The translations under genes and the position numbers were made by a program. A stretch of 64,000 nucleotides of DNA from an uncultured delta proteobacterium. Its GTDB lineage: Bacteria > Desulfobacterota > BSN033 > UBA1163. Numbering within the stretch: the first letter of the stretch is position 1; each line of letters begins with the position of its first letter. Under the pieces are notes generated by a model. That model was not told where the DNA came from, ran no database searches, and saw nothing but the letters and a program-made list of their open reading frames with translations. The stretch lies in contig CAWHBU010000003.1 of NCBI GenBank assembly GCA_963827685.1, forward strand, positions 1 through 64,000, in the 5' to 3' direction. Positions 1 through 64,000 of the stretch are shown here, one piece after another.

Positions 1-14
1 CTTCGGTACACGCC

Positions 15-1058
15 TTAAAACGATATTCCCAGCTTCGAGCAGATGCCGCGCGTGAAGTCTCGCACGGTTTCGTTGGGGTCTTCAAGCCCGAGCTTTATTG
101 GCGCTTCATATTTCTCGCTGTAGCCATTCTTCATGACGGTCAGCGCGTTTAGTTTCCATTTCCAGAGGTTTTCCGGCTTTATGTACCAATATTTGGGAGC
201 CAACGTGCGGCCGATCTCATCATAACTCATCTCCATGATACTTTCCGGACGCATTAACGGCGCCAGCGCCTCAAGCCCCGGGAAGTCCTCGCCGCCTGTC
301 CATTTGCCTTTATTAAAGGGGCATACGTCCTGGCACACGTCGCAGCCGTACAGCCTGCAACCTATTTGCTCCGCCATCTCAGGGGATGGTACGCCCATTC
401 CCATATTCGCCGAGATGGAAGTCTGAAAGCTAGCGCACCCGATCATCGACATGGTATATGGTGCGCTCAGCGTATGGGTAGGGCAGGCTCCGATGCATTT
501 GTTGCAGTCTTTCGAGCACTCTTTGAGTTTCACGTCGCGAATGAGTTCGAGCTCCCGGTCTACTGCGAACATTTCTATGCGATTATATGACCCGTTTTTG
601 GTGTAGAAGAAATTATTCTGGCGGATGATGCCGAGCCCTGCCTGATAGGCTGCCCAGCGGGCCGGCGCTGGGATTCCATAACTGCTGCCCAACATGCATG
701 TAAGACCGAGGCTTTCGAGAAACGTGGAGAATTCCCTGCGTATGCTGAAAAAGGGCGCCTGTTCGTCCGTTCTGCAGTCGAACATGTAGGCTTTGCCGTA
801 GACGCCATCAAATTCGCCAGGCACGTTGTACCTGCAGGTAGGAACGATAGCGACTATGATGGATTTTATCTTGGGATTGTCCGCCGAGGGGTCCGCATAA
901 CTCCTATAGCGCCCATATATTTTCTCTCCCATGGGTATCCGCGAGATGCGCTCCTCCAGCTTTTCGCGATAACCGGCCAAGGCGCCAACTCTAATAATAC
1001 CGCAGTCCTCGTATCCAAGTTTCAGAGCCTTTTCCTGTATTTTGTTTTCCATAATCAT
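15..1058 (-). CDS. QueG/epoxyqueuosine reductase-like FeS protein
   Basis: CxxxCxxCxxxCP and YGCDVCQDVCP FeS motifs, AGLG motif and HEAT-like C-terminus; start moved to the ATG after a GGAGG SD. Confidence 0.75.
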   Translation of the reverse strand: MIMENKIQEKALKLGYEDCGIIRVGALAGYREKLEERISRIPMGEKIYGRYRSYADPSADNPKIKSIIVAIVPTCRYNVPGEFDGVYGKAYMFDCRTDEQAPFFSIRREFSTFLESLGLTCMLGSSYGIPAPARWAAYQAGLGIIRQNNFFYTKNGSYNRIEMFAVDRELELIRDVKLKECSKDCNKCIGACPTHTLSAPYTMSMIGCASFQTSISANMGMGVPSPEMAEQIGCRLYGCDVCQDVCPFNKGKWTGGEDFPGLEALAPLMRPESIMEMSYDEIGRTLAPKYWYIKPENLWKWKLNALTVMKNGYSEKYEAPIKLGLEDPNETVRDFTRGICSKLGISF

Positions 1059-1215
1059 AACTCCTCCTTCTGACAATCAATTTTCTGAAGCACACGCACT
1101 TTTCGCGGAATATCCGACTTTACCACCATGAATTCTCCCGGCAACATACTTGCGAATTGCAAGTAGTATAAAACATCTACTTGTTTTATGCAAGTAATTA
1201 GTATATTCTTTAAGT

Positions 1216-1647
1216 ATGAAGAAAATCACCAGGAGATCGATGTGTCCTATCAGTACCACTCTCGACATCTTGGGCGATAAGTGGACACTGCTGATCATAC
1301 GGGACTTGATGTTCAAAGGAAAAAAAACGTACGGCGAGTTTTTGCAATCCGAAGAAAAGATCGCGACTAATATCCTTGCCGATCGTCTACTCATTCTGGA
1401 AAAGAACGGGATCGTCGAAAAAAGGGCCTTTCCCGGAAATAAGGTAAAAAACCTTTACCAATTAACTCCTAAGGGGATCGATCTAATGCCTATCATGTTT
1501 GAGATCATCTTATGGGGTGACAAATATTTCGAAATTCCGGAACGTGTTCATCGGCTTGCAGGAGAAATCCGGAAGGACAGTAACGGCATGATAAAGGAGA
1601 TTTCAAAAAGACTTGCAGCGACGGACGCGGAGTCAGTGACTAAATGA
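1216..1647 (+). CDS. HxlR-family winged-helix transcriptional regulator
   Basis: CPISTTLDILGDKWTLLIIRDL...Y.LT.KG signature; divergent from the QueG-like gene. Confidence 0.9.
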   Translation: MKKITRRSMCPISTTLDILGDKWTLLIIRDLMFKGKKTYGEFLQSEEKIATNILADRLLILEKNGIVEKRAFPGNKVKNLYQLTPKGIDLMPIMFEIILWGDKYFEIPERVHRLAGEIRKDSNGMIKEISKRLAATDAESVTK

Positions 1648-1672
1648 TCCCTCGGAATTAACTCGTGGATAG

Positions 1673-1760
1673 TGTCCTTACGCGGACCCAGTGCTCGGTA
1701 GGGAAATCATAGGGGTGAAGAGCACGGTGAGGTCGCGCTTGGTCCACTCCCGGTATTTTC
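1673..1760 (-). pseudogene. IS256-family transposase remnant
   Basis: Minus strand reads YDFPTEHWVRVRT, resembling the IS256 FYDFPxEHWxxxRTTN motif; short and frameshifted. Confidence 0.45.
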
Positions 1761-2201
1761 CACCACATCATGGAGGGGCGGGAGGTCACATCTTCAAATG
1801 TTAATATATCTTTGGTGATCATCCGTACCTTTCAATCCTTTTATATTAAAACCGTGTCCGTGTCCGTTCTCCGTATAGGAAAAGAGGGGCGTTCATGCAG
1901 AGCATGCTTCACAGGGGGTTTGGGGTGGATGGTTCTTTGGGTATAAGGATTGGGAGCGAGAGGCAACTGTCGGAACAGATTAGGTCAAAATATCGACTTG
2001 GCTAGGCACGTCCCGCACGAACGTCCCTATGGTTCTATTTTGACTTTTTCTGAAAGTTTCGGTTGACCAATTTTCATAAAATAGATATATTCCAATCAGT
2101 AATCACCAGGGTGGCGGTGTAGATATTTCTTCATTTTCAGGGGAAAAAAGTCTACGGTCAGAAGGAAACTTTCATGAAATATAGGCAAAGTCAAGGATAA
2201 A

Positions 2202-3541
2202 CGGCCTGTTGCTCAAAAGCCCAATTCAAAAATATCTGAAAATTTAAGTTTCGATGAATGATAGCCGGGGGTAAATAGAACCAAATAGCACCATTTGGCC
2301 AATTTTAAAGCTCATCAGCTCCTTAAAATCTGAAAAAGACCTTATCTCCCTTGTCACAGCCCCTTTGATCTGCTCCATCATTACCGATGGACTTCTCTTT
2401 AGGTAAGATCCATACCTCAGCAAAACCTCAATGTTCTGGACAGCAGAGATCAGGTATTCCTGTATCTGCACCCGCCAAAGCCCTCTCCATCGTGCCCGGT
2501 CATATCCATACCGCGTCCCTCTGGCATAGGAACGCTCCATCAAGTGTTGCCTCATTTTGATATCCCGCTTCGCTTTGGCCGATCGACTCGCCTCTCGCAT
2601 CCTGTCTAGATCTTCCTGCCTCAGATGTCGCTTAATTGTCCGACCCGACTTGTTCTTGGTACACTGCTCTCTTAAGTCACATATCGCACAAATCTTCTTG
2701 GGCGCAGCGTAATCTCTACTTTGCCGACTCATATGTAATGACCTAGGCTTCAACCGATGCCCAGCTGGACAACGATAGGTGTCACTCTCCCGATCATACT
2801 CAAACCGCTCTTCCCCAAAGATATTCTGCTTTTCTGTACGCTTCAATGAGATTTCCCTCAAATCCGGCATGTGAGCCTCTACCCCTCTATCATGACACGC
2901 CAAAAAGTTCTCGATCGTCCCGTATTTGCTGTCGGCCACCACCGTATCCGCCTTGATCCCTGTATTTAAATGGTGGCTCTCTATCAGAGGAATCATCTCA
3001 TGCGCTTCATTGACATCTCCTGTTGTCGTTTCGATCGCCGTGATCACTTCACTCCGCTCATCCACTGCCCGATGAACCTGATAGGAGAGTTTGGGCTTGC
3101 CACGATTCACAATCGATGCATCCGGATCGGTCGTTGAAATGTATCGGCTGTTCTCTTTGACGTATCTCCTCGAAGAATCCGTGCTCTCGCTCTTTTCCTC
3201 CAATCGCGCTTCCAGCTTCTTGTAGCCCTCCTGGAGTTGAACCTTCAACGATCGCGTGTCGATCACGGAGTTGTTCGATGCATCCGCATCCACCAGGCTC
3301 GAATCCACAAAGATCTTTCTGCCGTCCACTAACCCCGCCTCCACACATTGCCACACCATTCGCTCAAAGAACCCCCTAAACGCTTCCACTCCCCACCGCG
3401 CCCTGGCTTTACTCAAAACACTGTGATCCGGCACCTCGCTGTCTATGTCGTACCCTAAAAACCATAGCCAGTCTAAACGCATGGGGATCGTCTCCATCAA
3501 CTCTCGTTCCGATCGAACATTGTAAAGAACTAATAGCAACA
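2202..3541 (-). mobile_element. IS1182-family element, 5'-truncated copy
   Basis: Near-identical to the element at 4705-6325 from the same end (cggcctgttgctcaaa); identity stops at 3541, so the transposase N-terminus and second TIR are missing. Confidence 0.9.
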
Positions 3542-3699
3542 GTGAGATTGGAAATATTGCCGAATCAATTCATTATATGGAATCTGCCAGGGTTGAATTT
3601 ATGCAAGTGTTCAATAAAAATCACTATGTTCTTAAAGAAATAGAAAAGCATCTAAAAGTCCTCAGAAAAGTCGATAGTAAAACCGGCGACCGAGTCTGA
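3541..3699 (+). pseudogene. 3' remnant of an unknown gene fused to the truncated IS
   Basis: Open frame SEIGNIAESIHYMESARVEFMQVFNKNHYVLKEIEKHL...RV* starts exactly at the IS truncation point. Confidence 0.4.
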
Positions 3700-3766
3700 A
3701 CAGGCAATGGGTTACCCCTAAGGATTTAGATTAATATGAGTCACCTAAAAAGGGTATATCTTACCT

Positions 3767-4513
3767 ATGGTGAGGGGAACACAAATTCAGTTGAAGTTTG
3801 AACAGTTGTATGACGCTTATGATAAATCACTTGATAATGCGATGCGTCTACATGGAGCTGGTGTTAACCTATTGCATGAATTTCCAGATATTTCGTTGGG
3901 ATTGTTCGAACTCGGACAGGAAGAACTTGGAAAATCCTATACCTGTTTAGCAACGATGGCCGTGAAAAAAGGCGACCCAGCGTTCTGGAAGATATTTTGG
4001 AAAGAATGGAAGCAACATAATATAAAAGCTCGTAGAGCTTTCCTCTATGAATGGCTTAGTCCCCTCCATCTTGGAGCATCATCGTCGGATGGGATGAAGT
4101 TTAACGGATTTCCTTTAAGAAGTGAAATAGTGCTTGAGAGGGAATTTTCATTTTACGTCAATTATGATGATAAACAACAGAAGTTTACTAGTCCATTTGA
4201 GAGCGTGAGCAGAGCAGAAACCTTTAATCGTGCATGTGCGTTATCAAGCCTTATTTACACTGCCCTTGCTGTTAAAGAAACTTTGGATGTTGGTGAAAAG
4301 GAAAAAAATTATAAAACCTTTTCAATTATTCCATTTCGTATCCTTACAAAGTTCACCTATCAACAAGATATGCCGGGGTTATATCGAAAATTTTCAAGCA
4401 TATCATCGTATCATAATTCATTGATTGTGAGGCTCAAGGAAGCGTTCGACAAAAATAGAAGTGAGCTAAATAGTATGATCACGAAAGTCAAGGGAGACTT
4501 TGAGGATGCATGA
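3767..4513 (+). CDS. AbiV-family abortive infection protein (putative)
   Basis: SLDNAMRL...A..L, ELGQEELGK and a downstream HxxK (HNIK) pattern typical of AbiV-like proteins; AT-rich. Confidence 0.7.
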   Translation: MVRGTQIQLKFEQLYDAYDKSLDNAMRLHGAGVNLLHEFPDISLGLFELGQEELGKSYTCLATMAVKKGDPAFWKIFWKEWKQHNIKARRAFLYEWLSPLHLGASSSDGMKFNGFPLRSEIVLEREFSFYVNYDDKQQKFTSPFESVSRAETFNRACALSSLIYTALAVKETLDVGEKEKNYKTFSIIPFRILTKFTYQQDMPGLYRKFSSISSYHNSLIVRLKEAFDKNRSELNSMITKVKGDFEDA

Positions 4514-4704
4514 GGCATCGAAATAGCAAGAAATAGCAATGGGGTCAGGTCTTGCAATCACACATTCGATTTTAAGAGCACAGATGGGGAGATGTAGCTT
4601 CTAAAACAACTTGGCGTCGGTTGGTCATTTTTAAAGAAGCAGCAAATGGGGATATACCTTATTATTATGAACCTTCTCGGTCCCACCGGCTTGTGAAGAG
4701 TGTA

Positions 4705-6325
4705 CGGCCTGTTGCTCAAAAGCCCAATTCAAAAATATCTGAAAATTTAAGTTTCGATGAATGATAGCCGGGGGTAAATAGAACCAAATAGCACCATTTG
4801 GCCAATTTTAAAGCTCATCAGCTCCTTAAAATCTGAAAAAGACCTTATCTCCCTTGTCACAGCCCCTTTGATCTGCTCCATCATTACCGATGGACTTCTC
4901 TTTAGGTAAGATCCATACCTCAGCAAAACCTCAATGTTCTGGACAGCAGAGATCAGGTATTCCTGTATCTGCACCCGCCAAAGCCCTCTCCATCGTGCCC
5001 GGTCATATCCATACCGCGTCCCTCTGGCATAGGAACGCTCCATCAAATGCTGCCTCACTTTGATATCCCGCTTCGCTTTGGCCGATCGACTCGCTTCTCG
5101 CATCCTGTCTAGATCTTCCTGCCTCAGATGTCGCTTAATTGTCCGACCTGATCTGTTTCTAGTACACTGCTCTCTTAAGTCACATGCTGCACAAATCTTC
5201 TTGGGTGCAGCGTAATCTCTACTTTGCCGACTCATATGTAATGATCTAGGCTTCAACCGATGCCCAGCCGGACAACGATAGGTGTCACTCTCCCGATCAT
5301 ACTCAAACCGCTCTTCCCCAAAGATATTCTGCTTTTCTGTACGCTTCAATGAAATTTCCCTCAAGTCCGGCATGTGGGCCTCTACTCCTCTATCATGACA
5401 GGCCAAAAAGTTCTCGATCGTCCCGTATTTGCTGTCGGCCACCACCGTATCCGCATTGATCCCTGTATTTAAACGGTGGCTCTCTATCAGAGGAATCATC
5501 TCATGCGCTTCATTGACATCTCCTGTTGTCGTCTCGATCGCCGTGATCACTTCACTCCGCTCATCCACGGCCCGATGTACCTGATAGGAGAGTTTGGGCT
5601 TGCCACGATTCACTATCGATGCATCCGGATCGGTCGTTGAAATGTATCGGCTGTTCTCTTTAACGTATCTCCTGGAGGAATCCGTGCTCTCGCTCTTTTC
5701 CTCTAATCGTGCTTCCAGCTTCTTGTAGCCCTCCTGGAGTTGAACCTTCAACGATCGCGTGTCGATCACGGAGTTGTTCGATGCATCCGCATCCACCAGG
5801 CTCGAATCCACAAAGATCTTTCTGCCGTCCACTAACCCCGCCTCCACACATTGCCACACCATTCGCTCAAAGAACCCCCTAAACGCTTCCACTCCCCACC
5901 GCGCCCTGGCTTTACTCAAAACACTGTGATCCGGCACCTCACTGTCTATGTCGTACCCTAAAAACCATAGCCAGTCTAAACGCATGGGGATCGTTTCCAT
6001 TAACTCTCGTTCCGATCGAACATTGTAAAGAACTAACAGCAACATCATCTTCAGGATTACAGGAGGGGGAATGGACACATTCCCGTTGCCCCCATAGGTG
6101 TCTCTGACCTCTGCATAGATGAAGTTAAAGTCAATCTGCTCTTGAATCCTTCTCAGAAGGTGTGTCCGGGGAATCCTTTGTTCCAGGTTCATATGATGAT
6201 AGAAGATCTTCGGCTGAATTCCTGTCTGTTGTCCCATCATGGCAATATCTCCATTCCAGATTTGTGCTGCCATGCTTATAGCTCGAATGTATAATCGTTG
6301 CAAGCATCATTTGGGCAACAGCCCG
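4705..6325 (-). mobile_element. Complete IS1182-family insertion sequence
   Basis: 16-bp TIRs cggcctgttgctcaaa / tttgggcaacagcccg with 2 mismatches; 4-bp TSD TGTA at 4701-4704 and 6326-6329; the empty site is visible at 14680-14720. Confidence 0.93.
4747..6240 (-). CDS. IS1182 DDE transposase
   Basis: DUF772-like PPPVILKMMLL...SERELME...WFLG...PDHS, DSSLVDA, ADSKYG, YRCPAG and C..C.LR.QC motifs. Confidence 0.92.
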   Translation of the reverse strand: MMGQQTGIQPKIFYHHMNLEQRIPRTHLLRRIQEQIDFNFIYAEVRDTYGGNGNVSIPPPVILKMMLLLVLYNVRSERELMETIPMRLDWLWFLGYDIDSEVPDHSVLSKARARWGVEAFRGFFERMVWQCVEAGLVDGRKIFVDSSLVDADASNNSVIDTRSLKVQLQEGYKKLEARLEEKSESTDSSRRYVKENSRYISTTDPDASIVNRGKPKLSYQVHRAVDERSEVITAIETTTGDVNEAHEMIPLIESHRLNTGINADTVVADSKYGTIENFLACHDRGVEAHMPDLREISLKRTEKQNIFGEERFEYDRESDTYRCPAGHRLKPRSLHMSRQSRDYAAPKKICAACDLREQCTRNRSGRTIKRHLRQEDLDRMREASRSAKAKRDIKVRQHLMERSYARGTRYGYDRARWRGLWRVQIQEYLISAVQNIEVLLRYGSYLKRSPSVMMEQIKGAVTREIRSFSDFKELMSFKIGQMVLFGSIYPRLSFIET

Positions 6326-6353
6326 TGTAGACGCGACACCGATACTGAGACAC

Positions 6354-6394
6354 CAAACAAAAAAAGGGAGCCGGCGGGCTCCCTTTTTTTGTTT
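6354..6394. terminator. Bidirectional intrinsic terminator (duplicate of the etfA terminator)
   Basis: A-tract, gggagcc-ggcg-ggctccc hairpin, T-tract; same hairpin as at 14733-14769. Confidence 0.8.
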
Positions 6395-6414
6395 GGTTAT
6401 TTAAGTTCTGCGAC

Positions 6415-6566
6415 TTATTTTGATTTTAGCTCCTTTAATTTCGCGGTCAGAGCAGGCAAGACTTCTTTATAATCCCCGACGATACCGAAGTGGGCTACGC
6501 TGAAGATATTAGCCTCCTTATCCTTATTGATAGCCACAATGACCTTTGATCCCAAACAGCCAGCGA
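6415..6566 (-). repeat. Orphan etfA 3'-end copy 1 (about 152 bp)
   Basis: Encodes [49 protein letters not shown], matching the C-terminus of etfA at 14790. Confidence 0.95.
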
Positions 6567-6575
6567 CCAACAAAA

Positions 6576-6637
6576 GGGTCAGGTCTTGCAATAACACAAT
6601 AGAAACCGAAGCAACTTTTTGCTCTCGAAATGCCTCC
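6576..6637 (+). repeat. Left 62-bp inverted repeat (GGGTCAGGTCTTGCAA-type)
   Basis: 58/62 identical to the reverse complement of 7948-8009; a shorter related copy starts at 4541. Confidence 0.9.
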
Positions 6638-6660
6638 GCGGGCAGGACTCGGTCACAGCT

Positions 6661-6838
6661 GGGTCAATAGGTCAATTCCTCATTATTGATAAGCCGTATA
6701 AGATTATGCTGAAAGTGGGTGATAGATCGGTGAGCCAGGAGCGAAGGAGATTAAGGGATTGGCTGAGCCACGATCGAAATGCTCAGAATTTATTCAAAGG
6801 GTTTCTTGGAAAATGTAACGATTGAAGAATTGACCCCC
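6661..6838 (+). pseudogene. Possible C-terminal remnant of a REP-associated (IS200-like, DnaA-C HTH) transposase between short inverted repeats
   Basis: Peptide VGDRSVSQERRRLRDWLSHDRNAQNLF ends next to gaagaattgacccc, an inverted partner of ggtcaattcctca at 6670. Confidence 0.4.
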
Positions 6839-7123
6839 TGATCCACCTGACTCCGTTGATCATCAGTTTCAGGTAGATGTAATAATTTTGAAGACCATTA
6901 AGAAACGTGTTTGACTTTTTGAACAAATTGGTATTGAATTATTCTCGGGAGTGTGAGCCAATAGGACAGCGGTTCTTGGGTTCATTGCATCTCAGGAAAG
7001 TCATTCGTCATGAGAAGTGTCAATTTTCACCTACGTCCCTCGGGGCCGTCATAACATTTTTTTCACTCAACGTATTTTCAGGCCCCCGTGTTACTCATGC
7101 GGGGACCAAAGAGGGGAAGCCAC

Positions 7124-7873
7124 ATGAGCCCGATCAGTTCTGAATCTATTTTCCATTTTACAAGTTCAATGCATAACCTCACCAACATCCTTAAAAATGA
7201 ATTTCAGCCGATGCTTAGTTTCGAAAGAATCGTTTTGGAAGATATAACGCTAGAAGGTTATTTCCCAATGGTTTGTTTTTGCAATATCCCCCTCTCTCAA
7301 ATAAGTAGGCATATTGATAAATATGGCCACTATGGAATAGGGATGTCATATGACTGGGTAAAAAAGACAGGGCTAAATCCTGTATTATATTTAAGAGCAG
7401 GTTCGATTTTATCTACTCATATCAAGAAGATCTATTTGCATCTTCTCCAGCAAGGGCACGACAGACATACAGACGAGGCTACAGCAGCACTATTGGATAT
7501 TCTAAGATATTTTAAAGCCTATAGAGGCAATTTTTACAGGAATGGGAGGCTAATTAAAAGAAATGTAAAATTTTATGACGAAAGGGAATTAAGATATGTT
7601 CCCAATCCAGCCCGGGTTGATGGCCTCTATTTTTTATCAGAAGATAAGTATAACGATCCAATTCAAAGGAACAAAGCCGATTCGAAGCTTGGAAAATTAA
7701 AGCTTAGATTTGAACCAAACGACATTAATTACATAATAATTGACAAACAGCATGAAATAACCGAAATGGTTAACGTATTGAATCATATCAAAAGACCGAA
7801 ATACAGTACAAAAACAGTGGAAATCTTAACCACTAAAATAATAACTTGCCGTCAAATACTAAGAGATTTTTAG
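7124..7873 (+). CDS. AbiGi-family protein
   Basis: IFHFT...ILK..F.P, PMVCFCNIPL...H...YG.YGIGM...W....GLNPVLY and FYDERELRYVP motifs. Confidence 0.85.
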   Translation: MSPISSESIFHFTSSMHNLTNILKNEFQPMLSFERIVLEDITLEGYFPMVCFCNIPLSQISRHIDKYGHYGIGMSYDWVKKTGLNPVLYLRAGSILSTHIKKIYLHLLQQGHDRHTDEATAALLDILRYFKAYRGNFYRNGRLIKRNVKFYDERELRYVPNPARVDGLYFLSEDKYNDPIQRNKADSKLGKLKLRFEPNDINYIIIDKQHEITEMVNVLNHIKRPKYSTKTVEILTTKIITCRQILRDF

Positions 7874-7947
7874 AAACGAATTTATCCACTAAGAATGTAT
7901 TTATAATAAAATGCAGACCTCCCGGTTACGAGCTTCATCAGTTTTGG

Positions 7948-8009
7948 GGAGCCATTTCGAGAGGAAAAAGTAGCTTCGGTTTCTATTGTGTTATTGCAAG
8001 ACCTGGCCC
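7948..8009 (-). repeat. Right 62-bp inverted repeat
   Basis: Reverse complement of 6576-6637 with 4 mismatches. Confidence 0.9.
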
Positions 8010-8081
8010 TGGCCTCGACTTTTAATAAGGAAAAGAAAAATTTAATTAACCCGAAAGTATTTTTTTGCCAAGAGAAAATTG

Positions 8082-9185
8082 ATGAAGATAGACCATTTCC
8101 AGGAAGAGGAAACTTACCTATTCTCCTCGCTTTTGAATAAACTCAAAGGACTATCTGAGAAGAATGTCAGCGTCACGACCAAGTGCCTCCTCGCCATTTT
8201 TTGGAAACTCCATGGAGAAAAACAATTTATCGACCCTCTTCTCAAGGATATCGAAACAGAAATCGTTGCTTATAACTCTGACCCCTCAAGGGAATCAAAC
8301 CGGATAAAAAAGGTGTTCGCATGCGCAGCTTACAAGGCTGCAGCAAAAAAGCCAAAATATGAAGATAAAATCCAAAATTATCTTTCATATGCAAGAGATT
8401 CAAAGGACTGGCTGGGGCAGCCAAGAATCGCATGTTGTCTCACCTTTTTGGGAAATGACCCAATAGCCGAAGAAGCGAGGGCTTATCTAAGGGAGAACTT
8501 CGGAACATGGCTATCAGAAGGCAAGCATGACTTTATCGCTGTCGCACTATTGGCCCTTAGAACAGAAATTTCAACTGGTGACTTACAGAGAATTCTGGAG
8601 CACGTTGAATCGGGCATCGCCAACCTACCCCTTGGCACAATCTCGATGTACCTTGCCGGATTTTCTCAGAGTAATGCGACCTTGCTAAACAAGGATGCCC
8701 TCGAAGACAGGCTGTACGAATCCATCCGAGATAGAGTTAAAGTAGCCCCTTCCCTTGAAGACGATGAGACAATCCTGGCTGCGACCGCATTATTCCTGGC
8801 AAAGTATCATAGAATCTCAGGGTATCTTGAGAAATATTCGGCGGAACTCAGGGAGACCCTTGCTCAGAAGGGCACTTTCGCTGAGGCCATAAAAAAAACC
8901 AAAACCCGAAATCTCTTGCTATGCATGACCCTTGTCGCCACCATAGGACTGATCTGCCTCATATTCTTCATTCCTTGGCTTGTTGAGTTCAAGGATAATC
9001 CTTCAGCATTTGGCCGACTTTTGCTGATGTTAAACACGAAAAAGGACTATGCACTCACTGTAGCTGCCGTGCTCGTCCTCTATATCCTCGTGTCATATTT
9101 CAAGAAGGGCGACCCTGTTTTGGGGATAGTGGATTATCTTCGTGAAAAAATCCCTGGGTTATTCAAGGGTGACAAGGAGAAATGA
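8082..9185 (+). CDS. Argonaute-associated alpha-helical protein with two C-terminal transmembrane segments (putative effector)
   Basis: Hydrophobic segments LLLCMTLVATIGLICLIFFIPWLV and YALTVAAVLVLYILVSYF; ATGA overlap with the Argonaute start. Confidence 0.75.
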   Translation: MKIDHFQEEETYLFSSLLNKLKGLSEKNVSVTTKCLLAIFWKLHGEKQFIDPLLKDIETEIVAYNSDPSRESNRIKKVFACAAYKAAAKKPKYEDKIQNYLSYARDSKDWLGQPRIACCLTFLGNDPIAEEARAYLRENFGTWLSEGKHDFIAVALLALRTEISTGDLQRILEHVESGIANLPLGTISMYLAGFSQSNATLLNKDALEDRLYESIRDRVKVAPSLEDDETILAATALFLAKYHRISGYLEKYSAELRETLAQKGTFAEAIKKTKTRNLLLCMTLVATIGLICLIFFIPWLVEFKDNPSAFGRLLLMLNTKKDYALTVAAVLVLYILVSYFKKGDPVLGIVDYLREKIPGLFKGDKEK

Positions 9186-11659
9186 AAATGGCAGATTTCA
9201 TAGCAATAAACGGGGCAAGACTTCCACGAGAAGAGATAGATTCAAGGGAAGTCTCTGTTATCACTATCCCCAATCTTTCAGTCGGCCATTCTGAATCCCT
9301 AAGAATCAAGCTCTTCAATGCTTGCGGCATGGTCAGCATCTATTACCGGAACGCGTTTTATTCTCTTCCGACGAAGGAAGAGCAAACGGACCCGGTTTCA
9401 ATACTTTCTGAAAGGATAAAAGATCTGGGAGAGATAGGCGAAGAAAAGAGGACCTTTTCAGAGCTGGATGATACTGTAAGGGAAAGGCTTCTGGTGGAAC
9501 TTTTCAGACATGCCGCCTCCAAAGCCACTTATTTCGGGATTTATGGACGGATATTTTTCAAGGCTGGTGATAATATTGACCCGTTTTTCACTCCTGCATT
9601 TGAGCTTTCCATAAGGGAATTTGAGAATTCATACGGTTATTTCATTAACCCAACTCTCTTGTCCATGGCAAACTGCACCCGGTTATTTGATAGGCTGCGC
9701 CAAGGAGATAGACTGATAAAGTTGTGCTCAAAAAGGTTCGAATGCAGCCTATTCCTGGAGGAAGGGAAATGCAAGTATTCTTACCCAACCTTTATCGGTC
9801 TTCTATCTGATTGTATCCCCAGAGATTCTAAAGATTTCGACAGTGAGCTGGATAACCTGGATTATGATCAATGCCCGGGGGTCGATGAGGAAGATTTTGG
9901 GATTTTGCACGTCAAAAGAACAAAAGATACCAAGATGGAGCATTCCTATCTAAGTTTTCTGGCATGCAGGGAGCTAACAGGGGCGGAGAGGCGTTCCTTC
10001 GGCATCGAAGATGAGTTCAGGAAGAAGCTGCTTCCTCCCTCGTCCGTCCGTTATCATCAGACGAAAACAATCATGGACAGTATATTCAAGAATGGTTCCA
10101 TTACCATCAATACTCTTGATTTTCCAGTAACGAGTGAGATAGGCAACTTTCATGAGCTCCCAACCGAAGGGGTCGCAATTGGGCTAGAAGAGCCCATGCT
10201 TCAGTTCGACCCAATCAACGAAGACCTCTGTTCAATAGAGCCATCGTCATTGTTTTTCAAGGGTGTCTTTGACGCATCATCGGCTTACAGACCTTTCAGC
10301 GCGATAAAGCCTTATGTGATCACCCCCAGCGACGCAAAACATAACCTGAACCAGGTTATTGACTGGCTGGCTGACGGAAAACAATACATTGATCGAGATG
10401 GAAGGCAGAAATTCGAAATTGTCGGCCTTAATCATAGATTCTCAAGATTCAACTGCAAGCTTGTATTGCCAAAGGAGGGCGATTACTTCTACGCTGATAC
10501 AGAAGAGAAGTTCATAGAGTCCGCTGATGCTATCGTGAACCAGTGGAACAACGACAACGAAAGGATTGTGCTTGTTGTACTCCCTGAGGCGGTCGAAGAA
10601 GATGATGAAGGGAAGCATGGGGAGTATGGGAGACCATTTTCCCTTTACTACCGGCTGAAAAAGATATTCGTTGAAAACGGTATCCCGTGCCAGATGATCG
10701 AGAAGGACACCTTTCCAAGAGTGGACAGGTATGTGTTGCAGAATCTTCTGGTGAACATCTACTCAAAAATGGGCGGAAGACCCTGGTCTTTGCATTCCCC
10801 GTTGAGTGATGTGAACGCCTTCATCGGGATAGGTTTTGGCTTGAACCCAAAGGCGACTGATAAGCATGTCTACATTGGAGTTGCCAATGTTTTTGACAGC
10901 CACGGAGAGTGGCTGGACATCTGCTCTGACCATAAGGACATAACAGAAGAGGAGAGGGATTCTTTCTATGGATATGAGGCATTCACTGAGAGATCGGTAA
11001 GCTACAAGTTATCAGAGGAGATGGCCCAGAAGATTGTTGAAGAATCACTCAAACGGTTCAAGGATACTAATCCAAACATCGGATTCCCAAGAAACATAGT
11101 CATCCACAAGAATGGTAATCTTTACGAATGCGAGATCAAGGGCATAATGGAAGCATTGAAAAAGCTTGAGGAAAGCGGGGCTGCATTCGAAAAGCTCGGA
11201 CTCTTGTCTATAATCCAGGATCATAATTACAAACTCTTCGGGAACGAAGATACTTTCGAGCGTGTAAGCAAGACGATAAAAGACAGGCCGCCCAAGAGGG
11301 GGGCAGTATATTTCCTTGATGAGAACGAAGCTCTTTTATGCACAACAGGCAAGTTCTATGGGGAGAGGCCCGGAGGAATGAAACTTATTTATAGTGGTCT
11401 TGGGACACCGAGGCCTCTTCTGCTTAGGAATCATCCGATTAATCCTGGGGATTACGGACTGCCGGAACTACAGCTATATTCCTTTGTTGAGTTGATAAAT
11501 CAGGTCTTTGGTCTTAGCAAGATACACTGGGGATCCTTGAGGACTGACATCCATCTGCCCGTTACCTCGATGTATTCAAGCAGGGTCGCTAAGGTCATCT
11601 CAAAAAGCGGGATAGAACGAATCCACAGGCCGGCAGCGAAAAGGCCTTGGTTTTTATGA
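9182..11659 (+). CDS. Long prokaryotic Argonaute (MID-PIWI), catalytically inactive
   Basis: MID YYRLKK..GIPCQMI..NLLVNIYSKMGGRPW; PIWI FIGIGFG, IVIHKNG, GTPRPL, QVFGLSKIHW, LPVTSMYS; ends in WFL; catalytic Asp positions are replaced. Confidence 0.92.
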   Translation: MKMADFIAINGARLPREEIDSREVSVITIPNLSVGHSESLRIKLFNACGMVSIYYRNAFYSLPTKEEQTDPVSILSERIKDLGEIGEEKRTFSELDDTVRERLLVELFRHAASKATYFGIYGRIFFKAGDNIDPFFTPAFELSIREFENSYGYFINPTLLSMANCTRLFDRLRQGDRLIKLCSKRFECSLFLEEGKCKYSYPTFIGLLSDCIPRDSKDFDSELDNLDYDQCPGVDEEDFGILHVKRTKDTKMEHSYLSFLACRELTGAERRSFGIEDEFRKKLLPPSSVRYHQTKTIMDSIFKNGSITINTLDFPVTSEIGNFHELPTEGVAIGLEEPMLQFDPINEDLCSIEPSSLFFKGVFDASSAYRPFSAIKPYVITPSDAKHNLNQVIDWLADGKQYIDRDGRQKFEIVGLNHRFSRFNCKLVLPKEGDYFYADTEEKFIESADAIVNQWNNDNERIVLVVLPEAVEEDDEGKHGEYGRPFSLYYRLKKIFVENGIPCQMIEKDTFPRVDRYVLQNLLVNIYSKMGGRPWSLHSPLSDVNAFIGIGFGLNPKATDKHVYIGVANVFDSHGEWLDICSDHKDITEEERDSFYGYEAFTERSVSYKLSEEMAQKIVEESLKRFKDTNPNIGFPRNIVIHKNGNLYECEIKGIMEALKKLEESGAAFEKLGLLSIIQDHNYKLFGNEDTFERVSKTIKDRPPKRGAVYFLDENEALLCTTGKFYGERPGGMKLIYSGLGTPRPLLLRNHPINPGDYGLPELQLYSFVELINQVFGLSKIHWGSLRTDIHLPVTSMYSSRVAKVISKSGIERIHRPAAKRPWFL

Positions 11660-11881
11660 TATGGCAGACAACGAATACCTTAATACCATCCTAGAACCGC
11701 ACAACCGGGACGCTGGTTCTAAAACAACTTGACACCGTTGGCAGACTTTAAAATAGGTGGCGACTGCTCAGAAATACCTTAAAATGTTTTACATCTCCTC
11801 AATCCTCCTCAATCATTAACGGAGGAATTTTAGCGGCATATAAGATTTTTTCTTTTCAGTCAATCGGTAAAAGAATTTCTC

Positions 11882-11917
11882 TTATTTTTCTTTGCTCTTT
11901 CTGACTATAGTTCTTTT
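11882..11917 (-). repeat. Orphan bamF 3'-end fragment
   Basis: Encodes KRTIVRKSKEK*, identical in protein to the bamF tail (19502-19534) but with synonymous changes. Confidence 0.75.
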
Positions 11918-11923
11918 TCCTTC

Positions 11924-12088
11924 TTATTTTGATAATAGCTCCTTCAATTTCGCGGTCAGAGCAGGCAAGACCTCTTTATAATCCCCGACAATACCGAAGT
12001 GGGCCACGTTGAAGATATTCGCCTCCTTATCCTTATTGATAGCCACAATGTATTTTGATCCCAAACAGCCAGCGATATGCGACACGGC
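11924..12088 (-). repeat. Orphan etfA 3'-end copy 2 (about 165 bp)
   Basis: Encodes [52 protein letters not shown]. Confidence 0.95.
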
Positions 12089-12176
12089 CGTTCCTTGACA
12101 ATGGGAAAAAAGGGATTACGTTTTTATTGAGATAACTTCAGGGGTTTTAGCCTGTGGGGATTAAAGGAGGAAAACC

Positions 12177-12590
12177 ATGGCAAATAAACATACGAAAATG
12201 AATCCAGTTGTTCACTTCGAGATGCCGGCGGAAGATAGAAAACGCATGGCAGATTTCTATACAAACGTGTTTGGTTGGAAGACACAGATGTTAGGCTCAG
12301 AAATGGGCGACTATGTTCTCGCCACCACAACGGAGTCCGACGAAACGGGTCGTCCAAAGAATCCAGGCGCCATCAATGGCGGCTTCTTCCCAAAGTCGGA
12401 CGATAAACCCGCCCAATATCCTTCCGTGGTGATTGCAGTCGAAGATATTAAGGAGCATATGAAGAAAGTGGAAAAAGCGGGTGGCAAGGTACTTGGAGAG
12501 CCGTGGGATATACCCGGTGTCGGATTGTACGTGTCTTTTTTTGACACGGAAGGCAACAGGGTGAGCATGCTCCAGCCGTCTCGGTCATAA
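12177..12590 (+). CDS. VOC/glyoxalase family protein
   Basis: NPVVHFEMPAED, FY..VFGW, GAINGG, FFDTEGNRV; AAGGAGG SD. Confidence 0.9.
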   Translation: MANKHTKMNPVVHFEMPAEDRKRMADFYTNVFGWKTQMLGSEMGDYVLATTTESDETGRPKNPGAINGGFFPKSDDKPAQYPSVVIAVEDIKEHMKKVEKAGGKVLGEPWDIPGVGLYVSFFDTEGNRVSMLQPSRS

Positions 12591-12615
12591 ACTGCTGAAA
12601 AAACGTGTCTGTGTC

Positions 12616-12635
12616 CCTGCCTACCGGCAGGCAGG
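12616..12635. repeat. Short palindromic repeat cctgcctaccggcaggcagg
   Basis: Identical copy at 33153-33172. Confidence 0.65.
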
Positions 12636-12846
12636 CGTGACGCGCGTTCGTAATTCTTCAACTCTAATACACAACCCCATGCACCACGTAGGGTGCATGA
12701 CTGTCCTGAACTTTAAATGGTTCAGGGCTCACCCTCCCCCGTCCAGGGGGAAAAAGGAATTGATGAAATATCCTCATGCTGGATGCATGTTAGACAACCT
12801 ATCCCCAGAAAATAGCTTAACGCAAAGCGCCGTGCCCACTGCAGGC

Positions 12847-12935
12847 CCCCGTTAGAAAGCTCCAGCATTTATGCCGGGGGATGGGGAAAATAGAAAGCAT
12901 CAGCTCATTATTGAGGACAGCCCTTTCTAACTGGG
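12847..12935. repeat. REP/MITE-like element ccccgttagaaag...ctttctaac(t/g)ggg
   Basis: Terminal inverted repeats; compact copy at 28633-28667. Confidence 0.6.
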
Positions 12936-13066
12936 TTTACTGCCGTGCGTTGCCTTTGGGCCTGCAAGTGCGAGTGCACCCGGGCATTTATTCTTGGGAG
13001 TCGATGGGTTGACTTCTGGCTTCTGATATGTAATACTGGGTATTACCTTCTATCGAGGGGCATTCC

Positions 13067-13342
13067 GTGAAGATTTCTGACTTCGAATGGGATGAGTGGA
13101 ACTCGCAGCATATTGAACTGGGACACGGTATTGAACCAGAAGAGGCCGAAGAGGTCTTTGCAGCTTCGCCCCTTTTCCGTAAGACAAGAAAGGGGCACTA
13201 TGTTGCTATGGGACCTACGCTCGCCGGGCGGTATTTGGTTGTAGTTTTTGAAATGAAGAGAAAAGGAATTGCTCGGGTGATAACCGGTTGGGACCTGGAC
13301 GACGCTGAAAAACGGTACTATCTTAAGAAAAGAGGGAGGTGA
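13067..13342 (+). CDS. BrnT-family toxin (type II TA)
   Basis: FEWDEWN..HI..GHGI..EEAEEVF, G.T.AGRYL.VVF, RVIT motifs. Confidence 0.88.
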   Translation: MKISDFEWDEWNSQHIELGHGIEPEEAEEVFAASPLFRKTRKGHYVAMGPTLAGRYLVVVFEMKRKGIARVITGWDLDDAEKRYYLKKRGR

Positions 13343-13348
13343 ATATCC

Positions 13349-13642
13349 ATGGAGAGAAAGAAGGCCGTTCTCAAAGAGGCTGGTGACGCACAATATTACG
13401 ATAAACACGGAGTTTTGAAAGAAATTATTGACGAACCGGTGGAAATGAGTTTAAAAACCGAACTACGCAGAAGTATCATTCTGGGTAAAAGGAGGAAAAA
13501 GCTAAAAAACATATCCATCAAGGTGGATCCGCTACAAATCCAGGCGATCAAGAAAGTTGCAGCGATGAAGTCCATCCCATATCAGATACTCATCCGTCAC
13601 TGGTTGTCTCAGAATCTCAAGGAAGAATTGCATATCGAATAA
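13349..13642 (+). CDS. BrnA/CopG-like antitoxin
   Basis: C-terminal ISIKVD...IK..A..K.IPYQ.LIR.WL ribbon-helix-helix pattern; directly downstream of the toxin. Confidence 0.82.
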   Translation: MERKKAVLKEAGDAQYYDKHGVLKEIIDEPVEMSLKTELRRSIILGKRRKKLKNISIKVDPLQIQAIKKVAAMKSIPYQILIRHWLSQNLKEELHIE

Positions 13643-13701
13643 CCCATGTATCCCTGATGGAGAAGCCTCCCTTTCCCCCAGGGTTCTAGCAAATCTGCGG
13701 C

Positions 13702-13888
13702 TTATGCTGATTTTAGCTCCTTGAGTTTCGCGGTCGGAGCAGGTAAGACTTCTTTATAATCCCCGACGATACCGAAGTGGGCTACGTTGAAGATATTCGC
13801 CTCCTTATCCTTATTGATAGCCACAATGACCTTTGATCCCAAACAGCCAGCGATATGCGACATGGCGCCAGAGAGAGCTACGGCTATG
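13702..13888 (-). repeat. Orphan etfA 3'-end copy 3 (about 187 bp)
   Basis: Encodes [61 protein letters not shown]. Confidence 0.95.
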
Positions 13889-13976
13889 ATGGCATCAATA
13901 AAAATAATCCCGTCCTTATAGGAGATGGTGACGTCCACTTTGGATATGCCTTCTCTGTACTTTCTGCTGAATAGCG

Positions 13977-14005
13977 TTGACAATGTTATAAAATGTGACT
14001 ATAAT
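13977..14005 (+). promoter_or_regulatory. Consensus sigma70 promoter of the RelE/Phd module (probably leaderless)
   Basis: TTGACA-17 bp-TATAAT; an ATG lies 7 nt downstream at 14013. Confidence 0.75.
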
Positions 14006-14012
14006 TATGGTT

Positions 14013-14330
14013 ATGGGTATTCCCTATAAATTAGTTTATGCTCCTCAAGTGAAACAGCATTCGAAGGCAATTGAGCCAAAATATTTTTCATTGATTCGTA
14101 CTAAAATTGAGACTCAATTGAGGCTTGAACCGACTGTCGAAACAAGAAACCGAAAACCCTTAAAGCAACAAGCTGACTTTGAAGGGGAATGGGAACTTCG
14201 TTTTGGCCCTGAAAATCGATTTCGAGTATTTTACGCAATAGATATAGAGAACCATGAGGTACAAATTCTGGCTATTGGTGTTAAAAAAGGAACCCGCCTT
14301 TTTATCGGTGGAGAGGAGGTTGAATTATGA
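14013..14330 (+). CDS. RelE/ParE-family toxin
   Basis: RNRKPL...WELRFG...RFRVFY......V.ILAIGVK. Confidence 0.85.
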   Translation: MGIPYKLVYAPQVKQHSKAIEPKYFSLIRTKIETQLRLEPTVETRNRKPLKQQADFEGEWELRFGPENRFRVFYAIDIENHEVQILAIGVKKGTRLFIGGEEVEL

Positions 14331-14632
14331 AGATTGCATCCGTTGCAGACGTTAAAGCAAAATTGAGTGCCTATTTGAGAGGATCTCAGGAAGGACCAGT
14401 CGTTGTCACCAGGAATGGAAAACCAGTGGGGGTTCTGCTGTCCGTGGAAGACGAAGAAGAATTGGAGCGGCTATTACTTGCTTATTCACCCCGTTTGCGA
14501 AAGATTCTTTTAGCCGCCCGAAATCAGATTCAATCCACTGGAGGCATCTCACACAGGGAATTCTGGAAAGAAATGGAAAAGAAAGTATCAATAGATCGGA
14601 AGAAAAGAATTTCTGGGATGAAAGCCGCTTAA
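14327..14632 (+). CDS. Phd/YefM-family antitoxin
   Basis: SVADVKAKLSAYL....GPVVVTRNGKPVGVL; ATGA overlap with the toxin. Confidence 0.9.
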   Translation: MKIASVADVKAKLSAYLRGSQEGPVVVTRNGKPVGVLLSVEDEEELERLLLAYSPRLRKILLAARNQIQSTGGISHREFWKEMEKKVSIDRKKRISGMKAA

Positions 14633-14732
14633 TTGAGTTACCTATCTTCGTCCCACCTTCAGACCCCAATCTGGTCAGCCGGTCCCACCGGCTTGTGAAC
14701 AGTGTAGACGCGACACCGATACTGAGACATCA

Positions 14733-14769
14733 AACAAAAAAGGGAGCCGGCGGGCTCCCTTTTTTGTTT
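14733..14769. terminator. Bidirectional terminator between etfA and the TA module
   Basis: GC hairpin gggagcc/ggctccc flanked by A- and T-tracts. Confidence 0.85.
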
Positions 14770-14789
14770 AGTTATTTAAGTTCCGTGAC

Positions 14790-15791
14790 TTATTTTGACA
14801 GTAGCTCCTTGAATTTCGCGGTCAGGGCAGGCAAGACTTCTTTATAATCCCCGACGATACCGAAGTGGGCCACGTTGAAGATATTCGCCTCCTTATCCTT
14901 ATTGATAGCCACAATGTATTTCGATCCCAAACAGCCAGCGATATGCGACATGGCGCCAGAGAGAGCTACGGCTATGTATAGTTTAGGGCTGACCACCTTT
15001 CCGCTCTGGCCCACCTGGAGCCTCGTCGGCGCCCAACCCTCGTCACAGGCAGGCCTGGTAGCACCAACAGCGCCACCCAGAACGTTAGCGAGCTCCCGGA
15101 GCATCCCGAAATTCTGAGCACCACCTATGCCACGCCCACCGCTGACGACGACCTCAGCGTCTTCGAGCTTCACCCCTTCCACTTCCTCTCTTATGCGATC
15201 GATAACCCTGACTTTAAGCGCCGAAGGATCGATCTTGCCTTCTACAGGGATAACCTGACCTTGCCGAGAGTCATTGCGCTCTGCTGGCGGCACTATTTTC
15301 GGTCTTAGAGTAGCCATTTGAGGCCGGGCAGACTTTGATACCATCGTGGCGTGGGCGTTACCACCAAAGACAGGCCTGGTCGAGACCAGGAGCTTGGTCG
15401 CCGGGTCAACGGATAACGCCAGGCAGTCCATCGCGAGCCCACCCCCTAAGCGACCATTGAGTCGCGGAGCCAAATCACAACCGATATCCGTATGGCCAAG
15501 AAGCATAATGGAAGGAAGCACTTTCTTGCAAAGGTCAGCCGCTACCTGAGTGTAGGCATCGGAGTTATAATCATCCAGGAGACTGTCTTCAGCAACATAG
15601 ACATTGTCAGCCCCATAGGCGATTGCCTCCTTACCCAGGCCGCCTGTTTTGCTACCCATCAACAGGGTACTTAAGTCCTCGCCCAGTTCACTGGCGAGCT
15701 TTCTTCCGATTCCAAGGAGTTCTATAGTGATTGGCGCAAGTTTCCCTTCGGCGATCTCACCGCAAACCAAAACACCTTTATGACTATCCAT
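14790..15791 (-). CDS. etfA: Electron transfer flavoprotein alpha subunit
   Basis: LEDAEVVVSGGRG, GATRP, QVGQSGKVVSPKLYIA, IVAINKD motifs. Confidence 0.95.
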   Translation of the reverse strand: MDSHKGVLVCGEIAEGKLAPITIELLGIGRKLASELGEDLSTLLMGSKTGGLGKEAIAYGADNVYVAEDSLLDDYNSDAYTQVAADLCKKVLPSIMLLGHTDIGCDLAPRLNGRLGGGLAMDCLALSVDPATKLLVSTRPVFGGNAHATMVSKSARPQMATLRPKIVPPAERNDSRQGQVIPVEGKIDPSALKVRVIDRIREEVEGVKLEDAEVVVSGGRGIGGAQNFGMLRELANVLGGAVGATRPACDEGWAPTRLQVGQSGKVVSPKLYIAVALSGAMSHIAGCLGSKYIVAINKDKEANIFNVAHFGIVGDYKEVLPALTAKFKELLSK

Positions 15792-15877
15792 TGAATATCC
15801 TCCGTTCATTTCTCTCATCTGTGTAATCTGCCATAATCTGTGTAATCAGAGATTTCGGGACTTTTTCCGAAATCTCA

Positions 15878-16672
15878 TTATATCAGCTTAGCAAGCTTTA
15901 AGGCGAGATTGACGGCAGCTTCACTTGGAGTACCCCCGGCAACTATCTCGCACTCGGTCTTTCGGGTCGGCACAGAGAGACCGGCGATCTCAATATGGGC
16001 CTTCGCCTTGTCCAGCTGCGAGGACTCAGCCCCAATATCCTGCGCCTTCCAGATCGGAATCTGCTTTTTGCGAGCAAGCATGAGGCCCACTCCACCGGGA
16101 AGACGAGGCAGACCGATCTCACTGCTGACCGTAACCAGGCTTGGCATAGGAGCTTCCAGTACTTCATAGCCATCCTTCACTATCCTTTTTACCCTGAGTT
16201 TCTTGTCCACTGCCTGGATATCGCAGGCGAGGGTCACGACAGGGATGCCAAGTATTTCGGCCAGAATGGAGCCCACCTGACCAGCGCCCCAGTCAGCGGC
16301 CTGTCGGCCACACAGAATTAGGTCATACCCGCCTATTTTCTGGATCGCTTTCCCCAAGACATAAGCAGTACCAAAGCTATCCAAGTTTTCGAAGGCTGCG
16401 TCCTCGAGAACAAATCCTTCGTCGGCCCCCATCGAGATGGTGTGCTTTATCACATCAGAAGCTTTCCCTGACCCCATGCTGATCACGGTTATTTTCCCTT
16501 TGTGCTTATCTTTGAGCCGGCATGCTGCCTCAACGGCTCGTTCATCATACACGCTGATCACAGGCGGCACTCCGGGGGGAGGAATCACCTTTTTCGTTTC
16601 GGGGTCAATCTTGAATTTGGCCGGTGGTATCTCGGGGTCGGGTACTTGTTTAACACAGACGATGGTATTCAT
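15878..16672 (-). CDS. etfB: Electron transfer flavoprotein beta subunit
   Basis: IVCVKQVPD, DERAVEAA, MGAD, DLILCGRQAAD..GQVG motifs. Confidence 0.95.
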   Translation of the reverse strand: MNTIVCVKQVPDPEIPPAKFKIDPETKKVIPPPGVPPVISVYDERAVEAACRLKDKHKGKITVISMGSGKASDVIKHTISMGADEGFVLEDAAFENLDSFGTAYVLGKAIQKIGGYDLILCGRQAADWGAGQVGSILAEILGIPVVTLACDIQAVDKKLRVKRIVKDGYEVLEAPMPSLVTVSSEIGLPRLPGGVGLMLARKKQIPIWKAQDIGAESSQLDKAKAHIEIAGLSVPTRKTECEIVAGGTPSEAAVNLALKLAKLI

Positions 16673-16764
16673 ATGACTCCCTTCCTAATTAGAGAGCTCT
16701 GAAAAACTAATTTCGCTCTCTGATTCTAATCTGTGTAATCGGCTCAGAATCTGTGTAATCTCAA

Positions 16765-18780
16765 TTAAGATTGCTTCATTGCTGCTTCAACCAGTTCAAC
16801 AAGGTCTCTTGCCTTCAACGAGTCCTTCATCTGTTTATGTTCGATGCTCTCCTCGAACATCTGTAGACAATAAGGGCAGGCAGTCACTACGGTCTCAGCC
16901 CCGGTCTTGAGAACGTCTTCAATACGCATTTGATTAATCTTTGTTGTACCGGGTTGTTCTTCTATCCACATGTGTCCGCCGCCGCCGCCGCAGCAAAAGC
17001 TCGTGTTTCGCGAGCGTCCCATTTCCTCAAGCTTTGTCTTGGGGATAGCTTGCAATATCCGGCGCGGCTCCAGATATACTCCATTATAACGGCCTAAATA
17101 GCAAGGGTCGTGATAGGTGAGTATAGAATCCAGCTTATTGGTAAGTTTCAATTTGCCCTGCCTGACTAAATCAGCAATCAGCTGGGTATAGTGAACTACC
17201 TTGAAATCGCCGCCGTATCGAGGGTACTCATTCTTAATGGTATGATAGCAATGGGGACAGGAGGTGATAATTTCTTTAATGTGGTGGCTTTTGAAAATTT
17301 CAATATTTTGCTCCGCCATGACCTGGAACTGGAACTCATAGCCTGCTCTTCGTGCCGGGTCACCACAGCAAGTCTCGACTTCGCCTAATACCGCGAAATC
17401 GACTCCCGCAGCCTTCAGCACCCTCGTCATGGAAAGAGTCGCTTCGACATTACGCTCAACCAGAGCCCCGGTGCAACCTACCCAGAATAGGGTATTCGCG
17501 TTACCCCCTTCAGCCAATAGCTTCAGTTCCAGACCATTTGTCCAGTCGCCCCTCAACCTCAGCGACTGGACTCCAGCCCATGGGTGTCCTCTGGACTGCA
17601 TATTTCTGAGCATCAGCTGGGCAGTTTCCGGCATCTTACTTTGCGCCAGCACCAGGTTGCGTCTGAGGTCAATGATCTTAACAATGTGTTCCACATAGAC
17701 GGGACATGTCTCCTGGCAGGCAGCGCACGTGGTGCATGCCCAGATTTCGGCTTCACTTGGCGCTTCACCAGCCAAGGTCGGAGCGCTGTCGGATTGATTC
17801 GCCTGGTTGTTCGCTGCTTTGAGCATGTGGACTTTGAGGTCCTGCACGACTTTCCTGGGCGAAAGGGGTTTGCCTGTCGCCCACGCCGGGCAGGCATCCT
17901 GACAGCGACCGCAGTTGGTGCATGCGTCCAAGTCAAGAAGCTGCTTCCAGGTGAAATCCTTGATGGCTCCCACCCCAAGAGTCTCGGCATTTTCAATATC
18001 GATAGGGGCAGGAGATCCTACGGGTCCCAGGGAGCGGAAAAAGACATTCAACGGGGATACGACGATATGCTGTAATTTGGAAAAGACCAGAGCGGAATAA
18101 ATGATGGCACCGAGGACGAGCACCGAATGGAACCACCATAAAGACCAGTGCCAGAACAAAAGCGAGTTCTGGCTCATGCCGGCAAAGGCTTTGGCCAAGA
18201 CAAATCCGCCCACGGACCATACTGCCCAGTCAGGGTGAAGGGTTAGTTCGGTAGCTGCCTGCCGTAGCCCTTCAACCATGAAACCGGTAATCAGCATCCC
18301 TGCAATCAACGCCATGCCGATGCCATCGTCGAGTATGGTATTCAGCCTCTTGGGTTTCGAGACGTAACGGCGGTAGGCAGCCATGAGTATCCCAATAAGA
18401 ATCAGGAGGCCGCCAATATTAACGATGAGTTTGAACCACAGGTAGGGAGTACCGCTTATATGACCAAGGATGTAATGGGTGACAGCATCAACAGCCGAAG
18501 CCAAAAGGAGTATGACAAAACCCCAGAAGATAATCAGGTGCATCATCCCTGGGTAGGGATCGCGAAGAAAGCGCCGGTGGGCTAAAACATCCACAACGGT
18601 GGTGCGGATGAAAACCCGTATTCTTTTGCCTATGTTCTTAGAGCAGCCATCTGGCTTGCCCAGGTGCCATAGCTTATAGCGCCCGTAGATATTGAACACC
18701 CAGAAAGCTAAAGCGATAGCTGCCAATAGGTAAATCACGTAACCGTACGGTATATTCCAGAATACTTCCCGGGATGGCAA
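16765..18780 (-). CDS. Membrane-bound FeS oxidoreductase (NarI-like TM domain, 2x4Fe-4S and CCG domains; ETF:menaquinone oxidoreductase-like)
   Basis: TM helices carrying His residues, CTNCGRCQDACP, CTTCAACQETCP, two CCG domains; adjacent to etfBA. Confidence 0.85.
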   Translation of the reverse strand: MPSREVFWNIPYGYVIYLLAAIALAFWVFNIYGRYKLWHLGKPDGCSKNIGKRIRVFIRTTVVDVLAHRRFLRDPYPGMMHLIIFWGFVILLLASAVDAVTHYILGHISGTPYLWFKLIVNIGGLLILIGILMAAYRRYVSKPKRLNTILDDGIGMALIAGMLITGFMVEGLRQAATELTLHPDWAVWSVGGFVLAKAFAGMSQNSLLFWHWSLWWFHSVLVLGAIIYSALVFSKLQHIVVSPLNVFFRSLGPVGSPAPIDIENAETLGVGAIKDFTWKQLLDLDACTNCGRCQDACPAWATGKPLSPRKVVQDLKVHMLKAANNQANQSDSAPTLAGEAPSEAEIWACTTCAACQETCPVYVEHIVKIIDLRRNLVLAQSKMPETAQLMLRNMQSRGHPWAGVQSLRLRGDWTNGLELKLLAEGGNANTLFWVGCTGALVERNVEATLSMTRVLKAAGVDFAVLGEVETCCGDPARRAGYEFQFQVMAEQNIEIFKSHHIKEIITSCPHCYHTIKNEYPRYGGDFKVVHYTQLIADLVRQGKLKLTNKLDSILTYHDPCYLGRYNGVYLEPRRILQAIPKTKLEEMGRSRNTSFCCGGGGGHMWIEEQPGTTKINQMRIEDVLKTGAETVVTACPYCLQMFEESIEHKQMKDSLKARDLVELVEAAMKQS

Positions 18781-18820
18781 AAGCGATCCTCCCCTTTGCT
18801 TCAGACCAACTTGAGATCGT

Positions 18821-18890
18821 TTACAACGACCCGCATAAGCAGCTGGAAAAGCGCCAGCTTTTGCCGTCCGCCTTTATGCGGATGTTATGC
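18821..18890 (-). other. attC-like integron recombination site
   Basis: Minus strand GCATAAC-atccgcataaaggcggacggcaaaagc-tggc-gcttttccagctgcttatgcgggtc-GTTGTAA: a 70-bp imperfect palindrome with AAC/GTT cores, 40 bp after the DUF3795 stop. Confidence 0.6.
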
Positions 18891-18929
18891 TGTTATAGAT
18901 GAAATAGCTCTTGCCTTGCCAATAAAAAA

Positions 18930-19421
18930 CTAGTCCAGATCCAAATTCGCTTTACACTGATTACATCTAACAGCACCCCGGAAAACTTTATTCCCGCATT
19001 CAGGACAAATATAGCGGGCTTCTTCATCTTGAATCCATTTTTCAGTACCAACCTCTCGCCAATACCGAATAGCCCGCAGGATAACCTTTTTGCCTACAGC
19101 CATGGGAAAATTTTCAATATACTGACAAGGGAATTCATCGCATTGATGACATCCGGTGTAACCTTTCTCTCTTGTGCACTTCCTGATCTCACACTGTCGG
19201 CAGTGCATAAACTGTTCATCAGATAAGCAGCCGCGGCATTTAATATCTTCTATCGAAAGGTTTTCAGTATTAGGAAGGATACCTTTGCCGGGAACTTCTC
19301 CCTTGTAAAGATTCACTAACCGCTCCTTGAGCTTTTGATTATTATCACGGTGCGCGATATAAATGGCACAGACTCCGCAATAAAGACCACAAGGAGAAAT
19401 AAGATCGGGATTTATCTTCAT
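18930..19421 (-). CDS. DUF3795-family Cys-rich protein
   Basis: PCGLYCGVC, C.GC, C..C.IR.C, C..C.EFPC and a C-terminal CPECG...C..C zinc ribbon. Confidence 0.85.
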   Translation of the reverse strand: MKINPDLISPCGLYCGVCAIYIAHRDNNQKLKERLVNLYKGEVPGKGILPNTENLSIEDIKCRGCLSDEQFMHCRQCEIRKCTREKGYTGCHQCDEFPCQYIENFPMAVGKKVILRAIRYWREVGTEKWIQDEEARYICPECGNKVFRGAVRCNQCKANLDLD

Positions 19422-19480
19422 AATTCTAATCCTTCTGGGTTGATCATTTTCCTATTATATTACAAATGCATAATAACCCC

Positions 19481-20341
19481 TCACTCCTTATCCCTCTCTG
19501 CTTTTTCTTTACTCTTTCTGACAATCGTTCTCTTCTCTACAGGAATAGGAGGCGGAACAGGCGCACCAGCAATCTGCGTCACTGCACGAAATTTAGGGGG
19601 ACAAACTTCAAAACATGTTCCGCATTTTATGCATTTCTCTTGGTCAATGACGTGGATCTGGTTCTTGGCACTGATAATCGCCTCTACGGGGCATCTCTTA
19701 GCGCAAGTCATACAGGCCTGGCACTTTTCCGGGTCGATATAGTACGAGATGACTTCGCTGAATAACTTGTCTATTTCGTCTTTGGTGAAAAGTTTGTCAT
19801 ATTCTTCAGGGTTCACAAGACGTGACGCCAGCTTTTCATTTTTCACCAGCTTGATGTAGGGGACCAGCTTTCTAATTTCTGCAAGTTTGGACTTTAATTC
19901 ATTTTGGTCAATTCCTTCACCTTTGCCTTTGCCGAGTGGTCCTAACTCCTTCACCTTGTTGCCAAACTCACCCATCACTTCGGCAAACAGGTTTCCTTCA
20001 GCGGAAGACATAAATTCTATCCGCAACCTTTCCGGGTTCAGCCCGATGTGTTCCATTATTTTTCTACAGAGAAGCGCCATGTTGAGCGCATGGTAATTTC
20101 CATGAGTAATATAATTACATTCATTTAAACGGCAACCACCGATAAACACCCCATCCATTCCATTTGAGAAAGCCCGGAGTACGAATTCCAGGTCGACTCT
20201 ACCGGAACACATGACGCGTATCAGCCTCGTTTCAGTGGTATATTGTAGTCTGGAAACTCCAGCCATGTCACCAGCGCCGTATGCTCACCAATGGCATACA
20301 AAACCTAATATTCTTGGTTTAAACTTAAGTCCTGTACTCGT
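19481..20341 (-). CDS. bamF: BamF: MvhD-like selenoprotein fused to a ferredoxin domain
   Basis: Frame extends upstream through an in-frame TGA (20285-20287) as KPRILGFVCHW-U-AYGAGDMAG; RVMCSGRVD and two CxxCxxCxxxCP motifs; the only plausible start is ACG at 20341, behind AAGGAGG. Confidence 0.85.
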
Positions 20342-20548
20342 GCTTTCTCACCTCCTTTGTTGGTAACTCCTGCATTGTTCATTAGTAGACTTCTCTGCAA
20401 TTCAGACTAAAGACTTCAGACCCGAGACTTTTCTGTACATGAAATTACCCCTTGAGGTGTTTTCAAACCTTCTTGGACCTTCCGGCCCTCCCACTCTTAG
20501 TCTGAGGTCTGGCGTCTATAGTCTCACTGTCTGAATCACAGTAGACTT

Positions 20549-23500
20549 CTACTCGTCCTCCGCCGCTGCATCAATTTGGGCTAACAGCTCTTCATCGTTA
20601 AAGTGCTTTAGTTGAATAGCCCCTGTGGGACACTTTGCGTTACAGAGACCATCTCCTTTACAGAGAACAGGGTTGACGACAGCCTTTTTGCCCTGTTTTG
20701 TCTCACGAAACTCTATGGCACTGTACGTACAGACTGAGATGCATTGCCCACACCCCATACACTTTTTCTCATCCACCTCGCAAACAGAGCCGGAGGCGAT
20801 GACGGTATCATGTGAGAGAAGCGTCAAGACCCGGCCTGCGGCTCCATAAGCCTGCTCAATCGCTTCCGATATGAGCTTGGGGTAGTGAGCCATTCCACAA
20901 AGATAAACGCCATCCGCGGCAAACTCAACAGGTCTTAATTTGACATGGGCTTCCTGGAAGAAACTATCTGGGCCCAACGTTACCTTGAATAATTGGGATA
21001 CTTGCTTGCTTCCTGCGGAGGGAATAACGGCAGCAGCCAAAGCAACGATATCGGCATCTATTTCAAGCTTGTTCCCTAAAATATAATCTGGCGCGGTAAC
21101 CTTTAGAACGGGCCGACCCTCCTCCGACTCACCAGGTTCCACCTGAGGTTTATCTTGCGGTTCATAGCGGATAAACTTTACATCTTTATTTGCCGCCTCC
21201 CTGTAATAATCCTCACTATACCCATAAGTTCTCACATCCCGAAAGAGAATGTAGATATCCATCTTGGGGTTTATCTCTTTTAGTTTCAATGCGTTCTTGA
21301 TCGACTCGCTACAACATATCCTGCTGCAGTAATTTCTGTCTTCATTTCTGCAGCCTACGCATTGGATCATCACGAGGCTTTCTGCGTTCATTACCTTTTC
21401 GTTTCCTTTGGCGATTTGCTCCTCCAACTCAAGGTGGGTCATCACCCTGTCATCTTCTCCATAAAGGTATTCGGCAGGTTTATAGACATCAGTCCCTACA
21501 GCGATGACGGTTGCACCATGTTTTATCTCTGTGACCCCTCTGTCTGACTTCACCTTGGTTACGAAATTCCCAACATAACCGGTAGCCTCCGTGATCGTTG
21601 CATCCGTATAGACATGTATTAGGGGGTGTTGATATACCTTTCTTTTAAGATCACGCAAATAGGCCTGAACATCCAGTCCTCCCAGGGTGTAATGGAGTTT
21701 TCGTGCCATTCCGCCAAGGTCTGTATCTTTTTCCACCAGGTGAACCTCATGTCCCTGGTTCGCTATGGAGAGAGCACAGGTCATGCCGGCGATGCCTCCA
21801 CCCACCACTAACGCCGCCTTGTTGACAGGCAGATCAATTTCCTGTAATGGCGCCAAATGGCAAGCGCGTGCTACCGACATCCGGATGATATCCTTTGCCT
21901 TTTCGGTGGCCTCTTCCTTTTCTTTAGAGTGGACCCAGGAGCAATGTTCTCTAATATTGGCCATTTCGTAGTAATATTGATTAAGTCCCGCCTCCCGAAC
22001 CGTGTCCCGGAATAACGGCTCAAGGGTCCTGGGGGAGCAGGCTGCGACAATGACACGATTGAGCCCTTTTTCCTTTGTCATGTCTGTTATTTCTTTGGCA
22101 CAATTTGTAGCACATGAAAATAGCTGTTCCTGAGCGTAGACAACATTGGGTAAGGTTTTGCAATATTCGACTGTGTCAGGAACATTGACTACCCTTCCGA
22201 TATTCGCCCCACAATGACATACAAAGACTCCTATCCTGGGCTCCTCTTTGGAGACATCCCTTTCCGGCGGATAGATCCTTTCTTTGGCCAGCTTCCCTCG
22301 CCTGTAGTCAAGGAGTTCACCACATTGGGAACCAGCTCCGCTGGCGGTAAAAACCGACTCGGGAATATCCAAAGGACCCTGGAAGGCTCCGCTTACAAAG
22401 ATCCCAGGTCTGGTGGTCTCCATCGGATTGACAGGATTGACCTTACAAAAATCGTGAGGATTGAGTTCAATGCCGAATTTTTTTGCCAGGCCCTTCACAT
22501 CAGCAGGAGGGTTCAATCCAACGGATAATACCACCATATCGAATTCTTCCTCTTTTACTCCATCGTCGGGTGTAGAATACCGTATGGTGACATTCTTGGT
22601 TTCCGGGTTCTCTTTTCCTATTGATACATAGCTTCTTATAAATCGAATCCCGGGAAGTCTCTCTGTTCTTTGGAAGAATCGCTCAAAATCCTTGCCATAG
22701 GAACGAATATCGTTATGGAATATCGTACACTCTGCCTCTGCGTCATGCTCTTTTGTCAAAATGACCTGTTTCTGGGTATACGTGCAGCATACGGCTGAAC
22801 AATAGCTTTTTCCACTCGGGGGGTTAACCTGTCTGGAACCGACGCATTGGATCCAGGCTACTTTATGGGGATGCTTTTTGTCGGAAGCACGCAGTATCTC
22901 ACCTTCGTATGGCCCTGTGGCACACATCAGCCGTTCATAGTCCATGCTGGTGACCACGTTCTGCATCCTTCCGTAGCCATATCCATTCCCTACCTTAGGA
23001 TCAAATGCCTCAAGGCCGGGAGACAGAATGATCGCCGCTACTTTTACCTCTACCTTCTCCGCCGTCCGATTGAAATCGATGGCCTGATTCTTACAGACTC
23101 CTTCGCAAATCCGACATTTCTTCTCTTTAAGGTAAAGACAGCTTTCATCTATATAAGTGATCAGGGGAATGGCTTGAGCGAAATAGATATGGACGGCTTT
23201 ATTCTTCGATATCTCCTGATTAAATTGATCAGGGTATTTGACCGGGCAGTATTCTACACAGGTCGTACAACCCGTGCATTTGTCCTCTAAAATATATCTG
23301 GGCTTTTTGATCAGGGTTACCTTGAAGTCCCCTGCTTCTCCTTCTACACTGTCAACTTCAGTATAGGTTAGGACCTCTATATTTGGATGCCGGCCGACCT
23401 CGACCAGTTTGGGCGCAAGTATTCAGATGGAGCAGTCATTGGTGGGAAAGGTCTTGTCAAGCTGGGCCATATGGCCGCCAATGGCAGGTGCCTTGTCGAC

Positions 23501-23671
23501 CAGGTAAACCTTAAAACCCGCCGTGGCAAGATCAAGAGAGGCTTGAACACCGCTGATCCCTCCACCGACAACCATCACATCACCAAAATTACTGCCTGCG
23601 AAACTTTTGCGAATACTGTCTGCGAGACTTTTACGAATCTGGTCTTCAATTTTTTCTAGTTCTTTTTCCAC
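20549..23671 (-). CDS. bamE: BamE: HdrA-like flavin/FeS selenoprotein (about 1040 aa)
   Basis: ORFs 23423-23671 and 20549-22966 are in one open frame joined through TGA 23423-23425 (KTFPTNDCSI-U-ILAPK); two GGG.SG/AG FAD motifs. Confidence 0.9.
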
Positions 23672-23675
23672 TTCT

Positions 23676-24533
23676 CTATGTCCTTATCAGGTTTGATGTG
23701 CCAGGACTGTCCGGGTTCGGCCGGGTTAGCTGTCCTTCATATGTTGAGCGGCCAAGTCGCTCCGGGTGGGAATACACCGACAGGCGGCTGCCACGCGCAT
23801 AGCCAACCAGGGCAATGCCCAGATCACGAGCAAGCGAAACGGCGCTCCCCGTCGGCGAGTGCCGCGTAACAACAATCGGGGCCTGCATCTTTGCTGCCTT
23901 GAGCAACATCTCGGACGAAACGCGACCGGTGGTCAGTACCAGTCGATCTCTGGTTGATAGTCCCCTCAATAGACATTCGCCCTGGATCTTGTCCAAGGTG
24001 TTATGTCGTCCGATATCCTCAGCCACTACGAGCAGGTTCTTGGTATCGGACAGAGCTGAGGTGTGCACGCCACCACTAAGCCGATACAGCTCCATCTGCT
24101 CTCGAAGCTGCTTCATCAGTGATAGCACTTCCGTTGGTGTAGCAACAAGATCCGAATCAACCCTCTGTCCCTGAGTTTTGAAAGTTGCACCGCCACCGCA
24201 CCCAGAAGTGAGTGTCCGCTTTGTTGGCAATTCATACTCGGGGTTGCTCAGCCTCACATCGACTTCGAATTCCTCGTCACACACCCGCATCATCGTCACG
24301 TCGCCGATGCCTGAGATGATTCCCTCTGAGTACAGGAATCCGAGGACAAGGCAATTCCGCTTGGTTGGAGTGCACAGGATGGTGACCAGTTCCTGGCGAT
24401 TTACATAGATGGTGAGCGCTATCTCGCTCGGCACGTGAACTGAGGTCCTGACCCATCCCTTTTCCGAAAAGCGATCGCAGGCTATGTCCGCTGTCACACC
24501 TTTCATTTCCGATACGCCAATCGCTTCTTGCAT
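23676..24533 (-). CDS. fdhD: FdhD-family sulfurtransferase
   Basis: E..LTIYVN, TP......LGFLYSEG, TSGCG, SGGVH, EDIGRHNTLDK, TGRVSSEM. Confidence 0.9.
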   Translation of the reverse strand: MQEAIGVSEMKGVTADIACDRFSEKGWVRTSVHVPSEIALTIYVNRQELVTILCTPTKRNCLVLGFLYSEGIISGIGDVTMMRVCDEEFEVDVRLSNPEYELPTKRTLTSGCGGGATFKTQGQRVDSDLVATPTEVLSLMKQLREQMELYRLSGGVHTSALSDTKNLLVVAEDIGRHNTLDKIQGECLLRGLSTRDRLVLTTGRVSSEMLLKAAKMQAPIVVTRHSPTGSAVSLARDLGIALVGYARGSRLSVYSHPERLGRSTYEGQLTRPNPDSPGTSNLIRT

Positions 24534-24550
24534 GTTTGTTTCTTTGTCCT

Positions 24551-25708
24551 CTAAATCACTTCCTGGAGAATCTCCGTGATGTCCTTGATCTGTAAGGCCT
24601 CACTATCCTTCAGGGTTAACCTGCTATCTTCGAATTGGGTGATGCAATACGGGCAGGAAGTTGCCAGCACCTCAGCTCCAACCCCGATCGCTTGTTCCAG
24701 TCTGAGGTCGGAGAATCTTTCACCTTTTGCGGTTTCCATCCAAATCCTGCCTCCCCCCATTCCGCAACAGAGACTATCTTCCCGCACATCAGCCATCTCA
24801 TTCAGTTTCAAACCGGGTATCCTCTTCAAGACCTCTCGAGGTTCGTCATAGATGCCATTATGCCGACCCAGGTAACATGGGTCATGATAAGTAACTTTCT
24901 TCCTATACTCCTTCGTGAGTTTAAGTCTTCCCTCGTTAATAAGCTGGAATAGATATTGGGAGATATGGACCACCTCGAAGTTCACCTTAAATTCGGGATA
25001 CTCGTTCTTGAAGGTGTGGTAGCAATGAGGGGAAGAAACAAGGATCTTCTTCACCCCATTTTCGATAAAAGTCTTGATGTTTTCCCTGGCTAAGCGTTTG
25101 AACAATGTCTCGTTGCCCGCCTTGCGTATACTCTCACCACAGCAATTCTCCTTGGGACCCAGTATCCCAAAATCTACCCCTGCCCTGTTAAGGATATTGG
25201 CTGTGGCAGCAGCTACCTTCTTTAATCTTGGGTCATAGCTGGGATAGCAGCAGGGGAAATAGAGTAGCTCAGTGTCCTCGCCGAACTCCTTTACCCCCAG
25301 ATCTTTAGCCCAATTTGCCCGGTCCTTCGGTTCCTGTCCCCAGGGATTACCTACACTGGCAAAGCTTGTCATGACACTCCGAAGACTGGGGATACTGGCA
25401 GGAACGACACCGTCCGGCACCAACATCCTGCGCATCGCTCTCATAACGTCGATTATTTCTACGCCTCTGGGGCACCGCTGAGGGCATCTACCGCAGGTGG
25501 CACATAGCCATATGTCTTCGGATTCGAAAGGAACCACGCCGAATTTTGCCTGATTGATAATTCTGCGAAGAAAAAATTTTCTTACACGATTCCACGGACA
25601 AACAGTCTCACATTTTCCGCATTGATAGCACAATTTATCGGCGTCTCCACCTGCCTCTTTGATGCCATCGATCACCACTTTGAAGGGGGCTAGGGGTATA
25701 GTCTCCAC
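24551..25708 (-). CDS. bamD: BamD: HdrC/HdrD-like FeS protein
   Basis: CYQCGKCETVCP, CATCGRCPQRCPRGV, CCG domains; position after bamC. Confidence 0.85.
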   Translation of the reverse strand: METIPLAPFKVVIDGIKEAGGDADKLCYQCGKCETVCPWNRVRKFFLRRIINQAKFGVVPFESEDIWLCATCGRCPQRCPRGVEIIDVMRAMRRMLVPDGVVPASIPSLRSVMTSFASVGNPWGQEPKDRANWAKDLGVKEFGEDTELLYFPCCYPSYDPRLKKVAAATANILNRAGVDFGILGPKENCCGESIRKAGNETLFKRLARENIKTFIENGVKKILVSSPHCYHTFKNEYPEFKVNFEVVHISQYLFQLINEGRLKLTKEYRKKVTYHDPCYLGRHNGIYDEPREVLKRIPGLKLNEMADVREDSLCCGMGGGRIWMETAKGERFSDLRLEQAIGVGAEVLATSCPYCITQFEDSRLTLKDSEALQIKDITEILQEVI

Positions 25709-25839
25709 TTTTTTTAATCCTCTTCTTTCGAATATCTGATTACACAGATTAAAAGGCATTGAAAGTAAGGAAAACTCTGTGAAATCTTATTTTGAAATCT
25801 GCGTAATCAGAGAGCGAAAATAAGTTTTTCAGAGCTCTC

Positions 25840-26379
25840 TTATTCCTTCTTTGCCATTCGGGCAACGGTATCCATTACCTTCTGCAATCCATATTTGTCT
25901 ACCATTGATTCCAACCCTATCTCCACGTCCTCCATCTTCACTTCTTCTTCGACTTCCTCTTCCCTTTCTTCGTAAGTCAGGGCATCATTTAAGCACCACT
26001 GAACACACAAGGGCTTTTCTTGTGGCGGATCGTCTTCACACATATCGCATTTGAGAGGGAGACTGGAATCGGGTTCTTTGAAAACGTCCCTGGATGGGCA
26101 GGAAGCCCTGCAGAAGTCGCACTCGTCGTATTCCTTTCCGTCAATCACATATTTGTCTCTGCCAGCACATTCGGCTTTCGCGTAATCACCCGCGTAAACG
26201 GGAAGATATACGTCTCTTATTGGTTCACGAATCAGCCGAATACGAGACCTCGCCGGATTATTGCTGCTATATTTTGGTTTGGCGTGAAATGCTGAGCAGG
26301 CTACCTCACATGCCCGGCAACCATTGCATTTATCAAGATCGATCTTGATTGACTTGATTTTTTTCTTAATCTTGGCCAT
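25840..26379 (-). CDS. bamC: BamC: FeS subunit of class II benzoyl-CoA reductase
   Basis: DKCNGCRACEVACSAFHA.PKYSS.NPARSRI, CDFCRASCPSRD, PLCVQWC; overlaps bamB. Confidence 0.9.
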   Translation of the reverse strand: MAKIKKKIKSIKIDLDKCNGCRACEVACSAFHAKPKYSSNNPARSRIRLIREPIRDVYLPVYAGDYAKAECAGRDKYVIDGKEYDECDFCRASCPSRDVFKEPDSSLPLKCDMCEDDPPQEKPLCVQWCLNDALTYEEREEEVEEEVKMEDVEIGLESMVDKYGLQKVMDTVARMAKKE

Positions 26380-28333
26380 TTTTTATTATCCCTCTCTGTT
26401 CTAAGTCTTCGCTAATGTAATCCATACCTAATTCGTGCAGGGTCTCTTTAGTAGGAATACCATCATTATTCCACCCCTTAAATTTGTAATACGCATCTAA
26501 GAGCTTTTCTTCAAGCTCGGGAAATCTTTTCTTCCAATGGTCCTCTGGCGGCTTCTCATCGGCTCTCCTCAAGCCTCTTCTTACATTAACGGCCCTAAGT
26601 AAAGTTCGGTTCCTCTTATATACCTGCGTGAGGCCGGCTTCATCCATATCGATCCCGGTCGCCGATGAGATAAAACGCGGGTAATTGTGCATGTGATAGG
26701 GAGGCTTCAGGGGAAATGATGACAAACCGGAGCACACCCCGAGGGCGTCATCAATGTAGTGCATCTTCTCTTGCCAGTCAACAATGTCAACGGACATGTC
26801 AACAGTCGGGTAATATGGATTTGAGCGTTCTCCCCGCATTTCCCAGTCCAGAAGATATTTCTTAAACTTTTCATCAGGAACCTGGATCCAATCCTTGCAA
26901 AAGTCTTCTCTCTCCTCCATTGTAGGAAAAGGCGACTGGGGGAACTGGCCTTCAATCTGGGTAATGTTTATCTTCTCGCCGGTAGCATACATAAGGAAAT
27001 AAACGGGATTCAGCATTCCCAGCTTGAGAGGCAGCTGCTCATGTTTCTTAATGTTATTATGAGCATATGCTTCTGCGCCCTTGCCGATCTGTTGGGCTGC
27101 CCAATAAGTGCCATTGGCCAACACATCTCCTATCCCTTCTCGCCGGGCAATTCTGTCGAGTAACCAGTAAAATTTCCCCTCGTTATCGGACGGACATCCT
27201 GCAAAGTCCGCGTCAGTCAAAATGCCGGCATCTTTAAGCTCAAAGGCGAAGGCCATAATTTGCGGGGTTGAGAACCCGTCCACGCCATACTCCGTAGCAC
27301 GTTGAGCGATTCTAAAACCAAAATCCAGGTCTGAATAGGCCGCCATGGTATAAGTAAGTTTCGAGAAACATTTCATCATGTAGGTTGAAATTCCCGGGAC
27401 GGAAATTATTGCCCCGCATTTCATCGGACAGTTATAGCAACTTATTAACCGTTTCCGCACGTTTTCTTGAGTCTCCTTCCACTTCTCTTCGACTTCCTTG
27501 TTCCAATAATCTTTTTTCCGAGTGCGGGCATTCCCCCACATGAAATTCTGGGTGTGCCACTCCTCATCAACGTGTTTCATTTCTTGCGGTGACCCAAGCC
27601 CCTGTAAAATGGTCATTACCCCCGGAACTGGATGTTCTTCCCGGACTTTTATGTACTTCAGCACTTCGTTGCAGAGCTCCATATATTCAGCCGGTCGGGC
27701 AACATTGACGTCCTTTGTTCCACGAACAACTATAGCCTTTACCCCTTTGTCTCCCATAACGGCGCCTACTCCGAGTCGGCTGGCACTGGAGCGGCCCTGC
27801 TCGATGGAAGCCGTATAGACCCTGTTTTCACCGGCCAGTCCGATAGCAGCCACCTGGGCGTTCGGCTCCTTCAACTCCTGCTTAATAAGTTCTGCAGTTT
27901 CAACAGCGCCTTTACCACGCAGATGAGAGGCATCACGTATTTCTACTTTGTCATTGTTTATCCACAAATAAACCAGATTAGGGGACTTGCCGCGAAAGAT
28001 CACTTTGTCATAACCGGCGTATTTCAATTCTGGCGCCCAAAATCCCCCCATCATTGAATATGCCATCAACAAAGTCTGAGGAGAAAAGGTGGAAACAATG
28101 GTACGATTAGCACCAGGAGCAGGTGTGCCACATAAAAGACCGGTGCTGAATATCAGCAGATTATCAGGAGAAAAGGGTTCAGTTTCAGGGGGAACCCTAT
28201 CCCATAATATCTTGGCGTTAGTACCCAAGCCCCCAAGGTGAAGTTCGGTCAATCTTGGGTCAGTTTCCACCTTCTCAATGTTTCCTCGGGATAGATCAAT
28301 TTCTAAATTATGCCCTGTCTCTGCGTACCTCAT
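26366..28333 (-). CDS. bamB: BamB: tungsten-pterin catalytic subunit of class II benzoyl-CoA reductase (AOR family)
   Basis: MRYAETG..LE.DL, LGSPQEM...E.WHT.NF, ISCYNCPMKC and YMMKCF (W-ligating Cys), as I recall from Geobacter BamB. Confidence 0.93.
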   Translation of the reverse strand: MRYAETGHNLEIDLSRGNIEKVETDPRLTELHLGGLGTNAKILWDRVPPETEPFSPDNLLIFSTGLLCGTPAPGANRTIVSTFSPQTLLMAYSMMGGFWAPELKYAGYDKVIFRGKSPNLVYLWINNDKVEIRDASHLRGKGAVETAELIKQELKEPNAQVAAIGLAGENRVYTASIEQGRSSASRLGVGAVMGDKGVKAIVVRGTKDVNVARPAEYMELCNEVLKYIKVREEHPVPGVMTILQGLGSPQEMKHVDEEWHTQNFMWGNARTRKKDYWNKEVEEKWKETQENVRKRLISCYNCPMKCGAIISVPGISTYMMKCFSKLTYTMAAYSDLDFGFRIAQRATEYGVDGFSTPQIMAFAFELKDAGILTDADFAGCPSDNEGKFYWLLDRIARREGIGDVLANGTYWAAQQIGKGAEAYAHNNIKKHEQLPLKLGMLNPVYFLMYATGEKINITQIEGQFPQSPFPTMEEREDFCKDWIQVPDEKFKKYLLDWEMRGERSNPYYPTVDMSVDIVDWQEKMHYIDDALGVCSGLSSFPLKPPYHMHNYPRFISSATGIDMDEAGLTQVYKRNRTLLRAVNVRRGLRRADEKPPEDHWKKRFPELEEKLLDAYYKFKGWNNDGIPTKETLHELGMDYISEDLEQRGIIKNGQD

Positions 28334-28349
28334 TTTTTGGCCTCTCGAT

Positions 28350-28563
28350 CAGGTTACTGAAAAACGCCCATCTGCGGCGTTATCCGGCCGCCTCACCGTC
28401 ACGGCGGCGTGGCAAGAAGTCGCTCCTTACTCGTCACGACGCCACCCCTCATCCTTCGTCATTGCGGCGTACACCCAAGCACGCCTCACTCCTCAGGATT
28501 TCGGGCGCCTTGCATGTGGGCATTTTTGAGCAACCTGCAAAAAATGACTTTTCCAGCAAGCTG
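28350..28563. mobile_element. MITE-like element in the bamB leader
   Basis: caggttactgaaaaacgccca is inverted with tgggcatttttgagcaacctg (28517-28537) and with a second end ttttccagcaagctg; no coding capacity. Confidence 0.65.
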
Positions 28564-28735
28564 ATAGGTATCTCCGCGGCCATGGCCTTCCACTGCGCAG
28601 GTTGTTCATGTTTGTTGCACCCTTGATTGTAAACCCCGTTAGAAAGTCTTCTGCTTTCTAACGGGGTAAACGATCATTAATCTCTATCCAAAATAAATAC
28701 CTTAACCCGAAAGCTCCCCCTTTAGGCGGAAGGCT

Positions 28736-29176
28736 TCAATCCAAATGTTTCCTAAGATTGATAAATGGGGAACGGTCAAAACCAATAGCCTTGAAGAAGG
28801 AAAGCATGTCACCGGCATCCCAGCGCACAACGGTATGGATGTCCCGGATTCCCTCCTTTTTAAAAAATGCGAAAAGTTTCTCGGCTAAGATTCGGCCAAT
28901 TCCAACTCCCATCTGCCGTGGATGTACCCCTACCACTTCGACCCAACCACTTTGCTCCAGACCAAAACCTTCCCCTTTAATTTCTCCTATGATGAAACCC
29001 ACCACCCGACCATCCTTTAAAGCAACAAAGCCTACTCCCTCTTGTTTTTTAAGATGACCCTCTACCTTTCGAATCCACTTTTTTGATACTTTCTTCTGTA
29101 ATATGGATTCCTGGATAGCAACGATCTCAGAAACATCTTCAGCCCTAATCTTTCGGATTTTGATCCCTTTTTCCAT
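28736..29176 (-). CDS. GNAT-family acetyltransferase
   Basis: VGVHP..MG.GIG..L and MLSFFK..GF GNAT motifs; upstream of bamB. Confidence 0.85.
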   Translation of the reverse strand: MEKGIKIRKIRAEDVSEIVAIQESILQKKVSKKWIRKVEGHLKKQEGVGFVALKDGRVVGFIIGEIKGEGFGLEQSGWVEVVGVHPRQMGVGIGRILAEKLFAFFKKEGIRDIHTVVRWDAGDMLSFFKAIGFDRSPFINLRKHLD

Positions 29177-29183
29177 TTTCTTC

Positions 29184-29378
29184 TCAGTCAATCCGAATGA
29201 TCTTGACATGTTTCCCCACCCATCCCGGAGGAAGATAAACCCGTCCACTATTTCCACTCTCTTTGACTTCCTTCTCGATCATCTCCTCGCCGTAGACCTC
29301 GAACTTAGACTTGTTCTGTATATTTATCGAAGGTAGGAGATCAGGTTTGGGTTCTTTTTTTTCTATCATGCCATTCAT
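29184..29378 (-). CDS. DUF2080-family small protein
   Basis: KFEVYGEEMIEKEVK.SGNSGRVYLP..WVG..VKIIR. Confidence 0.75.
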   Translation of the reverse strand: MNGMIEKKEPKPDLLPSINIQNKSKFEVYGEEMIEKEVKESGNSGRVYLPPGWVGKHVKIIRID

Positions 29379-29695
29379 TAGAGGATTATTAATGACAAGT
29401 TAACTATTTCACAATTACAATGCATTAATAATAGAGCGTTTAAAAGTTGTCAAGTCATTATTTTCAAAAAAATAAATAACTATTCTTAATTATAAAATAG
29501 CTACAAAATAATTATAAATGGGAATGAAAAACTTGTCAACAAAAAAATAAAAAAAGTTTAATTGAGGTTAACCACTTGATATTTATAGAGTTATAACCAA
29601 ATCTTGTGGACGGGACAAATTTCAGGCGTATCCTGTTGAGAGCCAGTACATCTCAATATATCCCTTTTAGCAAGCAGGGGAGGAAGGATACGGCC

Positions 29696-29932
29696 GTGAA
29701 GAATGATGCACCCATCGACGAGAAAAAGCAAGAACAAGAAACCCCGAAGTCACTTCTGGAGGAGTTGATCCGGGAAGGGGCGAGACGCCTCCTCCAGGCA
29801 GCCATCGACCAGGAAGTGACCGAGTATCTTGAGCGGTTCCGGGAGGAGAAGGACGACAAGGGACACCGGATGGTGTTGAGAAACGGGAGGTTGCCGGAGC
29901 GAATGTTCGTCACCAGCGTTGGTCCACTGAGG
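29696..29932 (+). pseudogene. IS256-family transposase N-terminal remnant
   Basis: LEELIREGARRLLQAAI..EV..YL...VLRNG.LPER...T.VGP, then truncated. Confidence 0.8.
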
Positions 29933-30257
29933 CTGCTTACGGAGAAATTTGTAAGACCTACAATAAAAATCGGAGAAGATTTTGGTGGTGGAAGTATCTC
30001 TGCTGCTTATATCCATTCTTGATATTCTTTCCTTTGCTTCCGTGAATGCCGGACCAAAGACTTCATGGTTAACCAAATAATCTTCGGTTAGGGGGCTTGC
30101 CAAATAACCGGGGACCGAGAATGACTCCAGCTTTTTTAAGAAGAGGGATACGGCGACAAAAGGCGTGATAGCCGAATGGGAACTCTTTGGCGATTTCTTT
30201 TCGACCGATCCTGAAGTCGTTATCCATCTTCGGCCTCCTTTTATTCTCTGATAAAAG

Positions 30258-30452
30258 TTAAAATATGTTCATGAGGGTCAAACCATTCCCACGTTTTTCT
30301 CCCCTGGTCTTTAAAGAGATGGTTACACTGTCGGAGACCTTCCTACACTTTGGAATGTAAATTGCCCCGTTGACCCCCTGCCCCTCATCAATCGTAAAAC
30401 CGTGGTATCGCTTTGAATCGCTGTCATGGGTGGCGGTAATCTCTTTCTCCAT
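30258..30452 (-). CDS. Small hypothetical protein
   Basis: AGGAGG SD upstream; 64 aa. Confidence 0.45.
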   Translation of the reverse strand: MEKEITATHDSDSKRYHGFTIDEGQGVNGAIYIPKCRKVSDSVTISLKTRGEKRGNGLTLMNIF

Positions 30453-30965
30453 TTCCCTAACCTCCTTTCTTCGTGATGTTAAACAAATTTCTTATGTCCT
30501 CTTTGCTGTTATAGTTTCCTTTAGGATTAGGCTTTCCTTTGTCCGTTCCACCTTCTCGGTTTTTCCTATTCCCATTGGTAAACTCCAGAGCAATTATTGG
30601 AAACGCATCCTTCCTAAGAAAGTGTTTTTTCGACGAAAAAGGGGACAGACAACCTCAATAGATATTCCCCCTTATTAGAAATAGTGAAAGGGCCACCGGC
30701 TAACCCGCGTCATTCTTGGATTCAACATCACCCTGAAGTCAGTAGGCTTAATCAAACTAAATGAAATTAAGCAGTTCTGGTTCTGATGCGAAATCAGTAA
30801 AATGGCCCTTTCACAACTCCAATTTTTTAAACGGTTTTTATCACCGCTGACCTTTTGGACTTGCTTGACAGCAAGGATTTGGTGGATTATGATGACGCTG
30901 TAAGTGATAGTTATTTCAAGAAGTCTTTTGATTATCGCAAGTTGTAAGAAATGCCGGAGCCCTTT

Positions 30966-31009
30966 TTGTAATCAGCGGGTTGGCGGTTCAAATCCGTCCG
31001 TGGGCTCCA
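30966..31009 (+). repeat. tRNA-Thr(UGU) 3' half (att-site scar)
   Basis: ttgtaatcagcgggttggcggTTCAAATccgtccgtgggctCCA: anticodon loop, T-arm and CCA present, 5' half absent. Confidence 0.75.
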
Positions 31010-31224
31010 TAAAAATCAAATAGAAACTCAACCGGGTTAGCCCCTTTTCCATTAAGATCGAATTGGGGGGCATTTAAGTCAAACTTAAGTTTTACATCTC
31101 TATTTCTCATTGATTTCTGTACCAGAAATCTCTGCAAAGTGTATTTTTTAGATTTGCCCATAGAATTTTCCAAAATTTTCAGAATTCTGGTGTGAGTACA
31201 GAATTCTCATCCTGGTGACAAAAT

Positions 31225-31692
31225 ATGGGAAGAGAGCGGATCAGGGCATGGAAGTGCGTTTATTTTTGTATTGCCTGCCTAATGTTTCTTCCACTTTTTA
31301 GCTGTGCGTCGATTAAGCACGCGAGTTTGCGTAATGAAGCCCAGGAATATCTCTTGCGCGGTCAGACGCTCCTTTCTCAAAGGAATTATGATGGGGCCTT
31401 GAACGAGTTTCAAAAGGTTCTTTCTCTTCCCCCGGACATACCTTTAAAAGAGGAGGCTCTTTTTAACATAGGTCTAGTCTATGCCCATTCCGGGAATCCC
31501 CAGAGGGATCTTGAAAAAGCGTTGGAATTTTTTAGAAGGTTAGTAAAGTACTCCCCAAAGGGCTCTCTGGTTGAACAGGCAAAGATCTGGGTAGGAGTTC
31601 TGGAGGAAAATGAGAAGTTGAATCAGGTCATTCGGAAGCTAAAACAGGTAGATATTGAGATTGAGGAAATGAGGAGAAAGAAAACACAATGA
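31225..31692 (+). CDS. TPR-containing lipoprotein
   Basis: Lipobox-like LFSC; helical repeats Y..AL..F.KVL and ALFNIGLVY. Confidence 0.75.
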   Translation: MGRERIRAWKCVYFCIACLMFLPLFSCASIKHASLRNEAQEYLLRGQTLLSQRNYDGALNEFQKVLSLPPDIPLKEEALFNIGLVYAHSGNPQRDLEKALEFFRRLVKYSPKGSLVEQAKIWVGVLEENEKLNQVIRKLKQVDIEIEEMRRKKTQ

Positions 31693-32037
31693 ATGGAGTG
31701 ATGGGAACTTTTCGGAAACCGAGCACCCGAAAAGTGTCACAGAACAGGAGGGGTGAATTTAAACTATTGACCCAACGGATTATGGAAAAACTATCTCTTA
31801 ATTAGAATTAGCCTGTTGGCGGTCCAAATTCGCCCACGGGCTCCAGAATGCCACCAACTCACGATACGCCCGATAATGTGTGAAAAACATTTGACTTGTT
31901 TTTGAAGAATCATAAGCCTGAGAAAACACACCATAAGATGAAGCGAAGAATGATCCTTCATCTTCGAATCCACCATCCTAACCATCTCTCCTCCCTTGCA
32001 AACATCCCCTTTCTACAAGGAATCTGGTGGAGATTCT

Positions 32038-32460
32038 TCACTGCGGAGTAACACGAAAATAGGTACTTACCACATTTGTCGGCTGAATCTTCCCGTCTCG
32101 AATATATAGAACATAGCCTTCCAAAAGACGTGAGCCAGGATTTTTAGTACGAATCTGCACCTTGATCGTTCCCGGTGACCCATAATCTACATCAACTACT
32201 TTGAAACAGTACGGCCCATCCCCTGAGATATCGAAACAGGCTGTTCTGATCTCTGGCCTACCATCTGCCTCAAAAGTGATATTCGCCACAAATGGTGCAT
32301 TTACCCTGATGTTTTCCTTTTCTGGAACGTGCATAGTTAATAATCTTAGCTCACCAGGAGCAAGAGGTTTAGTCGGCACTGTGGCACAGGAAGAAATTCC
32401 TAACAAAACCGTCCCGGTCATTAAAACAGCGACTGATATAGACCTCATCATCACACACAT
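32038..32460 (-). CDS. Putative lipoprotein
   Basis: Hydrophobic signal peptide and ISSC lipobox. Confidence 0.7.
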   Translation of the reverse strand: MCVMMRSISVAVLMTGTVLLGISSCATVPTKPLAPGELRLLTMHVPEKENIRVNAPFVANITFEADGRPEIRTACFDISGDGPYCFKVVDVDYGSPGTIKVQIRTKNPGSRLLEGYVLYIRDGKIQPTNVVSTYFRVTPQ

Positions 32461-32463
32461 GCC

Positions 32464-33078
32464 TTAGAATCCCTTTTCCCTCAACCTTTTTCCTTTTTCC
32501 TTTTCTTTTTCATAGGCCCTTCTCTCCTCGCTAATCATTCTGGAATTGATAGAGAGGGTTCCCTTATGGCGCTCCTTGGAATAGGATAAGGACATCTCTG
32601 TCTTTTTGCCCCACCAAGCATAAAATTCTTCCCCGTGTTCTATCGTAGGTCCTCTCCTTTCCTCTTTACCCATCTTTTTCATAAGCTGCTCAGACTCAAG
32701 GACTTTCCCGAATAGTTCAAATAACTCTTTTTTGAGCGTCTCAAAATTCTCGTCACCCTTAAAGTCAATCCACACACTCGCGAAGTTTCCCACCCAAAAT
32801 GAATAGAATATGTTTTCAAGTTTCGCCTTGCCTATTGCCAAGGTATCCCCTTTTCTTGTATACCAAACTAGATCACTATGGGACGATTTGTCTTGCTCAA
32901 CTTTCTCCATGTCTTTCAACGTAGATATCTCGGCTCCCCACCTAATACCCCCGAAGCCGTCTGGTTCTGAGCGAGGTTTAGAGGACCGGGCAGAAGCAAA
33001 ACAACCTATTAAAAAGATGCTGAATACAATAGCAAAAATCTTAACCTTCTTCATCGCTCCCATTTTCAGTTTTACCAT
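32464..33078 (-). CDS. Putative lipoprotein
   Basis: KKVKIFAIVFSIFLIGC signal; PDGFGGIRWG motif. Confidence 0.7.
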   Translation of the reverse strand: MVKLKMGAMKKVKIFAIVFSIFLIGCFASARSSKPRSEPDGFGGIRWGAEISTLKDMEKVEQDKSSHSDLVWYTRKGDTLAIGKAKLENIFYSFWVGNFASVWIDFKGDENFETLKKELFELFGKVLESEQLMKKMGKEERRGPTIEHGEEFYAWWGKKTEMSLSYSKERHKGTLSINSRMISEERRAYEKEKEKGKRLREKGF

Positions 33079-33210
33079 CTTCCCCTCTCTGCCCCTCTCG
33101 ATTCTATTGAGCGGAACGTGCCCCGTCCCGACCTATCGGGATAGGCGGGGTCCCTGCCTACCGGCAGGCAGGAAGGGGCGCAATATAAAATGAAATTACC
33201 TTGCCGGGAA

Positions 33211-33239
33211 GCCCCGCCCTGTGGGCGGGGAGCTTCACT
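33211..33239 (+). repeat. IS200/IS605-end-like hairpin remnant
   Basis: gccccgccctgtgggcggggagcttcact; 28/29 identical inverted copy at 46336-46364. Confidence 0.55.
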
Positions 33240-33455
33240 TATGACTTACCTTTCAGGTTTTACAGACCTCCATGATTGGGTAATCTGGTACGCACCAAGC
33301 TCTTCGCCACGATTGTCCTCTCCCCCCATAGACCTCCGAATGCTGAGTATGATCCTGCCAATTCTTTGCGTAGAGTGAAGCCAATTTCTTGTCGTGGATG
33401 ATATGCAGATTCTCAGTATTGTTTTCCTCAGCAGTTATAACGAAGCAAGCGGTTA

Positions 33456-33635
33456 TCAGGTTGTTCTCTTTTCATGATACGCTCTAATTATCTTCAGCAA
33501 TTCTTCAATATCCACATCTCCACATTGAGCACAAAGGTAAAAGAGATGAAATGTTCTCCTCCCAATAGTTACGGCAACGCCCTGTAATCCCTCTTGCTTT
33601 CCGCACTTTAAACAACACTCCTGATCTTCTATCAT
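33456..33635 (-). CDS. Small CxxC...CxxC protein
   Basis: CLKC and CAQC motifs. Confidence 0.45.
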   Translation of the reverse strand: MIEDQECCLKCGKQEGLQGVAVTIGRRTFHLFYLCAQCGDVDIEELLKIIRAYHEKRTT

Positions 33636-33752
33636 ATTAATTTTAGAAAAAAATCCCTTGCACCTCCTCTCTCCACTAAGTATAAATTTTGAGAAACGGG
33701 GCCCCCAGTTCATCTTCAGACCGTGAGCTCAACCTCACAAATAGAGCCTCCC

Positions 33753-34439
33753 TCACCTTACAGCTCTACTATCGATCCAGCCCTCTTGGCCATTCTCTAA
33801 CCGGACATTAAACCAATCCCCGCCTTCTCCGATTATAGTTAACCTGTCTCCTCGCCTCACGGTGGCCGCGAGAGAATAACCGTTCCCTGCCCCTGAGCGA
33901 ATGTTAGCAAAGGTCCACGTGACCGTAACAATATTGGTGCCTGCGGGGAGAGTGACATCCATAGATGTTGTCGGTTTCTCAGGTGGAGCGGACTGCGATC
34001 TACCGGCTGGTGGGACAGGGGTAAAAGACTTTTCTGCTTTAATACGCGCCGCCAACTCAAAATCTTCATGGAAAGTGGCCTCCGTGAGCGGAATCAAAAA
34101 ATCTGTTTGGTTTTTTCTTTTTATGACAGCCGTCACCCTTGTATTATCGTTATCAACTGACTCTATCCAAACCCCCATAACTGTCCCCCATGAAATGAGA
34201 CTCTCTCCGCTGCTCGTAAGCATATATCCTTCTGAACGGTGCTCTTCGATATCGTCTGTTCCTTCCCAACGAAAAACTGTTTTAGCAATTTCCCAAGCCT
34301 GGTCGGCATTTATAGGATATACCCTACTTGTTCCCTTTCCCCGTTCTTTAGACCGGACTACGTCACTCATTGTGGTACATCCTGTGACACAAACCCCTAT
34401 CAGAAGGAACGCCATGATTTTCATCCCATGTGTGTTCAT
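33753..34439 (-). CDS. Lipoprotein with C-terminal SH3b domain
   Basis: VTGC lipobox; ANIRSGAG..Y......G..L.I.....W..V.....GWI. Confidence 0.8.
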   Translation of the reverse strand: MNTHGMKIMAFLLIGVCVTGCTTMSDVVRSKERGKGTSRVYPINADQAWEIAKTVFRWEGTDDIEEHRSEGYMLTSSGESLISWGTVMGVWIESVDNDNTRVTAVIKRKNQTDFLIPLTEATFHEDFELAARIKAEKSFTPVPPAGRSQSAPPEKPTTSMDVTLPAGTNIVTVTWTFANIRSGAGNGYSLAATVRRGDRLTIIGEGGDWFNVRLENGQEGWIDSRAVR

Positions 34440-34810
34440 TTGACCAGCCTCCTTGTAGTACCAAATGGCAAGTAGCTTAAAAGAAATTGAGGAGAATTCT
34501 TGGTGAATATGAGTTTAATGGTTTTATTATATAAGGTCAACAACAATTTGAGAATTTAACGGTGATTGCCTCTAACTTTCAGATCACGCCTAATCATAGC
34601 GTCCAAAGAAATTAAGCAGAATCCCCGCAAGATGAAAGCTCAAAATTAAGAAAACTTAATTTTGAGCTAATCCTTCTTTAATATGGGTTTGGTATTACAT
34701 GACGCCAGACTCTTAAAATGCATTCCTCAATCCACTATGAGATACTGGAAACAACATTCACCTGCGGGGCATAAAAAATGTAAGGGGATAACCCAAAGGA
34801 GGCAAAGGAA

Positions 34811-35485
34811 GTGAGACCCACAAGAGCGATACGAAGAATATTGTTTCTTTTAACGGTGAGTTTGATTTCCACCGGATGTGCTGGGTGCGCCGACCTGGGC
34901 ACACAAAACGCGAGGGATCTTCTTCATCATCGTTCCACTAATAGGGAAATGACTGCTCAACGTCCCCCATCTCTTGTGATCGGTTCAAGGTTTATTTATC
35001 AAGATACCAGCTTTTCAAACGGCAAGACTTGCAAAGTCGCCATGATCGTCAAGAAAATGAAAGAGTTTGAGACAAAACCCGCATACTGGATTGAAGTGAG
35101 CAAGGAAGAAGAAAGTTATTTTGATATATACGACATGAATTTGAACTGGATTGGATCATTTGCGGATGGAAAAGAATTGGAATCTGCTGAACCCTGCATT
35201 CGGGTATTCGATTGGCCGTTAAGAGTGGGTAAGAAGTGGAAAAGTGGTTACACGGTAAGGGATTATTCAGGCGGTGTTCACCTTTATCATTCAAAAACTG
35301 GGGTGAACATATAGACCTATGAAGAGGTTAGAGTTCCCGCGGGCACTTTTAAAGCGCTGAGAATTCAAGCAGGCGAAGAAACTCTTTGGTATGCTCCATC
35401 TATAGGATGGGCGGTAAGAGAACAAATTGGGCCTCCGGGTAGGAACGGGTGGCTTCTTGAGTTGGTGGAATACAGTATTCCATAA
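34811..35485 (+). pseudogene. Lipoprotein interrupted by an in-frame TAG
   Basis: Frame continues after TAG 35312-35314 as TYEEVRVPAGTFKAL...WYAPSIGW...LVEY, ending at TAA 35485. Confidence 0.7.
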
Positions 35486-35601
35486 AGAATTGATTCCAAA
35501 CAATCATAGCTTGGTTGTTATAAATATTTGGCAAGAAAAATCGTTAAATTTTGCAGATCGCAAATTTAAATGGAGGATGAAAATTATTTTAAGAGGGGCG
35601 C

Positions 35602-35748
35602 ATGAAATGTCGTCGTTGTGGCAGTGTGATGGTCGATGAAAGATTCTACGGCGCTGATGAGCATTTCTTAGGATGGAGATGCCTCTTATGTAGAGAGATC
35701 ATGCATCAGGTGATTCTGCGGGATCGTCAGGCAAAGGCTGATAGGTAA
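35602..35748 (+). CDS. Small zinc-ribbon protein (48 aa, missed by the ORF track)
   Basis: MKCRRCGSVMVDERFYG...WRCLLCREI; GAGG SD. Confidence 0.6.
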   Translation: MKCRRCGSVMVDERFYGADEHFLGWRCLLCREIMHQVILRDRQAKADR

Positions 35749-35862
35749 AACAGGGGAAGAAGGAGAGAATCTAATACGTAATGACGACTCTTTTATCCGT
35801 TGATAAATGGAAAAATGATAAAGAGGGACAAGTCCTCTGACGATCAAAAGGACAAATCTCCC

Positions 35863-36387
35863 TCAATATGAATTCATTGACAAGTAAGCTTTAACAAAAG
35901 TGTCCGTCATACTATTCATCAATCCCATAATATCATTTGCTATATTTGAGGCTAACCCTGAACCGAAAACTCCTGTGGACCAGGTTGCCGCAATCACCTC
36001 GACTTTAGGATCTCGGTTCAAAAAGCTCTTTTGCCATAGTTCAACTTGGATTAGAAATGAAAATGTCTTATCGTTTTTGCTTGAACCATTCACCTCCATG
36101 TGGAGAATGGGAATATCCGAGGGCAGGTTCTCTATGTATACGACATCGATCTTTGCCTCCCGAAGTTTCAGCTCCACACCAGTTCGAATTCGGTCTTCGG
36201 TAAGGCCGACTCTCTTAAAGTCCTCAGAAACCCGCTTTTCAATTTGCACTACTACAGCCAATTTCTTAAGGCCCTTAAGCGATGGCCGGCTATACCTATC
36301 ATCACCGATGGCAAAAACGACCGACGCAGATATTAAAAAGCTTAAGAACACAACTATCGCGATGATTAGACATTTTTTGCTGCTCAT
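35863..36387 (-). CDS. Secreted hypothetical protein
   Basis: Signal peptide; GAGGG SD. Confidence 0.7.
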   Translation of the reverse strand: MSSKKCLIIAIVVFLSFLISASVVFAIGDDRYSRPSLKGLKKLAVVVQIEKRVSEDFKRVGLTEDRIRTGVELKLREAKIDVVYIENLPSDIPILHMEVNGSSKNDKTFSFLIQVELWQKSFLNRDPKVEVIAATWSTGVFGSGLASNIANDIMGLMNSMTDTFVKAYLSMNSY

Positions 36388-36977
36388 AAGTTCCCTCTCT
36401 TATTATTCTCTTCCCTCTTTTTCTATTTGACAATCCTAATCTCAGCGGGCACCTGCCCGTCTTTGACTTCAAGAGGGAAGAGTTAGAAAAGAGAAATTCG
36501 GGAAAACCCTTGCCCCTTTTCCCCTGAATCCTGTAAGTTATTTTCCAATCGTTTCTCAATAAAAAAGGGACCAGTTAGAGGGGGGGCCAGTAACTGATCC
36601 CCGCCGGTACATCAAAAGAGAGAAAACAAGGAGGTTTTGGTGTACTGGCTTTTTATACATAGTATAACAAAAACATTAGAAGAGGATTAAAATTGAATTA
36701 AAATTTCTTAAGATTCTGGTCGGGTTCATCCTCTAATCTTGAGCTTGAATTCAGGGCTAAGCGTTCGTGTGCAAACAATGAGAGGATAGAGAATATCCCG
36801 CTATAAATATCAGGACGAAATGACTGCGACTAAATGATGACCGAATTATGCCAAGAAGACTGAAACAGAGAGAATAGACTGGAATACAAGGAAAGCCTCC
36901 TGGTCCGATATTATCAAGACTTAGCGGGAAACCAGACCAAGTAACACGGGGGTCTCAAAAAAAACCATATTTTTGCT

Positions 36978-37020
36978 CCGTAATCAACAGAGCCGCGGTT
37001 CAAATCCGTCCGCAGGCTCC
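36978..37020 (+). repeat. Degenerate tRNA-Thr 3' half (second att scar)
   Basis: cgtaatcaacagagccgcggttcaaatccgtccgcaggctcc shares gcggttcaaatccgtccg..ggctcc with 30966-31009; followed by a terminator hairpin. Confidence 0.6.
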
Positions 37021-37023
37021 GGG

Positions 37024-37060
37024 GAAGAAGGGGCAACCCACCGGGGGTTGCCCCTTCTTT
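37024..37060 (+). terminator. Intrinsic terminator hairpin
   Basis: gaagaaggggcaaccc-accg-ggggttgccccttcttt. Confidence 0.65.
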
Positions 37061-37758
37061 GTTAGGATGAAGTTCAGTGAATCTTTATTGATACTTTGAT
37101 TCTCACCTTGTTTCCATAAGATCGATCTCCGGGTGAGAAGAGCTTGAGAAAAATATTTCTCTTTTTGTGAAAAGGATTCGAGACTTTTGTGAAAATCGCT
37201 TCCACTTCGGCTTTCACTAGAACAAACGGGATCTAAAGAAGTTTTATTTGAATTGTCATGGATCATCATCCATTTGCAACCATTGACACCAATGGAGGAT
37301 TCAACACTATTTGGTATAAGTCTTGCGTATATAGCGAGAGGGTTCTCACTTCCCCCGTGGGACAAGATACAAAACTAAGACAATGAGATATTTGATGCTG
37401 AACGGAGAGATGAATGAGAAGTTTCCTGATAAATAAGAACCTATCCCTTTATTACCATCTCAAAAAGAGAATCGGGAAGAGAATCGCCTTCGAGGTGGTC
37501 AACACGATCGAAAAGGTTATCCTCATTTTCGGGAGGGAACGGATACACCCCAAAAGAGTTAGAATTCACAATAAAGTCAAACAATTAGGGCTAATATTCA
37601 GTATTAAGAAGAGCATTTAAATATGGAGGCTTGTGAATTTTACTCATTTGACGAAATAAGAAGTAAAAGGAGGATCATCCGACATTAAGACGGGACCTCT
37701 CCGGACGATCTACCTTGAAAGAAGCTTCATTCTAAATGAATCATAGCGGAGTTCCTGT

Positions 37759-38190
37759 TTGAGAGCATCGACTAGACGGATTCTTAACGATCGACGACAA
37801 CGACCCACCCCCGTTTTAAGTAGGTTCATCCTGCGGGGTCGGAGAAGAAGCTTCCGAAGAAAGGAAGATCAGGAGAGGGGTGGCTATGTAGACCGTTATG
37901 ATTCGGGATTACTTTTCCCAATTGTTTTGATTGCGGGGTTAAATATTCTGGATGCATTGTTGACCATGATGATATTGGAGGATGGCGGATTGGAGATGAA
38001 CCCCATTGTTCACTCTGTCATTCAAATCTATGGAGATAGATTTTGGATTTGGAAATTTGCCATGGTCTCCGTTTCCTTGATTCTATTATGCCTTCACAAT
38101 AAATTCAGATTCGCTATACCTGCTATGTTGGGGGCAAGTGCCATCTACGTGACCGTTGTATTGTTCCAGATCTTCCTGATTATTTGTTGA
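37759..38190 (+). CDS. DUF5658-like membrane protein
   Basis: YVDRY, LNILDALLT......GG.EMNP, FWIWK. Confidence 0.7.
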   Translation: MRASTRRILNDRRQRPTPVLSRFILRGRRRSFRRKEDQERGGYVDRYDSGLLFPIVLIAGLNILDALLTMMILEDGGLEMNPIVHSVIQIYGDRFWIWKFAMVSVSLILLCLHNKFRFAIPAMLGASAIYVTVVLFQIFLIIC

Positions 38191-38293
38191 CGAGCGAGAA
38201 ATCCTTGGGAATTTGTGCTTACCACCACAGCACAGATTAATGGCTTAGCGATGAAAAGCGAAAGAAACCATCTTGGAAAATCTTCGGTTCCCT

Positions 38294-39745
38294 CTAAGAG
38301 ATATTCAAAAGGCCCTTCACTCGATTGATTTTGCCTTCGACCTCTCCTTGACGGCCAATCATGATGCGTTGGGCCATCGGGGAGCCAGCGCCATGCACAG
38401 ATTCGATCAGGTAGGCAACAGCACCGGCACCAGCAACGATATTTTCAACCAAACGCAAGACCTTCATCCGATCAACCACATCGACCCCTTTGACCGCAGC
38501 TAAGTATTTTTTGATATAGGGCCCTGCTACCGGGTCATCCATATCTTGGGCTGAGGGCATCGTTCCGAGCAACCCTCCAGCAATATCTGTGGCCAAACGG
38601 GCCAACTCAAACGGAAAACGAGTCACGTTAAGCTTGCAGACATTAGCCAAAAGCATATCCACTTCGTAGTTTCCCGCTTTCGTTCGGTGTCCTAAAGCTG
38701 AGCAGGCAATTCCACAGGCGAACATGGTCTCATTGAGGTGAATCATCTCGACAATCTTGTCTCGAATGTGGGAAGCATTTTCCACCCCGTTCATGCGGGC
38801 GATCAAGGCCGTCGCCCCGATGAGAACATCGCCGACTCCAACCTTACATCCTCCATAACTCTGGCGATGATAAGCTGCAAAACGTTCCACCAGTCTCCCA
38901 GACAGGCCGATTTCACCGTTTAAAAAGATGCGCTCCCCTGGAACAAACACATCTTCAAAAACCGTCATCACCTCCTGACCGCCGAAGGTGGGATTCCCCA
39001 CATCCAGCCGACCGGCTCCTTCCAGTTTTCGCGTGTCACTGGCCTGTCGACCGTAAATATACTTGATACCCGGTGTGTTGGTTGGAATGGCAAAACAAAT
39101 CGCCCAGTCCTCCTCCCCCCTGGTCAAGTTTGTCGTGGGCATAACGATCACTTCATGGGAGTTGATCATACCCGTTTGATGTAGTTTGGCACCACGAACC
39201 ACCACTCCGTTGCGTTTCTGTTCCACCACACGCAAGAATAGATCCGGATCTGATTGATCCTTGGGTCGTTTCCCCCGGTCACCCTTTGGATCGGTCATGG
39301 CCCCATCGACCACCAGGTCTTCGAGTTGAATGCGGGCCCAATACTCCCGAAAACGTTGATGGTAACTCGTGCCATGCTCCTGATCGCATTCATAGGTGAC
39401 ACTGAAGACCGCATTGGCGGCATCCATGCCAACGCATCGTTGGAAACAACATGCGGTGATGTTCCCACAGTGTCTCTGCATCATCACCTTTTTCATTAGA
39501 TCTTCGGGGCTTTGGTGCAAATGGGTAAAACGGTTGATCTCTTCCCCTGATAAGGAGGACCTTACCCGGAAAAGGCTCCGAGTCTCATCATTATAGGCAC
39601 AGTCGAAAGTTGACGCCACGGCATGAACCGAGGGCATAACCAATGGATGGTCAGGCAAATTTTGGGTTTTCTTGCCCATCACATTAGCCTCCAGCCCAAG
39701 AGACTTGAGCGAGGCTATATATTCTTCTCCTCTTTTAAGCGCCAT
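38294..39745 (-). CDS. abfD: 4-hydroxybutyryl-CoA dehydratase family protein
   Basis: TACCFQRCVGMDA, GAMTDPKGDR, GAKLHQTG, YHRQSYGGCK.GVGDV, ESVHGAGSP.AQ. Confidence 0.9.
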   Translation of the reverse strand: MALKRGEEYIASLKSLGLEANVMGKKTQNLPDHPLVMPSVHAVASTFDCAYNDETRSLFRVRSSLSGEEINRFTHLHQSPEDLMKKVMMQRHCGNITACCFQRCVGMDAANAVFSVTYECDQEHGTSYHQRFREYWARIQLEDLVVDGAMTDPKGDRGKRPKDQSDPDLFLRVVEQKRNGVVVRGAKLHQTGMINSHEVIVMPTTNLTRGEEDWAICFAIPTNTPGIKYIYGRQASDTRKLEGAGRLDVGNPTFGGQEVMTVFEDVFVPGERIFLNGEIGLSGRLVERFAAYHRQSYGGCKVGVGDVLIGATALIARMNGVENASHIRDKIVEMIHLNETMFACGIACSALGHRTKAGNYEVDMLLANVCKLNVTRFPFELARLATDIAGGLLGTMPSAQDMDDPVAGPYIKKYLAAVKGVDVVDRMKVLRLVENIVAGAGAVAYLIESVHGAGSPMAQRIMIGRQGEVEGKINRVKGLLNIS

Positions 39746-40144
39746 CTCTAACTCCTCCCCGGTTCCAATCTCATCACAAAGACTGATGAGTAGCTCTTAT
39801 CTCAAACCATCACTCCCGCCTAAGCACTAATAGTGTTTGAATATTATTGAAAGACCATCTAGCGATTATTAACTTATCATATATTAACCTCTTGCAAAAG
39901 AAATTTCCATTGCCGAATCGCATTTCCGGCATTTCTGGGGTGGTATTCTCGAAAGGGCGTTCATCTGTGCCCTTTCAAGGATTGACAAGGGATGGCTTCT
40001 AAATTGGAAACGATGTATCCGTGGGAACGGGCGGGGATAATTTCAAAACTCTAACTATCCAAATCGGTGAGAAGAACTGAAGCAGGACCCTATGACTCTC
40101 CAGGGAAGATCCCACGAGGGTCTCCTGGAATTACTGCCATACAG

Positions 40145-42490
40145 TTACTCCGAGGTTTCACCTGTGACGGTCTGAGGGTCGTGCTGGCAGGTATCATGCC
40201 CTCTCTGTTTAGAATCATACATCGCCTTATCAGCACGGCTCACCAGGGTATCGACATCCGCGCCGTCATCGGGGTAGATCGCAATCCCGATACTGGCGGT
40301 GATAAAGACTTCGTGGCCATCCGCGATAAAGGGCTGTCGGAGGACATCCTGAACCGTTTGAGAAATGGTGATAACATCCTCTACCTGATCGATATTTGCC
40401 AATAACAGCAAGAATTCATCCCCCCCCAAACGGGCGACCGTATCCGTTTTGCGCAGGAGATCTGTCAGTCGGGTGCCAACGGCATACAACAGCCTGTCTC
40501 CTACATCATGTCCCAGCGTATCATTAACTTCTTTGAACCGATCCAAGTCAAGGAATATCACAGCCAGTTTCTTGTGCACTCGCTGGGCTTGAGCCATCGC
40601 TACGCTGAAACGGTCTTTAAACAACATCCGGTTGGGCAGGCCGGTCAAAAGGTCGTGAGTGGCTTTGTAAGCAAGCTCCTCCTCCGTTCGCTTACGTTCG
40701 GTAACGTCCGACAACATCACAATGATCCTGCCGTCATCTAAGAAAGTCAGCTTGAACTCTATCTCCTTTACTTCCCCATCTTTGCAAAGAACACTCCAAA
40801 CCCTATCGACCGCTTTGCGAGGAGTAATATCCTCTTTCCACGTGGCAATTATCTTATGCCGGTATTCCGGGTCAGGAAAAGCATTACGGAACCATTCTCT
40901 CCCATTAGGAACATCCTTGATGGTATAACCGGTGATGGCGGTAAATTCAGGATTGACATAGAGAAACGTCTCATCCGTATTGATCAAGAGCGCACCATAG
41001 GGTTCCTTTTGCAAGATGGAGAAAAAGGTTTCCCGCTCCTGCTGTAATACTCTCTCAAACCGCTTGCGCTCGGTGATGTCCCGTACAATCCCTCTAAACC
41101 CTATCGGTTCACCGGACGAATCTTTTTGTAACACTATAGATTCCTCAACGTATCTTTTAGTCCCATCTTTCCTGATAATCTCATGATCAAACCCTCTGCC
41201 GGGTTTCCCTGTCCTGTAGACTTGATTAAAAGCCTGAAACAGTCTCTTAGCGTTCTCTGGATCTGTATACTGCCGGTTATTCATGCCCATCAATTCCTCT
41301 TTGGAGTACCCCAATAGTCGGCACATTGAATCGTTAAGAAAGGTAAAGTTACCGGCAAGGTCTGTTTCATAATAACCCTCTTCAATGCTCTCAAGAATGG
41401 TCCGATATTTCTCCTCACTTTGGCGCAGTGCTTCTTCTGCCCGCTTACGCTCAATAAAAAGCTGTGCATTGGCAATGGCACCGGCAATCTCATGACCCAC
41501 CTCTTCGGCAAGTCTCAGATCCTTCTCGCGATAAGCATTCGACTTCGTCGAGTGAAAATGAAGGGCTCCAACCACTTCATCTTTTGAGATCAATGGGATT
41601 GCCATCAGCGAACGAATTCCAGCTTGAAAAGACACTAAGAGTCCAGGGAACCTATCGGTTACCTTCTTCGGGTCTTCCGCCTGGATAACCATGCTCTTCC
41701 GAGTACGCACGGCCTCTCCTGCAAGGGTGCCAACTAAGGGGATGGCAGTCCCTTTCAAGCGGTCTTTTACATCCACTCCTGTAACATAGGCAACGGTAAC
41801 CGTTTCATCTTCATAATTGATGGTATTGATTGCGATCCTATCAAAAGGGATAAGTTTTTTTACTTCTTCGGCGAAGTGCTCGTATATCTCCTCTATGTTG
41901 AGCGTGGAGCTTACGATTCGCCCTATCTCAGCCATAATGGCATTCTCTTGAGCCAGCCGTTTTGCCGTTTCCTCACTCCGTCGCAGCGTCTCTTCCGCTT
42001 TCTTGCGCTCGGTGATGTCGCGTATAATTCCTCTAAACCCTATCGGTTTACCCGATGAATCTCTCATTATCGAAAAAGATGTCTCAACGTATCTTTGGGC
42101 CCCATCTTTTCGAATAATCTCATAATCAACTATTTTACCGGGTTCCCCTGTTTTGTAGGCTCGATTAAAATCCTGAAACAGTCTCCGGGCGGTCTCCTGA
42201 TCTGTAAACTGCCGGTTATTCATGCCCATCAATTCCTCTTTAGGGTACCCCCATATTCGACACATTGAATCATTGAGGAAGGTATAGTTACCGGCAAGGT
42301 CAACTTCGTAATAACCCTCTTGGATGTTTTCAAGGATGTTTCTATATTTCTCCTCACTCTGGCGCAGTGCTTCTTCCGCCTGGTTATGTTGGGTTTCTAA
42401 TTCTTCTAACTCAGCAATCTGTTGACGCAGTTCTACCACTTCATGGATGAGCTGATTTTTTGTTTTATCTTTCTCTTGCGTTCTATTCAT
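40145..42490 (-). CDS. PAS-GAF-PAS-PAS diguanylate cyclase
   Basis: HDLLTGLPNR, DLDRFK.VND.LGH, RKTD I-site, GGDEF. Confidence 0.92.
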   Translation of the reverse strand: MNRTQEKDKTKNQLIHEVVELRQQIAELEELETQHNQAEEALRQSEEKYRNILENIQEGYYEVDLAGNYTFLNDSMCRIWGYPKEELMGMNNRQFTDQETARRLFQDFNRAYKTGEPGKIVDYEIIRKDGAQRYVETSFSIMRDSSGKPIGFRGIIRDITERKKAEETLRRSEETAKRLAQENAIMAEIGRIVSSTLNIEEIYEHFAEEVKKLIPFDRIAINTINYEDETVTVAYVTGVDVKDRLKGTAIPLVGTLAGEAVRTRKSMVIQAEDPKKVTDRFPGLLVSFQAGIRSLMAIPLISKDEVVGALHFHSTKSNAYREKDLRLAEEVGHEIAGAIANAQLFIERKRAEEALRQSEEKYRTILESIEEGYYETDLAGNFTFLNDSMCRLLGYSKEELMGMNNRQYTDPENAKRLFQAFNQVYRTGKPGRGFDHEIIRKDGTKRYVEESIVLQKDSSGEPIGFRGIVRDITERKRFERVLQQERETFFSILQKEPYGALLINTDETFLYVNPEFTAITGYTIKDVPNGREWFRNAFPDPEYRHKIIATWKEDITPRKAVDRVWSVLCKDGEVKEIEFKLTFLDDGRIIVMLSDVTERKRTEEELAYKATHDLLTGLPNRMLFKDRFSVAMAQAQRVHKKLAVIFLDLDRFKEVNDTLGHDVGDRLLYAVGTRLTDLLRKTDTVARLGGDEFLLLLANIDQVEDVITISQTVQDVLRQPFIADGHEVFITASIGIAIYPDDGADVDTLVSRADKAMYDSKQRGHDTCQHDPQTVTGETSE

Positions 42491-42581
42491 ATAACCATGT
42501 AATGGATGTTCACTATTTTAATCCAACGGGTGCCTTCCCACAACACTCAGATGTCAAAATATATTTTTGTTATACAAATTA

Positions 42582-42597
42582 TGCAATTTTGGTGCCC
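42582..42597 (-). promoter_or_regulatory. Sigma54-type promoter
   Basis: GGCACCAAAATTGCA (GG-N10-GC); palindrome TGACAC-TTTT-TGTCA about 90 bp upstream (42685-42699). Confidence 0.6.
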
Positions 42598-42965
42598 CCC
42601 TAAAAATATATTGTTTTAATCAACTAACTATTTGAGTTAATAAGGATTTTTTGGTGTATCGAAACACAAGTGGCGGACGATAAATGACACTTTTTGTCAA
42701 TTCGGATTGTACTGGTATTTTGATCCCTGAGTGAGGGGTGCGAAAGGTTGATCCTCGGGCTCCCACGATTTGGCAGGAATGCTTCCAAAACGTTATCAAG
42801 TCGATAAGACCCGACCACGGGCGGATTGTTAAAATGGAATGGTTTAGTTCGGGTAAGAACCTACCAAGCATGCTCAAACAAGTCCGCAAGAGCAATGCTA
42901 AGGCAGCCCCATGACCTCGTGGAAGAAATCATATAATAAAGGCTTCTGGAGGTGGTACCCGAAAG

Positions 42966-45368
42966 TCAGTTTGAAGTTTCACTATCGATGGCCTGAGAGT
43001 AGCGCTGGTAGGTATCATGCCCACTCTGCTTAGCATTATACATTGCCTTGTCAGCACGGCTCACCAGGGTATCGACATCCACGCCGTCATCGGGGTAGAT
43101 CGCAATCCCGATACTGGTGCTGATAGAAACGTCATGGCCATCGAGGAAAAAGGGCTGTCGGAGGGCATATAGAACAGCTTGAGCAATGGTGACTGCGTCC
43201 TCCCCCTGATCTATATCAGGCAATAACAGCAAAAATTCATCCCCCCCCATACGAGCGACCGTATCGGTTTTGCGCACAAGGTCTGTTAATCGGTTGCCGA
43301 CGGCATTCAACAGCCCGTCTCCTGCATCATGGCCCAGCGTATCATTAACTTCTTTGAACCGATCCAAGTCAAGGAATATCACAGCCAGCTTCTTGTGCAC
43401 TCGCTGGGCTTGAGCCATCGCTACGCTGAAACGGTCTTTAAACAACATCCGGTTGGGCAGGCCGGTCAAAAGGTCGTGGGTGGCCTTGTAAGCAAGTTCC
43501 TCCTCCGTCCGCTTACGCTCGGTAACGTCGGACAACATCACAATGACCCTCCCATCATCTAAAAATGTCAGCTTGAACTCTATTTCCTTTACCTCCCCAT
43601 CCTTGCAAACAACACTCCAAACCCTATCAACCCCTTTGCGAGGAGTAGCATCCTCCTTCCATATGGCGATTATCTTATGCCGGTATTCCGGGTCAGGAAA
43701 AGCATTACGGAGCCATTCTCTCCCGGTAGGAACATCCTTTATGGTATAACCGGTGATGGCGGTAAATTCAGGATTGATATAGAGAAACGTGTCATCCGCA
43801 TCGATCAAGAGCGCACCATAGGGTTCTTTTTGCAAGATGGAGAAAAAGGTCTCCCGCTCCTGCTGTAATACTCTCTCAAACTGCTTGCGCTCGGTGATGT
43901 CCCGTGCAATCCCTCTAAACCCTATCGGGTTACCTGATGCATCTTTTCGTAACGATACAGATGTCTCAATGTATCTCTTGGTCCCATCTTTTCTTATAAT
44001 CTCATAATCATATCCTCTGTGAGGTTTCCCTGTCCTGTAGACTTGATTAAAACCTTGAAACAGTTTCTTAGCGTTCTCTCGGTCTGTATACTGCCGGTTA
44101 CTCATACCCATCAATTCCTCTTTGGGGTACCCAAATATTCGGCACATCGAGTCGTTGAAAAAGGTGAAGTTACCGGCAAGATCAACTTCGCAATAACCCT
44201 CTTCGATGCTTTCAAGAATGGTTCGATATTTCTCCTCACTTTGGCGTAGCGCCTCCTCGGCTTGCTTGCGCTCGGTGATGTCGTGAATGATGGAGTACAA
44301 TAGTTGTTTGCCACGCATGAAAAGCGGGCCACTGTTGACCTCGACGTCCCGGATCTGACCATTCGCCAGCCGATGCTGATAGTGAAAATGGTTTTGCTGC
44401 TCGGTCAGAGCACGTTGCATCTCGGTCTTGACCTCCTCGGCCGTCAGGGTGTTGATATCCGTCATCTTAAGCTTGAGGATCTTTTCATAGGGGTAGCCAT
44501 AGAAAACGCAGGCCCCTAAGTTGGCATCCACAATCGTCGCTGTTTCCGGATCGATCATCAGCATGGCCGCCTGATTCTTCTTAAACAGGCTGTGATAGCG
44601 TGCCTCGCTTTCGTGCAATTCTTTCTCAGCCCGCCGGAGCGCAGTGATGTCCTGCATCATGCCGATCATACGAATCGCTTTTCCCGGCCCACCGGTCATG
44701 AAATTTCCGCGGTCGTGGACCCAGCGATAGGCGCCGTCCTTATGAGGGAAGCGGTATTGCGCGTCAAAGGGTGTCAGATATTTTTCTGCAATCTTTAACA
44801 TCCGAAGGACCTTTTCCCGATCCTCCGGATGGATCATCTGCTCCCATTGGGCAATTCCTCCCCGCATCTCATCGGGGGAATATCCCAGTACCTGTTCGAG
44901 GCAGTCGCCCCACATCATGTCGCCCGTGCTGACATCGCACTCGTACGCGAGCTGTCCAGAGGCTGCAAACAGCAGCTCATAGCGGGTCTTCCAGGCGGCC
45001 ATCTCCTCTTCGGCTCTTTCGCGTCTTGTTCTGTGGACTTGATTAAGAGATTGAAACACTTTCTTTCCGTTCTCTTCATCCGTATATTGCCGGTCATTCA
45101 TGCCCATCAATGCCTCTCTTGGGTACCCATGGATTCGGCACATGGATCGTTGAAAAAGGGGAAGTTGCCCGCAAGGTCTACTTCGTAATAACCCTCTCCG
45201 ATGCTTTCAAGAACGGTTCGACATTTCTCCTCACTCTCCCACAACACCTGCTTAACCTGGTTGTCATAGGTTTCAAATTCTTCTAACTCACCAATCCGTT
45301 GACGCAGTGCTGTCAATTCACGGGTGAGCTGATCTTTTGTTTTTTCTCTATCTCTCATTCTATTCACA
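42966..45368 (-). pseudogene. Multi-PAS diguanylate cyclase, frameshifted near the N-terminus
   Basis: The N-terminal ORF (45107-45388) joins the main ORF by a 1-nt deletion at FFND-[S]-MC (about 45145); the first PAS domain is internally deleted; GGDEF is intact. Confidence 0.8.
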
Positions 45369-45387
45369 TAAAGGTATATTTTTATCA

Positions 45388-45402
45388 TGCAATTTTGGTG
45401 CC
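45388..45402 (-). promoter_or_regulatory. Sigma54-type promoter (duplicate)
   Basis: Same GGCACCAAAATTGCA motif; same palindrome at 45491-45505. Confidence 0.6.
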
Positions 45403-45911
45403 CTCCTAAATTTATATTGTTTTAATGAACTAACTATTTAAATTAAAAAGGATTTTGGGGTGGATCAAAAACCACATAGCGGGCAACAAATGACACTTTT
45501 TGTCAATACGGATTGTGCAGGTATTCTTCATGATTCAAGGTCAGTTGGGACTCAGTGAGGTCTTTTCCTATTAATTCAACGCCAGTCCTTTCCCTTTTAC
45601 CTTTTGACCTTGAATTTTTAGGCTTAGTTATTAAATTTAAATAAGACAGGAGGTGTTAATAATGAAAAAAGGTGATAAGAAAGCCAAAGCGAAAAAAACA
45701 AACACACCTGCTTTGTATGATTGCTGTTGGTATGAGCCTTCTTACAGTGATCTTTGCTGTGGTGGGGTTTGCTGTTGCTGACAGGCAGTGAGAATAAAAT
45801 GGTTTCGGTATTTGGAGATAATGCTTTCACTTTCAATATTCTTTCGAGACCATGATTAGAGATCACGGACTTTGGCCTGACCAGGAATCTACATTGTTTA
45901 ACGGGTTCTGA

Positions 45912-46241
45912 CTACAGCCTTTCCATCTCAAAACTATATCGAGATGGATACTCTAAGATCCAGACGAAAGGCACGAGAAGAAAGATACCTCCTATCAAAG
46001 CCGGAATCGAAAGTTTTTCCCATTCGATATAGCCGTTGAAGTCTTTGTAACCCTCTTTTTTTAGAGTCACCGTCTTCACTGTCCCAGCCACTGCTTTATC
46101 TGTATAAAAATGAGGTGTTTCTCCCACGACCTTTCCGTCCACTTGTAACTTGGCCCCTGGCGGATTGGATTTTATTAAGGTCGTGCTTGCACACCCAATG
46201 AGAAAAAAGAACGCCATGGTTAATACAGTTGCCTTTCTCAT
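45912..46241 (-). CDS. PEGA-domain lipoprotein
   Basis: LIGC lipobox; I.SNP.GA...VDG...G.TP and LKKEGY. Confidence 0.8.
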   Translation of the reverse strand: MRKATVLTMAFFFLIGCASTTLIKSNPPGAKLQVDGKVVGETPHFYTDKAVAGTVKTVTLKKEGYKDFNGYIEWEKLSIPALIGGIFLLVPFVWILEYPSRYSFEMERL

Positions 46242-46580
46242 TGTTCCTCCCCTTAAATAATATCTATTTTCATCCTTATCCCCCGGTTAAACCGATTTTC
46301 CGTCCGGATAGCTTGAAAGAGGATTTCCATTTTTTAGTGAAGCTCCCCTCCCACAGGGCGGGGCATTCTGCAGCATTTTCGTAAAAGATTACTTGATTTG
46401 AATAAGCGGGTCAAGATGAATTTGAAGAGTGAAGAGCTAAAGTTTACGAAAAATATAATCATTTTAGGGAGGTCTGCGAAGGAACTAAATACCAAACAGG
46501 ATATTAATAAAAAGGGGGGTACTTCTACCCCCCCTAAAACCTTTACGAACCCACTGACCTCTCTTTGATCAGAGAAAAGA

Positions 46581-47129
46581 TCACTTGCCTTTGAACTTGA
46601 CAATATATTTAGCTAAGGCCTCGCCATTTCTATCCATGGCGTATTCTACCGTATCATTGGCACCCGTAGAGGATGTCCTCAGATCGGTCTCATAGATGAC
46701 GTTGCCGCTTTCCTTGTCGATGAACTTGTAGTGGGCGGCGAAGTAAGCCGTACCGGTATGTTCTCCAAAGGGAACAAAGGACCGTCCTATACGCCTCCCC
46801 ACAGTAGGAGGGTTATACTCTTTGACCTCTCCCTTTATAATGAGCACTTTTCCCCCAGGCGGGGCCGCTTTACCCGCCTTCCCTCCTTCTTTAACGATTG
46901 TGTCAAAGAGGCTATATTTTTCATTATACCTCTTGATCTGGAAAACCGCCTTCTCAGCCATCTGCAAACCTGCCGACTCAGGTGCTGGCGAACCAGAAGG
47001 GACTTCAAGATCCTTAACGATCACTGCATTATAATCCTTGAGGATAGCCTCTGCCGCCATAATCGGGCTATTGGCTCCTAAAACCACTCCCAACACCAAA
47101 AAGATCGCAAAAAAATTCTTTACCTTCAT
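46581..47129 (-). CDS. Secreted protein (DUF4410-like)
   Basis: Signal peptide after GGAGG SD; LIIKGEV.EYNP....R motif. Confidence 0.6.
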   Translation of the reverse strand: MKVKNFFAIFLVLGVVLGANSPIMAAEAILKDYNAVIVKDLEVPSGSPAPESAGLQMAEKAVFQIKRYNEKYSLFDTIVKEGGKAGKAAPPGGKVLIIKGEVKEYNPPTVGRRIGRSFVPFGEHTGTAYFAAHYKFIDKESGNVIYETDLRTSSTGANDTVEYAMDRNGEALAKYIVKFKGK

Positions 47130-47511
47130 AAATTTTCCTCCTTTGAGTGAATGATTACTAATTTTGTCCTTCTTTTTTAGTTCCGTCAATAGAATTCTTA
47201 ATTTTATTTTATCATATTTTCGGTGATTGATTTTCAATCCACTTGCCTTCTTCAAGAAAAATGTTTTGAATAGAAACCTTATTTTTTTCTCAGAGTTTAA
47301 GTAACTTTAACTTAACACATAAAATTGAAACATTAAAGGTTCATGGGATGGAAAAAGATCTGATAGCGGTATGACGCTGCCATCCACCCCGCCTCTATCA
47401 TCAACCGGACCCGTTCCTGGAAAATTGGAAAGTAGCAGGCCGGTTACAGGTCAGACAATGCTTTGACTCCTTTCGCACTTATCCATTTATGGCAGACGAC
47501 CTTAGAAAGTA

Positions 47512-47625
47512 GTCATTGCGAGGAGCGAAGCTCTGCACCGCATGGTGTAAAGGGGGAGCGATCCCGCCAAAGGCGGGACAATCCCATAAGATTGCTTCCT
47601 CCCGCAGGGCGGGATTCGCAATGAC
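47512..47625. repeat. GTCATTGCGA...TCGCAATGAC palindromic element
   Basis: 10-bp terminal inverted repeats with internal hairpins. Confidence 0.6.
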
Positions 47626-48392
47626 AATCTCAAAATGGAAATATACTTAAGTCGTTCACTATAGTTGCCCTAATTGCTCGTTCAGTTCATCCATCGTCCG
47701 CCGGATTTCGTCGGTCTGTCCATGGGCCTTGGACAGGAGGGACTCGATCGTAGCCAGCTCATCCTGAACATACTTCAAAGCTTGCTTCTTCATCTCCTCA
47801 ATAGCCTTATTGATCCGGTCTTCCCACTGGGCAGCGAGACGAGAAAGGTTTACCACCACGATGTTTGGAACCTGGTTTAAATAATGCCTCTCAAAGAGAC
47901 GTCGAAAAATAAACATGGGGATCAGGAACCAGAATAAATTGAGATGAAAATCAAAAGTCCGGCTTATTCTGATGTCCGGCTGATTGGGTTCGGTTACTTC
48001 GATCTTCCACTCTGTTTCTGCAAGTCGCAAGCCGAGCACTCTCTCTATGTTTTGGTTCAGAAGGGTCCTAAAAGCTTCCAGGGATCTGGAGAGACTGGCA
48101 TGGGCTTTTTTAAGAGTGCCCCAAAAATGCTTATGTTCAGTTTTTGACATATGACCGATCTCTTCGGCCAAGGTTTCCTTGAGCCAATTCTCATATTGGT
48201 CAGTAAGCTTCGAGAGATTCCCTTTCCACGAAGGCATCTCTTTGAGTAACATCTCCACCAACTTCTTCTTAAGATGAGGTTGATGAAATTTTCCCAGGTA
48301 ATTCTGGATGATCTCCCGGGTCTGTTGGGAATTTTCTCGAGTGATCAGGGTGATTTCCTGACGTATCAGCTCGTAATTCACTTTCTCATCTA

Positions 48393-49510
48393 GTATCTAA
48401 TTATATAAATAAGCGTACTTATTTTTAGGGTGAACTGATTTGACATAACGCTTGGTCCATTCAAACGGGGCTGCCTTTTCGTTATGGACGGAAATAAACT
48501 CATCGATCGCCTGGCGCAACTGTCGGACGCTTGTAAAGGAGGCGCCCCTCAAGGCATAGCGGCTCAGAAGACTGAACCAGATTTCGATCTGGTTCAGCCA
48601 GGAAGCATGTGTGGGCGTAAAATGAAAATGAACCTTCGGATGGCGTTTAATCCAATGATCCCTCTTCGGTCGATGAGTCTTCAAATTGTCCATAATCACA
48701 TGGATTTCCTCGTCCGGATGTTCGGCAACGATCTCGTTCATAAAATCCAGAAACTCCCGGCGACAACGGCGGCCGTAATGGCCCGCCTTCACTTGTCCCG
48801 TGGCCACATTCAAGGCTGCAAAGAGGGTACTCGTTCCATGCCGTCTATACTCATGGTTGGCTCCCGTCAGCGCCTTGCCATTGGGCAGTTTAAGCCACCC
48901 CTGAGCCCGTTCCAACGCCTGAATGGCTGGCTTCTCATCCATGCATACCACCATGGCGTTCTCAGGAGGATCCAGGTAAAGCCCAACAATATCAGCGGAC
49001 TTCCGTGCAAATTCAGGGTCCGTCGAAATACACCAACTGCGCCGTCTCTGAAGGCTAATCCCATACTTGCGCAACACCGCCCACACTTCATAATCCGGGA
49101 TGCTCGTCCTCTCCCCCAGAAGCCTTCCGTTCCACTGGGCATATCCCTTCGGAGGAGCTTCATCGATCTTGCGCAGAATTGTGTGTTCGGTCTCTGCGGT
49201 GTACTTACGTGGCTGCCCGGGGCGCGGTTCATCAAGCAAACCTGCCAACCCTTCTCTGACGAAACGGCTACGCCATTTGCAAACGCGTGCAACACGAGTC
49301 CTCAGCCTTTTGGCAATCTCCGTGTTACTCTGCCCTTCAGCACCCCAGAGAATAATTTGCGCCCTCTCCGCCATACGCTTGGGAGTGGTATGGGTTCGAA
49401 CCAATCGATCCAACTCAGCCCGTTGCTCGGGCTCCAACGTGATTTCTTTTGCTTTCCTGCTCATAATACAGGAAAGTTAGCATATTACGCTTATTATGTC
49501 AAGTAGATAC
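48393..49510 (-). mobile_element. IS630-family insertion sequence
   Basis: TIRs gtatcta.tt...aataagcgta; TA duplication at 48391-48392 and 49511-49512 within a CTAG target. Confidence 0.92.
48397..49464 (-). CDS. IS630 transposase
   Basis: HTH, then CMDEKP.IQALER, YRRHGT, MDN..TH, TPTHASWLNQIE.WF. Confidence 0.95.
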   Translation of the reverse strand: MSRKAKEITLEPEQRAELDRLVRTHTTPKRMAERAQIILWGAEGQSNTEIAKRLRTRVARVCKWRSRFVREGLAGLLDEPRPGQPRKYTAETEHTILRKIDEAPPKGYAQWNGRLLGERTSIPDYEVWAVLRKYGISLQRRRSWCISTDPEFARKSADIVGLYLDPPENAMVVCMDEKPAIQALERAQGWLKLPNGKALTGANHEYRRHGTSTLFAALNVATGQVKAGHYGRRCRREFLDFMNEIVAEHPDEEIHVIMDNLKTHRPKRDHWIKRHPKVHFHFTPTHASWLNQIEIWFSLLSRYALRGASFTSVRQLRQAIDEFISVHNEKAAPFEWTKRYVKSVHPKNKYAYLYN

Positions 49511-50455
49511 TAGAATCTGCTTCCGGAGCTGCTCCCGGTCGCTGTCCGCCTGCAGGGATGTCTTTAATGCAATCTCTAAGTAACCCAGGCAGCCCTTGCC
49601 GATTGACCGGATCTTGTGTAGCAAGATGTTTTCAAACTCCTCTTCCCGGTGAGTGGAGAGCGGTCGAAAGACCTCGTTCTCCAGCCTTTGTTTCCATTGT
49701 TCGGTGTCCAACCGAGTTGAGTAAAGGAAAATGGGAAATTCCTCATGAAGCTCTTTTCGGAGTGCGGTTTGGAAAAAATGGAGTACTTCTTTTTGTTGTT
49801 CAGGGGAGAGGAGGTCGGTCTTGGTCAGGAGGAGAACAATCTTGGGGGTATGCTTCCGTAAATCGCGGATGAGTTGCAAGTCGTTTTCCGCCAGAGGGCG
49901 ATCCGAACTGATAGCCAGCAAAGCGGCGCCCACCTCCGGAAGCCAGTTTTCGGAGGTCTCCATGTGATATTTAAAGATACTCCCCAGACCTGGTGTGTCT
50001 ACGAACCGCAATCCGCTGTACTTTTCTAAGGAAGGGAGTTCTACATCGACCACTTCCACATTCTTTTGGTTGGCAGGATTTTTGGCCTCCGAGGTAAATT
50101 CTTCAATCGCTCCAATATCCACTTCGGTGTGCTGGCCGTCAAAATGACGCACAATGGCTCTTTCTCCTTTCCCATATTGCACACGGGTGATCGTGGTAGT
50201 AACGGGGATGACCCCGACTGGCAGAATATGTTCTCCGATTAGGCTGTTTAGGAAAGAACTTTTCCCGGACTTAAATTCCCCGAGGATAGCTACATCTATC
50301 AGTTGATCTTGTTGAAGAAGATTTTCGCAGGCTTCGATCTGGCGGTTCAGGGAGACGATATGAAACTGATCGCAGATCTCCTGAATTCGGGACAGCAGAG
50401 CTTGATAGGTATGTGTGAAAGAATCAAGGGGTGCATCTTTTGTCGCTAAGTTCAT

Positions 50456-50528
50456 AAAAAAACTCCTTCAGGTTCTCCCTGCAGGAGTCATCAGCCTCAA
50501 CGGCGGTTATTGGGTGAACTCCATCACC
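50456..50528 (-). ncRNA. Fluoride (crcB) riboswitch 1 with terminator
   Basis: GGTGATGGAGTTCACC-caataaccgccgttgaggc-TGATGACTCCTGC; pseudoknot GGAGT/ACTCC; terminator and U-tract before the GTPase start. Confidence 0.88.
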
Positions 50529-50609
50529 TTTTTAATCCATATTAACAATCTCTAAGAACTTGTGTCAAGTTTTTACAGTGTTTTCACGGTATATCACTTT
50601 CTTACTGCC

Positions 50610-51422
50610 TTAAATGCATGTTCTTGAATATTCAATCTCCTCTAACAAAAGCAAGCCCGACACCGCATGGAATGTGCTCTCAATAAATGGAAAGCTGATA
50701 GGAGCTCTACCGAACCCCCCACCTTTGGTCTGACAGCTAAGAATATATTTCCGGCAGAGTTCTGTCTGGACAGGTGAAGAACCGAGCTTTGACAGAATCT
50801 CAAGGGCACAATAGGTGTTCTCCATATAGGAAGTAGTATCAGGATAGAATCCAAATCCCCCATCTCCATTCTGACAGAGTTGAACCCATTTAATGATTTC
50901 TCGCCTGTCGAAGTCTATGCCGTGATTCAACAGGATTGAAACCTTCTTTCTCAGGGTTTGCAAATTATCCTTTGGATGAAACTGAAGATAAGATAAAGAT
51001 TGGTGAGAATGTGGAGGTCCGTTAAGAAGTTTCTGAATCTCATCGGAAAAGTACTGAGCGTCGAGCACTTGAAATCTTGCCCAATCCCTCTCGAGAAGTT
51101 CGGTCAACAGAGGAGGGAAATCAATATCCAAAAAGAGATGAAGATAGACAAGCATGTAGATTGCCCTTGGGAAACCGACTTCCTTCCAACCGATATTCTT
51201 CAGGTAATTCCCGGTATTGTTCCGATCTACATCCACATCCAGGAATTGTAATATTCGAACGGCATAGTAGGTGTCTTCAATGTCGGGATAAAGTTCAGGG
51301 GCAAAGCTAAACCCTCCTTCCTTCTTCTCCCGATCTCTCAAATACCGGATGACCCTTGAGAGATCAAGCAGCCGACTCACCCCTCCAATTTCTTTTCTTG
51401 ATCCTTCAAGACCCTCGTTCAT
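50610..51422 (-). CDS. Prenyltransferase/squalene oxidase repeat protein
   Basis: Repeats EGGFSF...D.EDTYYA, CQNGDGGFG.....TYCAL, CQ...GGFG.....TFHAV. Confidence 0.8.
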   Translation of the reverse strand: MNEGLEGSRKEIGGVSRLLDLSRVIRYLRDREKKEGGFSFAPELYPDIEDTYYAVRILQFLDVDVDRNNTGNYLKNIGWKEVGFPRAIYMLVYLHLFLDIDFPPLLTELLERDWARFQVLDAQYFSDEIQKLLNGPPHSHQSLSYLQFHPKDNLQTLRKKVSILLNHGIDFDRREIIKWVQLCQNGDGGFGFYPDTTSYMENTYCALEILSKLGSSPVQTELCRKYILSCQTKGGGFGRAPISFPFIESTFHAVSGLLLLEEIEYSRTCI

Positions 51423-51459
51423 TTTCCGTGATCCTTATCGTTTTCAAAGATCCTCAAAT

Positions 51460-51540
51460 AAAAAAACTTCTACCAGTAACCCAGTAGAAGTTATCAATCC
51501 TGTCTCAATAAAAGGACGGTTAAAGGCGAACCTCATCGCC
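51460..51540 (-). ncRNA. Fluoride (crcB) riboswitch 2 with terminator
   Basis: GGCGATGAGGTTCGCC-tttaaccgtcc...ggat-TGATAACTTCTAC, then terminator acttctactgg/ctggtagaagt and U-tract. Confidence 0.85.
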
Positions 51541-51577
51541 TCTGCCAATTAGTCTTCTGATGATGACCACTAAAGTC

Positions 51578-51838
51578 TTACGCTCTTTCTTCCTCCACTT
51601 CTCCAGTTTCGAATAAACACTCATCGCGTTCATAGTCATCCATCTGTGCAGCTCTTATTGATTCCCAACCCTGACGAAGATCGGGTGGTGAGACTTCTGC
51701 AATTTTCTGAGATAGTTCATCTCCGATGATTAGCTTTGTGAGTGAGATTACTGCCCGAGCTGCATGATCTGCCTGCTCTAAGTCTTTCAAATCAGCCATT
51801 TTCATCACAGCCTCAAGAAACTCTTTCCTCGTTTTCAT
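51578..51838 (-). CDS. DUF2267-like small helical protein
   Basis: EFLEAV...A.L....A..AARAV...L......I....P.DL...W; AGGAGG SD. Confidence 0.7.
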   Translation of the reverse strand: MKTRKEFLEAVMKMADLKDLEQADHAARAVISLTKLIIGDELSQKIAEVSPPDLRQGWESIRAAQMDDYERDECLFETGEVEEERA

Positions 51839-51866
51839 AACATCACCTCCTTTCTCCTCCCAAAAT

Positions 51867-51947
51867 AAAAAAACTTCTACCAGGTAACCAGTAGAAGTCA
51901 TCAGTCCCCGATAAGAGGGGGGACATTTAATGGCGAACTTCATCGCC
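51867..51947 (-). ncRNA. Fluoride (crcB) riboswitch 3 with terminator
   Basis: GGCGATGAAGTTCGCC-attaaatgtcccc...ggggac-TGATGACTTCTAC, then terminator and U-tract; TTGACT promoter box at 51991-51996. Confidence 0.9.
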
Positions 51948-52190
51948 GAGGCTCTGAGGTTAAAAATATTATTATCCAAAAAAATATTTAAGTCAATATT
52001 TTGATGAAAAACTCGGTCACCTAATGCCTTTTTTCACTTTCATTCCGAGGTCATTTAACTTGTAATCGGTATTCTTATTTTATTGACCTTTGTGATGAAG
52101 GTTAAACCGCAACAAAACTTAGTGATTTCAAAATATTTGACTATATTGCATAACTTTTCCGCTCTATCCTCGAACTACCTAAAATTTCCC

Positions 52191-52219
52191 TTGACAAAAA
52201 AAGTCTATTATTTTAGCAT
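52191..52219 (+). promoter_or_regulatory. Sigma70 promoter of the fhs/acs operon
   Basis: TTGACA-17-TAGCAT, followed by TTGTGA-N6-CCACAT (Rex/CRP-like). Confidence 0.5.
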
Positions 52220-52426
52220 GCCCATCGATATTGTGATTTTGGCCACATAAAGAATTTGACTAAAAATCCAGTTATTGTAACCGTTAAGAATCATCTTTCC
52301 ACAATCAAAAGAAGAGAAAGGGGGGATTGTTTAATTCCAAACCAAAATTCTTTGTTATTTGATAGATCGGAGTGTTTTAGGGAAAAAATTCAAAATAATT
52401 TTAGAAAGAAAGGGGGAGTAAGAAAC

Positions 52427-54214
52427 ATGGGTTTCAACATTTCAAAAAAGTATAATGAGGCGGACCCAAGAAAGCTTCCAGATTGGCAGGTTGCGGATAT
52501 AGCTGAAGAAACAATGCCCACTGTCGCCGAGTGGCAGGACAAATTGGGTCTCAAGAAGGACGAAATCATCCCGATGGGGAGGTTATGCAAGCTCGATTTC
52601 ATGAAGATTATTGATCGACTCAAAAGTAGGCCAGATGGAAAGTATATAGAAGTCACAGCCATTACTCCAACTCCGTTAGGGGAAGGAAAGACGACAACCT
52701 CTATGGGCTTAATGGAGGGATTAGGCAAAAGAGGAAAGAATGTCGGTGGTTGTATCCGCCAGCCTTCAGGCGGACCGACGATGAATATCAAGGGTACGGC
52801 TGCAGGAGGAGGAAAAGCCCTTCTCATCCCGATGACTGAATTTTCTCTCGGCCTAACCGGTGATATCAATGACATCACCAATGCCCACAACCTGGCAATG
52901 GTCGCTCTGAATGCTAGGATGCAACACGAACGAAACTATGACGATGCTGAACTCGCCAAGAGGAAACTCAAACGGCTCGATATTGACCCCGCCAACATCG
53001 AGATGGGCTGGGTCATGGATTATTGCGCCCAGGGTTTGCGGAACATAATCATGGGTCTTGGGGGCAAGATGGATGGTTTTCTCATGCAATCCAAATTTGG
53101 CATTACAGTGAGTTCGGAGCTAATGGCTATCCTTTCTATTGTGCGAGATCTGAAGGATTTACGGGAGAGGCTTGGAAAGATTGTCGTTGCCTATGATAAG
53201 AAAGGGAAGCCTGTCACCACTACAGACCTCGAAGTGGCAGGGGCCATGTGTGCATGGATGCGGAATACCATCAATCCTACTTTGATGATGACCACAGAAT
53301 ATCAGCCCTGTCTGGTTCATGCCGGTCCTTTTGCCAACATCGCTGTGGGCCAGTCTTCCATTATTGGCGACAGAATTGGTCTAAAGATGTTTGACTACCA
53401 TGTGACCGAGAGCGGTTTTGCTGCGGATATTGGCTTTGAGAAGTTCTGGAATGTGAAATGTCGGTTGAGCGGTTTAGTTCCCAATGTTTCAATACTGACG
53501 GCTACGATCAGGGCTCTAAAGATGCATGGCGGTGGGCCTAAGGTCGTGGCAGGACTGCCCATTCCTGAAGAATACACGAAGGAGAACTTGGCCCTTTTGG
53601 AGAAAGGGATCGTCAATATGACTCACCTGATCGGGGTGATCAAGAAATCAGGAATCAGTCCGGTCGTCTGTATCAATGCCTTCCACACCGATACGAAAGA
53701 CGAAATTGCAATGGTCCGAAAATATGCCGAGCAAGCAGGAGCGCGAGTTGCCCTTTCTGAGCACTGGCTCAAAGGAGGCGATGGAGCCCTTGAGCTGGCC
53801 GATGTGGTCATGGAGGCTTGCAAAGATAAACCCAATCTCAAATTTCTCTACCCGCTGGAGATGCCACTCAGACAACGGGTTGAGACAGTTGCCAAAGAAG
53901 TCTACGGAGCGGCTGGGGTCTCCTGGACACCCGATGCTGAAGCCAAAGCCAAACGGTTTGAAGCCGACCCAGCATTGAAGGATTTCAACACTATGATGGT
54001 AAAGACCCATTTGAGCCTGACTCATGATCCAGCTATCAAAGGAGTACCCAAGGGTTGGGTACTCCCGGTTCGTGATGTTTTAATCTTTGCCGGTGCAAAG
54101 TTCCTCTGCCCGATGACAGGCATGATCAGCTTGATGCCAGGAACCAGCTCTGATCCCGCGTTTAGAAGGGTAGATGTTGATGTGAATACCGGCAAAGTAA
54201 CGGGGCTTTTCTAA
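52427..54214 (+). CDS. fhs: Formate-tetrahydrofolate ligase
   Basis: [21 protein letters not shown]...[29 protein letters not shown]. Confidence 0.96.
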
Positions 54215-54345
54215 GAATAAGACTTCGATCCTCATACTCCCCCCTCTCCCCCCTTTAAATAAATGGGGGAGAGGGGGGAGATTTAAAATTCCCAGTCCCG
54301 CCCCTATCGAAAATGAGGCGGGACTGAGTTATAATAAATTTATTC

Positions 54346-56361
54346 ATGCCGAAGCATAATGTAACTTTCCTACCCAGCGAAAGAAGGATTTCAGTAGATG
54401 AGGACGAGAACCTCCTTCAAGCCGCTATGGAGGCAGGAATTCATATCAATGCCTCTTGCGGTGGAAGTGCAACCTGTGGAAAGTGTAAAGTCAAGATCCT
54501 AAAGGGAGTGGTTGATTCTCCAAAACATCCAAAACTCACCCAGTGGGAATATGATCAAGGATTTCGTCTTGCCTGTTTGACACCGATTCGAGATGATCTC
54601 GATGTCGAGATCCCCATTGAATCACAGGTTGACAGATCTGTCCTTGCCCTCAAAGGTGATCGAGGGGCTCATAAATACCTCCTCTCTCCTCAGGATATCT
54701 ACCAACTCGTTAAAGGGTGGGATGTAGATCCATCGGTATTCAAAAGATATGTCCAACTCGACCCTCCTACTCTTAAGGATAATGTGAGCGACCTCACCCG
54801 TCTGATCAATGCCCTGGATCGGCAGCATGGCATTGAAGGGATTTCTGCTGACTTCCGTGTGATCATGAAGTTGAGTCGCATCCTTCGAGAATCGGATTGG
54901 AAGGTCACGGCTACGCTGGTTCTAACGAAAAAGGGCTATAAATTAGTCAATGTGGAACCTGGAGACAACACCCATCAAAACTATTCGATCGTTTTGGACA
55001 TTGGAACCACGACGATCTTTGGGCAACTTCTCGACCTCAATGGATGCGTGGTCTATGCCTGTCCCGGCGGCCTTTGTGATGGGTCCACCCTCTTCGCCTT
55101 AGCCGAAGCCTCGGATTACAATGCCCAGATCAGTTATGGAGAGGACGTCATCACTCGGATTGTCTATTCCCAAAGGCCTGGAGGACTGAAAAAAATGCAG
55201 GAGGTCGTTGTCTCCACCATCAACAAAATCATCCAGGAATTGCTCCAAATGAGCAAAATTGATCGATCCCTGATCTCCCATCTGGTGATTGCTGGCAATA
55301 CCACGATGACCCAACTCCTTTTAGGACTGGATCCAAAATATATTCGAGAAGCCCCTTATGTTCCAACAGCCAACTTCATCCCTCCGGTGAGGGCCGTCCA
55401 CCTGGGAATCGATATCGGCGATCATGTCCATGTCTATATCTTTCCGATGGTGGCAAGCTACGTAGGCGGAGATATTGTGGCAGGGATCTTGGGATCTGGA
55501 GTTTTTCAAAGAGAACCCCTCACGCTTTATATGGACATCGGCACCAATGGAGAGATTGTACTCGGAAACAAGGATTGGCTGGCCAGCGTCTCCTGCTCTG
55601 CCGGCCCTGCCTTTGAAGGCGCGGGAATTAAATTCGGGATGAGGGCGACCCGCGGAGCCATTGAAGAGGTCAGCATCAACCCTCGAACTTATGAACCAAT
55701 GATCCTCACCATTGGGAGGACAAAGCCCATCGGCATCTGCGGGTCGGGCCTGATTGACTCGGTGGCGGAGTTTTTGGAAACAGGGATGATCGACCAGAAT
55801 GGGAAATTCCGAAGAGACCTCCCTACAGATCGCGTTCGAATGGGACCGGACGGTTACGAATATGTCCTGGCGCGAAAAGAGGAGACTCTCATCCACGAAG
55901 ACATCGTTCTGACCGAGATTGATGTTGAAAATCTAATCCGCACTAAAGCGGCTATCTATGCCGGCTGTAAAGTTTTGTTGAGTAGTGTGGGATTGGATTT
56001 TAAGGATCTTGAGCAGATCATCATCGCCGGTGGATTTGGCCGCCATCTCGATTTAGAAAAGGCGATTTTCATCGGTCTCTTACCAGAGATCGATATCGAA
56101 AAATTTATGTTCGTTGGCAATGGCTCCTTGTTGGGGGCAAGGCTTCTCTCCTTCTCTAAGAACCTCCTGAAAGAGACGGAGCGAATTGCTTTGATGATGA
56201 CGAACCTCGAATTGAGCAATCACCCGACTTTTATGAACGAATTCATTGCAGCGATGTTTCTCCCCCACACGGAGGTCTCTGCCTTCCCAAAAGTGATGGA
56301 AAGGCTCTATGGGATGAAAAGGCAAGTCCGATCGGAGAGGATGGTTGAAGGACGGCTTTGA
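54346..56361 (+). CDS. Reductive activator of corrinoid FeS protein (RACo/AcsV; 2Fe-2S plus ASKHA)
   Basis: CGG..TCGKC...RLAC, DIGTTT, DIGTNGE, SAGPAFEG, GICGSG, IAGGFG. Confidence 0.92.
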   Translation: MPKHNVTFLPSERRISVDEDENLLQAAMEAGIHINASCGGSATCGKCKVKILKGVVDSPKHPKLTQWEYDQGFRLACLTPIRDDLDVEIPIESQVDRSVLALKGDRGAHKYLLSPQDIYQLVKGWDVDPSVFKRYVQLDPPTLKDNVSDLTRLINALDRQHGIEGISADFRVIMKLSRILRESDWKVTATLVLTKKGYKLVNVEPGDNTHQNYSIVLDIGTTTIFGQLLDLNGCVVYACPGGLCDGSTLFALAEASDYNAQISYGEDVITRIVYSQRPGGLKKMQEVVVSTINKIIQELLQMSKIDRSLISHLVIAGNTTMTQLLLGLDPKYIREAPYVPTANFIPPVRAVHLGIDIGDHVHVYIFPMVASYVGGDIVAGILGSGVFQREPLTLYMDIGTNGEIVLGNKDWLASVSCSAGPAFEGAGIKFGMRATRGAIEEVSINPRTYEPMILTIGRTKPIGICGSGLIDSVAEFLETGMIDQNGKFRRDLPTDRVRMGPDGYEYVLARKEETLIHEDIVLTEIDVENLIRTKAAIYAGCKVLLSSVGLDFKDLEQIIIAGGFGRHLDLEKAIFIGLLPEIDIEKFMFVGNGSLLGARLLSFSKNLLKETERIALMMTNLELSNHPTFMNEFIAAMFLPHTEVSAFPKVMERLYGMKRQVRSERMVEGRL

Positions 56362-57104
56362 GCTTTACGATTGCGGTTTCAGGAAAAGGAGGAACGGGCA
56401 AGACCACCCTGGCTGGAATGATCATCCGCTTTCTATTGGACAAAGGGAAAGGTCCGATTCTGGCAGTGGATGCAGATTCTAATTCGAACCTCAACGAGGT
56501 CTTGGGCGTGGAGATCGGATCCACCATTGGCGAAGCCCGTGAGATGATGAAGCAGGATGTCCCGGTTGGGATGACGAAGGACATCTGGTTTGAATATAAG
56601 GTCCAGGAAGCCCTGACCGAAGCTAAGGGATTTGATCTCATCGCGATGGGACGTCCGGAAGGCCCAGGTTGTTATTGTGCGGCAAATACTTTAGCGAGAA
56701 AATGTTTGGATCTTTTGACAGGAAATTATCAATACATCGTCATCGATAATGAAGCCGGGATGGAGCATTTCAGCCGGCTGACGACTCGAGATGTGGATCT
56801 TCTCTTCATCCTCTCGGATTCCAGCCAAAGGGGTATCTTGACCGCTTCTCGGATTCGAGACCTCATCCATGAACTGGATCTCCGGATCGTTCGCGAGGTG
56901 TTGGTCATCAACCGGGTTCAGGGTGAACCAGGGCCTGAAATCTATGAGGAAGTGAAAAAACAAGATCTCGATTTGGGAGGAATCCTCCCTGTCGATGAAG
57001 AGGTTTACCAATACGATTCTGAGGGCAAACCGACCTTTCAACTCCCTTTGGAGTCAAAGGCAGTTCAATCCGCCCGCCGCATCTTCGAGAAATACATTCA
57101 GTAA
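56358..57104 (+). CDS. cooC: CooC/AcsF nickel-insertion ATPase
   Basis: GKGGTGKTT, DAD.N.NL, GCYC, DNEAGMEHFSR. Confidence 0.9.
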   Translation: MSFTIAVSGKGGTGKTTLAGMIIRFLLDKGKGPILAVDADSNSNLNEVLGVEIGSTIGEAREMMKQDVPVGMTKDIWFEYKVQEALTEAKGFDLIAMGRPEGPGCYCAANTLARKCLDLLTGNYQYIVIDNEAGMEHFSRLTTRDVDLLFILSDSSQRGILTASRIRDLIHELDLRIVREVLVINRVQGEPGPEIYEEVKKQDLDLGGILPVDEEVYQYDSEGKPTFQLPLESKAVQSARRIFEKYIQ

Positions 57105-57180
57105 GGGAGGCGCGGAAGATTTTACGATTCACGAGACACGTGACACGGATCACGATATTTTAAGGGGGGAGGTAAAAAAG

Positions 57181-58071
57181 ATGACGGCAAAATTGATTAG
57201 TGGCAATGAAATCGCTCAACAGATTCGGGAGGAACTCAAGCAGGAAACAGCTCGACTCAAAGAAAAACACAATGTCGTCCCGGGCTTGGTGACCGTCCTC
57301 GTAGGCGAAAACCCTGCCTCGGTGAGTTATGTGACGGCAAAGCAGAAGACCTCCAAGGAGTTGGGGTTTTACTCGATTCAGGATAACCAACCTGCCACCA
57401 TTAAAGAAGAAGAATTGCTCAAATTGATCGACAAGTATAATAAGGATCCTAAGATTCACGGTATTTTGGTTCAGCTTCCTCTGCCCAAGCACATCAATGA
57501 AACAAGAATCCTTTATGCCATTGATCCAAAAAAGGATGTAGATGGATTCCATCCGGTCAATGTTGGGAAATTGATGATCGGCGAGGCGGATTATCTTCCC
57601 TGCACTCCAGCAGGAATTCAACAGCTTCTCATTCGAACCGGTGCGAAGATTGATGGTGCAGAGGTCGTGGTCGTGGGAAGATCGAACATCGTTGGAAAAC
57701 CCATTGCCAATATTCTTCTGCAAAAGCAGAAAGGGGCCAATGCAACGGTAACTATCTGCCATACCGGGACAAAGGATATGTCTTTTCATACAAGGAGAGC
57801 GGACATCCTCATTGTGGCTGCTGGAAAGCCCAAAGCGATTACGGCCGATATGGTGAAGGATGGGGCAGTCGTCATTGATGTAGGCGTCAATCGGATTGGA
57901 ATGACCCCCGAAGGAAAGGCCAAACTCTGCGGGGATGTTGACTTTGACGGGGTCAAGGAGAAGGCCAGTGCCATTACCCCAGTCCCTGGGGGAGTAGGAC
58001 CGATGACCATTACAATGCTGATGATGAATACAGTAAAGGCTGCCAAAGTGGCGGCAGGCATAACAAGTTAG
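57181..58071 (+). CDS. folD: Methylene-THF dehydrogenase/cyclohydrolase
   Basis: YV..K, GILVQLPLP, KDVDGFHP.N, PCTP.G, GRSNIVGKP, TPVPGGVGPMT. Confidence 0.97.
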   Translation: MTAKLISGNEIAQQIREELKQETARLKEKHNVVPGLVTVLVGENPASVSYVTAKQKTSKELGFYSIQDNQPATIKEEELLKLIDKYNKDPKIHGILVQLPLPKHINETRILYAIDPKKDVDGFHPVNVGKLMIGEADYLPCTPAGIQQLLIRTGAKIDGAEVVVVGRSNIVGKPIANILLQKQKGANATVTICHTGTKDMSFHTRRADILIVAAGKPKAITADMVKDGAVVIDVGVNRIGMTPEGKAKLCGDVDFDGVKEKASAITPVPGGVGPMTITMLMMNTVKAAKVAAGITS

Positions 58072-58178
58072 GAGTTCGGGGAATTCACGACTCACGCCTG
58101 CGTGCCGGAACAGTGGCACTTCGGCGTGCAGGCACGAATCACCAAATCACGAATAAGCATAGAAAGGAGGAGTTCAGC

Positions 58179-58391
58179 GTGTCTGACCAAATGGAAGAGA
58201 AGGTAACTTTTGATGGAAAGAAGGTAAAGGTATTGGGCCCCACTTTTGAGGAGGGAAAACCCGAGACCCCCATCAACTGGAGACAGAAGATGAGGAACCG
58301 GGATGAGATGCTCGCCTATCTCAAAACCGGGGAACGTTACTGGTTCAGCGAGGAGTGGTTTGGCAGTGAAAAACGAAAGACCAAAGCCTAA
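58179..58391 (+). CDS. Small hypothetical protein in the Wood-Ljungdahl operon (70 aa)
   Basis: AAGGAGG SD and GTG start; tightly packed between folD and acsD. Confidence 0.7.
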   Translation: MSDQMEEKVTFDGKKVKVLGPTFEEGKPETPINWRQKMRNRDEMLAYLKTGERYWFSEEWFGSEKRKTKA

Positions 58392-58418
58392 ACATATAAC
58401 CAGAGGGAGGTGAATATC

Positions 58419-59366
58419 GTGGCATTCGAAATACCAAAGATTACTTATACAGGCAAGATAAAAGAAGTCACACTGGGAAAAGGACCAAAGGCGGTGACCG
58501 TGGGTGGGGAGACATCTTATCCCTTTCATCTGTTTGAGGGAGGGATGCCTCAAACTCCCCGGATTGCCATGGAGGTCTATGATACGCCTCCAGAAGAATG
58601 GCCTGAAGCGGCCTTGGAGCCCTACAAGGATGTGGTCAAGGACCCCGTGGCCTGGGCCAAAAAATGTGTTCAGAGTTATGGCGCAGAGCTGATCGCCCTG
58701 CAACTCGTCAGCACAGACCCAAATGGCCTCAATCGTTCGAGCGATGAGGCTGCTCAGACAGCCAAAAAGGTGGCCAGTGCTGTGGATGTCCCGGTAATTG
58801 TATGGGGAAGTGGAAATGCGGATAAGGACGCGGATGTTCTTCGGAAGGTTGCCGAAACATGTGATGGGATGAATCTCGTCATCGGGCCAGTGGTGGAAGG
58901 AAACTATAAACAGGTGGGCGCAGGAGCGATCGCATACAAACATACGGCAATCGCTTCCACTCCCATCGATATCAACCTGGCCAAACAGCTCAATATCCTC
59001 TTGGGAAATCTGGGCGTTCCGGATGGACAGATCATTGTCGATCCGACCACCGGTGGACTCGGATATGGAATTGAATATACCTATTCGGTCATGGAACGAG
59101 ATCGAATGGCTGCCCTCACCCAACAGGACGAGAGGCTTCAATTCCCTATTCTATGCAATATGGCCAAGGAGATCTGGAAGACCAAGGAAGCCAAGACGAA
59201 AACTGAAGATGCCCCAGCTTTGGGCGATGCCAAGAAGAGAGGAATTCTGATGGAGTCTGTCACCGCGATCGTCCTTCTTTTGGCAGGGGCCGATGTTTTA
59301 GTGATGAGACACCCTGAGGCCATCAAACTGGTCCGGGAGATGATTGCCGATTTTACGGCCAAATAA
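58419..59366 (+). CDS. acsD: Corrinoid FeS protein small subunit
   Basis: VGGET.YPF..FEG, DINLAKQLNI, DPTTGGLGYG.EYTYSVMER. Confidence 0.93.
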   Translation: MAFEIPKITYTGKIKEVTLGKGPKAVTVGGETSYPFHLFEGGMPQTPRIAMEVYDTPPEEWPEAALEPYKDVVKDPVAWAKKCVQSYGAELIALQLVSTDPNGLNRSSDEAAQTAKKVASAVDVPVIVWGSGNADKDADVLRKVAETCDGMNLVIGPVVEGNYKQVGAGAIAYKHTAIASTPIDINLAKQLNILLGNLGVPDGQIIVDPTTGGLGYGIEYTYSVMERDRMAALTQQDERLQFPILCNMAKEIWKTKEAKTKTEDAPALGDAKKRGILMESVTAIVLLLAGADVLVMRHPEAIKLVREMIADFTAK

Positions 59367-59403
59367 ATTTAAAAAAGGGGGAGGAAAACATAAGGAGGAT
59401 AAA

Positions 59404-61371
59404 ATGGCAGAATTGGAAAAGAAGAGTATTGATCCAGCAACGATAAAAATGTTGAAGAAGGCTCAGGCCGACGGGTGTGAGACGATTTTCGATCGGGCCG
59501 AAACCATGAAACCCTGCCCCATTGGGGCGGAAGGAAGCTGTTGTAAGAACTGCGCCATGGGGCCCTGCCGCGTCCCCGCTCCCAAGAAAAAAGGAGAAAC
59601 GGCTGCAGAGAAAACAAAACGGACGGGCCTGTGCGGCGCCACTGCAGAGACGATTTCTGCGCGTAATTTCGCTCGAATGGTGGCGGCAGGAGCCTCTGCC
59701 CACTCCGATCATGCCCGGGGTGTGGCTGAAGTTTTTCTGGCTGCGGCCAAAGGTGAGGTGCCAGGATTTCAGATCAAGGACGAACAGAAACTTTACCAGG
59801 TTGCCATGGACTTTGGCGTGGAGATCGGTGACCGGTCGATCCAAGATATCGCGATCGACGTGGGTCATAAGGCCCAGGCCGAGTTCGGGCGTCAAGAAGG
59901 AGAAACTATTTTTATTAAAAGAGCCCCCCTCAAAAGGCAGGAGATCTGGAGGAATCTAGGGGTTGTACCGCGAGGGATCGATCGGGAGGTCGTAGAGTTG
60001 ATGCACCGAACCCACATGGGTGTCGATCAAGATTACCGAAACATCTTGATGGGAGCCGCCCGGACAGCTCTGGCCGATGGCTGGGGAGGATCTATGATCT
60101 CCACGGAACTGCAAGATATTCTTTTTGGGAATCCGGTTCCCGTAATGGGCCAAATCAATCTGGGTGTGTTGAAAAAGGATGAGGTCAATGTGGTTATCCA
60201 CGGACATGAACCTTTACTTCCTGAGATTATGGCAGATGTGGTCCATGACCCCGAAATTCAGAAAGCGGCCAAAGCGGTTGGGGCGAAAGGGGTTAATTTA
60301 GCGGGAATGTGCTGTTCTGCCAATGAGATTCTAATGCGCCATGGGATTCCAGTGGCCGGTAACTTTTTGCAGCAGGAGTTGGCCATCGTCACGGGTGCTG
60401 TGGATGCTATGGTGGTCGATGTCCAGTGTGAAATGCAGTCCTTGGCTCAAGTGGCAAAATGCTACCATACCAAACTGATTACCACTACACCTAAGGCCAA
60501 AATCGAAGGGGCTATGCACATCGAGTTTGATGAGCATCATGCACCAGATGTTGCTAAAAAAGTATTAATGGAGGCTATCCAGAATTTTAAAAACCGGAAG
60601 CCCAATGTTGAAATTCCCTCGGATACCACGGATACGATCGTTGGATTCAGTCATGAAACCATTAACTATCTGCTCGGCGGTGCCTACCGAGCCTCCTACC
60701 GACCCTTGAACGACAATATCATCAATGGTCGCATTCGAGGAATCGCGGGTGTGGTCGGCTGCAACAATGCCCGCGTGACCCATGACGACCCAAACCTCAT
60801 CTTGATCAAAGAACTGATCAAGAACGATGTGATCGTGCTCTCGACAGGGTGTGCCGCCATGACCGCTGGCAAATTTGGTCTTCTCACCCCAGAGGCAACA
60901 GATATCTATGCAGGCCAAGGTCTTGCCTCTGTTGGAAGAGTAGTGGGTATTCCCCCAGTCCTTCACATGGGCTCCTGTGTGGATAATAGTAGAATCCTGA
61001 TGGCCGCCACTGCGGTCGTCAAAGATGGAGGTTTGGGCGATGATATCAGTGATCTTCCAGCGGCTGGCGCGGCTCTCGAGTGGATGAGCGAGAAGGCAGT
61101 TGCCATCGGCCACTATTTTGTGGCCTCCGGAGTCTTCACGGTATTTGGCACGACCTGGCCAACCACAGGAAGCGATGAAGTGACAAAACTTCTCTTTGAG
61201 GAGTTTGAAACGACCCTCAAAGGGAAATGGGGTTTCGAACCCGATCCGTACAAGGCTGCAAAACTAATGATCGAACATATTGACAAAAAGCGGAAGGCCC
61301 TGGGAATCGATAAGACAAGAGAGCGTGTACTCTTCGATATGGCCAAGCGTCGTGAATTGGATGCGGCCTAA
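59404..61371 (+). CDS. cooS: Anaerobic CO dehydrogenase catalytic subunit
   Basis: CCKNCAMGPC, G.CGA, HSDH, HGHEP, GMCC..NE, GCNN, HMGSCVD, MSEKA. Confidence 0.95.
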   Translation: MAELEKKSIDPATIKMLKKAQADGCETIFDRAETMKPCPIGAEGSCCKNCAMGPCRVPAPKKKGETAAEKTKRTGLCGATAETISARNFARMVAAGASAHSDHARGVAEVFLAAAKGEVPGFQIKDEQKLYQVAMDFGVEIGDRSIQDIAIDVGHKAQAEFGRQEGETIFIKRAPLKRQEIWRNLGVVPRGIDREVVELMHRTHMGVDQDYRNILMGAARTALADGWGGSMISTELQDILFGNPVPVMGQINLGVLKKDEVNVVIHGHEPLLPEIMADVVHDPEIQKAAKAVGAKGVNLAGMCCSANEILMRHGIPVAGNFLQQELAIVTGAVDAMVVDVQCEMQSLAQVAKCYHTKLITTTPKAKIEGAMHIEFDEHHAPDVAKKVLMEAIQNFKNRKPNVEIPSDTTDTIVGFSHETINYLLGGAYRASYRPLNDNIINGRIRGIAGVVGCNNARVTHDDPNLILIKELIKNDVIVLSTGCAAMTAGKFGLLTPEATDIYAGQGLASVGRVVGIPPVLHMGSCVDNSRILMAATAVVKDGGLGDDISDLPAAGAALEWMSEKAVAIGHYFVASGVFTVFGTTWPTTGSDEVTKLLFEEFETTLKGKWGFEPDPYKAAKLMIEHIDKKRKALGIDKTRERVLFDMAKRRELDAA

Positions 61372-61490
61372 TAAACACACAAAAAACGTGAACCGTGATT
61401 CGTGAGCCGTGACTCGGTTCTTGCTAAATTGAGACCATGATTCACGAATTACCCATTACGATCCACCCTTAATGGAAGGAGGTACATAAC

Positions 61491-63697
61491 GTGTCGAAAA
61501 TTATTGCATCTGCAGCGATAAGAGGAGCTCATAAGATTGTTGAAAAGGCTGAAAAGAAATACGAAGAAGCCCTTAAGAAGTGGGGGCCCAATCAGGATGT
61601 GGGATTCCCCAATACCGCCTATTATCTACCTATCATCTATGCCATTCTGGGGGTTCCCGTCCAAAAATTGGGTGATATGAAGCCAGTTCTCGATCGGCCC
61701 GATCCCTGTTACCGCCCTTGGTCAAGGAAAAGGTGAATCTTCCCTACTTAGGCCCTGCCCTCGACGCAGGCATGGCAACCTTTTTTGCCGAAGAGGTCAG
61801 CGAGGCGATACGCTACTTAGAGGATCCCAATTTCTATACGAAGCAGGAAGATCCTTTACCCAATAATATCTGGCTGGGAGCAGCGGATGATGTCATTTTC
61901 CGGAAGAGAGGAATTGAGTTTGTCGATGGAACAGCCCCAGGATTTGCTGCCATCGCCGGCGCAGCGCCCACACCGGAGATTGCCAAGAAGATTGCCACCG
62001 AGCTTCAGGAGAAAAACCTCTATATCTTTATGTGTGCCGAATTCGAAGGGAGACGTTTCTCAGAACAATTAGTGAAGGCTGGCGTTCAGATCGGCTGGCC
62101 GACCCGTCTGGTTTCCTTTGGGCCTGATATCTCCGCAGCCGTCTTTGCCATTGGTTTTGCCTGTCGAGTCGCCATGGCTTTTGGAGGGATTAAACCCGGA
62201 GATTTTCGGAAAAATCTCATCTACAACAAGGACCGTACCTTTGCCTTTGTCATGCCCCTAGGATATGTCAATGATGAATGGTATGCCAATGCCGCAGGCG
62301 CCATCAACTGGGGATTTCCCACAATCGCCGATACACCCATCCCTGAAATTTTACCTACAGGGGTATGCACCTATGAGCATGTCGTTTCCAATGTTCCTCA
62401 TGATCAGATTGTCCAGAGGTCAGTGGAAGTGAGAGGGTTGAAGGTCACCGTCGCTGAGGTCCCCATTCCCGTTTCCTATGGTCCTGCCTTCGAAGGCGAG
62501 AGGGTCAGGGGTGAGGATATCTATTTAGAGTGTGGTGGAGGAAGAACCCACGCTGTAGAATGGGTGACTTCCAAAAACATGGATGAGGTGGAGGATGGAA
62601 AGGTAGATGTCATCGGTCCCGACCTGGATAAGATAAAGCCGCCAGGTCAACTTCCCCTTGCCATTGTCGCGGAAGTGGCAGGCCGACAGATGCAAGAGGA
62701 TTTCGAGCCAATTCTGGAGCGCCAAATCCATCATCTGATCAACTATGCCCAAGGGATCATGCATATTGGTCAAAGGGATATTGCCTGGGTACGAGTCGGT
62801 AAAGCAGCGGTTGATAAAGGATTCCGGCTCTCCCATCTCGGCAAGATCCTCCATGCAAAGTTCCATCAGGACTTTGGAGCGATTTTCGACAAAGTCCAGG
62901 TTAAAGTCTATACGGAACCCAAAGCGGTTGACGAAATGGTGGCCAAAGCAAAGGAGGTTTATAGAAAAAGGGATGCCCGTATCGAAGGCATGACCGATGA
63001 GACCACGGACATCTTCTACTCCTGCACCCTTTGCCAATCCTTTGCGCCCAACCATGTCTGTGTCATCAGTCCAGAAAGGACCGGACTTTGCGGTGCTTAC
63101 AACTGGATGGATTGCAAGGCCTCGTTTGAGATCAATCCCACCGGACCGAACCAACCCGTTCAAAAGGGAGAGATGATCGATACGAAATTAGGCCAGTGGA
63201 AGGGTGTGAATGATTTTGTGTTCAAGGCCTCCCGTCAGAAGATCGACCACTATAATTTTTACAGTCTGGTCTATGATCCGATGACCACTTGCGGTTGTTG
63301 CGAATGCATTGCTGCTGTTCTTCCGATGTGTAATGGGGTGATGACCGTCAATCGAGATTTTACAGGAATGACCCCCTGCGGAATGAAATTCACTACTCTG
63401 GCAGGCTCTGTCGGTGGCGGTGCGGTCACCCCGGGCTTCGTGGGCCACAGCAAATACAATATCACCCAGAGAAAGTGGCTGATCGGAGACGGAGGCATCA
63501 AACGATTGGTTTGGATGCCCAAAATTCTCAAGGAAGAAATTGGAGAACGATTCAAGAAACGAGCTGAAGAGATGGGTATTCCAAACCTTCTTGATATGAT
63601 TGCAGATGAGACCATTGGAGTGACAGAGGATGAGATTCTTCCCTTCCTGACAGAGAAGAATCATCCAGCCCTCTCAATGGATCCGATTCTTGGATGA
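61491..63697 (+). CDS. acsB: Acetyl-CoA synthase (single frameshift near 61696)
   Basis: FPNTAYYLP N-terminus in one frame; FYSC.LCQSFAP.HVC, GLCGA and TTCGCCEC in the next; restoring one G gives DRARSLLPPLVKEK. Confidence 0.92.
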
Positions 63698-63806
63698 TTG
63701 AAACGTGATTCGTGATTCGTGACTCGTGACTTTGAAAATTCTGCTTTTATCACGAATCACCAGTCACGGTTCACTATTCACGACTTTTTGGAAAGGAGAG
63801 GATATC

Positions 63807-64000
63807 ATGGGACTGACAGGGATTCAAATCTTCAAGATGTTACCGAAAACGAACTGCGGAGAGTGCGGCGTTCCAACCTGTCTCGCTTTTGCCATGAACT
63901 TGGCAGCCGGAAAAGCGGAATTGGCCTCCTGTCCCTATGTGTCTGAGGAGGTAAAGGCCATGCTCTCTGAGGCAGCGGCTCCGCCCATTCGACCTCTCGC
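63807..64000 (+). CDS. acsC: Corrinoid FeS protein large subunit (partial)
   Basis: MGLTGIQIFKMLPKTNCGECGVPTCLAFAM...CPY. Confidence 0.92.
   Translation, partial: MGLTGIQIFKMLPKTNCGECGVPTCLAFAMNLAAGKAELASCPYVSEEVKAMLSEAAAPPIRPL

Follow-up and report, generated by a model that had tools for sequence, protein, structure and literature searches.

Orphan 3′ ends of etfA between gene cassettes in an uncultured sediment bacterium: possible traces of additive gene capture by host homologous recombination

The window, a stretch of 64,000 nucleotides, belongs to a genome of about 5.2 Mb (G000, a bin that is 94.5% complete with 8% estimated contamination) from a group of uncultured sediment bacteria. 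Its intact etfA, the final gene of an FeS-oxidoreductase/etfB/etfA operon and the long homology anchor of the locus, is followed by three orphan copies of its own 3′ end (Table 1). An earlier note on this DNA had described three direct copies of 152–187 bp, and these were confirmed on the same strand as etfA, 92–95% identical and each with a stop codon; they were the sole further etfA-like DNA matches in a search of the 5.2-Mb genome, and they are different alleles, as the note had stated. The flank behind the intact gene, of a type also found behind the intact etfA of another genome (G009), recurs behind tail C with 105 of 110 bases matching, terminator included, which bears out the duplication that had been claimed. 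The gap within this duplicate, previously unnamed, is an IS1182 element, a later arrival of which the genome holds 14 full-length copies. Tail C, the most distal, is probably the oldest resident end. No tRNA or tmRNA was detected in the window and no Rfam match in its positions 1–20,000; the separators between the cassettes are gene tails.

Table 1. Features of the etfA locus in the window, in order of position
Feature	Position	Strand	Content
HEPN AbiV	3767–4513	+	cargo behind tail C
Tail-C flank, distal part	4678–4704	−	repeat of 14680–14789
IS1182	4705–6325	−	splits tail-C flank; TGTA target duplication
Tail-C flank and terminator, proximal part	6326–6414	−	repeat of 14680–14789
Orphan tail C	6415–6566	−	last 152 bp of etfA; KVIV/LKSK allele
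Cassette 3	6567–11923	+	AbiGi 7088–7873; 368-aa protein 8079–9185; 825-aa pAgo 9182–11659
Inverted repeats around AbiGi	6575–8010		63-bp arms 6575–6637 and 7948–8010; TIRYT-type end motif
Orphan tail B	11924–12088	−	last 165 bp of etfA; KYIV/LLSK allele
Cassette 2	12089–13701	+	VOC/glyoxalase 12177–12590; BrnT-like 13067–13342; CopG-like antitoxin 13349–13642
Orphan tail A	13702–13888	−	last 187 bp of etfA; KVIV/LKSA allele
Cassette 1	13889–14679	+	RelE/ParE-like toxin 13995–14330; Phd antitoxin 14327–14632
Downstream flank of intact etfA	14680–14789	−	symmetric terminator-like hairpin 14732–14769
Intact etfA	14790–15818	−	ORF call; Pfam ETF and ETF_alpha

The cargo blocks named in the note (RelE/Phd, VOC with BrnTA, AbiGi with pAgo, and AbiV) are all present, although some calls are weak: the RelE/ParE-like toxin is a weak Pfam match (E 3e-4), the BrnT-like protein reached 34.3 bits, slightly below the cut-off of 34.5, and the CopG-like antitoxin scored under its cut-off. 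A perfect sigma-70 consensus lies in cassette 1 at 13977–14005, and a −35-like TTGACA hexamer lies 6 bp past the junction of tail B with cassette 2. In cassette 3, the 368-aa protein has a hydrophobic C-terminus and is without a family match, an atlas search giving no usable match, and the neighbouring pAgo reads Gly at the first PIWI catalytic position in an alignment judged by eye. Long-B pAgo systems with a trans-membrane effector, as described in bioRxiv 2023.03.09.531850, pair a full-length, catalytically inactive pAgo with an adjoining membrane protein. The arms around AbiGi are 94% complementary, and both bear a GGGG[AT][CG]A[CG]-type motif, one or two bases off the TIRYT terminal-repeat consensus taken from PMC6006769; the same end motif borders two Y1 transposase genes elsewhere in G000. 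The terminal inverted repeats resemble those of a TIRtron (TIRYT element), whereas the internal Y1 transposase is absent, no Y1_Tnp match occurring in the window and AbiGi occupying the space between the repeats. To judge from these ends, the element is probably a non-autonomous one, dependent on a Y1 transposase.

When the locus was gathered from relatives, variable cargo and tails were found behind a conserved etfA across the genus. The 28 orphan rows, less four duplicate contigs and one split piece, represent 23 distinct tails in 17 junction classes, whose tails measure 45–235 bp; the whole-gene search scored three candidates per genome, so that tail counts from it are lower bounds. Among 55 genomes, the mid-operon etfB was matched once each in 34, and no extra tail appeared. 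Comparable stacks stand behind comM, where 19 orphan junctions at 43–249 bp were kept after two rows had been dropped as split intact genes; tails do not exceed 250 bp save for one internally deleted comM type of about 480 bp in G028. The dapF locus was matched in only one of 54 relatives' genomes.

Of the tail differences from the window's own etfA, 29 of 34 occur in the intact genes of relatives, which marks the tails, at the level of sequence, as natural alleles. The junctions are inherited and reshuffled between assemblies. Two of the window's junctions recur elsewhere with different flanks and cargo: that of tail B (j165) in L058, L063 and L080 as well as the window, with two flank types, and that of tail A (j187/188) in L078, where flank B takes the place of the window's flank A. 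At comM, j49 was seen in three genomes and j135 in two. The proposal that tails let cassettes swap or excise therefore stands as regards swapping, junction and flank combinations being reshuffled; excision circles were not seen in the contigs examined, and no tail-to-tail deletion joints or circles appeared among the joints listed from four runs, in which contigs drop rare variants. The unequal 5′ boundaries had been put forward as evidence against site-specific recombination, and homology-anchored rather than fixed-site insertion is indeed supported, but the boundaries are weaker evidence than claimed. The same cargo end carries tails of different lengths (212/75, 149/70 and, at comM, 135/120), so that part of the spread reflects later deletion, and one other locus, at a response regulator, re-uses a fixed 83-bp junction five times.

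The order of cassettes supports an accretion hotspot in which the resident tail is displaced, as the note had proposed. A DUF5674-pair gene directly follows etfA, intact or cut by the contig, in six loci, whereas in three it is the first gene after an orphan tail. At comM, comM–SixA–tail (G034) contrasts with comM–new gene–tail–SixA–tail (G002), and comM–radical SAM (G005) with comM–PIN pair–tail–radical SAM (G010). In a near-clonal pair, one etfA end is intact in L075 and orphaned in L073, the orphan 192-bp tail plus 2.4 kb matching its intact counterpart at 99.9%; the only two substitutions are synonymous third positions no more than 42 bp from the junction, the pattern expected of a donor/resident hybrid tail in this one pair, of which L073 stops short of its own intact etfA. 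Over nine intact/orphan pairs, the junction-proximal half was only slightly less diverged than expected (37 differences observed against 51.5 expected, with 56 against 57.8 in the distal half; p 0.09).

The phenomenon proved neither etfA- nor defence-specific, a correction to the note's picture, but genome-wide and family-wide. In G000, orphan tails stand behind 14 unrelated parent genes, comM among them, and begin 49–187 bp ahead of the stop end; across loci, the cargo takes in metabolic and transport genes beside defence. Its placement opposite etfA, which holds for all the cargo in Table 1, is a tendency (35 of the 47 distinct flanks with a following ORF). A scan of 3233 ORFs of at least 600 nt returned 18 downstream, same-strand orphan tail copies at 12 genes, none on the opposite strand, three middle pieces and six orphan 5′ ends at five genes; a separate search for orphan 5′ ends gave 10 raw pairs, several being paralogues or repeats. 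Because orphan 5′ ends also occur, the polarity is a bias and no rule. Some tails lie far from their parent gene or on another contig (1.36 Mb away in G010), and C3:525687 and C1:217272 were struck off the list as tandem or heptamer repeats. No shared att-like motif was discerned by eye at 22 G000 junctions. A replication-strand bias was rejected, GC skew giving no signal: seven of the 14 parent genes show positive skew on their own strand, compared with 1350 of 2027 background ORFs.

The note's observation that no integrase lies in the window was upheld and widened. No tyrosine recombinase was detected within 768 kb on the window's contig, in the loci gathered (90 loci over 917 kb and a further 16 over 240 kb, or 1.16 Mb in all, with a positive control included), or among the 94 of 129 listed neighbouring proteins that were scanned. 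The search for serine recombinases covered G000 and the 94 scanned neighbouring proteins, with no resolvase-family match in the genome. NHEJ was rejected, Ku not having been found, and an RNA or cDNA intermediate was rejected because a −35-like hexamer survives at junction B and cargo is found in either orientation. Circles of random fragments were likewise set aside, since none of the 17 etfA classes starts farther out than 235 bp (a probability of about 2e-12 if starts were uniform, barring selective loss of long repeats). Products of homology-facilitated illegitimate recombination (HFIR) carry short microhomology at the illegitimate joint; here, a cargo homologue extended as far as the joint for 12 of 27 junctions, and 0–3 bases were shared at these, the donors being other lineages.

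The model that best accommodates these findings, and one held with moderate confidence, is a two-stage additive capture of genes by host homologous recombination. In a first, rare stage, incoming DNA of a relative would pair along etfA, and its foreign far end would be joined illegitimately to the resident strand 45–250 bp ahead of the stop codon; the gene would be rebuilt, while the resident end and its terminator would be shoved downstream as an orphan tail. The resulting cassette would possess two arms homologous to one gene, a long one ahead of it (the gene body) and a short one after it (the tail). In the second stage, more frequent and partly shown, it would enter as a linear donor fragment through two ordinary crossovers (body with body, then tail with resident 3′ end), or alternatively as a circle excised between tails, and would come to sit right behind the gene with the resident DNA kept. 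Crossovers between tails would swap or drop cassettes, and later deletions would trim some tails. As no dedicated recombinase would be needed, many genes whose 3′ end adjoins a variable region could seed a stack. Natural transformation would be the likeliest route for the DNA; genes for ComEC, DprA and ComM/YifB are present. Counting against the two-stage model are the fixed response-regulator junction, which a site-specific system would also yield, the distant tails, the orphan 5′ ends and the short arms; arms of 45–100 bp are short for RecA. A bolder extension, tentative and rather doubtful, would regard orphan tails as working, self-propagating second homology arms of a cassette system that is general and needs no enzyme of its own. 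A single illegitimate joint would convert a conserved gene's 3′ end into a lasting site for additive docking, with arms below about 250 bp. Such a system would be a main way in which defence islands and hotspots lacking an integrase expand, operating here at over a dozen loci per genome, that of the competence helicase gene comM included.

Other origins of the first joints were weighed. A TIRYT/RAYT-type HUH transposase might cut single-stranded DNA beside its terminal repeats and make the joints, which homologous recombination would then spread; the TIRYT end read in reverse, G[AT]CCC, occurs within 25 nt of seven of the 17 etfA junction classes against a background of 3.9% (a motif picked after seeing the data), tail C adjoins such an end, and G000 carries two such transposase genes. 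At comM, however, the 5-mer appears at one of 19 orphan junctions and the literature consensus at none, the motif is rare by eye at other G000 loci, and the repeats may merely crowd the window's island, which leaves this account unlikely. Equally improbable is that the tail is the leading edge of incoming DNA. A fragment beginning inside the donor etfA end would find its homologous anchor on the downstream side, and on the upstream side, where less than about 250 bp would be too little for pairing, the joint would be illegitimate. This would account for the limit on length and for tails far from their genes, and the comM tail and downstream block of G010 are 96.7% identical to G005 against about 91% for the gene body, yet this reading fails to predict that a junction is passed on together with the cargo end upstream of it while the flank downstream varies, and the shift of the same cassettes from proximal to distal fits displacement.

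Tandem integrative elements, such as the islands at tRNA and tmRNA genes or, in E. coli, e14 and phage 21 at icd, bring with them a copy of the target gene's 3′ end. The stacks resemble them in the rebuilt target, the displaced old end and the tandem arrangement, and the tails could be attachment scars, like those of e14 and phage 21, of elements whose integrases have been lost, with unequal lengths due to later deletion. The shared cargo ends with different tail lengths and the fixed 83-bp junction speak for this, as do two of the 14 G000 loci, which sit in a 56-kb stretch with exact repeats of 48 bp at its borders and an integrase alongside. It is nevertheless strongly disfavoured: a separate, wholly lost integrase would be required for each of 14 genes, none was detected in the 1.16 Mb of loci, and many cassettes of 0.6–3 kb retain intact genes and near-identical tails (0 of 72 differences in L055). 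Tandem integrative elements use their own integrase and one crossover, neither of which holds for etfA or comM, where 17 junction classes at etfA and positions of 43–249 bp at comM stand against the fixed crossover of integrase islands; the response-regulator locus is an exception. It is very improbable that the resident gene end was duplicated locally and then decayed, or that the assembly is a chimera of strain variants, even though G000 is a bin with an estimated contamination of 8% and no single contig of the examined runs spans the whole stretch. The differences are natural alleles shared with relatives, independent assemblies also contain the junctions of tails A and B, junction A lies within a contig of run X5 (13848–14371), run X1, which may be the source sample, covers all 30 bins (42 of 73 contigs at 99% or more), and multi-tail stacks lie on single contigs in other assemblies.

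By analogy, the two-stage stacks would work like rhs C-terminal displacement, carried out on housekeeping genes. According to Jackson et al. 2009 (PMC2935791), rhs arrays likewise consist of an intact gene with a string of displaced 3′ pieces behind it, which vary in length, and lack an integrase; homologous excision and insertion via a circle was proposed, as considered here. In rhs the payload is the variable toxin tip at the C-terminus, whereas the tails in the present stacks are conserved fragments of housekeeping genes and unrelated genes downstream make up the payload; unlike rhs/CDI arrays, the parent is EtfA rather than a polymorphic toxin with an immunity gene, and 14 genes of one genome are involved. 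The V. cholerae T6SS immunity arrays and HFIR, as described in PMC5361080 and PMC2884548, share a one-sided homology anchor and a stepwise shift of older modules towards the rear; the T6SS arrays replace the resident effector, whereas here the anchor piece is duplicated and the resident cargo kept. Integrons and CALINs employ IntI and attC sites between cassettes; the separators here are gene tails, and no recombinase was detected nearby. In the literature searched, mostly outside subscription journals, no paper on such stacks at housekeeping genes was encountered; PMC3119063 and PMC3784515 are loosely related only.

The integrase-free hotspots of horizontal gene transfer reported by Oliveira et al. 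2017 (PMC5635113) similarly involve host recombination, a core-gene anchor and a tie to natural transformation, and 45% of hotspots, under half, encode an integrase. In their model, double crossover occurs at two different flanking genes and hotspot content is replaced, which explains replacement and not accumulation; a tail arm would make both arms the same gene, and the event therefore additive. Tail arms would supply a specific mechanism, open to test, by which host enzymes alone could enlarge hotspots and defence islands additively. Because orphan tails show where cassettes end and in what order they arrived, they could also guide the search for new defence genes and help to date islands.

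The window takes up the first 64 kb of contig C3 (1.24 Mb), in a bin of 5.2 Mb and 14 contigs. As the earlier note had claimed, the intact etfA is followed on its 3' side by three further copies of its own 3' end (orphan tails A, B and C, of 187, 165 and 152 bp), all on the same strand, each with a stop codon and 92-95% identical to the intact gene. The cargo assignments of that note also held, the RelE, BrnT and CopG-like matches being weak. Behind the most distal tail are a terminator and flank as behind the intact etfA (105 of 110 bases equal), this flank being interrupted by an IS1182 copy with a TGTA target duplication, an insertion which postdates it. Since 29 of the 34 differences between the tails and the window's etfA are present in relatives' intact genes, the tails are natural alleles. 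Hardly any two genomes of the genus share the DNA that follows etfA, and the HxlR/4Fe-4S block at the left end of the window is 95% identical to one about 6 kb behind etfA in a relative (G009); the variable region therefore extends past the contig's left end.

Tail stacks are not peculiar to etfA. All ORFs of the source genome were searched for partial copies, and after curation of orphan 3' ends on the same strand, up to 60 kb downstream, 14 parent genes remained: etfA, comM/YifB, pgi, dapF, and genes for a PLP decarboxylase, a sigma-54 response regulator, an Nqo3-like FeS subunit, TonB, an RNB nuclease, an enoyl-CoA hydratase, a tyrosine recombinase, a DUF3047 protein, a metal-resistance protein and a protein without family assignment. 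Their tails start 49-187 bp before the end of the stop codon. Among the 3233 ORFs of at least 600 nt, downstream same-strand orphan tails gave 18 matches at 12 genes (one later removed as a repeat), against none on the opposite strand, three middle pieces, three upstream tails and six upstream heads at five genes. A repeat scan blind to ORFs returned 18 downstream-tail pairs versus 10 upstream-head pairs, several of the latter being paralogues or repeats. Between gene and tail the cargo can be as small as a 0.6-kb HicA pair or a single TIR gene, or as large as 17 kb of metabolic genes. The competence gene comM, with four tails across 46 kb, acts as a docking site and is itself left unbroken; toxin-antitoxin-like pairs, a SixA-like phosphatase and radical-SAM blocks lie between its tails, and stacks of like kind in several relatives (L091-L110) recur across the family.

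Features of the window (positions without prefix) and of other contigs (C) and fetched loci (L)
Feature	Location	Strand
Intact etfA	14790-15818	minus
pAgo (825 aa, apparently inactive) and overlapping 368-aa gene	8079-11659	
AbiGi between 63-bp TIRYT-type inverted repeats	6575-8010; also 4542-4569	
Short encoded remnant, repeated in several islands	6682-6825	
Imperfect inverted repeat of ~160 bp, ~20 copies	2039-2201; C2:13-40 kb; C8:38-65 kb	
HxlR regulator and 4Fe-4S gene	1-1661	
comM/YifB stack (L081, L087), at least four orphan tails	C3:450682-497957	
56 kb between 48-bp exact direct repeats, integrase alongside, enclosing two tail loci	C4:148021-204253	
Response-regulator unit (L084)	C2:443699-446106	
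CBASS operon behind etfA end	L080:3135-6345	
Primase/reverse-transcriptase fusion (1681 aa) behind etfA end	L056:28-5070	

Orphan etfA tails were also present in the relatives G002, G004 (two), G006, G010 and G026, and 42 metagenome loci contributed 19 further rows, giving 28 orphan rows; 23 of these are distinct, and they fall into 17 junction classes whose lengths run from 45 to 235 bp. G010 has three response-regulator tails and G008 a pgi fragment. The mid-operon etfB was matched in 34 of 55 genomes, and none of these carried an additional copy. Neighbours of the tails include genes of the CBASS, AbiEi/AbiEii, PIN, HepT, R-M, TIR and RT-primase kinds as well as transporters and enzymes. 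A four-helix gene of the 23S-IVP family (Pfam, on L051) lies between etfB and etfA in L051, L054 and L061 and is absent in L046.

The junctions between tail and cargo are heritable. That of tail B was found in three other assemblies with different cargo and two types of flank, that of tail A in another locus (L078) with flank B, and cassettes move from a proximal to a distal place in the stack. A before/after pair is provided by L075, where etfA is intact and which is identical to L067 over 4550 bp, and L073, where the last 192 bp of the L075-type etfA and the 2.4 kb that follow are kept at 99.9% identity but abut the interior of an AbiEi gene, with three bases shared at the joint. Both substitutions in the L073 tail are at synonymous positions (codons read by eye) and no more than 42 bp from the joint, which fits a tail of donor sequence near the joint and resident sequence beyond.

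We consider it reasonably probable that first joints arise by homology-facilitated illegitimate recombination and then spread by host recombination via the tails, a model founded on the lack of a local recombinase, the many junctions, their re-use and reshuffling, and the displacement order. Spread may proceed by a double crossover in which the tail serves as a short homology arm or, alternatively, via a circle, a route put forward for rhs (PMC2935791). DNA may enter by transformation; the genome encodes ComEC, DprA and ComM, the last of which helps heterologous DNA integrate (PMC6158740). An end signal at 7 of 17 etfA junctions pointed to a TIRYT-type HUH transposase as a possible maker of the joints, but the signal failed at comM (1 of 19). 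No recombinase was found near the etfA array, no integrase among the neighbouring proteins in the 94 of 129 scanned, and no match across two sets of fetched loci (917 kb and 240 kb) to a tyrosine-recombinase profile that recovered an unseen control gene. Decayed integrative elements and a leading-edge model are each less likely than illegitimate joining with host-driven spread, as is chimeric assembly, against which two window junctions are reproduced in other assemblies; one sequencing run (X1) covers 30 of 30 bins, and none of the compared runs' contigs spans the whole array.

The junctions should be read with some care. One cargo end can occur with differing tail lengths (212 versus 75 bp, 149 versus 70, 135 versus 120), and deletion therefore shortens tails; testable joints (12 of 27) share 0-3 bases, and a pooled half-tail divergence test was not significant (p 0.09). 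The response-regulator stack repeats a single fixed junction unit of about 290 bp (about 175 bp non-coding, the 83-bp tail and a short flank), found in two to three copies per genome, each with different cargo (also G010, L117/L118), and no recombinase was found near it in the source genome and G010 loci.

The gene-tail stack is real, and no description of such stacks at housekeeping genes was found in the literature searched. Displacement of rhs C-termini and the V. cholerae T6SS arrays work similarly, although etfA-type stacks belong to neither, nor are gene-tail stacks integrase-driven islands; the two-flank model of integrase-free hotspots is one of replacement, whereas tail stacks are additive. 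New here are the many loci in one genome, the tail-length ceiling, the re-used junctions and the before/after states.

The 368-aa product of the gene overlapping the pAgo has a hydrophobic C-terminus and gave no match in a family search; with the pAgo it forms, from its sequence, a candidate pAgo system with a membrane effector. AbiGi and its inverted repeats are possibly a non-autonomous element with a defence gene, and the short remnant may resemble a TIRYT C-terminus. The ~160-bp repeats keep one orientation per cluster and lie between accessory genes, often beside IS copies. Genome-wide, most of the 14 full-length IS1182 copies have 4-bp target duplications, and five adjoin the CAGGTC/GACCTG motif of TIRYT-type ends.

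Follow-up and report, generated by a model that had tools for sequence, protein, structure and literature searches.

The window (the whole 64,000-nt stretch of DNA analysed here) carries two tightly linked genes, one for a prokaryotic Argonaute (pAgo) whose PIWI residues indicate that it is catalytically dead and one for a partner with a predicted C-terminal membrane anchor. We favor, with moderate confidence, the view that the two form an abortive-infection module in which the dead pAgo is a sensor coupled to a membrane effector. By analogy, the pair is most likely a rare variant of the pAgo/transmembrane-effector abortive-infection systems (SiAgo-Aga2, BPAM, and AfAgo-Af1317). Of the outputs of Argonaute immunity, membrane effectors are the one understood least. 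The pair is a compact bacterial two-gene system, and because its soluble domain is confidently modelled and a specific docking site is predicted, the coupling of target recognition to the membrane is directly testable. The pair also adds a separate dead-pAgo clade with a conserved cysteine module at the PAZ position, and it shows the presumed effector gene upstream rather than downstream of the pAgo gene. The genes and the start signal are as follows.

8082..9185, + strand: partner gene, 367 aa (368 aa from an alternative TTG start at 8079), with a predicted toroid domain and C-terminal membrane anchor
9175..9179, + strand: putative Shine-Dalgarno sequence AGGAG for the pAgo gene, within the last codons of the partner gene
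9182..11659, + strand: pAgo gene, apparently catalytically inactive, 825 aa from ATG 9182; likely start ATG 9188

Both open reading frames named in the preliminary description lie at these positions and are real genes, each with 24 to 31 homologues at 42-91% identity, far above chance expectation. The ATGA overlap that it described, in which the pAgo ATG (9182-9184) overlaps the partner stop TGA (9183-9185), is present but probably unused. The AGGAG sequence lies 2 nt ahead of ATG 9182 and 8 nt ahead of ATG 9188, and the consensus of the pAgo homologues begins with 'MAD...' at the residue aligned to M3; for these two reasons the real start is more likely 9188, which would leave a 2-nt gap after the partner stop and no overlap. 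The genes are tightly coupled with either start.

The partner and the pAgo are a conserved, co-diverging module. The partner gene was directly upstream of the pAgo gene in all seven loci extending past the partner (the window and L003-L008; L009, which stops inside the partner gene, was left out), and the co-occurrence proposed earlier as a check was thus borne out. Sequences apparently from the same genomes gave 10 further partner/pAgo pairs, and a separate search gave one more. The pairwise distances of the two proteins were strongly correlated across 12 pairs (r = 0.94; Mantel test, 0 of 5000 permutations as high), and the correlation was 0.79 when the most divergent pair was removed. No third flanking gene was common to all of the loci compared.

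The Argonaute was divided into the following regions, of which the MID-PIWI half is the better defined.

9182..10180, + strand: N-L1-L2/APAZ-like region, pAgo residues 1-333, with no sequence-family match
9725..9874, + strand: candidate zinc site, pAgo residues 182-231, with invariant C182, C188, C197, and C231, where PAZ would be
10190..10297, + strand: conserved linker, pAgo residues 337-372, EEPxLQFDP...DASSxxRPF, with the nearest predicted contacts to the partner toroid
10292..10786, + strand: MID domain, pAgo residues about 371-535, with the putative 5'-phosphate pocket Y489, K493, Q504, and K529
10787..11659, + strand: degenerate PIWI domain, pAgo residues about 536-825, with G551, N644, and S800 at the catalytic positions and a C-terminal PWFL

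Pfam Piwi (PF02171) matched pAgo residues 488-726 (E 9.9e-20; 71.4 bits against a cut-off of 28.9), and the PADLOC pAgo profile PDLC02436 matched the Argonaute with E 5.6e-78; this profile was rejected as a marker of the clade, as it also matches long-A control genomes. Alignment with CpAgo placed the aspartate of its GLDVG motif opposite G551 and that of its YAD motif opposite S800, and a comparison of motifs, rather than an alignment, showed 'IVIHKNG' (N644) where another long pAgo has 'IVIHRDG'. Active long-A pAgos carry a DEDX catalytic tetrad, and the three positions compared here are instead G551, N644, and S800, on which we judge the Argonaute to be catalytically dead. The guide pocket is retained at the sequence level: Y489, K493, Q504, and K529 aligned to H, K, Q, and K of the short pAgo 8in8_C, the first pocket position being Y here and H there, and all four were invariant across the clade, even in a 28%-identical member. 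The replaced PIWI positions and the intact MID pocket of the preliminary description were thereby corroborated. Among PDB sequences, the MID-PIWI half was matched best by the same SPARSA short pAgo, 8in8_C (E 3.5e-13), and hhalign of the pAgo profile with the long-B (BPAS) MID-PIWI gave a probability of 98.7.

The AF2 monomer model of the whole pAgo was poor (pLDDT 53.6) because the alignment was shallow, which makes the assignment of domains in the N-terminal third weak. On this poor model, the N-terminal third structurally matched SPARDA APAZ chains and looks APAZ/N-L1-L2-like, but we found no sequence or profile match to any Ago N-half: hhalign with the BPAS long-B pAgos aligned MID-PIWI alone, and the comparison with the Haloplanus N-protein gave no N-terminal match. 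The earlier label of a 'long' Argonaute is therefore a tentative one. Searches of Pfam, PADLOC, and NCBIfam gave neither protein a match to an APAZ, SIR2, TIR, or nuclease family, as the reading of the bare sequence had anticipated. The insert at the PAZ position has the spacing C-x5-C-x8-C...C; its four cysteines were invariant in 20 of 20 alignment rows and in all six divergent rows, down to 28% identity, and may bind zinc, in a region modelled with low pLDDT. The linker that follows the N-terminal third is disordered in the monomer model and contains the invariant residues E337, P338, L340, F342, D343, P344, D364, S367, and R370.

In a tree sampling long-B and short pAgos, and no BPAM, BPAN, RsAgo, or SiAgo sequences, the pAgos of this type (27 proteins in all) formed a separate clade that joined neither group firmly. 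With the same sample, the AU test rejected neither a grouping of the clade with long-B pAgos (p 0.72) nor one with short pAgos (p 0.74); the MID-PIWI phylogeny called for in the preliminary description thus yields a clade of its own that could sit with either group. An 831-codon frame in another genome (G067), located behind a PD-(D/E)XK gene, was rejected as a member, since it encodes another pAgo, one that has the motifs IHRDG and GIDLL.

The partner consists of a soluble domain and a membrane region, which were assigned from the model and from hydropathy.

8100..8819, + strand: (alpha/alpha)6 toroid-like soluble domain, partner residues 7-246, predicted to be cytoplasmic
8907..8975, + strand: predicted TM1, partner residues about 276-298, a strongly hydrophobic helix with KKTKTR just before it
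9045..9104, + strand: predicted TM2, partner residues about 322-341, a weaker hydrophobic helix followed by the KKGDPV motif and an amphipathic tail

The modelled partner is all-helical, and its twelve-helix barrel structurally matched the (alpha/alpha)6 toroid fold. TM1 has a Kyte-Doolittle peak of 2.8, was present in 11 of 11 family members checked, and corresponds to the model helix 263-294. TM2 (peak 1.9; model helix 321-342) does not reach the cut-off of 1.6 in 5 of the 11, and so, of the two C-terminal TM helices described earlier, the first is firm and the second moderate. The KKGDPV motif is conserved, and D344, P345, and G348 are nearly invariant. With this reservation on TM2, the combination of a soluble domain and a C-terminal TM region is that of the BPAM and SiAgo-type effectors.

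The partner matched no described family in Pfam, PADLOC, or NCBIfam (an assignment to AbiGii was rejected, with no family match in Pfam or PADLOC). Its sequence and profile gave only chance TM-type rows against PDB sequences (best E 0.027), the ESM Atlas gave no usable match, and tblastn against plasmids gave nothing at E <= 1. Homologues numbered 31 among 8000 candidates scored, and phmmer, run exhaustively over 1.84 billion representative proteins, returned 12 relatives, all from the same small family. PDB sequence and fold searches and the literature consulted yielded no structure of SiAga2 or bAgaM, and no description of the pAgo clade or of the partner was found in the literature searched, which did not take in the supplementary lists of og_100 members and operons by Song (2023) and Manakova (2024). 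The partner family that the preliminary description took as possibly new is thus new at the sequence level only, since SiAga2, Af1317, and bAgaM, which were compared by description, already show its architecture.

The pair resembles BPAM (EaAgo and EabAgaM of Elizabethkingia anophelis; Song et al. 2023, PMC10620215) in its single-chain dead pAgo, its two-gene operon, its one partner, whose soluble part precedes a TM region at the C-terminus, and its presumed abortive-infection output. EaBPAM is reported to kill E. coli only with full-length bAgaM, and the TM region of EabAgaM is 106 aa (PMC10620215). In the BPAM and AfAgo-type operons as described, the effector gene is downstream of the pAgo gene (PMC10620215, PMC10954474), whereas the partner gene is upstream here; moreover, our clade was separate from the sampled long-B pAgos, a sample without the BPAM pAgo. 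AfAgo-N/AfAgo/Af1317 and other long-B operons, with a split or a single-chain pAgo, share with the pair a dead pAgo, a reduced or absent PAZ domain, and a helical-plus-TM effector (Af1317), and Manakova et al. (2024) describe long-B effectors as a 'conserved alpha-helical domain' joined to TM, TIR, HEPN, or PD-(D/E)XK (PMC10954474).

In SiAgo-Aga1-Aga2 of Sulfolobus islandicus, SiAga2 likewise consists of a soluble domain and two C-terminal TM helices, the sensor combines a PAZ-less N-L1-L2 with MID-PIWI, and the soluble effector domain binds the Argonaute complex, with membrane depolarization as the output (PMC11788926; bioRxiv 10.1101/2021.12.09.471704); for our pair, the binding is predicted and the depolarization is assumed by analogy. 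The system here is bacterial, however, and has two genes rather than three, the N-L1-L2-like part and MID-PIWI being joined in one 825-aa chain with no separate Aga1 subunit, and no sequence similarity was detected. The overall shape of the pAgo is also like that of the APAZ-pAgo fusions of SPARSA, SPARTA, and SPARDA (e.g., 8in8, 9qbl), but here the APAZ-like part carries no SIR2, TIR, or nuclease domain, and the presumed effector is a separate membrane protein.

These likenesses raise the alternative that the pair simply belongs to the BPAM/Af1317 type as a highly diverged member, with the toroid being the 'conserved alpha-helical domain' of Manakova et al. and the gene order flipped; the mechanism would then be unchanged, and the pair would be no more than a remote relative. 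The shared architecture, with a helical soluble domain at the N-terminus and a TM region at the C-terminus (PMC10620215, 10.1101/2021.12.09.471704, PMC10954474), and the AU test, which did not reject a grouping with the sampled long-B pAgos, are consistent with this alternative. We nevertheless consider it unlikely, as the partner has no PADLOC, Pfam, NCBIfam, or PDB-sequence match, the phmmer relatives are confined to one small family, and the upstream position in seven of seven loci contrasts with the published downstream effectors. Comparison by hhalign with the helical-plus-TM protein of the AfAgo-type split-pAgo operon on a Haloplanus plasmid (L031), which had no other plasmid homologue for profile building, gave a probability of 1.5%.

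Complex prediction supported direct binding of the two proteins, as the preliminary description had suggested modelling. For pAgo residues 290-825 and partner residues 1-262, the scores were 0.82, 0.77, and 0.77, against 0.00 for the best of three controls, and the verdict was 'supports binding'; among solved complexes 58 of 80 reach the mark for binding, and among mismatched pairs 2 of 110, figures that apply only roughly because our own alignments were used. The runs agreed in at least 98% of contacts, with a partner pLDDT of at least 82, and the predicted interface involves linker residues 344-349 and 366-369 of the pAgo. The expected enrichment of conserved residues at this interface was not borne out in either protein (partner, 0.625 vs 0.587 elsewhere, 2575 of 10000 random sets as high; pAgo, 0.768 vs 0.744, 3690 of 10000), and in the divergent six-row alignment the interface was less conserved (0.53 vs 0.61). 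A complex predicted free of nucleic acid is unlike the known systems, because the BPAM pull-down as reported gave no stable pAgo-effector complex (PMC10620215) and the binding of the effector in SiAgo and EcBPAN requires guide and target (PMC11788926, PMC13535254), SiAga2 binding only the guide/target-loaded SiAgo-Aga1. The N-domain of EcbAgaN is described as docking at the MID-PIWI interface (PMC13535254).

RsAgo-type long-B pAgos repress plasmids and are not known to use a killer protein. Our partner could similarly be a membrane tether or regulator that holds the dead pAgo at the inner membrane, where phage or plasmid nucleic acid arrives, the pAgo interfering by binding or recruiting host factors without suicide; a complex predicted to form without nucleic acid and a membrane part of two short helices with no recognizable pore or channel family would suit such a role. 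The strict co-inheritance and the co-divergence of the two genes agree equally well with an effector and with a tether, and in every characterized pAgo/TM pair covered by the published accounts the TM protein is a toxic effector (10.1101/2021.12.09.471704, PMC10620215), which makes a tether distinctly unlikely in our estimation. The toroid may instead be an enzyme or a lipid- or sugar-binding effector (e.g., for isoprenoid lipids or envelope precursors at the membrane) that is switched on by the pAgo. The invariant residues W110, G112, W143, E173, Y84, and Y242 could line a pocket, and the soluble domain of SiAga2 is reported to bind anionic phospholipids (10.1101/2021.12.09.471704); however, no enzyme family was matched by sequence and the predicted groove is filled by the pAgo linker, and we give this reading little credence.

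Carriers of the pair are rare, being limited to one of 401 genomes searched in the source phylum and one of 301 in the phylum of the L003 genome, the sole carrier each time being the query genome. The window also contains AbiGi, AbiV, two IS transposases, and toxin-antitoxin genes, and the neighbor on the upstream side is as follows.

7088..7873, + strand: AbiGi-family gene (Pfam AbiGi, E 2.8e-34; PADLOC AbiGi, E 3.3e-47)

AbiGi was rejected as a third component, as it did not adjoin the pair in the six other loci (L003-L008). Defence or mobile neighborhoods were found in the window and in two of the four other loci with flanks scanned, namely L003 (type I restriction-modification genes) and L004 (a methylase and a Res-type helicase), and the G+C content of the island is 0.37-0.46, compared with 0.50-0.54 in its flanks. 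That the pair has no defence role, the pAgo serving, for example, in housekeeping or regulation together with its membrane partner, is very improbable given its patchy, horizontally moved distribution, these neighborhoods, and the low G+C content of the island. RNA evidence was sought, and none appeared among the 20 runs listed.

We return to the reading of a sensor coupled to a membrane effector. The type of guide, activation by a target, membrane damage, and a role in defence are inferred for the pair, with guide dependence, toxicity, and membrane disruption modelled on SiAgo-Aga2, BPAM, and EcBPAN (PMC11788926, PMC10620215, PMC13535254). The pAgo would load a small 5'-phosphorylated guide and detect complementary invader nucleic acid, while the cytoplasmic toroid of the partner would dock on the conserved L2-MID linker and on the MID/PIWI surface next to it, with the C-terminal hydrophobic helices lying in the inner membrane. 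Target binding may then shift the conformation of the pAgo, and the docked toroid would relay this change to the helices in the membrane, which would oligomerize or open, so that the membrane is depolarized and the infected cell dies or arrests. More speculatively, and only as a tentative proposal, the toroid may serve Argonautes in general as a docking adaptor (perhaps being the long-B 'conserved alpha-helical domain') that in this clade clamps the L2-MID linker constitutively, so that the sensor is pre-assembled on the membrane and guide-target pairing is passed mechanically through the linker to a minimal two-helix membrane gate; with a zinc-type Cys4 module in place of PAZ, the clade would then represent a fourth inactive-pAgo lineage. 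If so, the pre-formed complex would follow an activation logic unlike that of SiAgo, BPAN, and BPAM, in which the effector joins only once the target is bound.

Two co-directional ORFs in the window, proposed in a preliminary description, were confirmed by ORF calls. The upstream gene encodes a helical protein with a hydrophobic C-terminus (the partner) and the downstream gene an Argonaute (pAgo).

Features of the window
2244-3539, minus strand: DDE transposase ORF, 431 aa (DUF772 and DDE_Tnp_1_6), without the start of the DUF772 domain
3767-4513, plus strand: AbiV/HEPN abortive-infection gene between two IS copies (Pfam HEPN_AbiV, E 3.8e-11; TIGR04498, E 2.2e-10)
4747-6303, minus strand: DDE transposase ORF, 518 aa (DUF772 and DDE_Tnp_1_6), related to the 2244-3539 ORF
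7088-7873, plus strand: AbiGi-family gene (Pfam, E 2.8e-34; PADLOC, E 3.3e-47)
8079/8082-9185, plus strand: partner ORF, 367 aa counted from the ATG
9182-11659, plus strand: pAgo ORF, 825 aa
13349-13642, plus strand: CopG-like gene (toxin-antitoxin-like), far end of the island
13995-14330, plus strand: ParE/Gp49-like gene (toxin-antitoxin-like), far end of the island
14327-14632, plus strand: Phd/YefM-like gene, overlapping the ParE/Gp49-like gene
Within the low-G+C stretch: glyoxalase-like gene

The ATGA overlap described between the two genes exists in the sequence, where the partner TGA (9183-9185) is overlapped by an ATG (9182-9184), although this ATG is probably not the start used. An AGGAG at 9175-9179 lies 2 nt ahead of the ATG at 9182, and another ATG, at 9188, follows it at a distance of 8 nt; the homologue consensus in the alignment starts at the residue aligned with M3. 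We therefore think that translation of pAgo starts at 9188, two bases past the partner stop; even with this start, the coupling of the two genes remains tight.

Co-occurrence of the two genes, left as a check in the preliminary description, held at other loci. The partner was located immediately upstream of pAgo at six of the seven other loci with DNA (L003-L008), and tblastn and ORF coordinates showed that pAgo begins within a few bases of the partner stop at all six; the sequence of the seventh, L009 (1093 bp), stops inside the partner. In 10 further pairs the two members have a longest contig of identical length, as they do in a divergent metagenomic pair (pAgo P0056 and partner homologue P0058). 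Pairwise distances in the two proteins were correlated across 12 pairs (r = 0.94, a value that 0 of 5000 permutations reached; r = 0.79 once the divergent pair was removed), and the partner evolved faster (mean distance 0.44 versus 0.32 in pAgo). Since kinship among sequences inflates such statistics, we read this correlation only as co-inheritance of the partner and pAgo. No flanking gene was common to all of the loci compared, and AbiGi, which lies upstream of the pair in the window, was absent at the other loci. Among 401 genomes sampled for the phylum to which the window's genome belongs, that genome alone carried the partner, and among 301 sampled for the phylum to which the L003 genome belongs, the L003 genome alone did. 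The system is real and conserved; its function we infer. L006 (1096-1404) and L008 (993-1205) share a small ORF, 57% identical, that directly precedes the partner; it was not seen in the window or at the other loci.

The pAgo contains a Pfam Piwi domain (E 9.9e-20) and matched only pAgo/Piwi families in Pfam, PADLOC and NCBIfam, in line with the earlier reading that it carries no APAZ, SIR2, TIR or nuclease motif. The same reading of an intact MID 5'-phosphate pocket and lost PIWI catalytic positions was upheld by HMMER alignments, in which Y489, K493, Q504 and K529 lie opposite the pocket residues H/K/Q/K of 8in8_C, a SPARSA short pAgo, and G551 and S800 lie opposite catalytic aspartates of CpAgo. 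The sequence IVIHKNG replaces the IVIHRDG of an active-looking comparison pAgo. The pocket and the degenerate catalytic positions, including FIGIGFGL and IHKNG, were invariant within the clade of close homologues down to a 28%-identical relative. The last ~60 residues of P0056 (812 aa), a clade member, are wholly unlike the otherwise conserved PIWI C-terminus, which looks like a frameshift or assembly error of the metagenomic contig.

The whole-chain model of pAgo was poor (pLDDT 53.6, 20 closely related rows), and full-length Agos aligned with its residues 6-537 only at very large rmsd. The N-terminal 340 residues had no sequence match to anything, and hhalign against four long-B (BPAS) pAgos aligned only residues 386-828 (probability 98.7). 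Four cysteines (C182, C188, C197 and C231) in a low-confidence stretch at the PAZ position were invariant throughout the rows, the 28% relative included, and may form a zinc module. From these model and sequence comparisons of the N-terminal part, MID-PIWI and the Cys4 stretch, the most fitting description of pAgo is a single-chain Argonaute that lacks PAZ and combines an APAZ-like part with MID and a dead PIWI.

To 24 pAgo homologues (~820-832 aa), a MID-PIWI-focused search added relatives at 48% and 34%, giving a clade of 27 members; beyond these, the only hits, 24-26% identical, were Schlafen-fused pAgos (~1120 aa) and two short ones. The MID-PIWI tree comprised 36 rows: 12 of the 27 clade members, 5 Schlafen-pAgos, 4 BPAS-type pAgos followed by SIR2_2 genes, 1 Haloplanus split pAgo, 11 short pAgos (including SIR2-APAZ fusions and SMEK- or SIR2-associated ones) and 3 long pAgos. 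The tree omits the L013 and L023 candidates, which failed the phmmer filter, as well as two fragments (L017 and L024), and it contains no BPAM, BPAN, RsAgo, SiAgo or DdmE sequence. The phylogeny proposed earlier separated the clade with a support of 100 but left its position relative to the Schlafen, long-B and short groups as an open polytomy, giving no choice between long-B and short. The AU test rejected neither clade plus long-B (p-AU 0.72) nor clade plus short (p-AU 0.74), and both constrained trees scored slightly above the quick free tree.

Among the candidates scored in a search of 5.8 billion clustered proteins, 31 partner homologues had 42-91% identity, and exhaustive phmmer against 1.84 billion proteins returned only 12 representatives. 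Two of the 12 are remote 444-445-aa forms with an insert and also have hydrophobic helices at the end. The partner had no family match in Pfam, PADLOC or NCBIfam, and its AlphaFold2 model (pLDDT 84.7, 29-row family alignment), in which the soluble domain is toroid-like, gave no Foldseek match at E <= 0.001. The partner lacks a detectable sequence relative beyond its own small family, and the suggestion of a new partner family holds at the sequence level only. The kind of system, in which a transmembrane effector accompanies a dead pAgo, is already known. The two C-terminal TM helices described previously were only partly borne out: a strong hydrophobic segment (residues ~276-298) follows a linker helix, with KKTKTR just before it, but the second segment (~322-341), with KKGDPV and then an amphipathic tail after it, is weaker. 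Sequence and hydropathy revealed no N-terminal signal sequence, and the whole fits an N-in/C-in hairpin that would hold the toroid in the cytoplasm.

We modeled the proposed complex from partial chains (pAgo 290-825 and partner 1-262), with a separate alignment for each. The scores of 0.82, 0.77 and 0.77, compared with 0.00 for the best of three controls, support direct binding but do not show it. Of 80 solved complexes, 58 attain this score mark, as do 2 of 110 mismatched pairs; these counts apply only roughly here because we used our own alignments. The runs shared at least 98% of contacts, with a partner pLDDT of at least 82. The closest predicted contacts join pAgo 344-349 and 366-369, in a conserved linker (EEPxLQFDP...DASSxxRPF) that is disordered in the monomer model, to partner 69-79 and 103-116, in the DPxRExNR and DWLGQPRIA motifs; MID/PIWI residues 419, 424, 539-543, 573-574 and 632-637 edge the interface. 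As a set, the predicted interface residues showed no excess of conservation over the remainder of either protein.

By analogy with SiAgo-Aga1-Aga2, EaBPAM and EcBPAN, we consider it probable that pAgo is a guide-dependent sensor and the partner a membrane effector of abortive infection. A 5'-phosphorylated guide would let pAgo sense invader nucleic acid, the signal would reach the membrane helices of the partner by way of the docked toroid, and these helices would depolarize the membrane and abort infection. The SiAgo system's effector is reported to consist of a soluble domain and two TM helices (PMC11788926; bioRxiv 10.1101/2021.12.09.471704) and both to bind only the guide/target-loaded sensor and to depolarize the membrane (PMC11788926), and the EcBPAN effector N-domain to dock at the MID-PIWI interface once target is bound (PMC13535254); our predicted complex, in contrast, is free of nucleic acid. 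According to Manakova et al., long-B effectors carry a "conserved alpha-helical domain" to which TM, TIR, HEPN or PD-(D/E)XK modules are fused (PMC10954474). The partner could be a remote member of the BPAM/Af1317 family, with its toroid corresponding to that domain. We regard this as unlikely; the effector gene is downstream in the BPAM and AfAgo-type operons described (PMC10620215; PMC10954474), whereas that of the window is upstream. Killing by EaBPAM is reported to depend on the TM (PMC10620215), and a partner that tethers pAgo to the membrane without killing seems less likely still. The toroid-like soluble domain and the Cys4 insert replacing PAZ distinguish the pair from the known systems, and the single-chain sensor from SiAgo and AfAgo; that the toroid is an enzymatic or lipid-binding effector is improbable. 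We give hardly any weight to a pair without a defence role.

The pair lies within a ~12-kb low-G+C stretch (0.37-0.46 versus 0.50-0.54 in the flanks) edged by electron-transfer flavoprotein and Fe-S oxidoreductase genes. Both transposase genes, AbiV, AbiGi, the glyoxalase-like gene and the CopG-, ParE/Gp49- and Phd/YefM-like small genes are part of this stretch. The 2244-3539 transposase ORF may be truncated, since it is shorter than its relative and the DUF772 start is missing. No AbiGii-like gene adjoins AbiGi; the next gene downstream is the partner. Type I restriction S and R subunit genes follow the pair at L003, and DNA methylase and Res-type helicase genes precede it at L004. At another locus (L002:1495-2103, minus strand; genome G000, contig C5, ~70.3-70.9 kb), a lone 202-aa ORF with an unrelated ORF upstream corresponds to the C-terminal PIWI part only (26% identity to pAgo residues 617-825, PWFI end) and looks like a pAgo remnant.

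A three-gene operon on the Haloplanus rallus plasmid NZ_CP034344.1 (L031, 2982-6588) encodes an N-protein (329 aa), a MID-PIWI protein (436 aa, PWFL end) and a helical protein of 438 aa whose C-terminus forms hydrophobic helices, in the AfAgo-type order described by Manakova et al. The helical protein had no profile similarity to the window's partner. The C-x3-C-x4-C-x2-H-x-H cluster of the N-protein is reminiscent of the Cys4 insert in the window's pAgo, a resemblance without alignment support for homology. At L026:4772-8133 (genome G067, contig C65), an 816-aa pAgo with GIDLL and IHRDG overlaps the stop of a 304-aa PD-(D/E)XK (PDDEXK_1) gene that lies upstream, and this pair resembles the published pairs of long-A pAgo and Cas4-family ACE1.

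Follow-up and report, generated by a model that had tools for sequence, protein, structure and literature searches.

A predicted fluoride-inducible gene array with one ON riboswitch per gene and a putative non-export membrane role in an uncultured Syntrophales-like member of the Thermodesulfobacteriota

Introduction

Fluoride riboswitches are an established class with ON logic, exerted through binding of a Mg-F complex and choice of a terminator. Tandem and serial riboswitches also exist, the glycine tandem aptamers being an example. On the protein side, enolase is a classic fluoride target, metal fluorides trap GTPases, and the bacterial dynamin-like proteins include BDLP, DynA, LeoA and IniA. 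In the portions of the literature drawn on here (Weinberg 2010, PMC2864571; a review, PMC11139923), the crcB motif is described with a terminator expression platform, and the gene classes named for it are Fluc, CLC-F, antiporter, pyrophosphatase, enolase, HAD protein, formate hydrogen lyase, chorismate mutase and mutS.

The locus described here lies in a 64,000-nt stretch of DNA (the window) from an uncultured Thermodesulfobacteriota bacterium. It resembles the crcB motif of those portions in its full-length aptamers, its P1 helix and pseudoknot, and its terminators overlapping the 3′ part of the motif, and as in that class ON logic is expected. Unlike the cases given there, its three switches control none of the named gene classes, and three units, one for each gene, are packed within 1.5 kb, with switch 2 apparently inside a transcript. 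The most probable reading, in our judgement, is a fluoride-inducible array with one ON riboswitch per gene, serving a non-export membrane branch of the fluoride response.

Results

Scanning the whole window with cmscan at Rfam gathering scores returned three matches, all to RF01734 (cut-off 34 bits), all on the minus strand, and all aligned over model positions 1–64 of 64 (Table 1); they are the sole RF01734 matches in the 5.23-Mb genome. The three crcB-type aptamers of the original prediction, with their pseudoknots and terminators, are thus borne out by the model scores, hairpins and pairing counts, although the positions then given were off by about 10–20 nt because the terminators had been counted in. 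In an alignment of 26 switches of the lineage, P1 and the pseudoknot were paired in 234/234 cells and the terminator in 96.8%, with compensatory GC/AU swaps at two pairs (columns 21/32 and 26/72). Column 72 also covaried with column 102, so that one nucleotide has two exclusive partners, and in switch 1 the sequence ACUUCUAC is common to the terminator stem and the pseudoknot strand. Each of the three intrinsic terminators takes its 5′ arm from the aptamer's 3′ pseudoknot strand; in switch 3 the terminator's 3′ arm also includes an AAGGAG Shine-Dalgarno sequence (50463–50468).

Table 1. Features of the array and its flank, in order of transcription.
Feature	Position	Strand	Evidence
Promoter-like site P1	51968..51996	-	TTGACT-17-AATAAT; 10/12 matches; directly 5′ of switch 1
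Switch 1 aptamer (RF01734)	51885..51956	-	48.6 bits, E 2e-10
Switch 1 terminator	51862..51899	-	12-bp stem, then T7 (terminator scan 51899-51872; fold)
Gene 1, 86-aa helical, half-length DUF2267-like	51578..51838	-	PF10025 25.4 bits, below cut-off 29.8
Switch 2 aptamer (RF01734)	51478..51549	-	46.1 bits, E 1.4e-9; 29 nt past gene 1 stop
Switch 2 terminator	51455..51492	-	12-bp hairpin, then T7 (terminator scan 51492-51465; fold)
Gene 2, 270-aa compact (alpha/alpha)6 toroid	50610..51422	-	PF00432 (Prenyltrans) 61 bits
Promoter-like site P3	50539..50568	-	TTGACA-18-TAATAT, TG before -10; 10/12 matches; directly 5′ of switch 3
Switch 3 aptamer (RF01734)	50475..50537	-	59.6 bits, E 5.3e-14
Switch 3 terminator	50456..50488	-	Hairpin 50488-50462, T7 abutting ATG 50455 (sequence, fold)
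Gene 3, N-terminal part, 315 codons	49511..50455	-	PF00350 (Dynamin_N) 87.5 bits
IS630-type insertion sequence, 1118 bp	48393..49510	-	PF13358 (DDE_3) 84.8 bits, HTH domains
Gene 3, C-terminal part, 243 codons and stop	47659..48390	-	Helical; conserved hydrophobic stretch LNLFWFLIPMFIF
Downstream gene, 182-aa secreted-type protein	46581..47129	-	83% identical to L038 3460-4002

The layout suggests two starts of transcription for the three genes. A site with at least 10/12 matches stood at the P1 position before 40/40 switches preceding gene-1 orthologues in metagenome loci, compared with 0.7% of 2000 random 55-nt windows, and one with at least 9/12 before 6/8 switches preceding gene-3 orthologues. 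Promoter-like matches over the whole region showed no excess (8 found versus 6.8 expected from shuffles), and only placement and conservation speak for these candidate promoters. The promoter scan found no such site before switch 2, which, together with a start only 29 nt past the gene 1 stop, favours the earlier proposal that gene 2 needs read-through of two switches: its transcription would probably require passing switches 1 and 2. Same-ligand switches passed in series can sharpen a response, as in other tandem or serial riboswitches. Unlike the glycine type, a whole gene lies between the switches here, which gives switch 1 an output of its own, and cooperative contact between the aptamers is not implied.

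The three genes are those described earlier (DUF2267-like, prenyltransferase-repeat and dynamin-like GTPase), and none is an exporter. The gene 1 product has orthologues at 87–91% identity and a predicted model (pLDDT 84) that comes closest in structure to 2ysk_A (Z 5.1, 63 residues aligned). That of gene 2 (model pLDDT 83) matched the beta chains of FTase, GGTase-I and GGTase-III (VIA Z 16.3–18.3, 228–254 residues aligned), and its profile matched RabGGTase beta (E 2e-12). It shares with these protein prenyltransferase beta subunits the (alpha/alpha)6 toroid and repeats with a GGF motif, but has just 270 residues, and its family alignment holds no invariant His and one invariant Cys. The stretch following a GRPEKLP-like motif, which in the enzymes carries the Asp and Cys that bind zinc, reads P-F-I-E-S-T here. 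No alpha-subunit gene was seen beside gene 2.

Gene 3 encodes a GTPase domain with P-loop GEFKSGKS, DTPG and TKTD motifs (G1, G3 and G4) followed by a long helical region, as in bacterial dynamin-like proteins, and its conserved hydrophobic stretch could, as in those proteins, insert into the membrane. It departs from the known members in being a single 556-aa chain in its intact form and in its predicted regulation by fluoride; no curated NCBIfam model reached its cut-off on it, the best being DynA (40 bits vs 1600).

In this genome gene 3 is inactivated by an insertion sequence. The N-terminal part is 86% identical to residues 1–316 of an intact 556-aa orthologue and the C-terminal part 76% identical to residues 310–553; the codons on either side of the element specify ...LRKQIL and DEKVNYELIRQE..., which when joined give the orthologue consensus LRKQILDEKVNYELIRQE. 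The element is of IS630 type, with a DDE_3 transposase ORF (48397–49464) and N-terminal HTH; it measures about 1.1 kb, its terminal inverted repeats are imperfect (29 nt, 79% complementary), and TA is duplicated at 49511–49512 and 48391–48392. It shows no feature unusual for the family and just happens to sit in a GTPase gene. The original prediction, which covered 47659–51996, had overlooked it. Metagenome contigs of runs X3 and X4 carry the empty-site allele, joining 48391 to 49512 and skipping 1120 nt. No second GTPase copy was found in the genome and the only one is interrupted, so this branch of the putative fluoride response would be crippled here, and the GTPase is shown to be dispensable under the conditions of this population.

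Within its Thermodesulfobacteriota lineage the array is conserved, and as a rule each gene has a switch to itself. RF01734 was present in 17/36 family genomes, often as 2–4 clustered copies, and the eight regions fetched held 23 switches that reached the Rfam cut-off. The arrays of relatives also include enolase, a Na+/H+ antiporter, MFS, DUF6062 and further genes. Of the metagenome loci selected through gene 2, 70/80 had a same-strand upstream switch, and in each of the other ten the sequence upstream was shorter than 770 nt. The first gene behind 148 switches was gene 1 (42), gene 2 (40), DUF6062 (29), a 190-aa protein (23), gene 3 (8) or another (5), with no ORF behind one; the lineage loci are related, and these counts are therefore not independent. 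The counterpart of the downstream secreted-type gene in L038 follows a fluoride switch, and an orthologue has its own switch in two relatives; here the gene has no switch before it, an unfiltered model search upstream giving nothing above 7.8 bits.

These comparisons bear on whether the array is a decaying remnant, its three units heading for loss in an organism that no longer depends on them. The GTPase is cut by an element with five identical copies, the array has none of the relatives' enolase, Na+/H+ antiporter, MFS, DUF6062 and fourth switch, and a search at E 1e-10 recovered no counterpart of the switch-linked MFS or antiporter from the genome. Against this, all three aptamers score as those of relatives do, the terminators are intact, and neither gene 1 nor gene 2 is truncated, both being 65–91% identical to orthologues. 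The insertion moreover looks recent, because all five full-length copies in the genome are recorded as 100% identical and the sequence on either side is otherwise undamaged, and near-identical DNA with an empty site occurs in other samples. We consider decay unlikely, if the best of the alternatives.

Elsewhere, switch linkage extends to the GTPase and the prenyltransferase-like protein; for the DUF2267-like protein the expectation failed outside its own family. The GTPase had an upstream switch in 11/11 Syntrophales-like loci, and in other phyla 21/48 loci held one, the remaining 27 having none within 3 kb; in 13 of the 48 the DNA fetched ended too soon to decide. Of the loci re-checked with Rfam, 20/20 had a switch at cut-off. 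In several phyla the family belongs to fluoride operons with CrcB, DUF190, enolase, antiporter and Usp (order switch-CrcB-DUF190-enolase-GTPase-antiporter-Usp), a link not found in the literature searched. The toroid protein had a switch at 8/29 loci elsewhere in the phylum and none within 1.5 kb at the other 21; among 20 loci scanned with Rfam, seven reached cut-off, and 301 genomes from another phylum yielded no toroid protein. Its contexts include switch-CrcB-DUF190-toroid and switch-HEAT/zinc ribbon-toroid-CrcB-DUF190-MFS; at one locus (L054) genes 2 and 3 share a common switch, and at another (L055) a gene-2 paralogue lies downstream of the GTPase. DUF2267-like relatives elsewhere in the phylum had a switch at 2/20 loci and none within 1.5 kb at 18/20, with varied neighbours; the protein cannot be called fluoride-specific, and its link to switches is confined to its own family.

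Enolase adjoins the GTPase in 25/59 loci and, as noted, recurs in relatives' arrays, which lends something to the idea that the switch-controlled proteins are fluoride-sensitive and over-made to offset inhibition, the GTPase perhaps being trapped by Mg-F or Al-F complexes mimicking the gamma-phosphate. There is precedent in over-production of enolase and pyrophosphatase, described as a fluoride response in the part of the review used here (PMC11139923). Such compensation seems improbable: no second, constitutive GTPase copy exists in the genome, the broken GTPase is dispensable here, one would expect a housekeeping target to be made in the absence of fluoride too, and the toroid and small helical protein are left without account.

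As originally stated, the window holds no exporter. CrcB/Fluc was found in 0/1 own and 0/36 family genomes, the own genome being 94.5% complete with 8% contamination, so that an exporter could sit in the missing part. Three CLC matches lie on another contig. The genome's own CLC carries CBS domains and scores 133–143 bits to ClcA versus 39.9 to the solved CLC-F; by these scores the CLCs are ClcA/ClcB-like, of the chloride type, and not CLC-F. It is doubtful that an unrecognised exporter does the main work for this Fluc-less family with the three proteins as side players: relatives do offer an MFS protein directly behind gene 2 (G013), of a type that recurs at 57–59% identity in fluoride operons of further genomes, Bacteroidota-type ones included, and a Na_H_Exchanger with its own switch (G026), but both are absent from this genome at the threshold given above, and the portion of the review considered (PMC11139923) assigns the Na+/H+ antiporters of such regulons to pH homeostasis.

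Discussion

The earlier interpretation stands in part, for the switches and their non-exporter genes. Nothing was found for the suggested link to fluoroaromatic defluorination; the Bam-like benzoyl-CoA reductase gene set in the window is more than 19 kb from the array and is not switch-controlled.

For the fluoride-inducible array that we favour, we infer promoters, read-through and induction alike from the sequence. Without fluoride the terminators would form and transcription halt; once fluoride binds, in the form of a Mg-F complex, the shared strand would stay in the pseudoknot and RNA polymerase read on. A conserved promoter would drive switch 1 and gene 1, and gene 2 would be made only after double read-through, with a steeper or later response. 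Switch 3, with its own promoter-like site, has a terminator that would also hide the gene 3 ribosome-binding site, and its control may thus act on transcription and translation together.

The three proteins would form a non-export, membrane-acting branch of the fluoride response, with roles that are suggested rather than observed. The GTPase would remodel or repair membrane, a role that we infer from the dynamin fold class alone; the toroid protein, having no conserved zinc site, may serve in binding or as an accessory rather than as a prenyltransferase, and the small helical protein may be an adaptor. New here is that at least four further families in the phylum have the toroid protein either after a fluoride switch or next to CrcB-DUF190.

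A riboswitch for each gene

The original prediction of three fluoride switches held when it was checked against Rfam. A search of the entire window (64 kb) against every Rfam family, each at its curated cut-off (34 bits for RF01734), returned three matches, all to RF01734 and all above the cut-off, each showing P1 and pseudoknot pairing and each followed by a terminator; positions are given in the table below. Elsewhere in the organism's own genome (5.23 Mb in 14 contigs) there was no RF01734 match beyond these three.

The three switches were aligned with 23 from related genomes, giving 26 sequences whose kinship means that counts do not represent independent events. P1 and the pseudoknot (P1 loop with 3′ tail) were paired in 234/234 cells, compared with 38–60% of cells in controls in which the partners were slid by 1–3 columns, and compensatory swaps were present at columns 21/32 (CG/UA, 7 sequences) and 26/72 (AU/GC, 9 sequences). 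The terminator stem was paired in 96.8% of cells, with four pairs changed on both sides. Changes in column 72 were matched in its pseudoknot partner, column 26, and also in its terminator partner, column 102, a pattern that marks two alternative structures excluding each other; the hairpins, T7 runs and pairing counts identify the expression platform as an intrinsic terminator in competition with the pseudoknot.

A fourth, decayed switch upstream of the downstream 182-aa gene can be dismissed, as an unfiltered model search of positions 44000-54000 gave nothing above 7.8 bits apart from the three switches and their antisense terminators. The 400-nt spacer running from the GTPase stop to the following gene holds GC-rich palindromic stretches (about 47480-47640) and no riboswitch; these palindromes look like a repeated extragenic element. 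One low-depth contig (depth 3.3) in metagenome run X4 joined 51501 to 51920, with a shorter flank of 28 letters and 12 other letters between. It would represent a fusion of switches 1 and 2 that deletes gene 1, formed either by recombination between the similar switches or as an assembly artefact, and is too weak to use.

Features of the fluoride-switch array and of related loci. Positions are those of the window unless another contig or locus is named; G000 is the organism's own genome, C2, C3 and C6 are its contigs, and L numbers are regions of other genomes or metagenomes.
Feature	Position	Strand	Evidence
Switch 1, RF01734 aptamer	51885-51956	minus	48.6 bits, model 1-64 of 64
Switch 1, terminator hairpin + T7	51899-51872	minus	terminator scan + fold
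Gene 1, 86-aa ORF	51578-51838		DUF2267 (PF10025) 25.4 bits, below cut-off 29.8; profile positions 2-79 of 122
Switch 2, RF01734 aptamer	51478-51549	minus	46.1 bits, model 1-64 of 64
Switch 2, terminator hairpin + T7	51492-51465	minus	terminator scan + fold
Gene 2, 270-aa ORF	50610-51422		Prenyltrans 61 bits
Switch 3, RF01734 aptamer	50475-50537	minus	59.6 bits, E 5.3e-14, model 1-64 of 64
Switch 3, terminator hairpin + T7	50488-50462	minus	sequence + fold
Gene 3, N-terminal ORF, 318 aa	49499-50455		Dynamin_N (PF00350) 87.5 bits, cut-off 27
IS630-type element, 1118 bp	48393-49510		directly after GTPase residue 315
Gene 3, remainder, 240-aa ORF	47659-48381		GTPase C-terminal part by flank translation
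Further element copy	G000 C6:502373-503490		100% identity
Further element copy	G000 C2:597733-598850		100% identity
Further element copy	G000 C3:522048-523165		100% identity
Further element copy	G000 C2:435414-436531		100% identity
MFS type of fluoride operons	L040 4284-5453
MFS type of fluoride operons	L106 1711-2901
MFS type of fluoride operons	L080 827-2185
MFS type of fluoride operons	L240 3-686

Promoter-like sites lie upstream of switch 1 (TTGACT-17-AATAAT, ending 11 nt before the aptamer) and switch 3 (TTGACA-18-TAATAT, ending 1 nt before the aptamer); neither scanning nor reading of the sequence revealed a comparable site upstream of switch 2, which starts 29 nt past the gene 1 stop. 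Over the whole region such matches were not in excess (8 found, 6.8 expected from shuffles), and it is placement and conservation, not frequency, that speak for these putative promoters: a site of at least 10/12 stood in the equivalent position at 40/40 switches preceding gene-1 orthologues in metagenome relatives, compared with 0.7% of random windows (n = 2000). Given the spacing and the lack of a promoter-like site before switch 2, expression of gene 2 probably requires serial read-through of switch 1 and then switch 2, in agreement with the earlier proposal that this gene stands behind two switches in series. At switch 3 the terminator's 3′ arm includes an AAGGAG ribosome-binding site, and the start codon comes immediately after the T run, so this switch may gate translation as well as transcription.

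The GTPase gene is interrupted by a mobile element

The interval originally assigned to the array covers both a split GTPase gene and the element that splits it, but its description omitted both. Judged by the PF00350 match, gene 3 encodes a protein with a dynamin-type GTPase domain; an intact orthologue scored 81.9 bits against the same profile, and a conserved hydrophobic stretch could be read from the sequence. Translation of the flanks of the element gave ...LRKQIL and DEKVNYELIRQE..., which when joined correspond to the consensus of intact GTPase orthologues of 539–565 aa. The element encodes a transposase (DDE_3, PF13358, 84.8 bits, plus HTH), ends in imperfect terminal inverted repeats (29 nt, 79% complementary), is flanked on each side by TA as a target-site duplication, and is present in the organism's own genome as five full-length copies, each listed at 100% identity. 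On all four counts it is a member of the IS630 family, and it looks to have been recently active in this genome, where no second GTPase copy was found. Contigs from two public wetland-metagenome runs joined 48391 to 49512, skipping 1120 nt, that is, the 1118-bp element plus one TA; the shorter flank of the joint measured 110 letters in each run. An uninterrupted GTPase allele therefore exists in closely related populations.

Gene 2 is predicted to have a prenyltransferase-type toroid fold

The predicted structure of the gene 2 protein (pLDDT 83) is a 12-helix toroid. When it was compared with about 48,000 solved chains by VIA, the six best matches were all protein prenyltransferase beta subunits (Z 16.3–18.3, rmsd 3.7–5.0, 228–254 residues aligned), followed by terpene cyclases (Z 13–14) and by other, sugar-active toroids (Z ≤13). 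As modelled, the protein has the (alpha/alpha)6 toroid fold of prenyltransferase beta subunits. Foldseek gave TM-scores of only 0.25–0.58, probably due to register slips between repeats, and the VIA search was the clearer of the two. The family profile also matched RabGGTase beta (E 2e-12) through its GGF repeats.

The zinc site of prenyltransferase beta subunits consists of one Asp, one Cys and one His. The HMMER alignment of gene 2 with RabGGTase beta ends just before the stretch that we take to hold these ligands; an alignment of 11 family members contained no invariant His and one invariant Cys, so that an enzyme-type zinc site, on this assumed set of ligands, is not evident in the gene 2 family.

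Word-based protein searching recovered 214 relatives of gene 2, the best 120 of which were all at least 64% identical and, where named, hypothetical. A profile search found relatives of 250–300 aa in 51 of 400 other genomes of the phylum. Twenty-nine toroid loci from such genomes were examined: a fluoride switch lay within 1.5 kb of the toroid gene at 8, and none within that distance at 21. Twenty loci were scanned with Rfam, whose cut-off was reached at 7 of the 8; the eighth, L212, whose switch fell below the cut-off, is the sole locus to come from the window's family. Arrangements varied. In three genomes from two other families the toroid gene followed the switch directly; others read switch-CrcB-DUF190-toroid or switch-HEAT/zinc-ribbon protein-toroid-CrcB-DUF190-MFS, and at two loci the toroid gene adjoined a switch-antiporter pair. 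One switch was common to genes 2 and 3 at locus L054, while locus L055 carried a gene 2 paralogue (28% identical) downstream of the GTPase. Outside the phylum, no gene 2 relatives were found at E 1e-5 in the three genomes holding loci L083, L074 and L059, nor, at E 1e-10, among the 301 genomes searched from another phylum (that of genome G442). On this comparative sequence evidence, fluoride operons in at least five families of one phylum repeatedly include the prenyltransferase-fold protein, an addition to the account of the locus first given.

Gene 1 is linked to switches only within the family

The match of gene 1 to DUF2267 lies below the Pfam cut-off, and a relative from another family of the phylum passed it (34.6 bits). 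Its predicted structure is a small helical domain (pLDDT 84), with a weak best match to the Thermus protein 2ysk_A (Z 5.1 over 63 residues), and at E 0.001 it matched 52 cluster representatives among 1.84 billion. Relatives were present in 15/400 other genomes of the phylum sample. Only 2/20 of their loci carried a switch, both in the window's family, and gene 1 is thus switch-linked only inside this family's array; the remaining loci had varied neighbours, with some copies fused to TctC-type proteins. Profile comparison gave a probability of 0.25% that gene 1 corresponds to the N-terminal domain of a 376-aa switch-linked protein of relatives, an identification we reject. Frames of about 360 aa with a match to gene 1, seen in other genomes, are fusions of the TctC type.

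The array in related genomes and metagenomes

RF01734 was detected in 17/36 other genomes of the family, often as two to four copies within a few kb, and in none of 13 genomes of two sister families. Eight related regions contained 23 switches at the Rfam cut-off, and orthologues shared 87–91% (gene 1), 65–76% (gene 2) and 76–86% (gene 3) identity with those of the window. Further members of the array in these relatives were enolase, a Na_H_Exchanger with its own switch, MFS transporters, DUF6062, a 338–376-aa protein with an AAA_16 ATPase behind its own switch, and proteins of 190 aa and 180 aa, again with a switch each. In 7/8 regions a divergent formate-tetrahydrofolate ligase gene adjoined the array. 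The window itself has Wood-Ljungdahl genes divergent from the array on the plus strand at 52256-63694 (formate-THF ligase, RACo, FolD, CO dehydrogenase, ACS beta).

Eighty metagenome loci chosen by gene 2 (63–89% identical) contained 148 plus-strand switches according to the lineage switch model. A same-strand switch stood upstream of gene 2 in 70/80, within 150 nt at 39 loci and at about 732 nt with a DUF6062 gene between at 30; in all 10 loci lacking one, the upstream DNA is shorter than 770 nt. Every locus with at least 2 kb upstream (36/36) had two or three switches. The genes right behind the 148 switches were gene 1 (42), gene 2 (40), DUF6062 (29), the 190-aa protein (23), gene 3 (8) and others (5), and 1/148 had no ORF behind it. 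By this tally, each gene of the array in this lineage has, as a rule, a switch of its own.

No known fluoride exporter found in the lineage

The absence of an exporter from the switch-controlled genes extended to the genome as a whole, in which no Fluc and no CLC-F was found (94.5% complete). PF02537 (CrcB/Fluc) gave no match there, in a search that was positive in 11/14 control genomes, nor in 36 other genomes of the family and 8 of a sister family; by the same profile CrcB is present in five other families of the phylum. The genome does carry CLC genes, on another contig. An assignment of these to CLC-F was rejected on their length (600–606 aa), their CBS domains, their matches to the NCBIfam ClcB/ClcA models and a much weaker similarity to CLC-F (39.9 bits to the solved CLC-F 6d0j, compared with 133–143 bits to ClcA structures). 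Homologues of the MFS transporter and antiporter that are switch-linked in relatives were not found in the organism's own genome at E 1e-10. In other genomes of the family, placed switches preceded genes 1, 2 or 3, the 190-aa protein, an antiporter or a MutS_V ATPase, and none preceded an exporter.

One MFS type, 57–59% identical between the lineage and Bacteroidota-type and other genomes, always occurred in fluoride operons (table). It is a candidate for horizontal transfer and may act in transport under fluoride stress.

Switch-linked GTPases in other phyla

The GTPase was surveyed at one genome per species, giving 59 loci: 11 Syntrophales-like, and 48 from records of Ignavibacteria, Planctomycetota, Bacteroidota, Acidobacteria and Alphaproteobacteria, with GTPases 29–55% identical. 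An upstream switch was present in 11/11 of the former, and 21/48 of the latter had a switch within the 3-kb flanks. Re-scanning with Rfam confirmed at least one switch at the curated cut-off in 20/20 loci, with 27 matches in total. An automated upstream walk through the 48 loci reached a same-strand switch in 15, left the fetched DNA in 13 and met an opposite-strand ORF first in 20; in 4 of these 20 the blocking ORF was, by eye, only short and doubtful, lying over or beside the switch. The operon order was switch-CrcB-DUF190-enolase-(switch)-GTPase-antiporter-Usp-HAD-like, with variants, and enolase stood beside the GTPase in 25/59 loci.

A small HEAT + zinc-ribbon protein was also seen behind fluoride switches beside the GTPase or the toroid (L073 1559-3198; L240 2242-2625), as was, in L073, a metallophosphoesterase.

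Other loci of the window

On the minus strand, 14793-28333 holds genes for an aldehyde-ferredoxin-oxidoreductase-type protein, Fe-S and CCG (HdrD-like) proteins, an HdrA-like flavoprotein, FlpD/MvhD and ETF alpha/beta. This set resembles class II (Bam-type) benzoyl-CoA reductase clusters and is probably the basis on which the organism was called a benzoate degrader in the original prediction. Between two DDE_Tnp_1_6 transposase genes, 3767-11656 encodes AbiV-like HEPN and AbiGi-like proteins, a 368-aa protein without a Pfam match and an 825-aa Piwi-domain (prokaryotic Argonaute-type) protein, and is a possible defence island.

Discussion

Accounts of the fluoride riboswitch regulon usually list exporters, a few fluoride-sensitive enzymes and genes of pH or phosphate homeostasis. 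The genes listed in one part of Weinberg 2010 (PMC2864571) are mutS and those for K+ or Cl- transport and formate hydrogen lyase; the relevant part of a 2024 review (PMC11139923) names exporters, Na+/H+ antiporters, pyrophosphatase, HAD-type phosphatases, enolase, formate hydrogen lyase and chorismate mutase; and fluoride switches are linked, in the portion concerned of a further paper (PMC9971707), only to phosphate transporter and polyphosphate phosphatase genes. Full-text literature searches, with the gene lists of Baker et al. 2012 outside their scope, returned nothing relevant that paired a fluoride riboswitch with DUF2267, prenyltransferase or GTPase, or a fluoride riboswitch or crcB with dynamin (records mostly judged by title or abstract). 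The locus and its relatives add, with comparative support, two families of unknown function to the fluoride regulon: a dynamin-like GTPase in several phyla and a small prenyltransferase-fold protein in at least five families of one phylum.

The uncharacterised, exporter-less fluoride-stress module that had been proposed was largely borne out, with two reservations: in this genome the GTPase gene is interrupted, and the tie of the DUF2267-like protein to fluoride is only local. Association with switches reached beyond the family for the GTPase and the toroid, and stopped at its boundary for gene 1. What roles the three proteins might play can be suggested from fold and neighbourhood. One reading, to which we give a low probability, is that a family lacking Fluc and CLC-F tolerates fluoride by means other than export, the GTPase and a presumably zinc-less toroid cooperating at the membrane and each answering to its own switch, such that onset is graded. 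The damage to the membrane would then come from HF influx and metal-fluoride complexes, and the two proteins might seal or reshape the membrane or handle isoprenoid lipids.

The layout of one switch per gene, with a switch inside the transcript, offers a natural case for the dose-response of serial identical riboswitches, and the locus is relevant to the engineering of microbes that tolerate fluoride released from organofluorine compounds. That two families are added in a lineage in which no known exporter was found raises the testable question of whether there is a membrane-centred, non-export branch of fluoride defence. Should the low-probability reading above be correct, the toroid proteins would join the GTPase family as a new and recurring part of the defence against fluoride.
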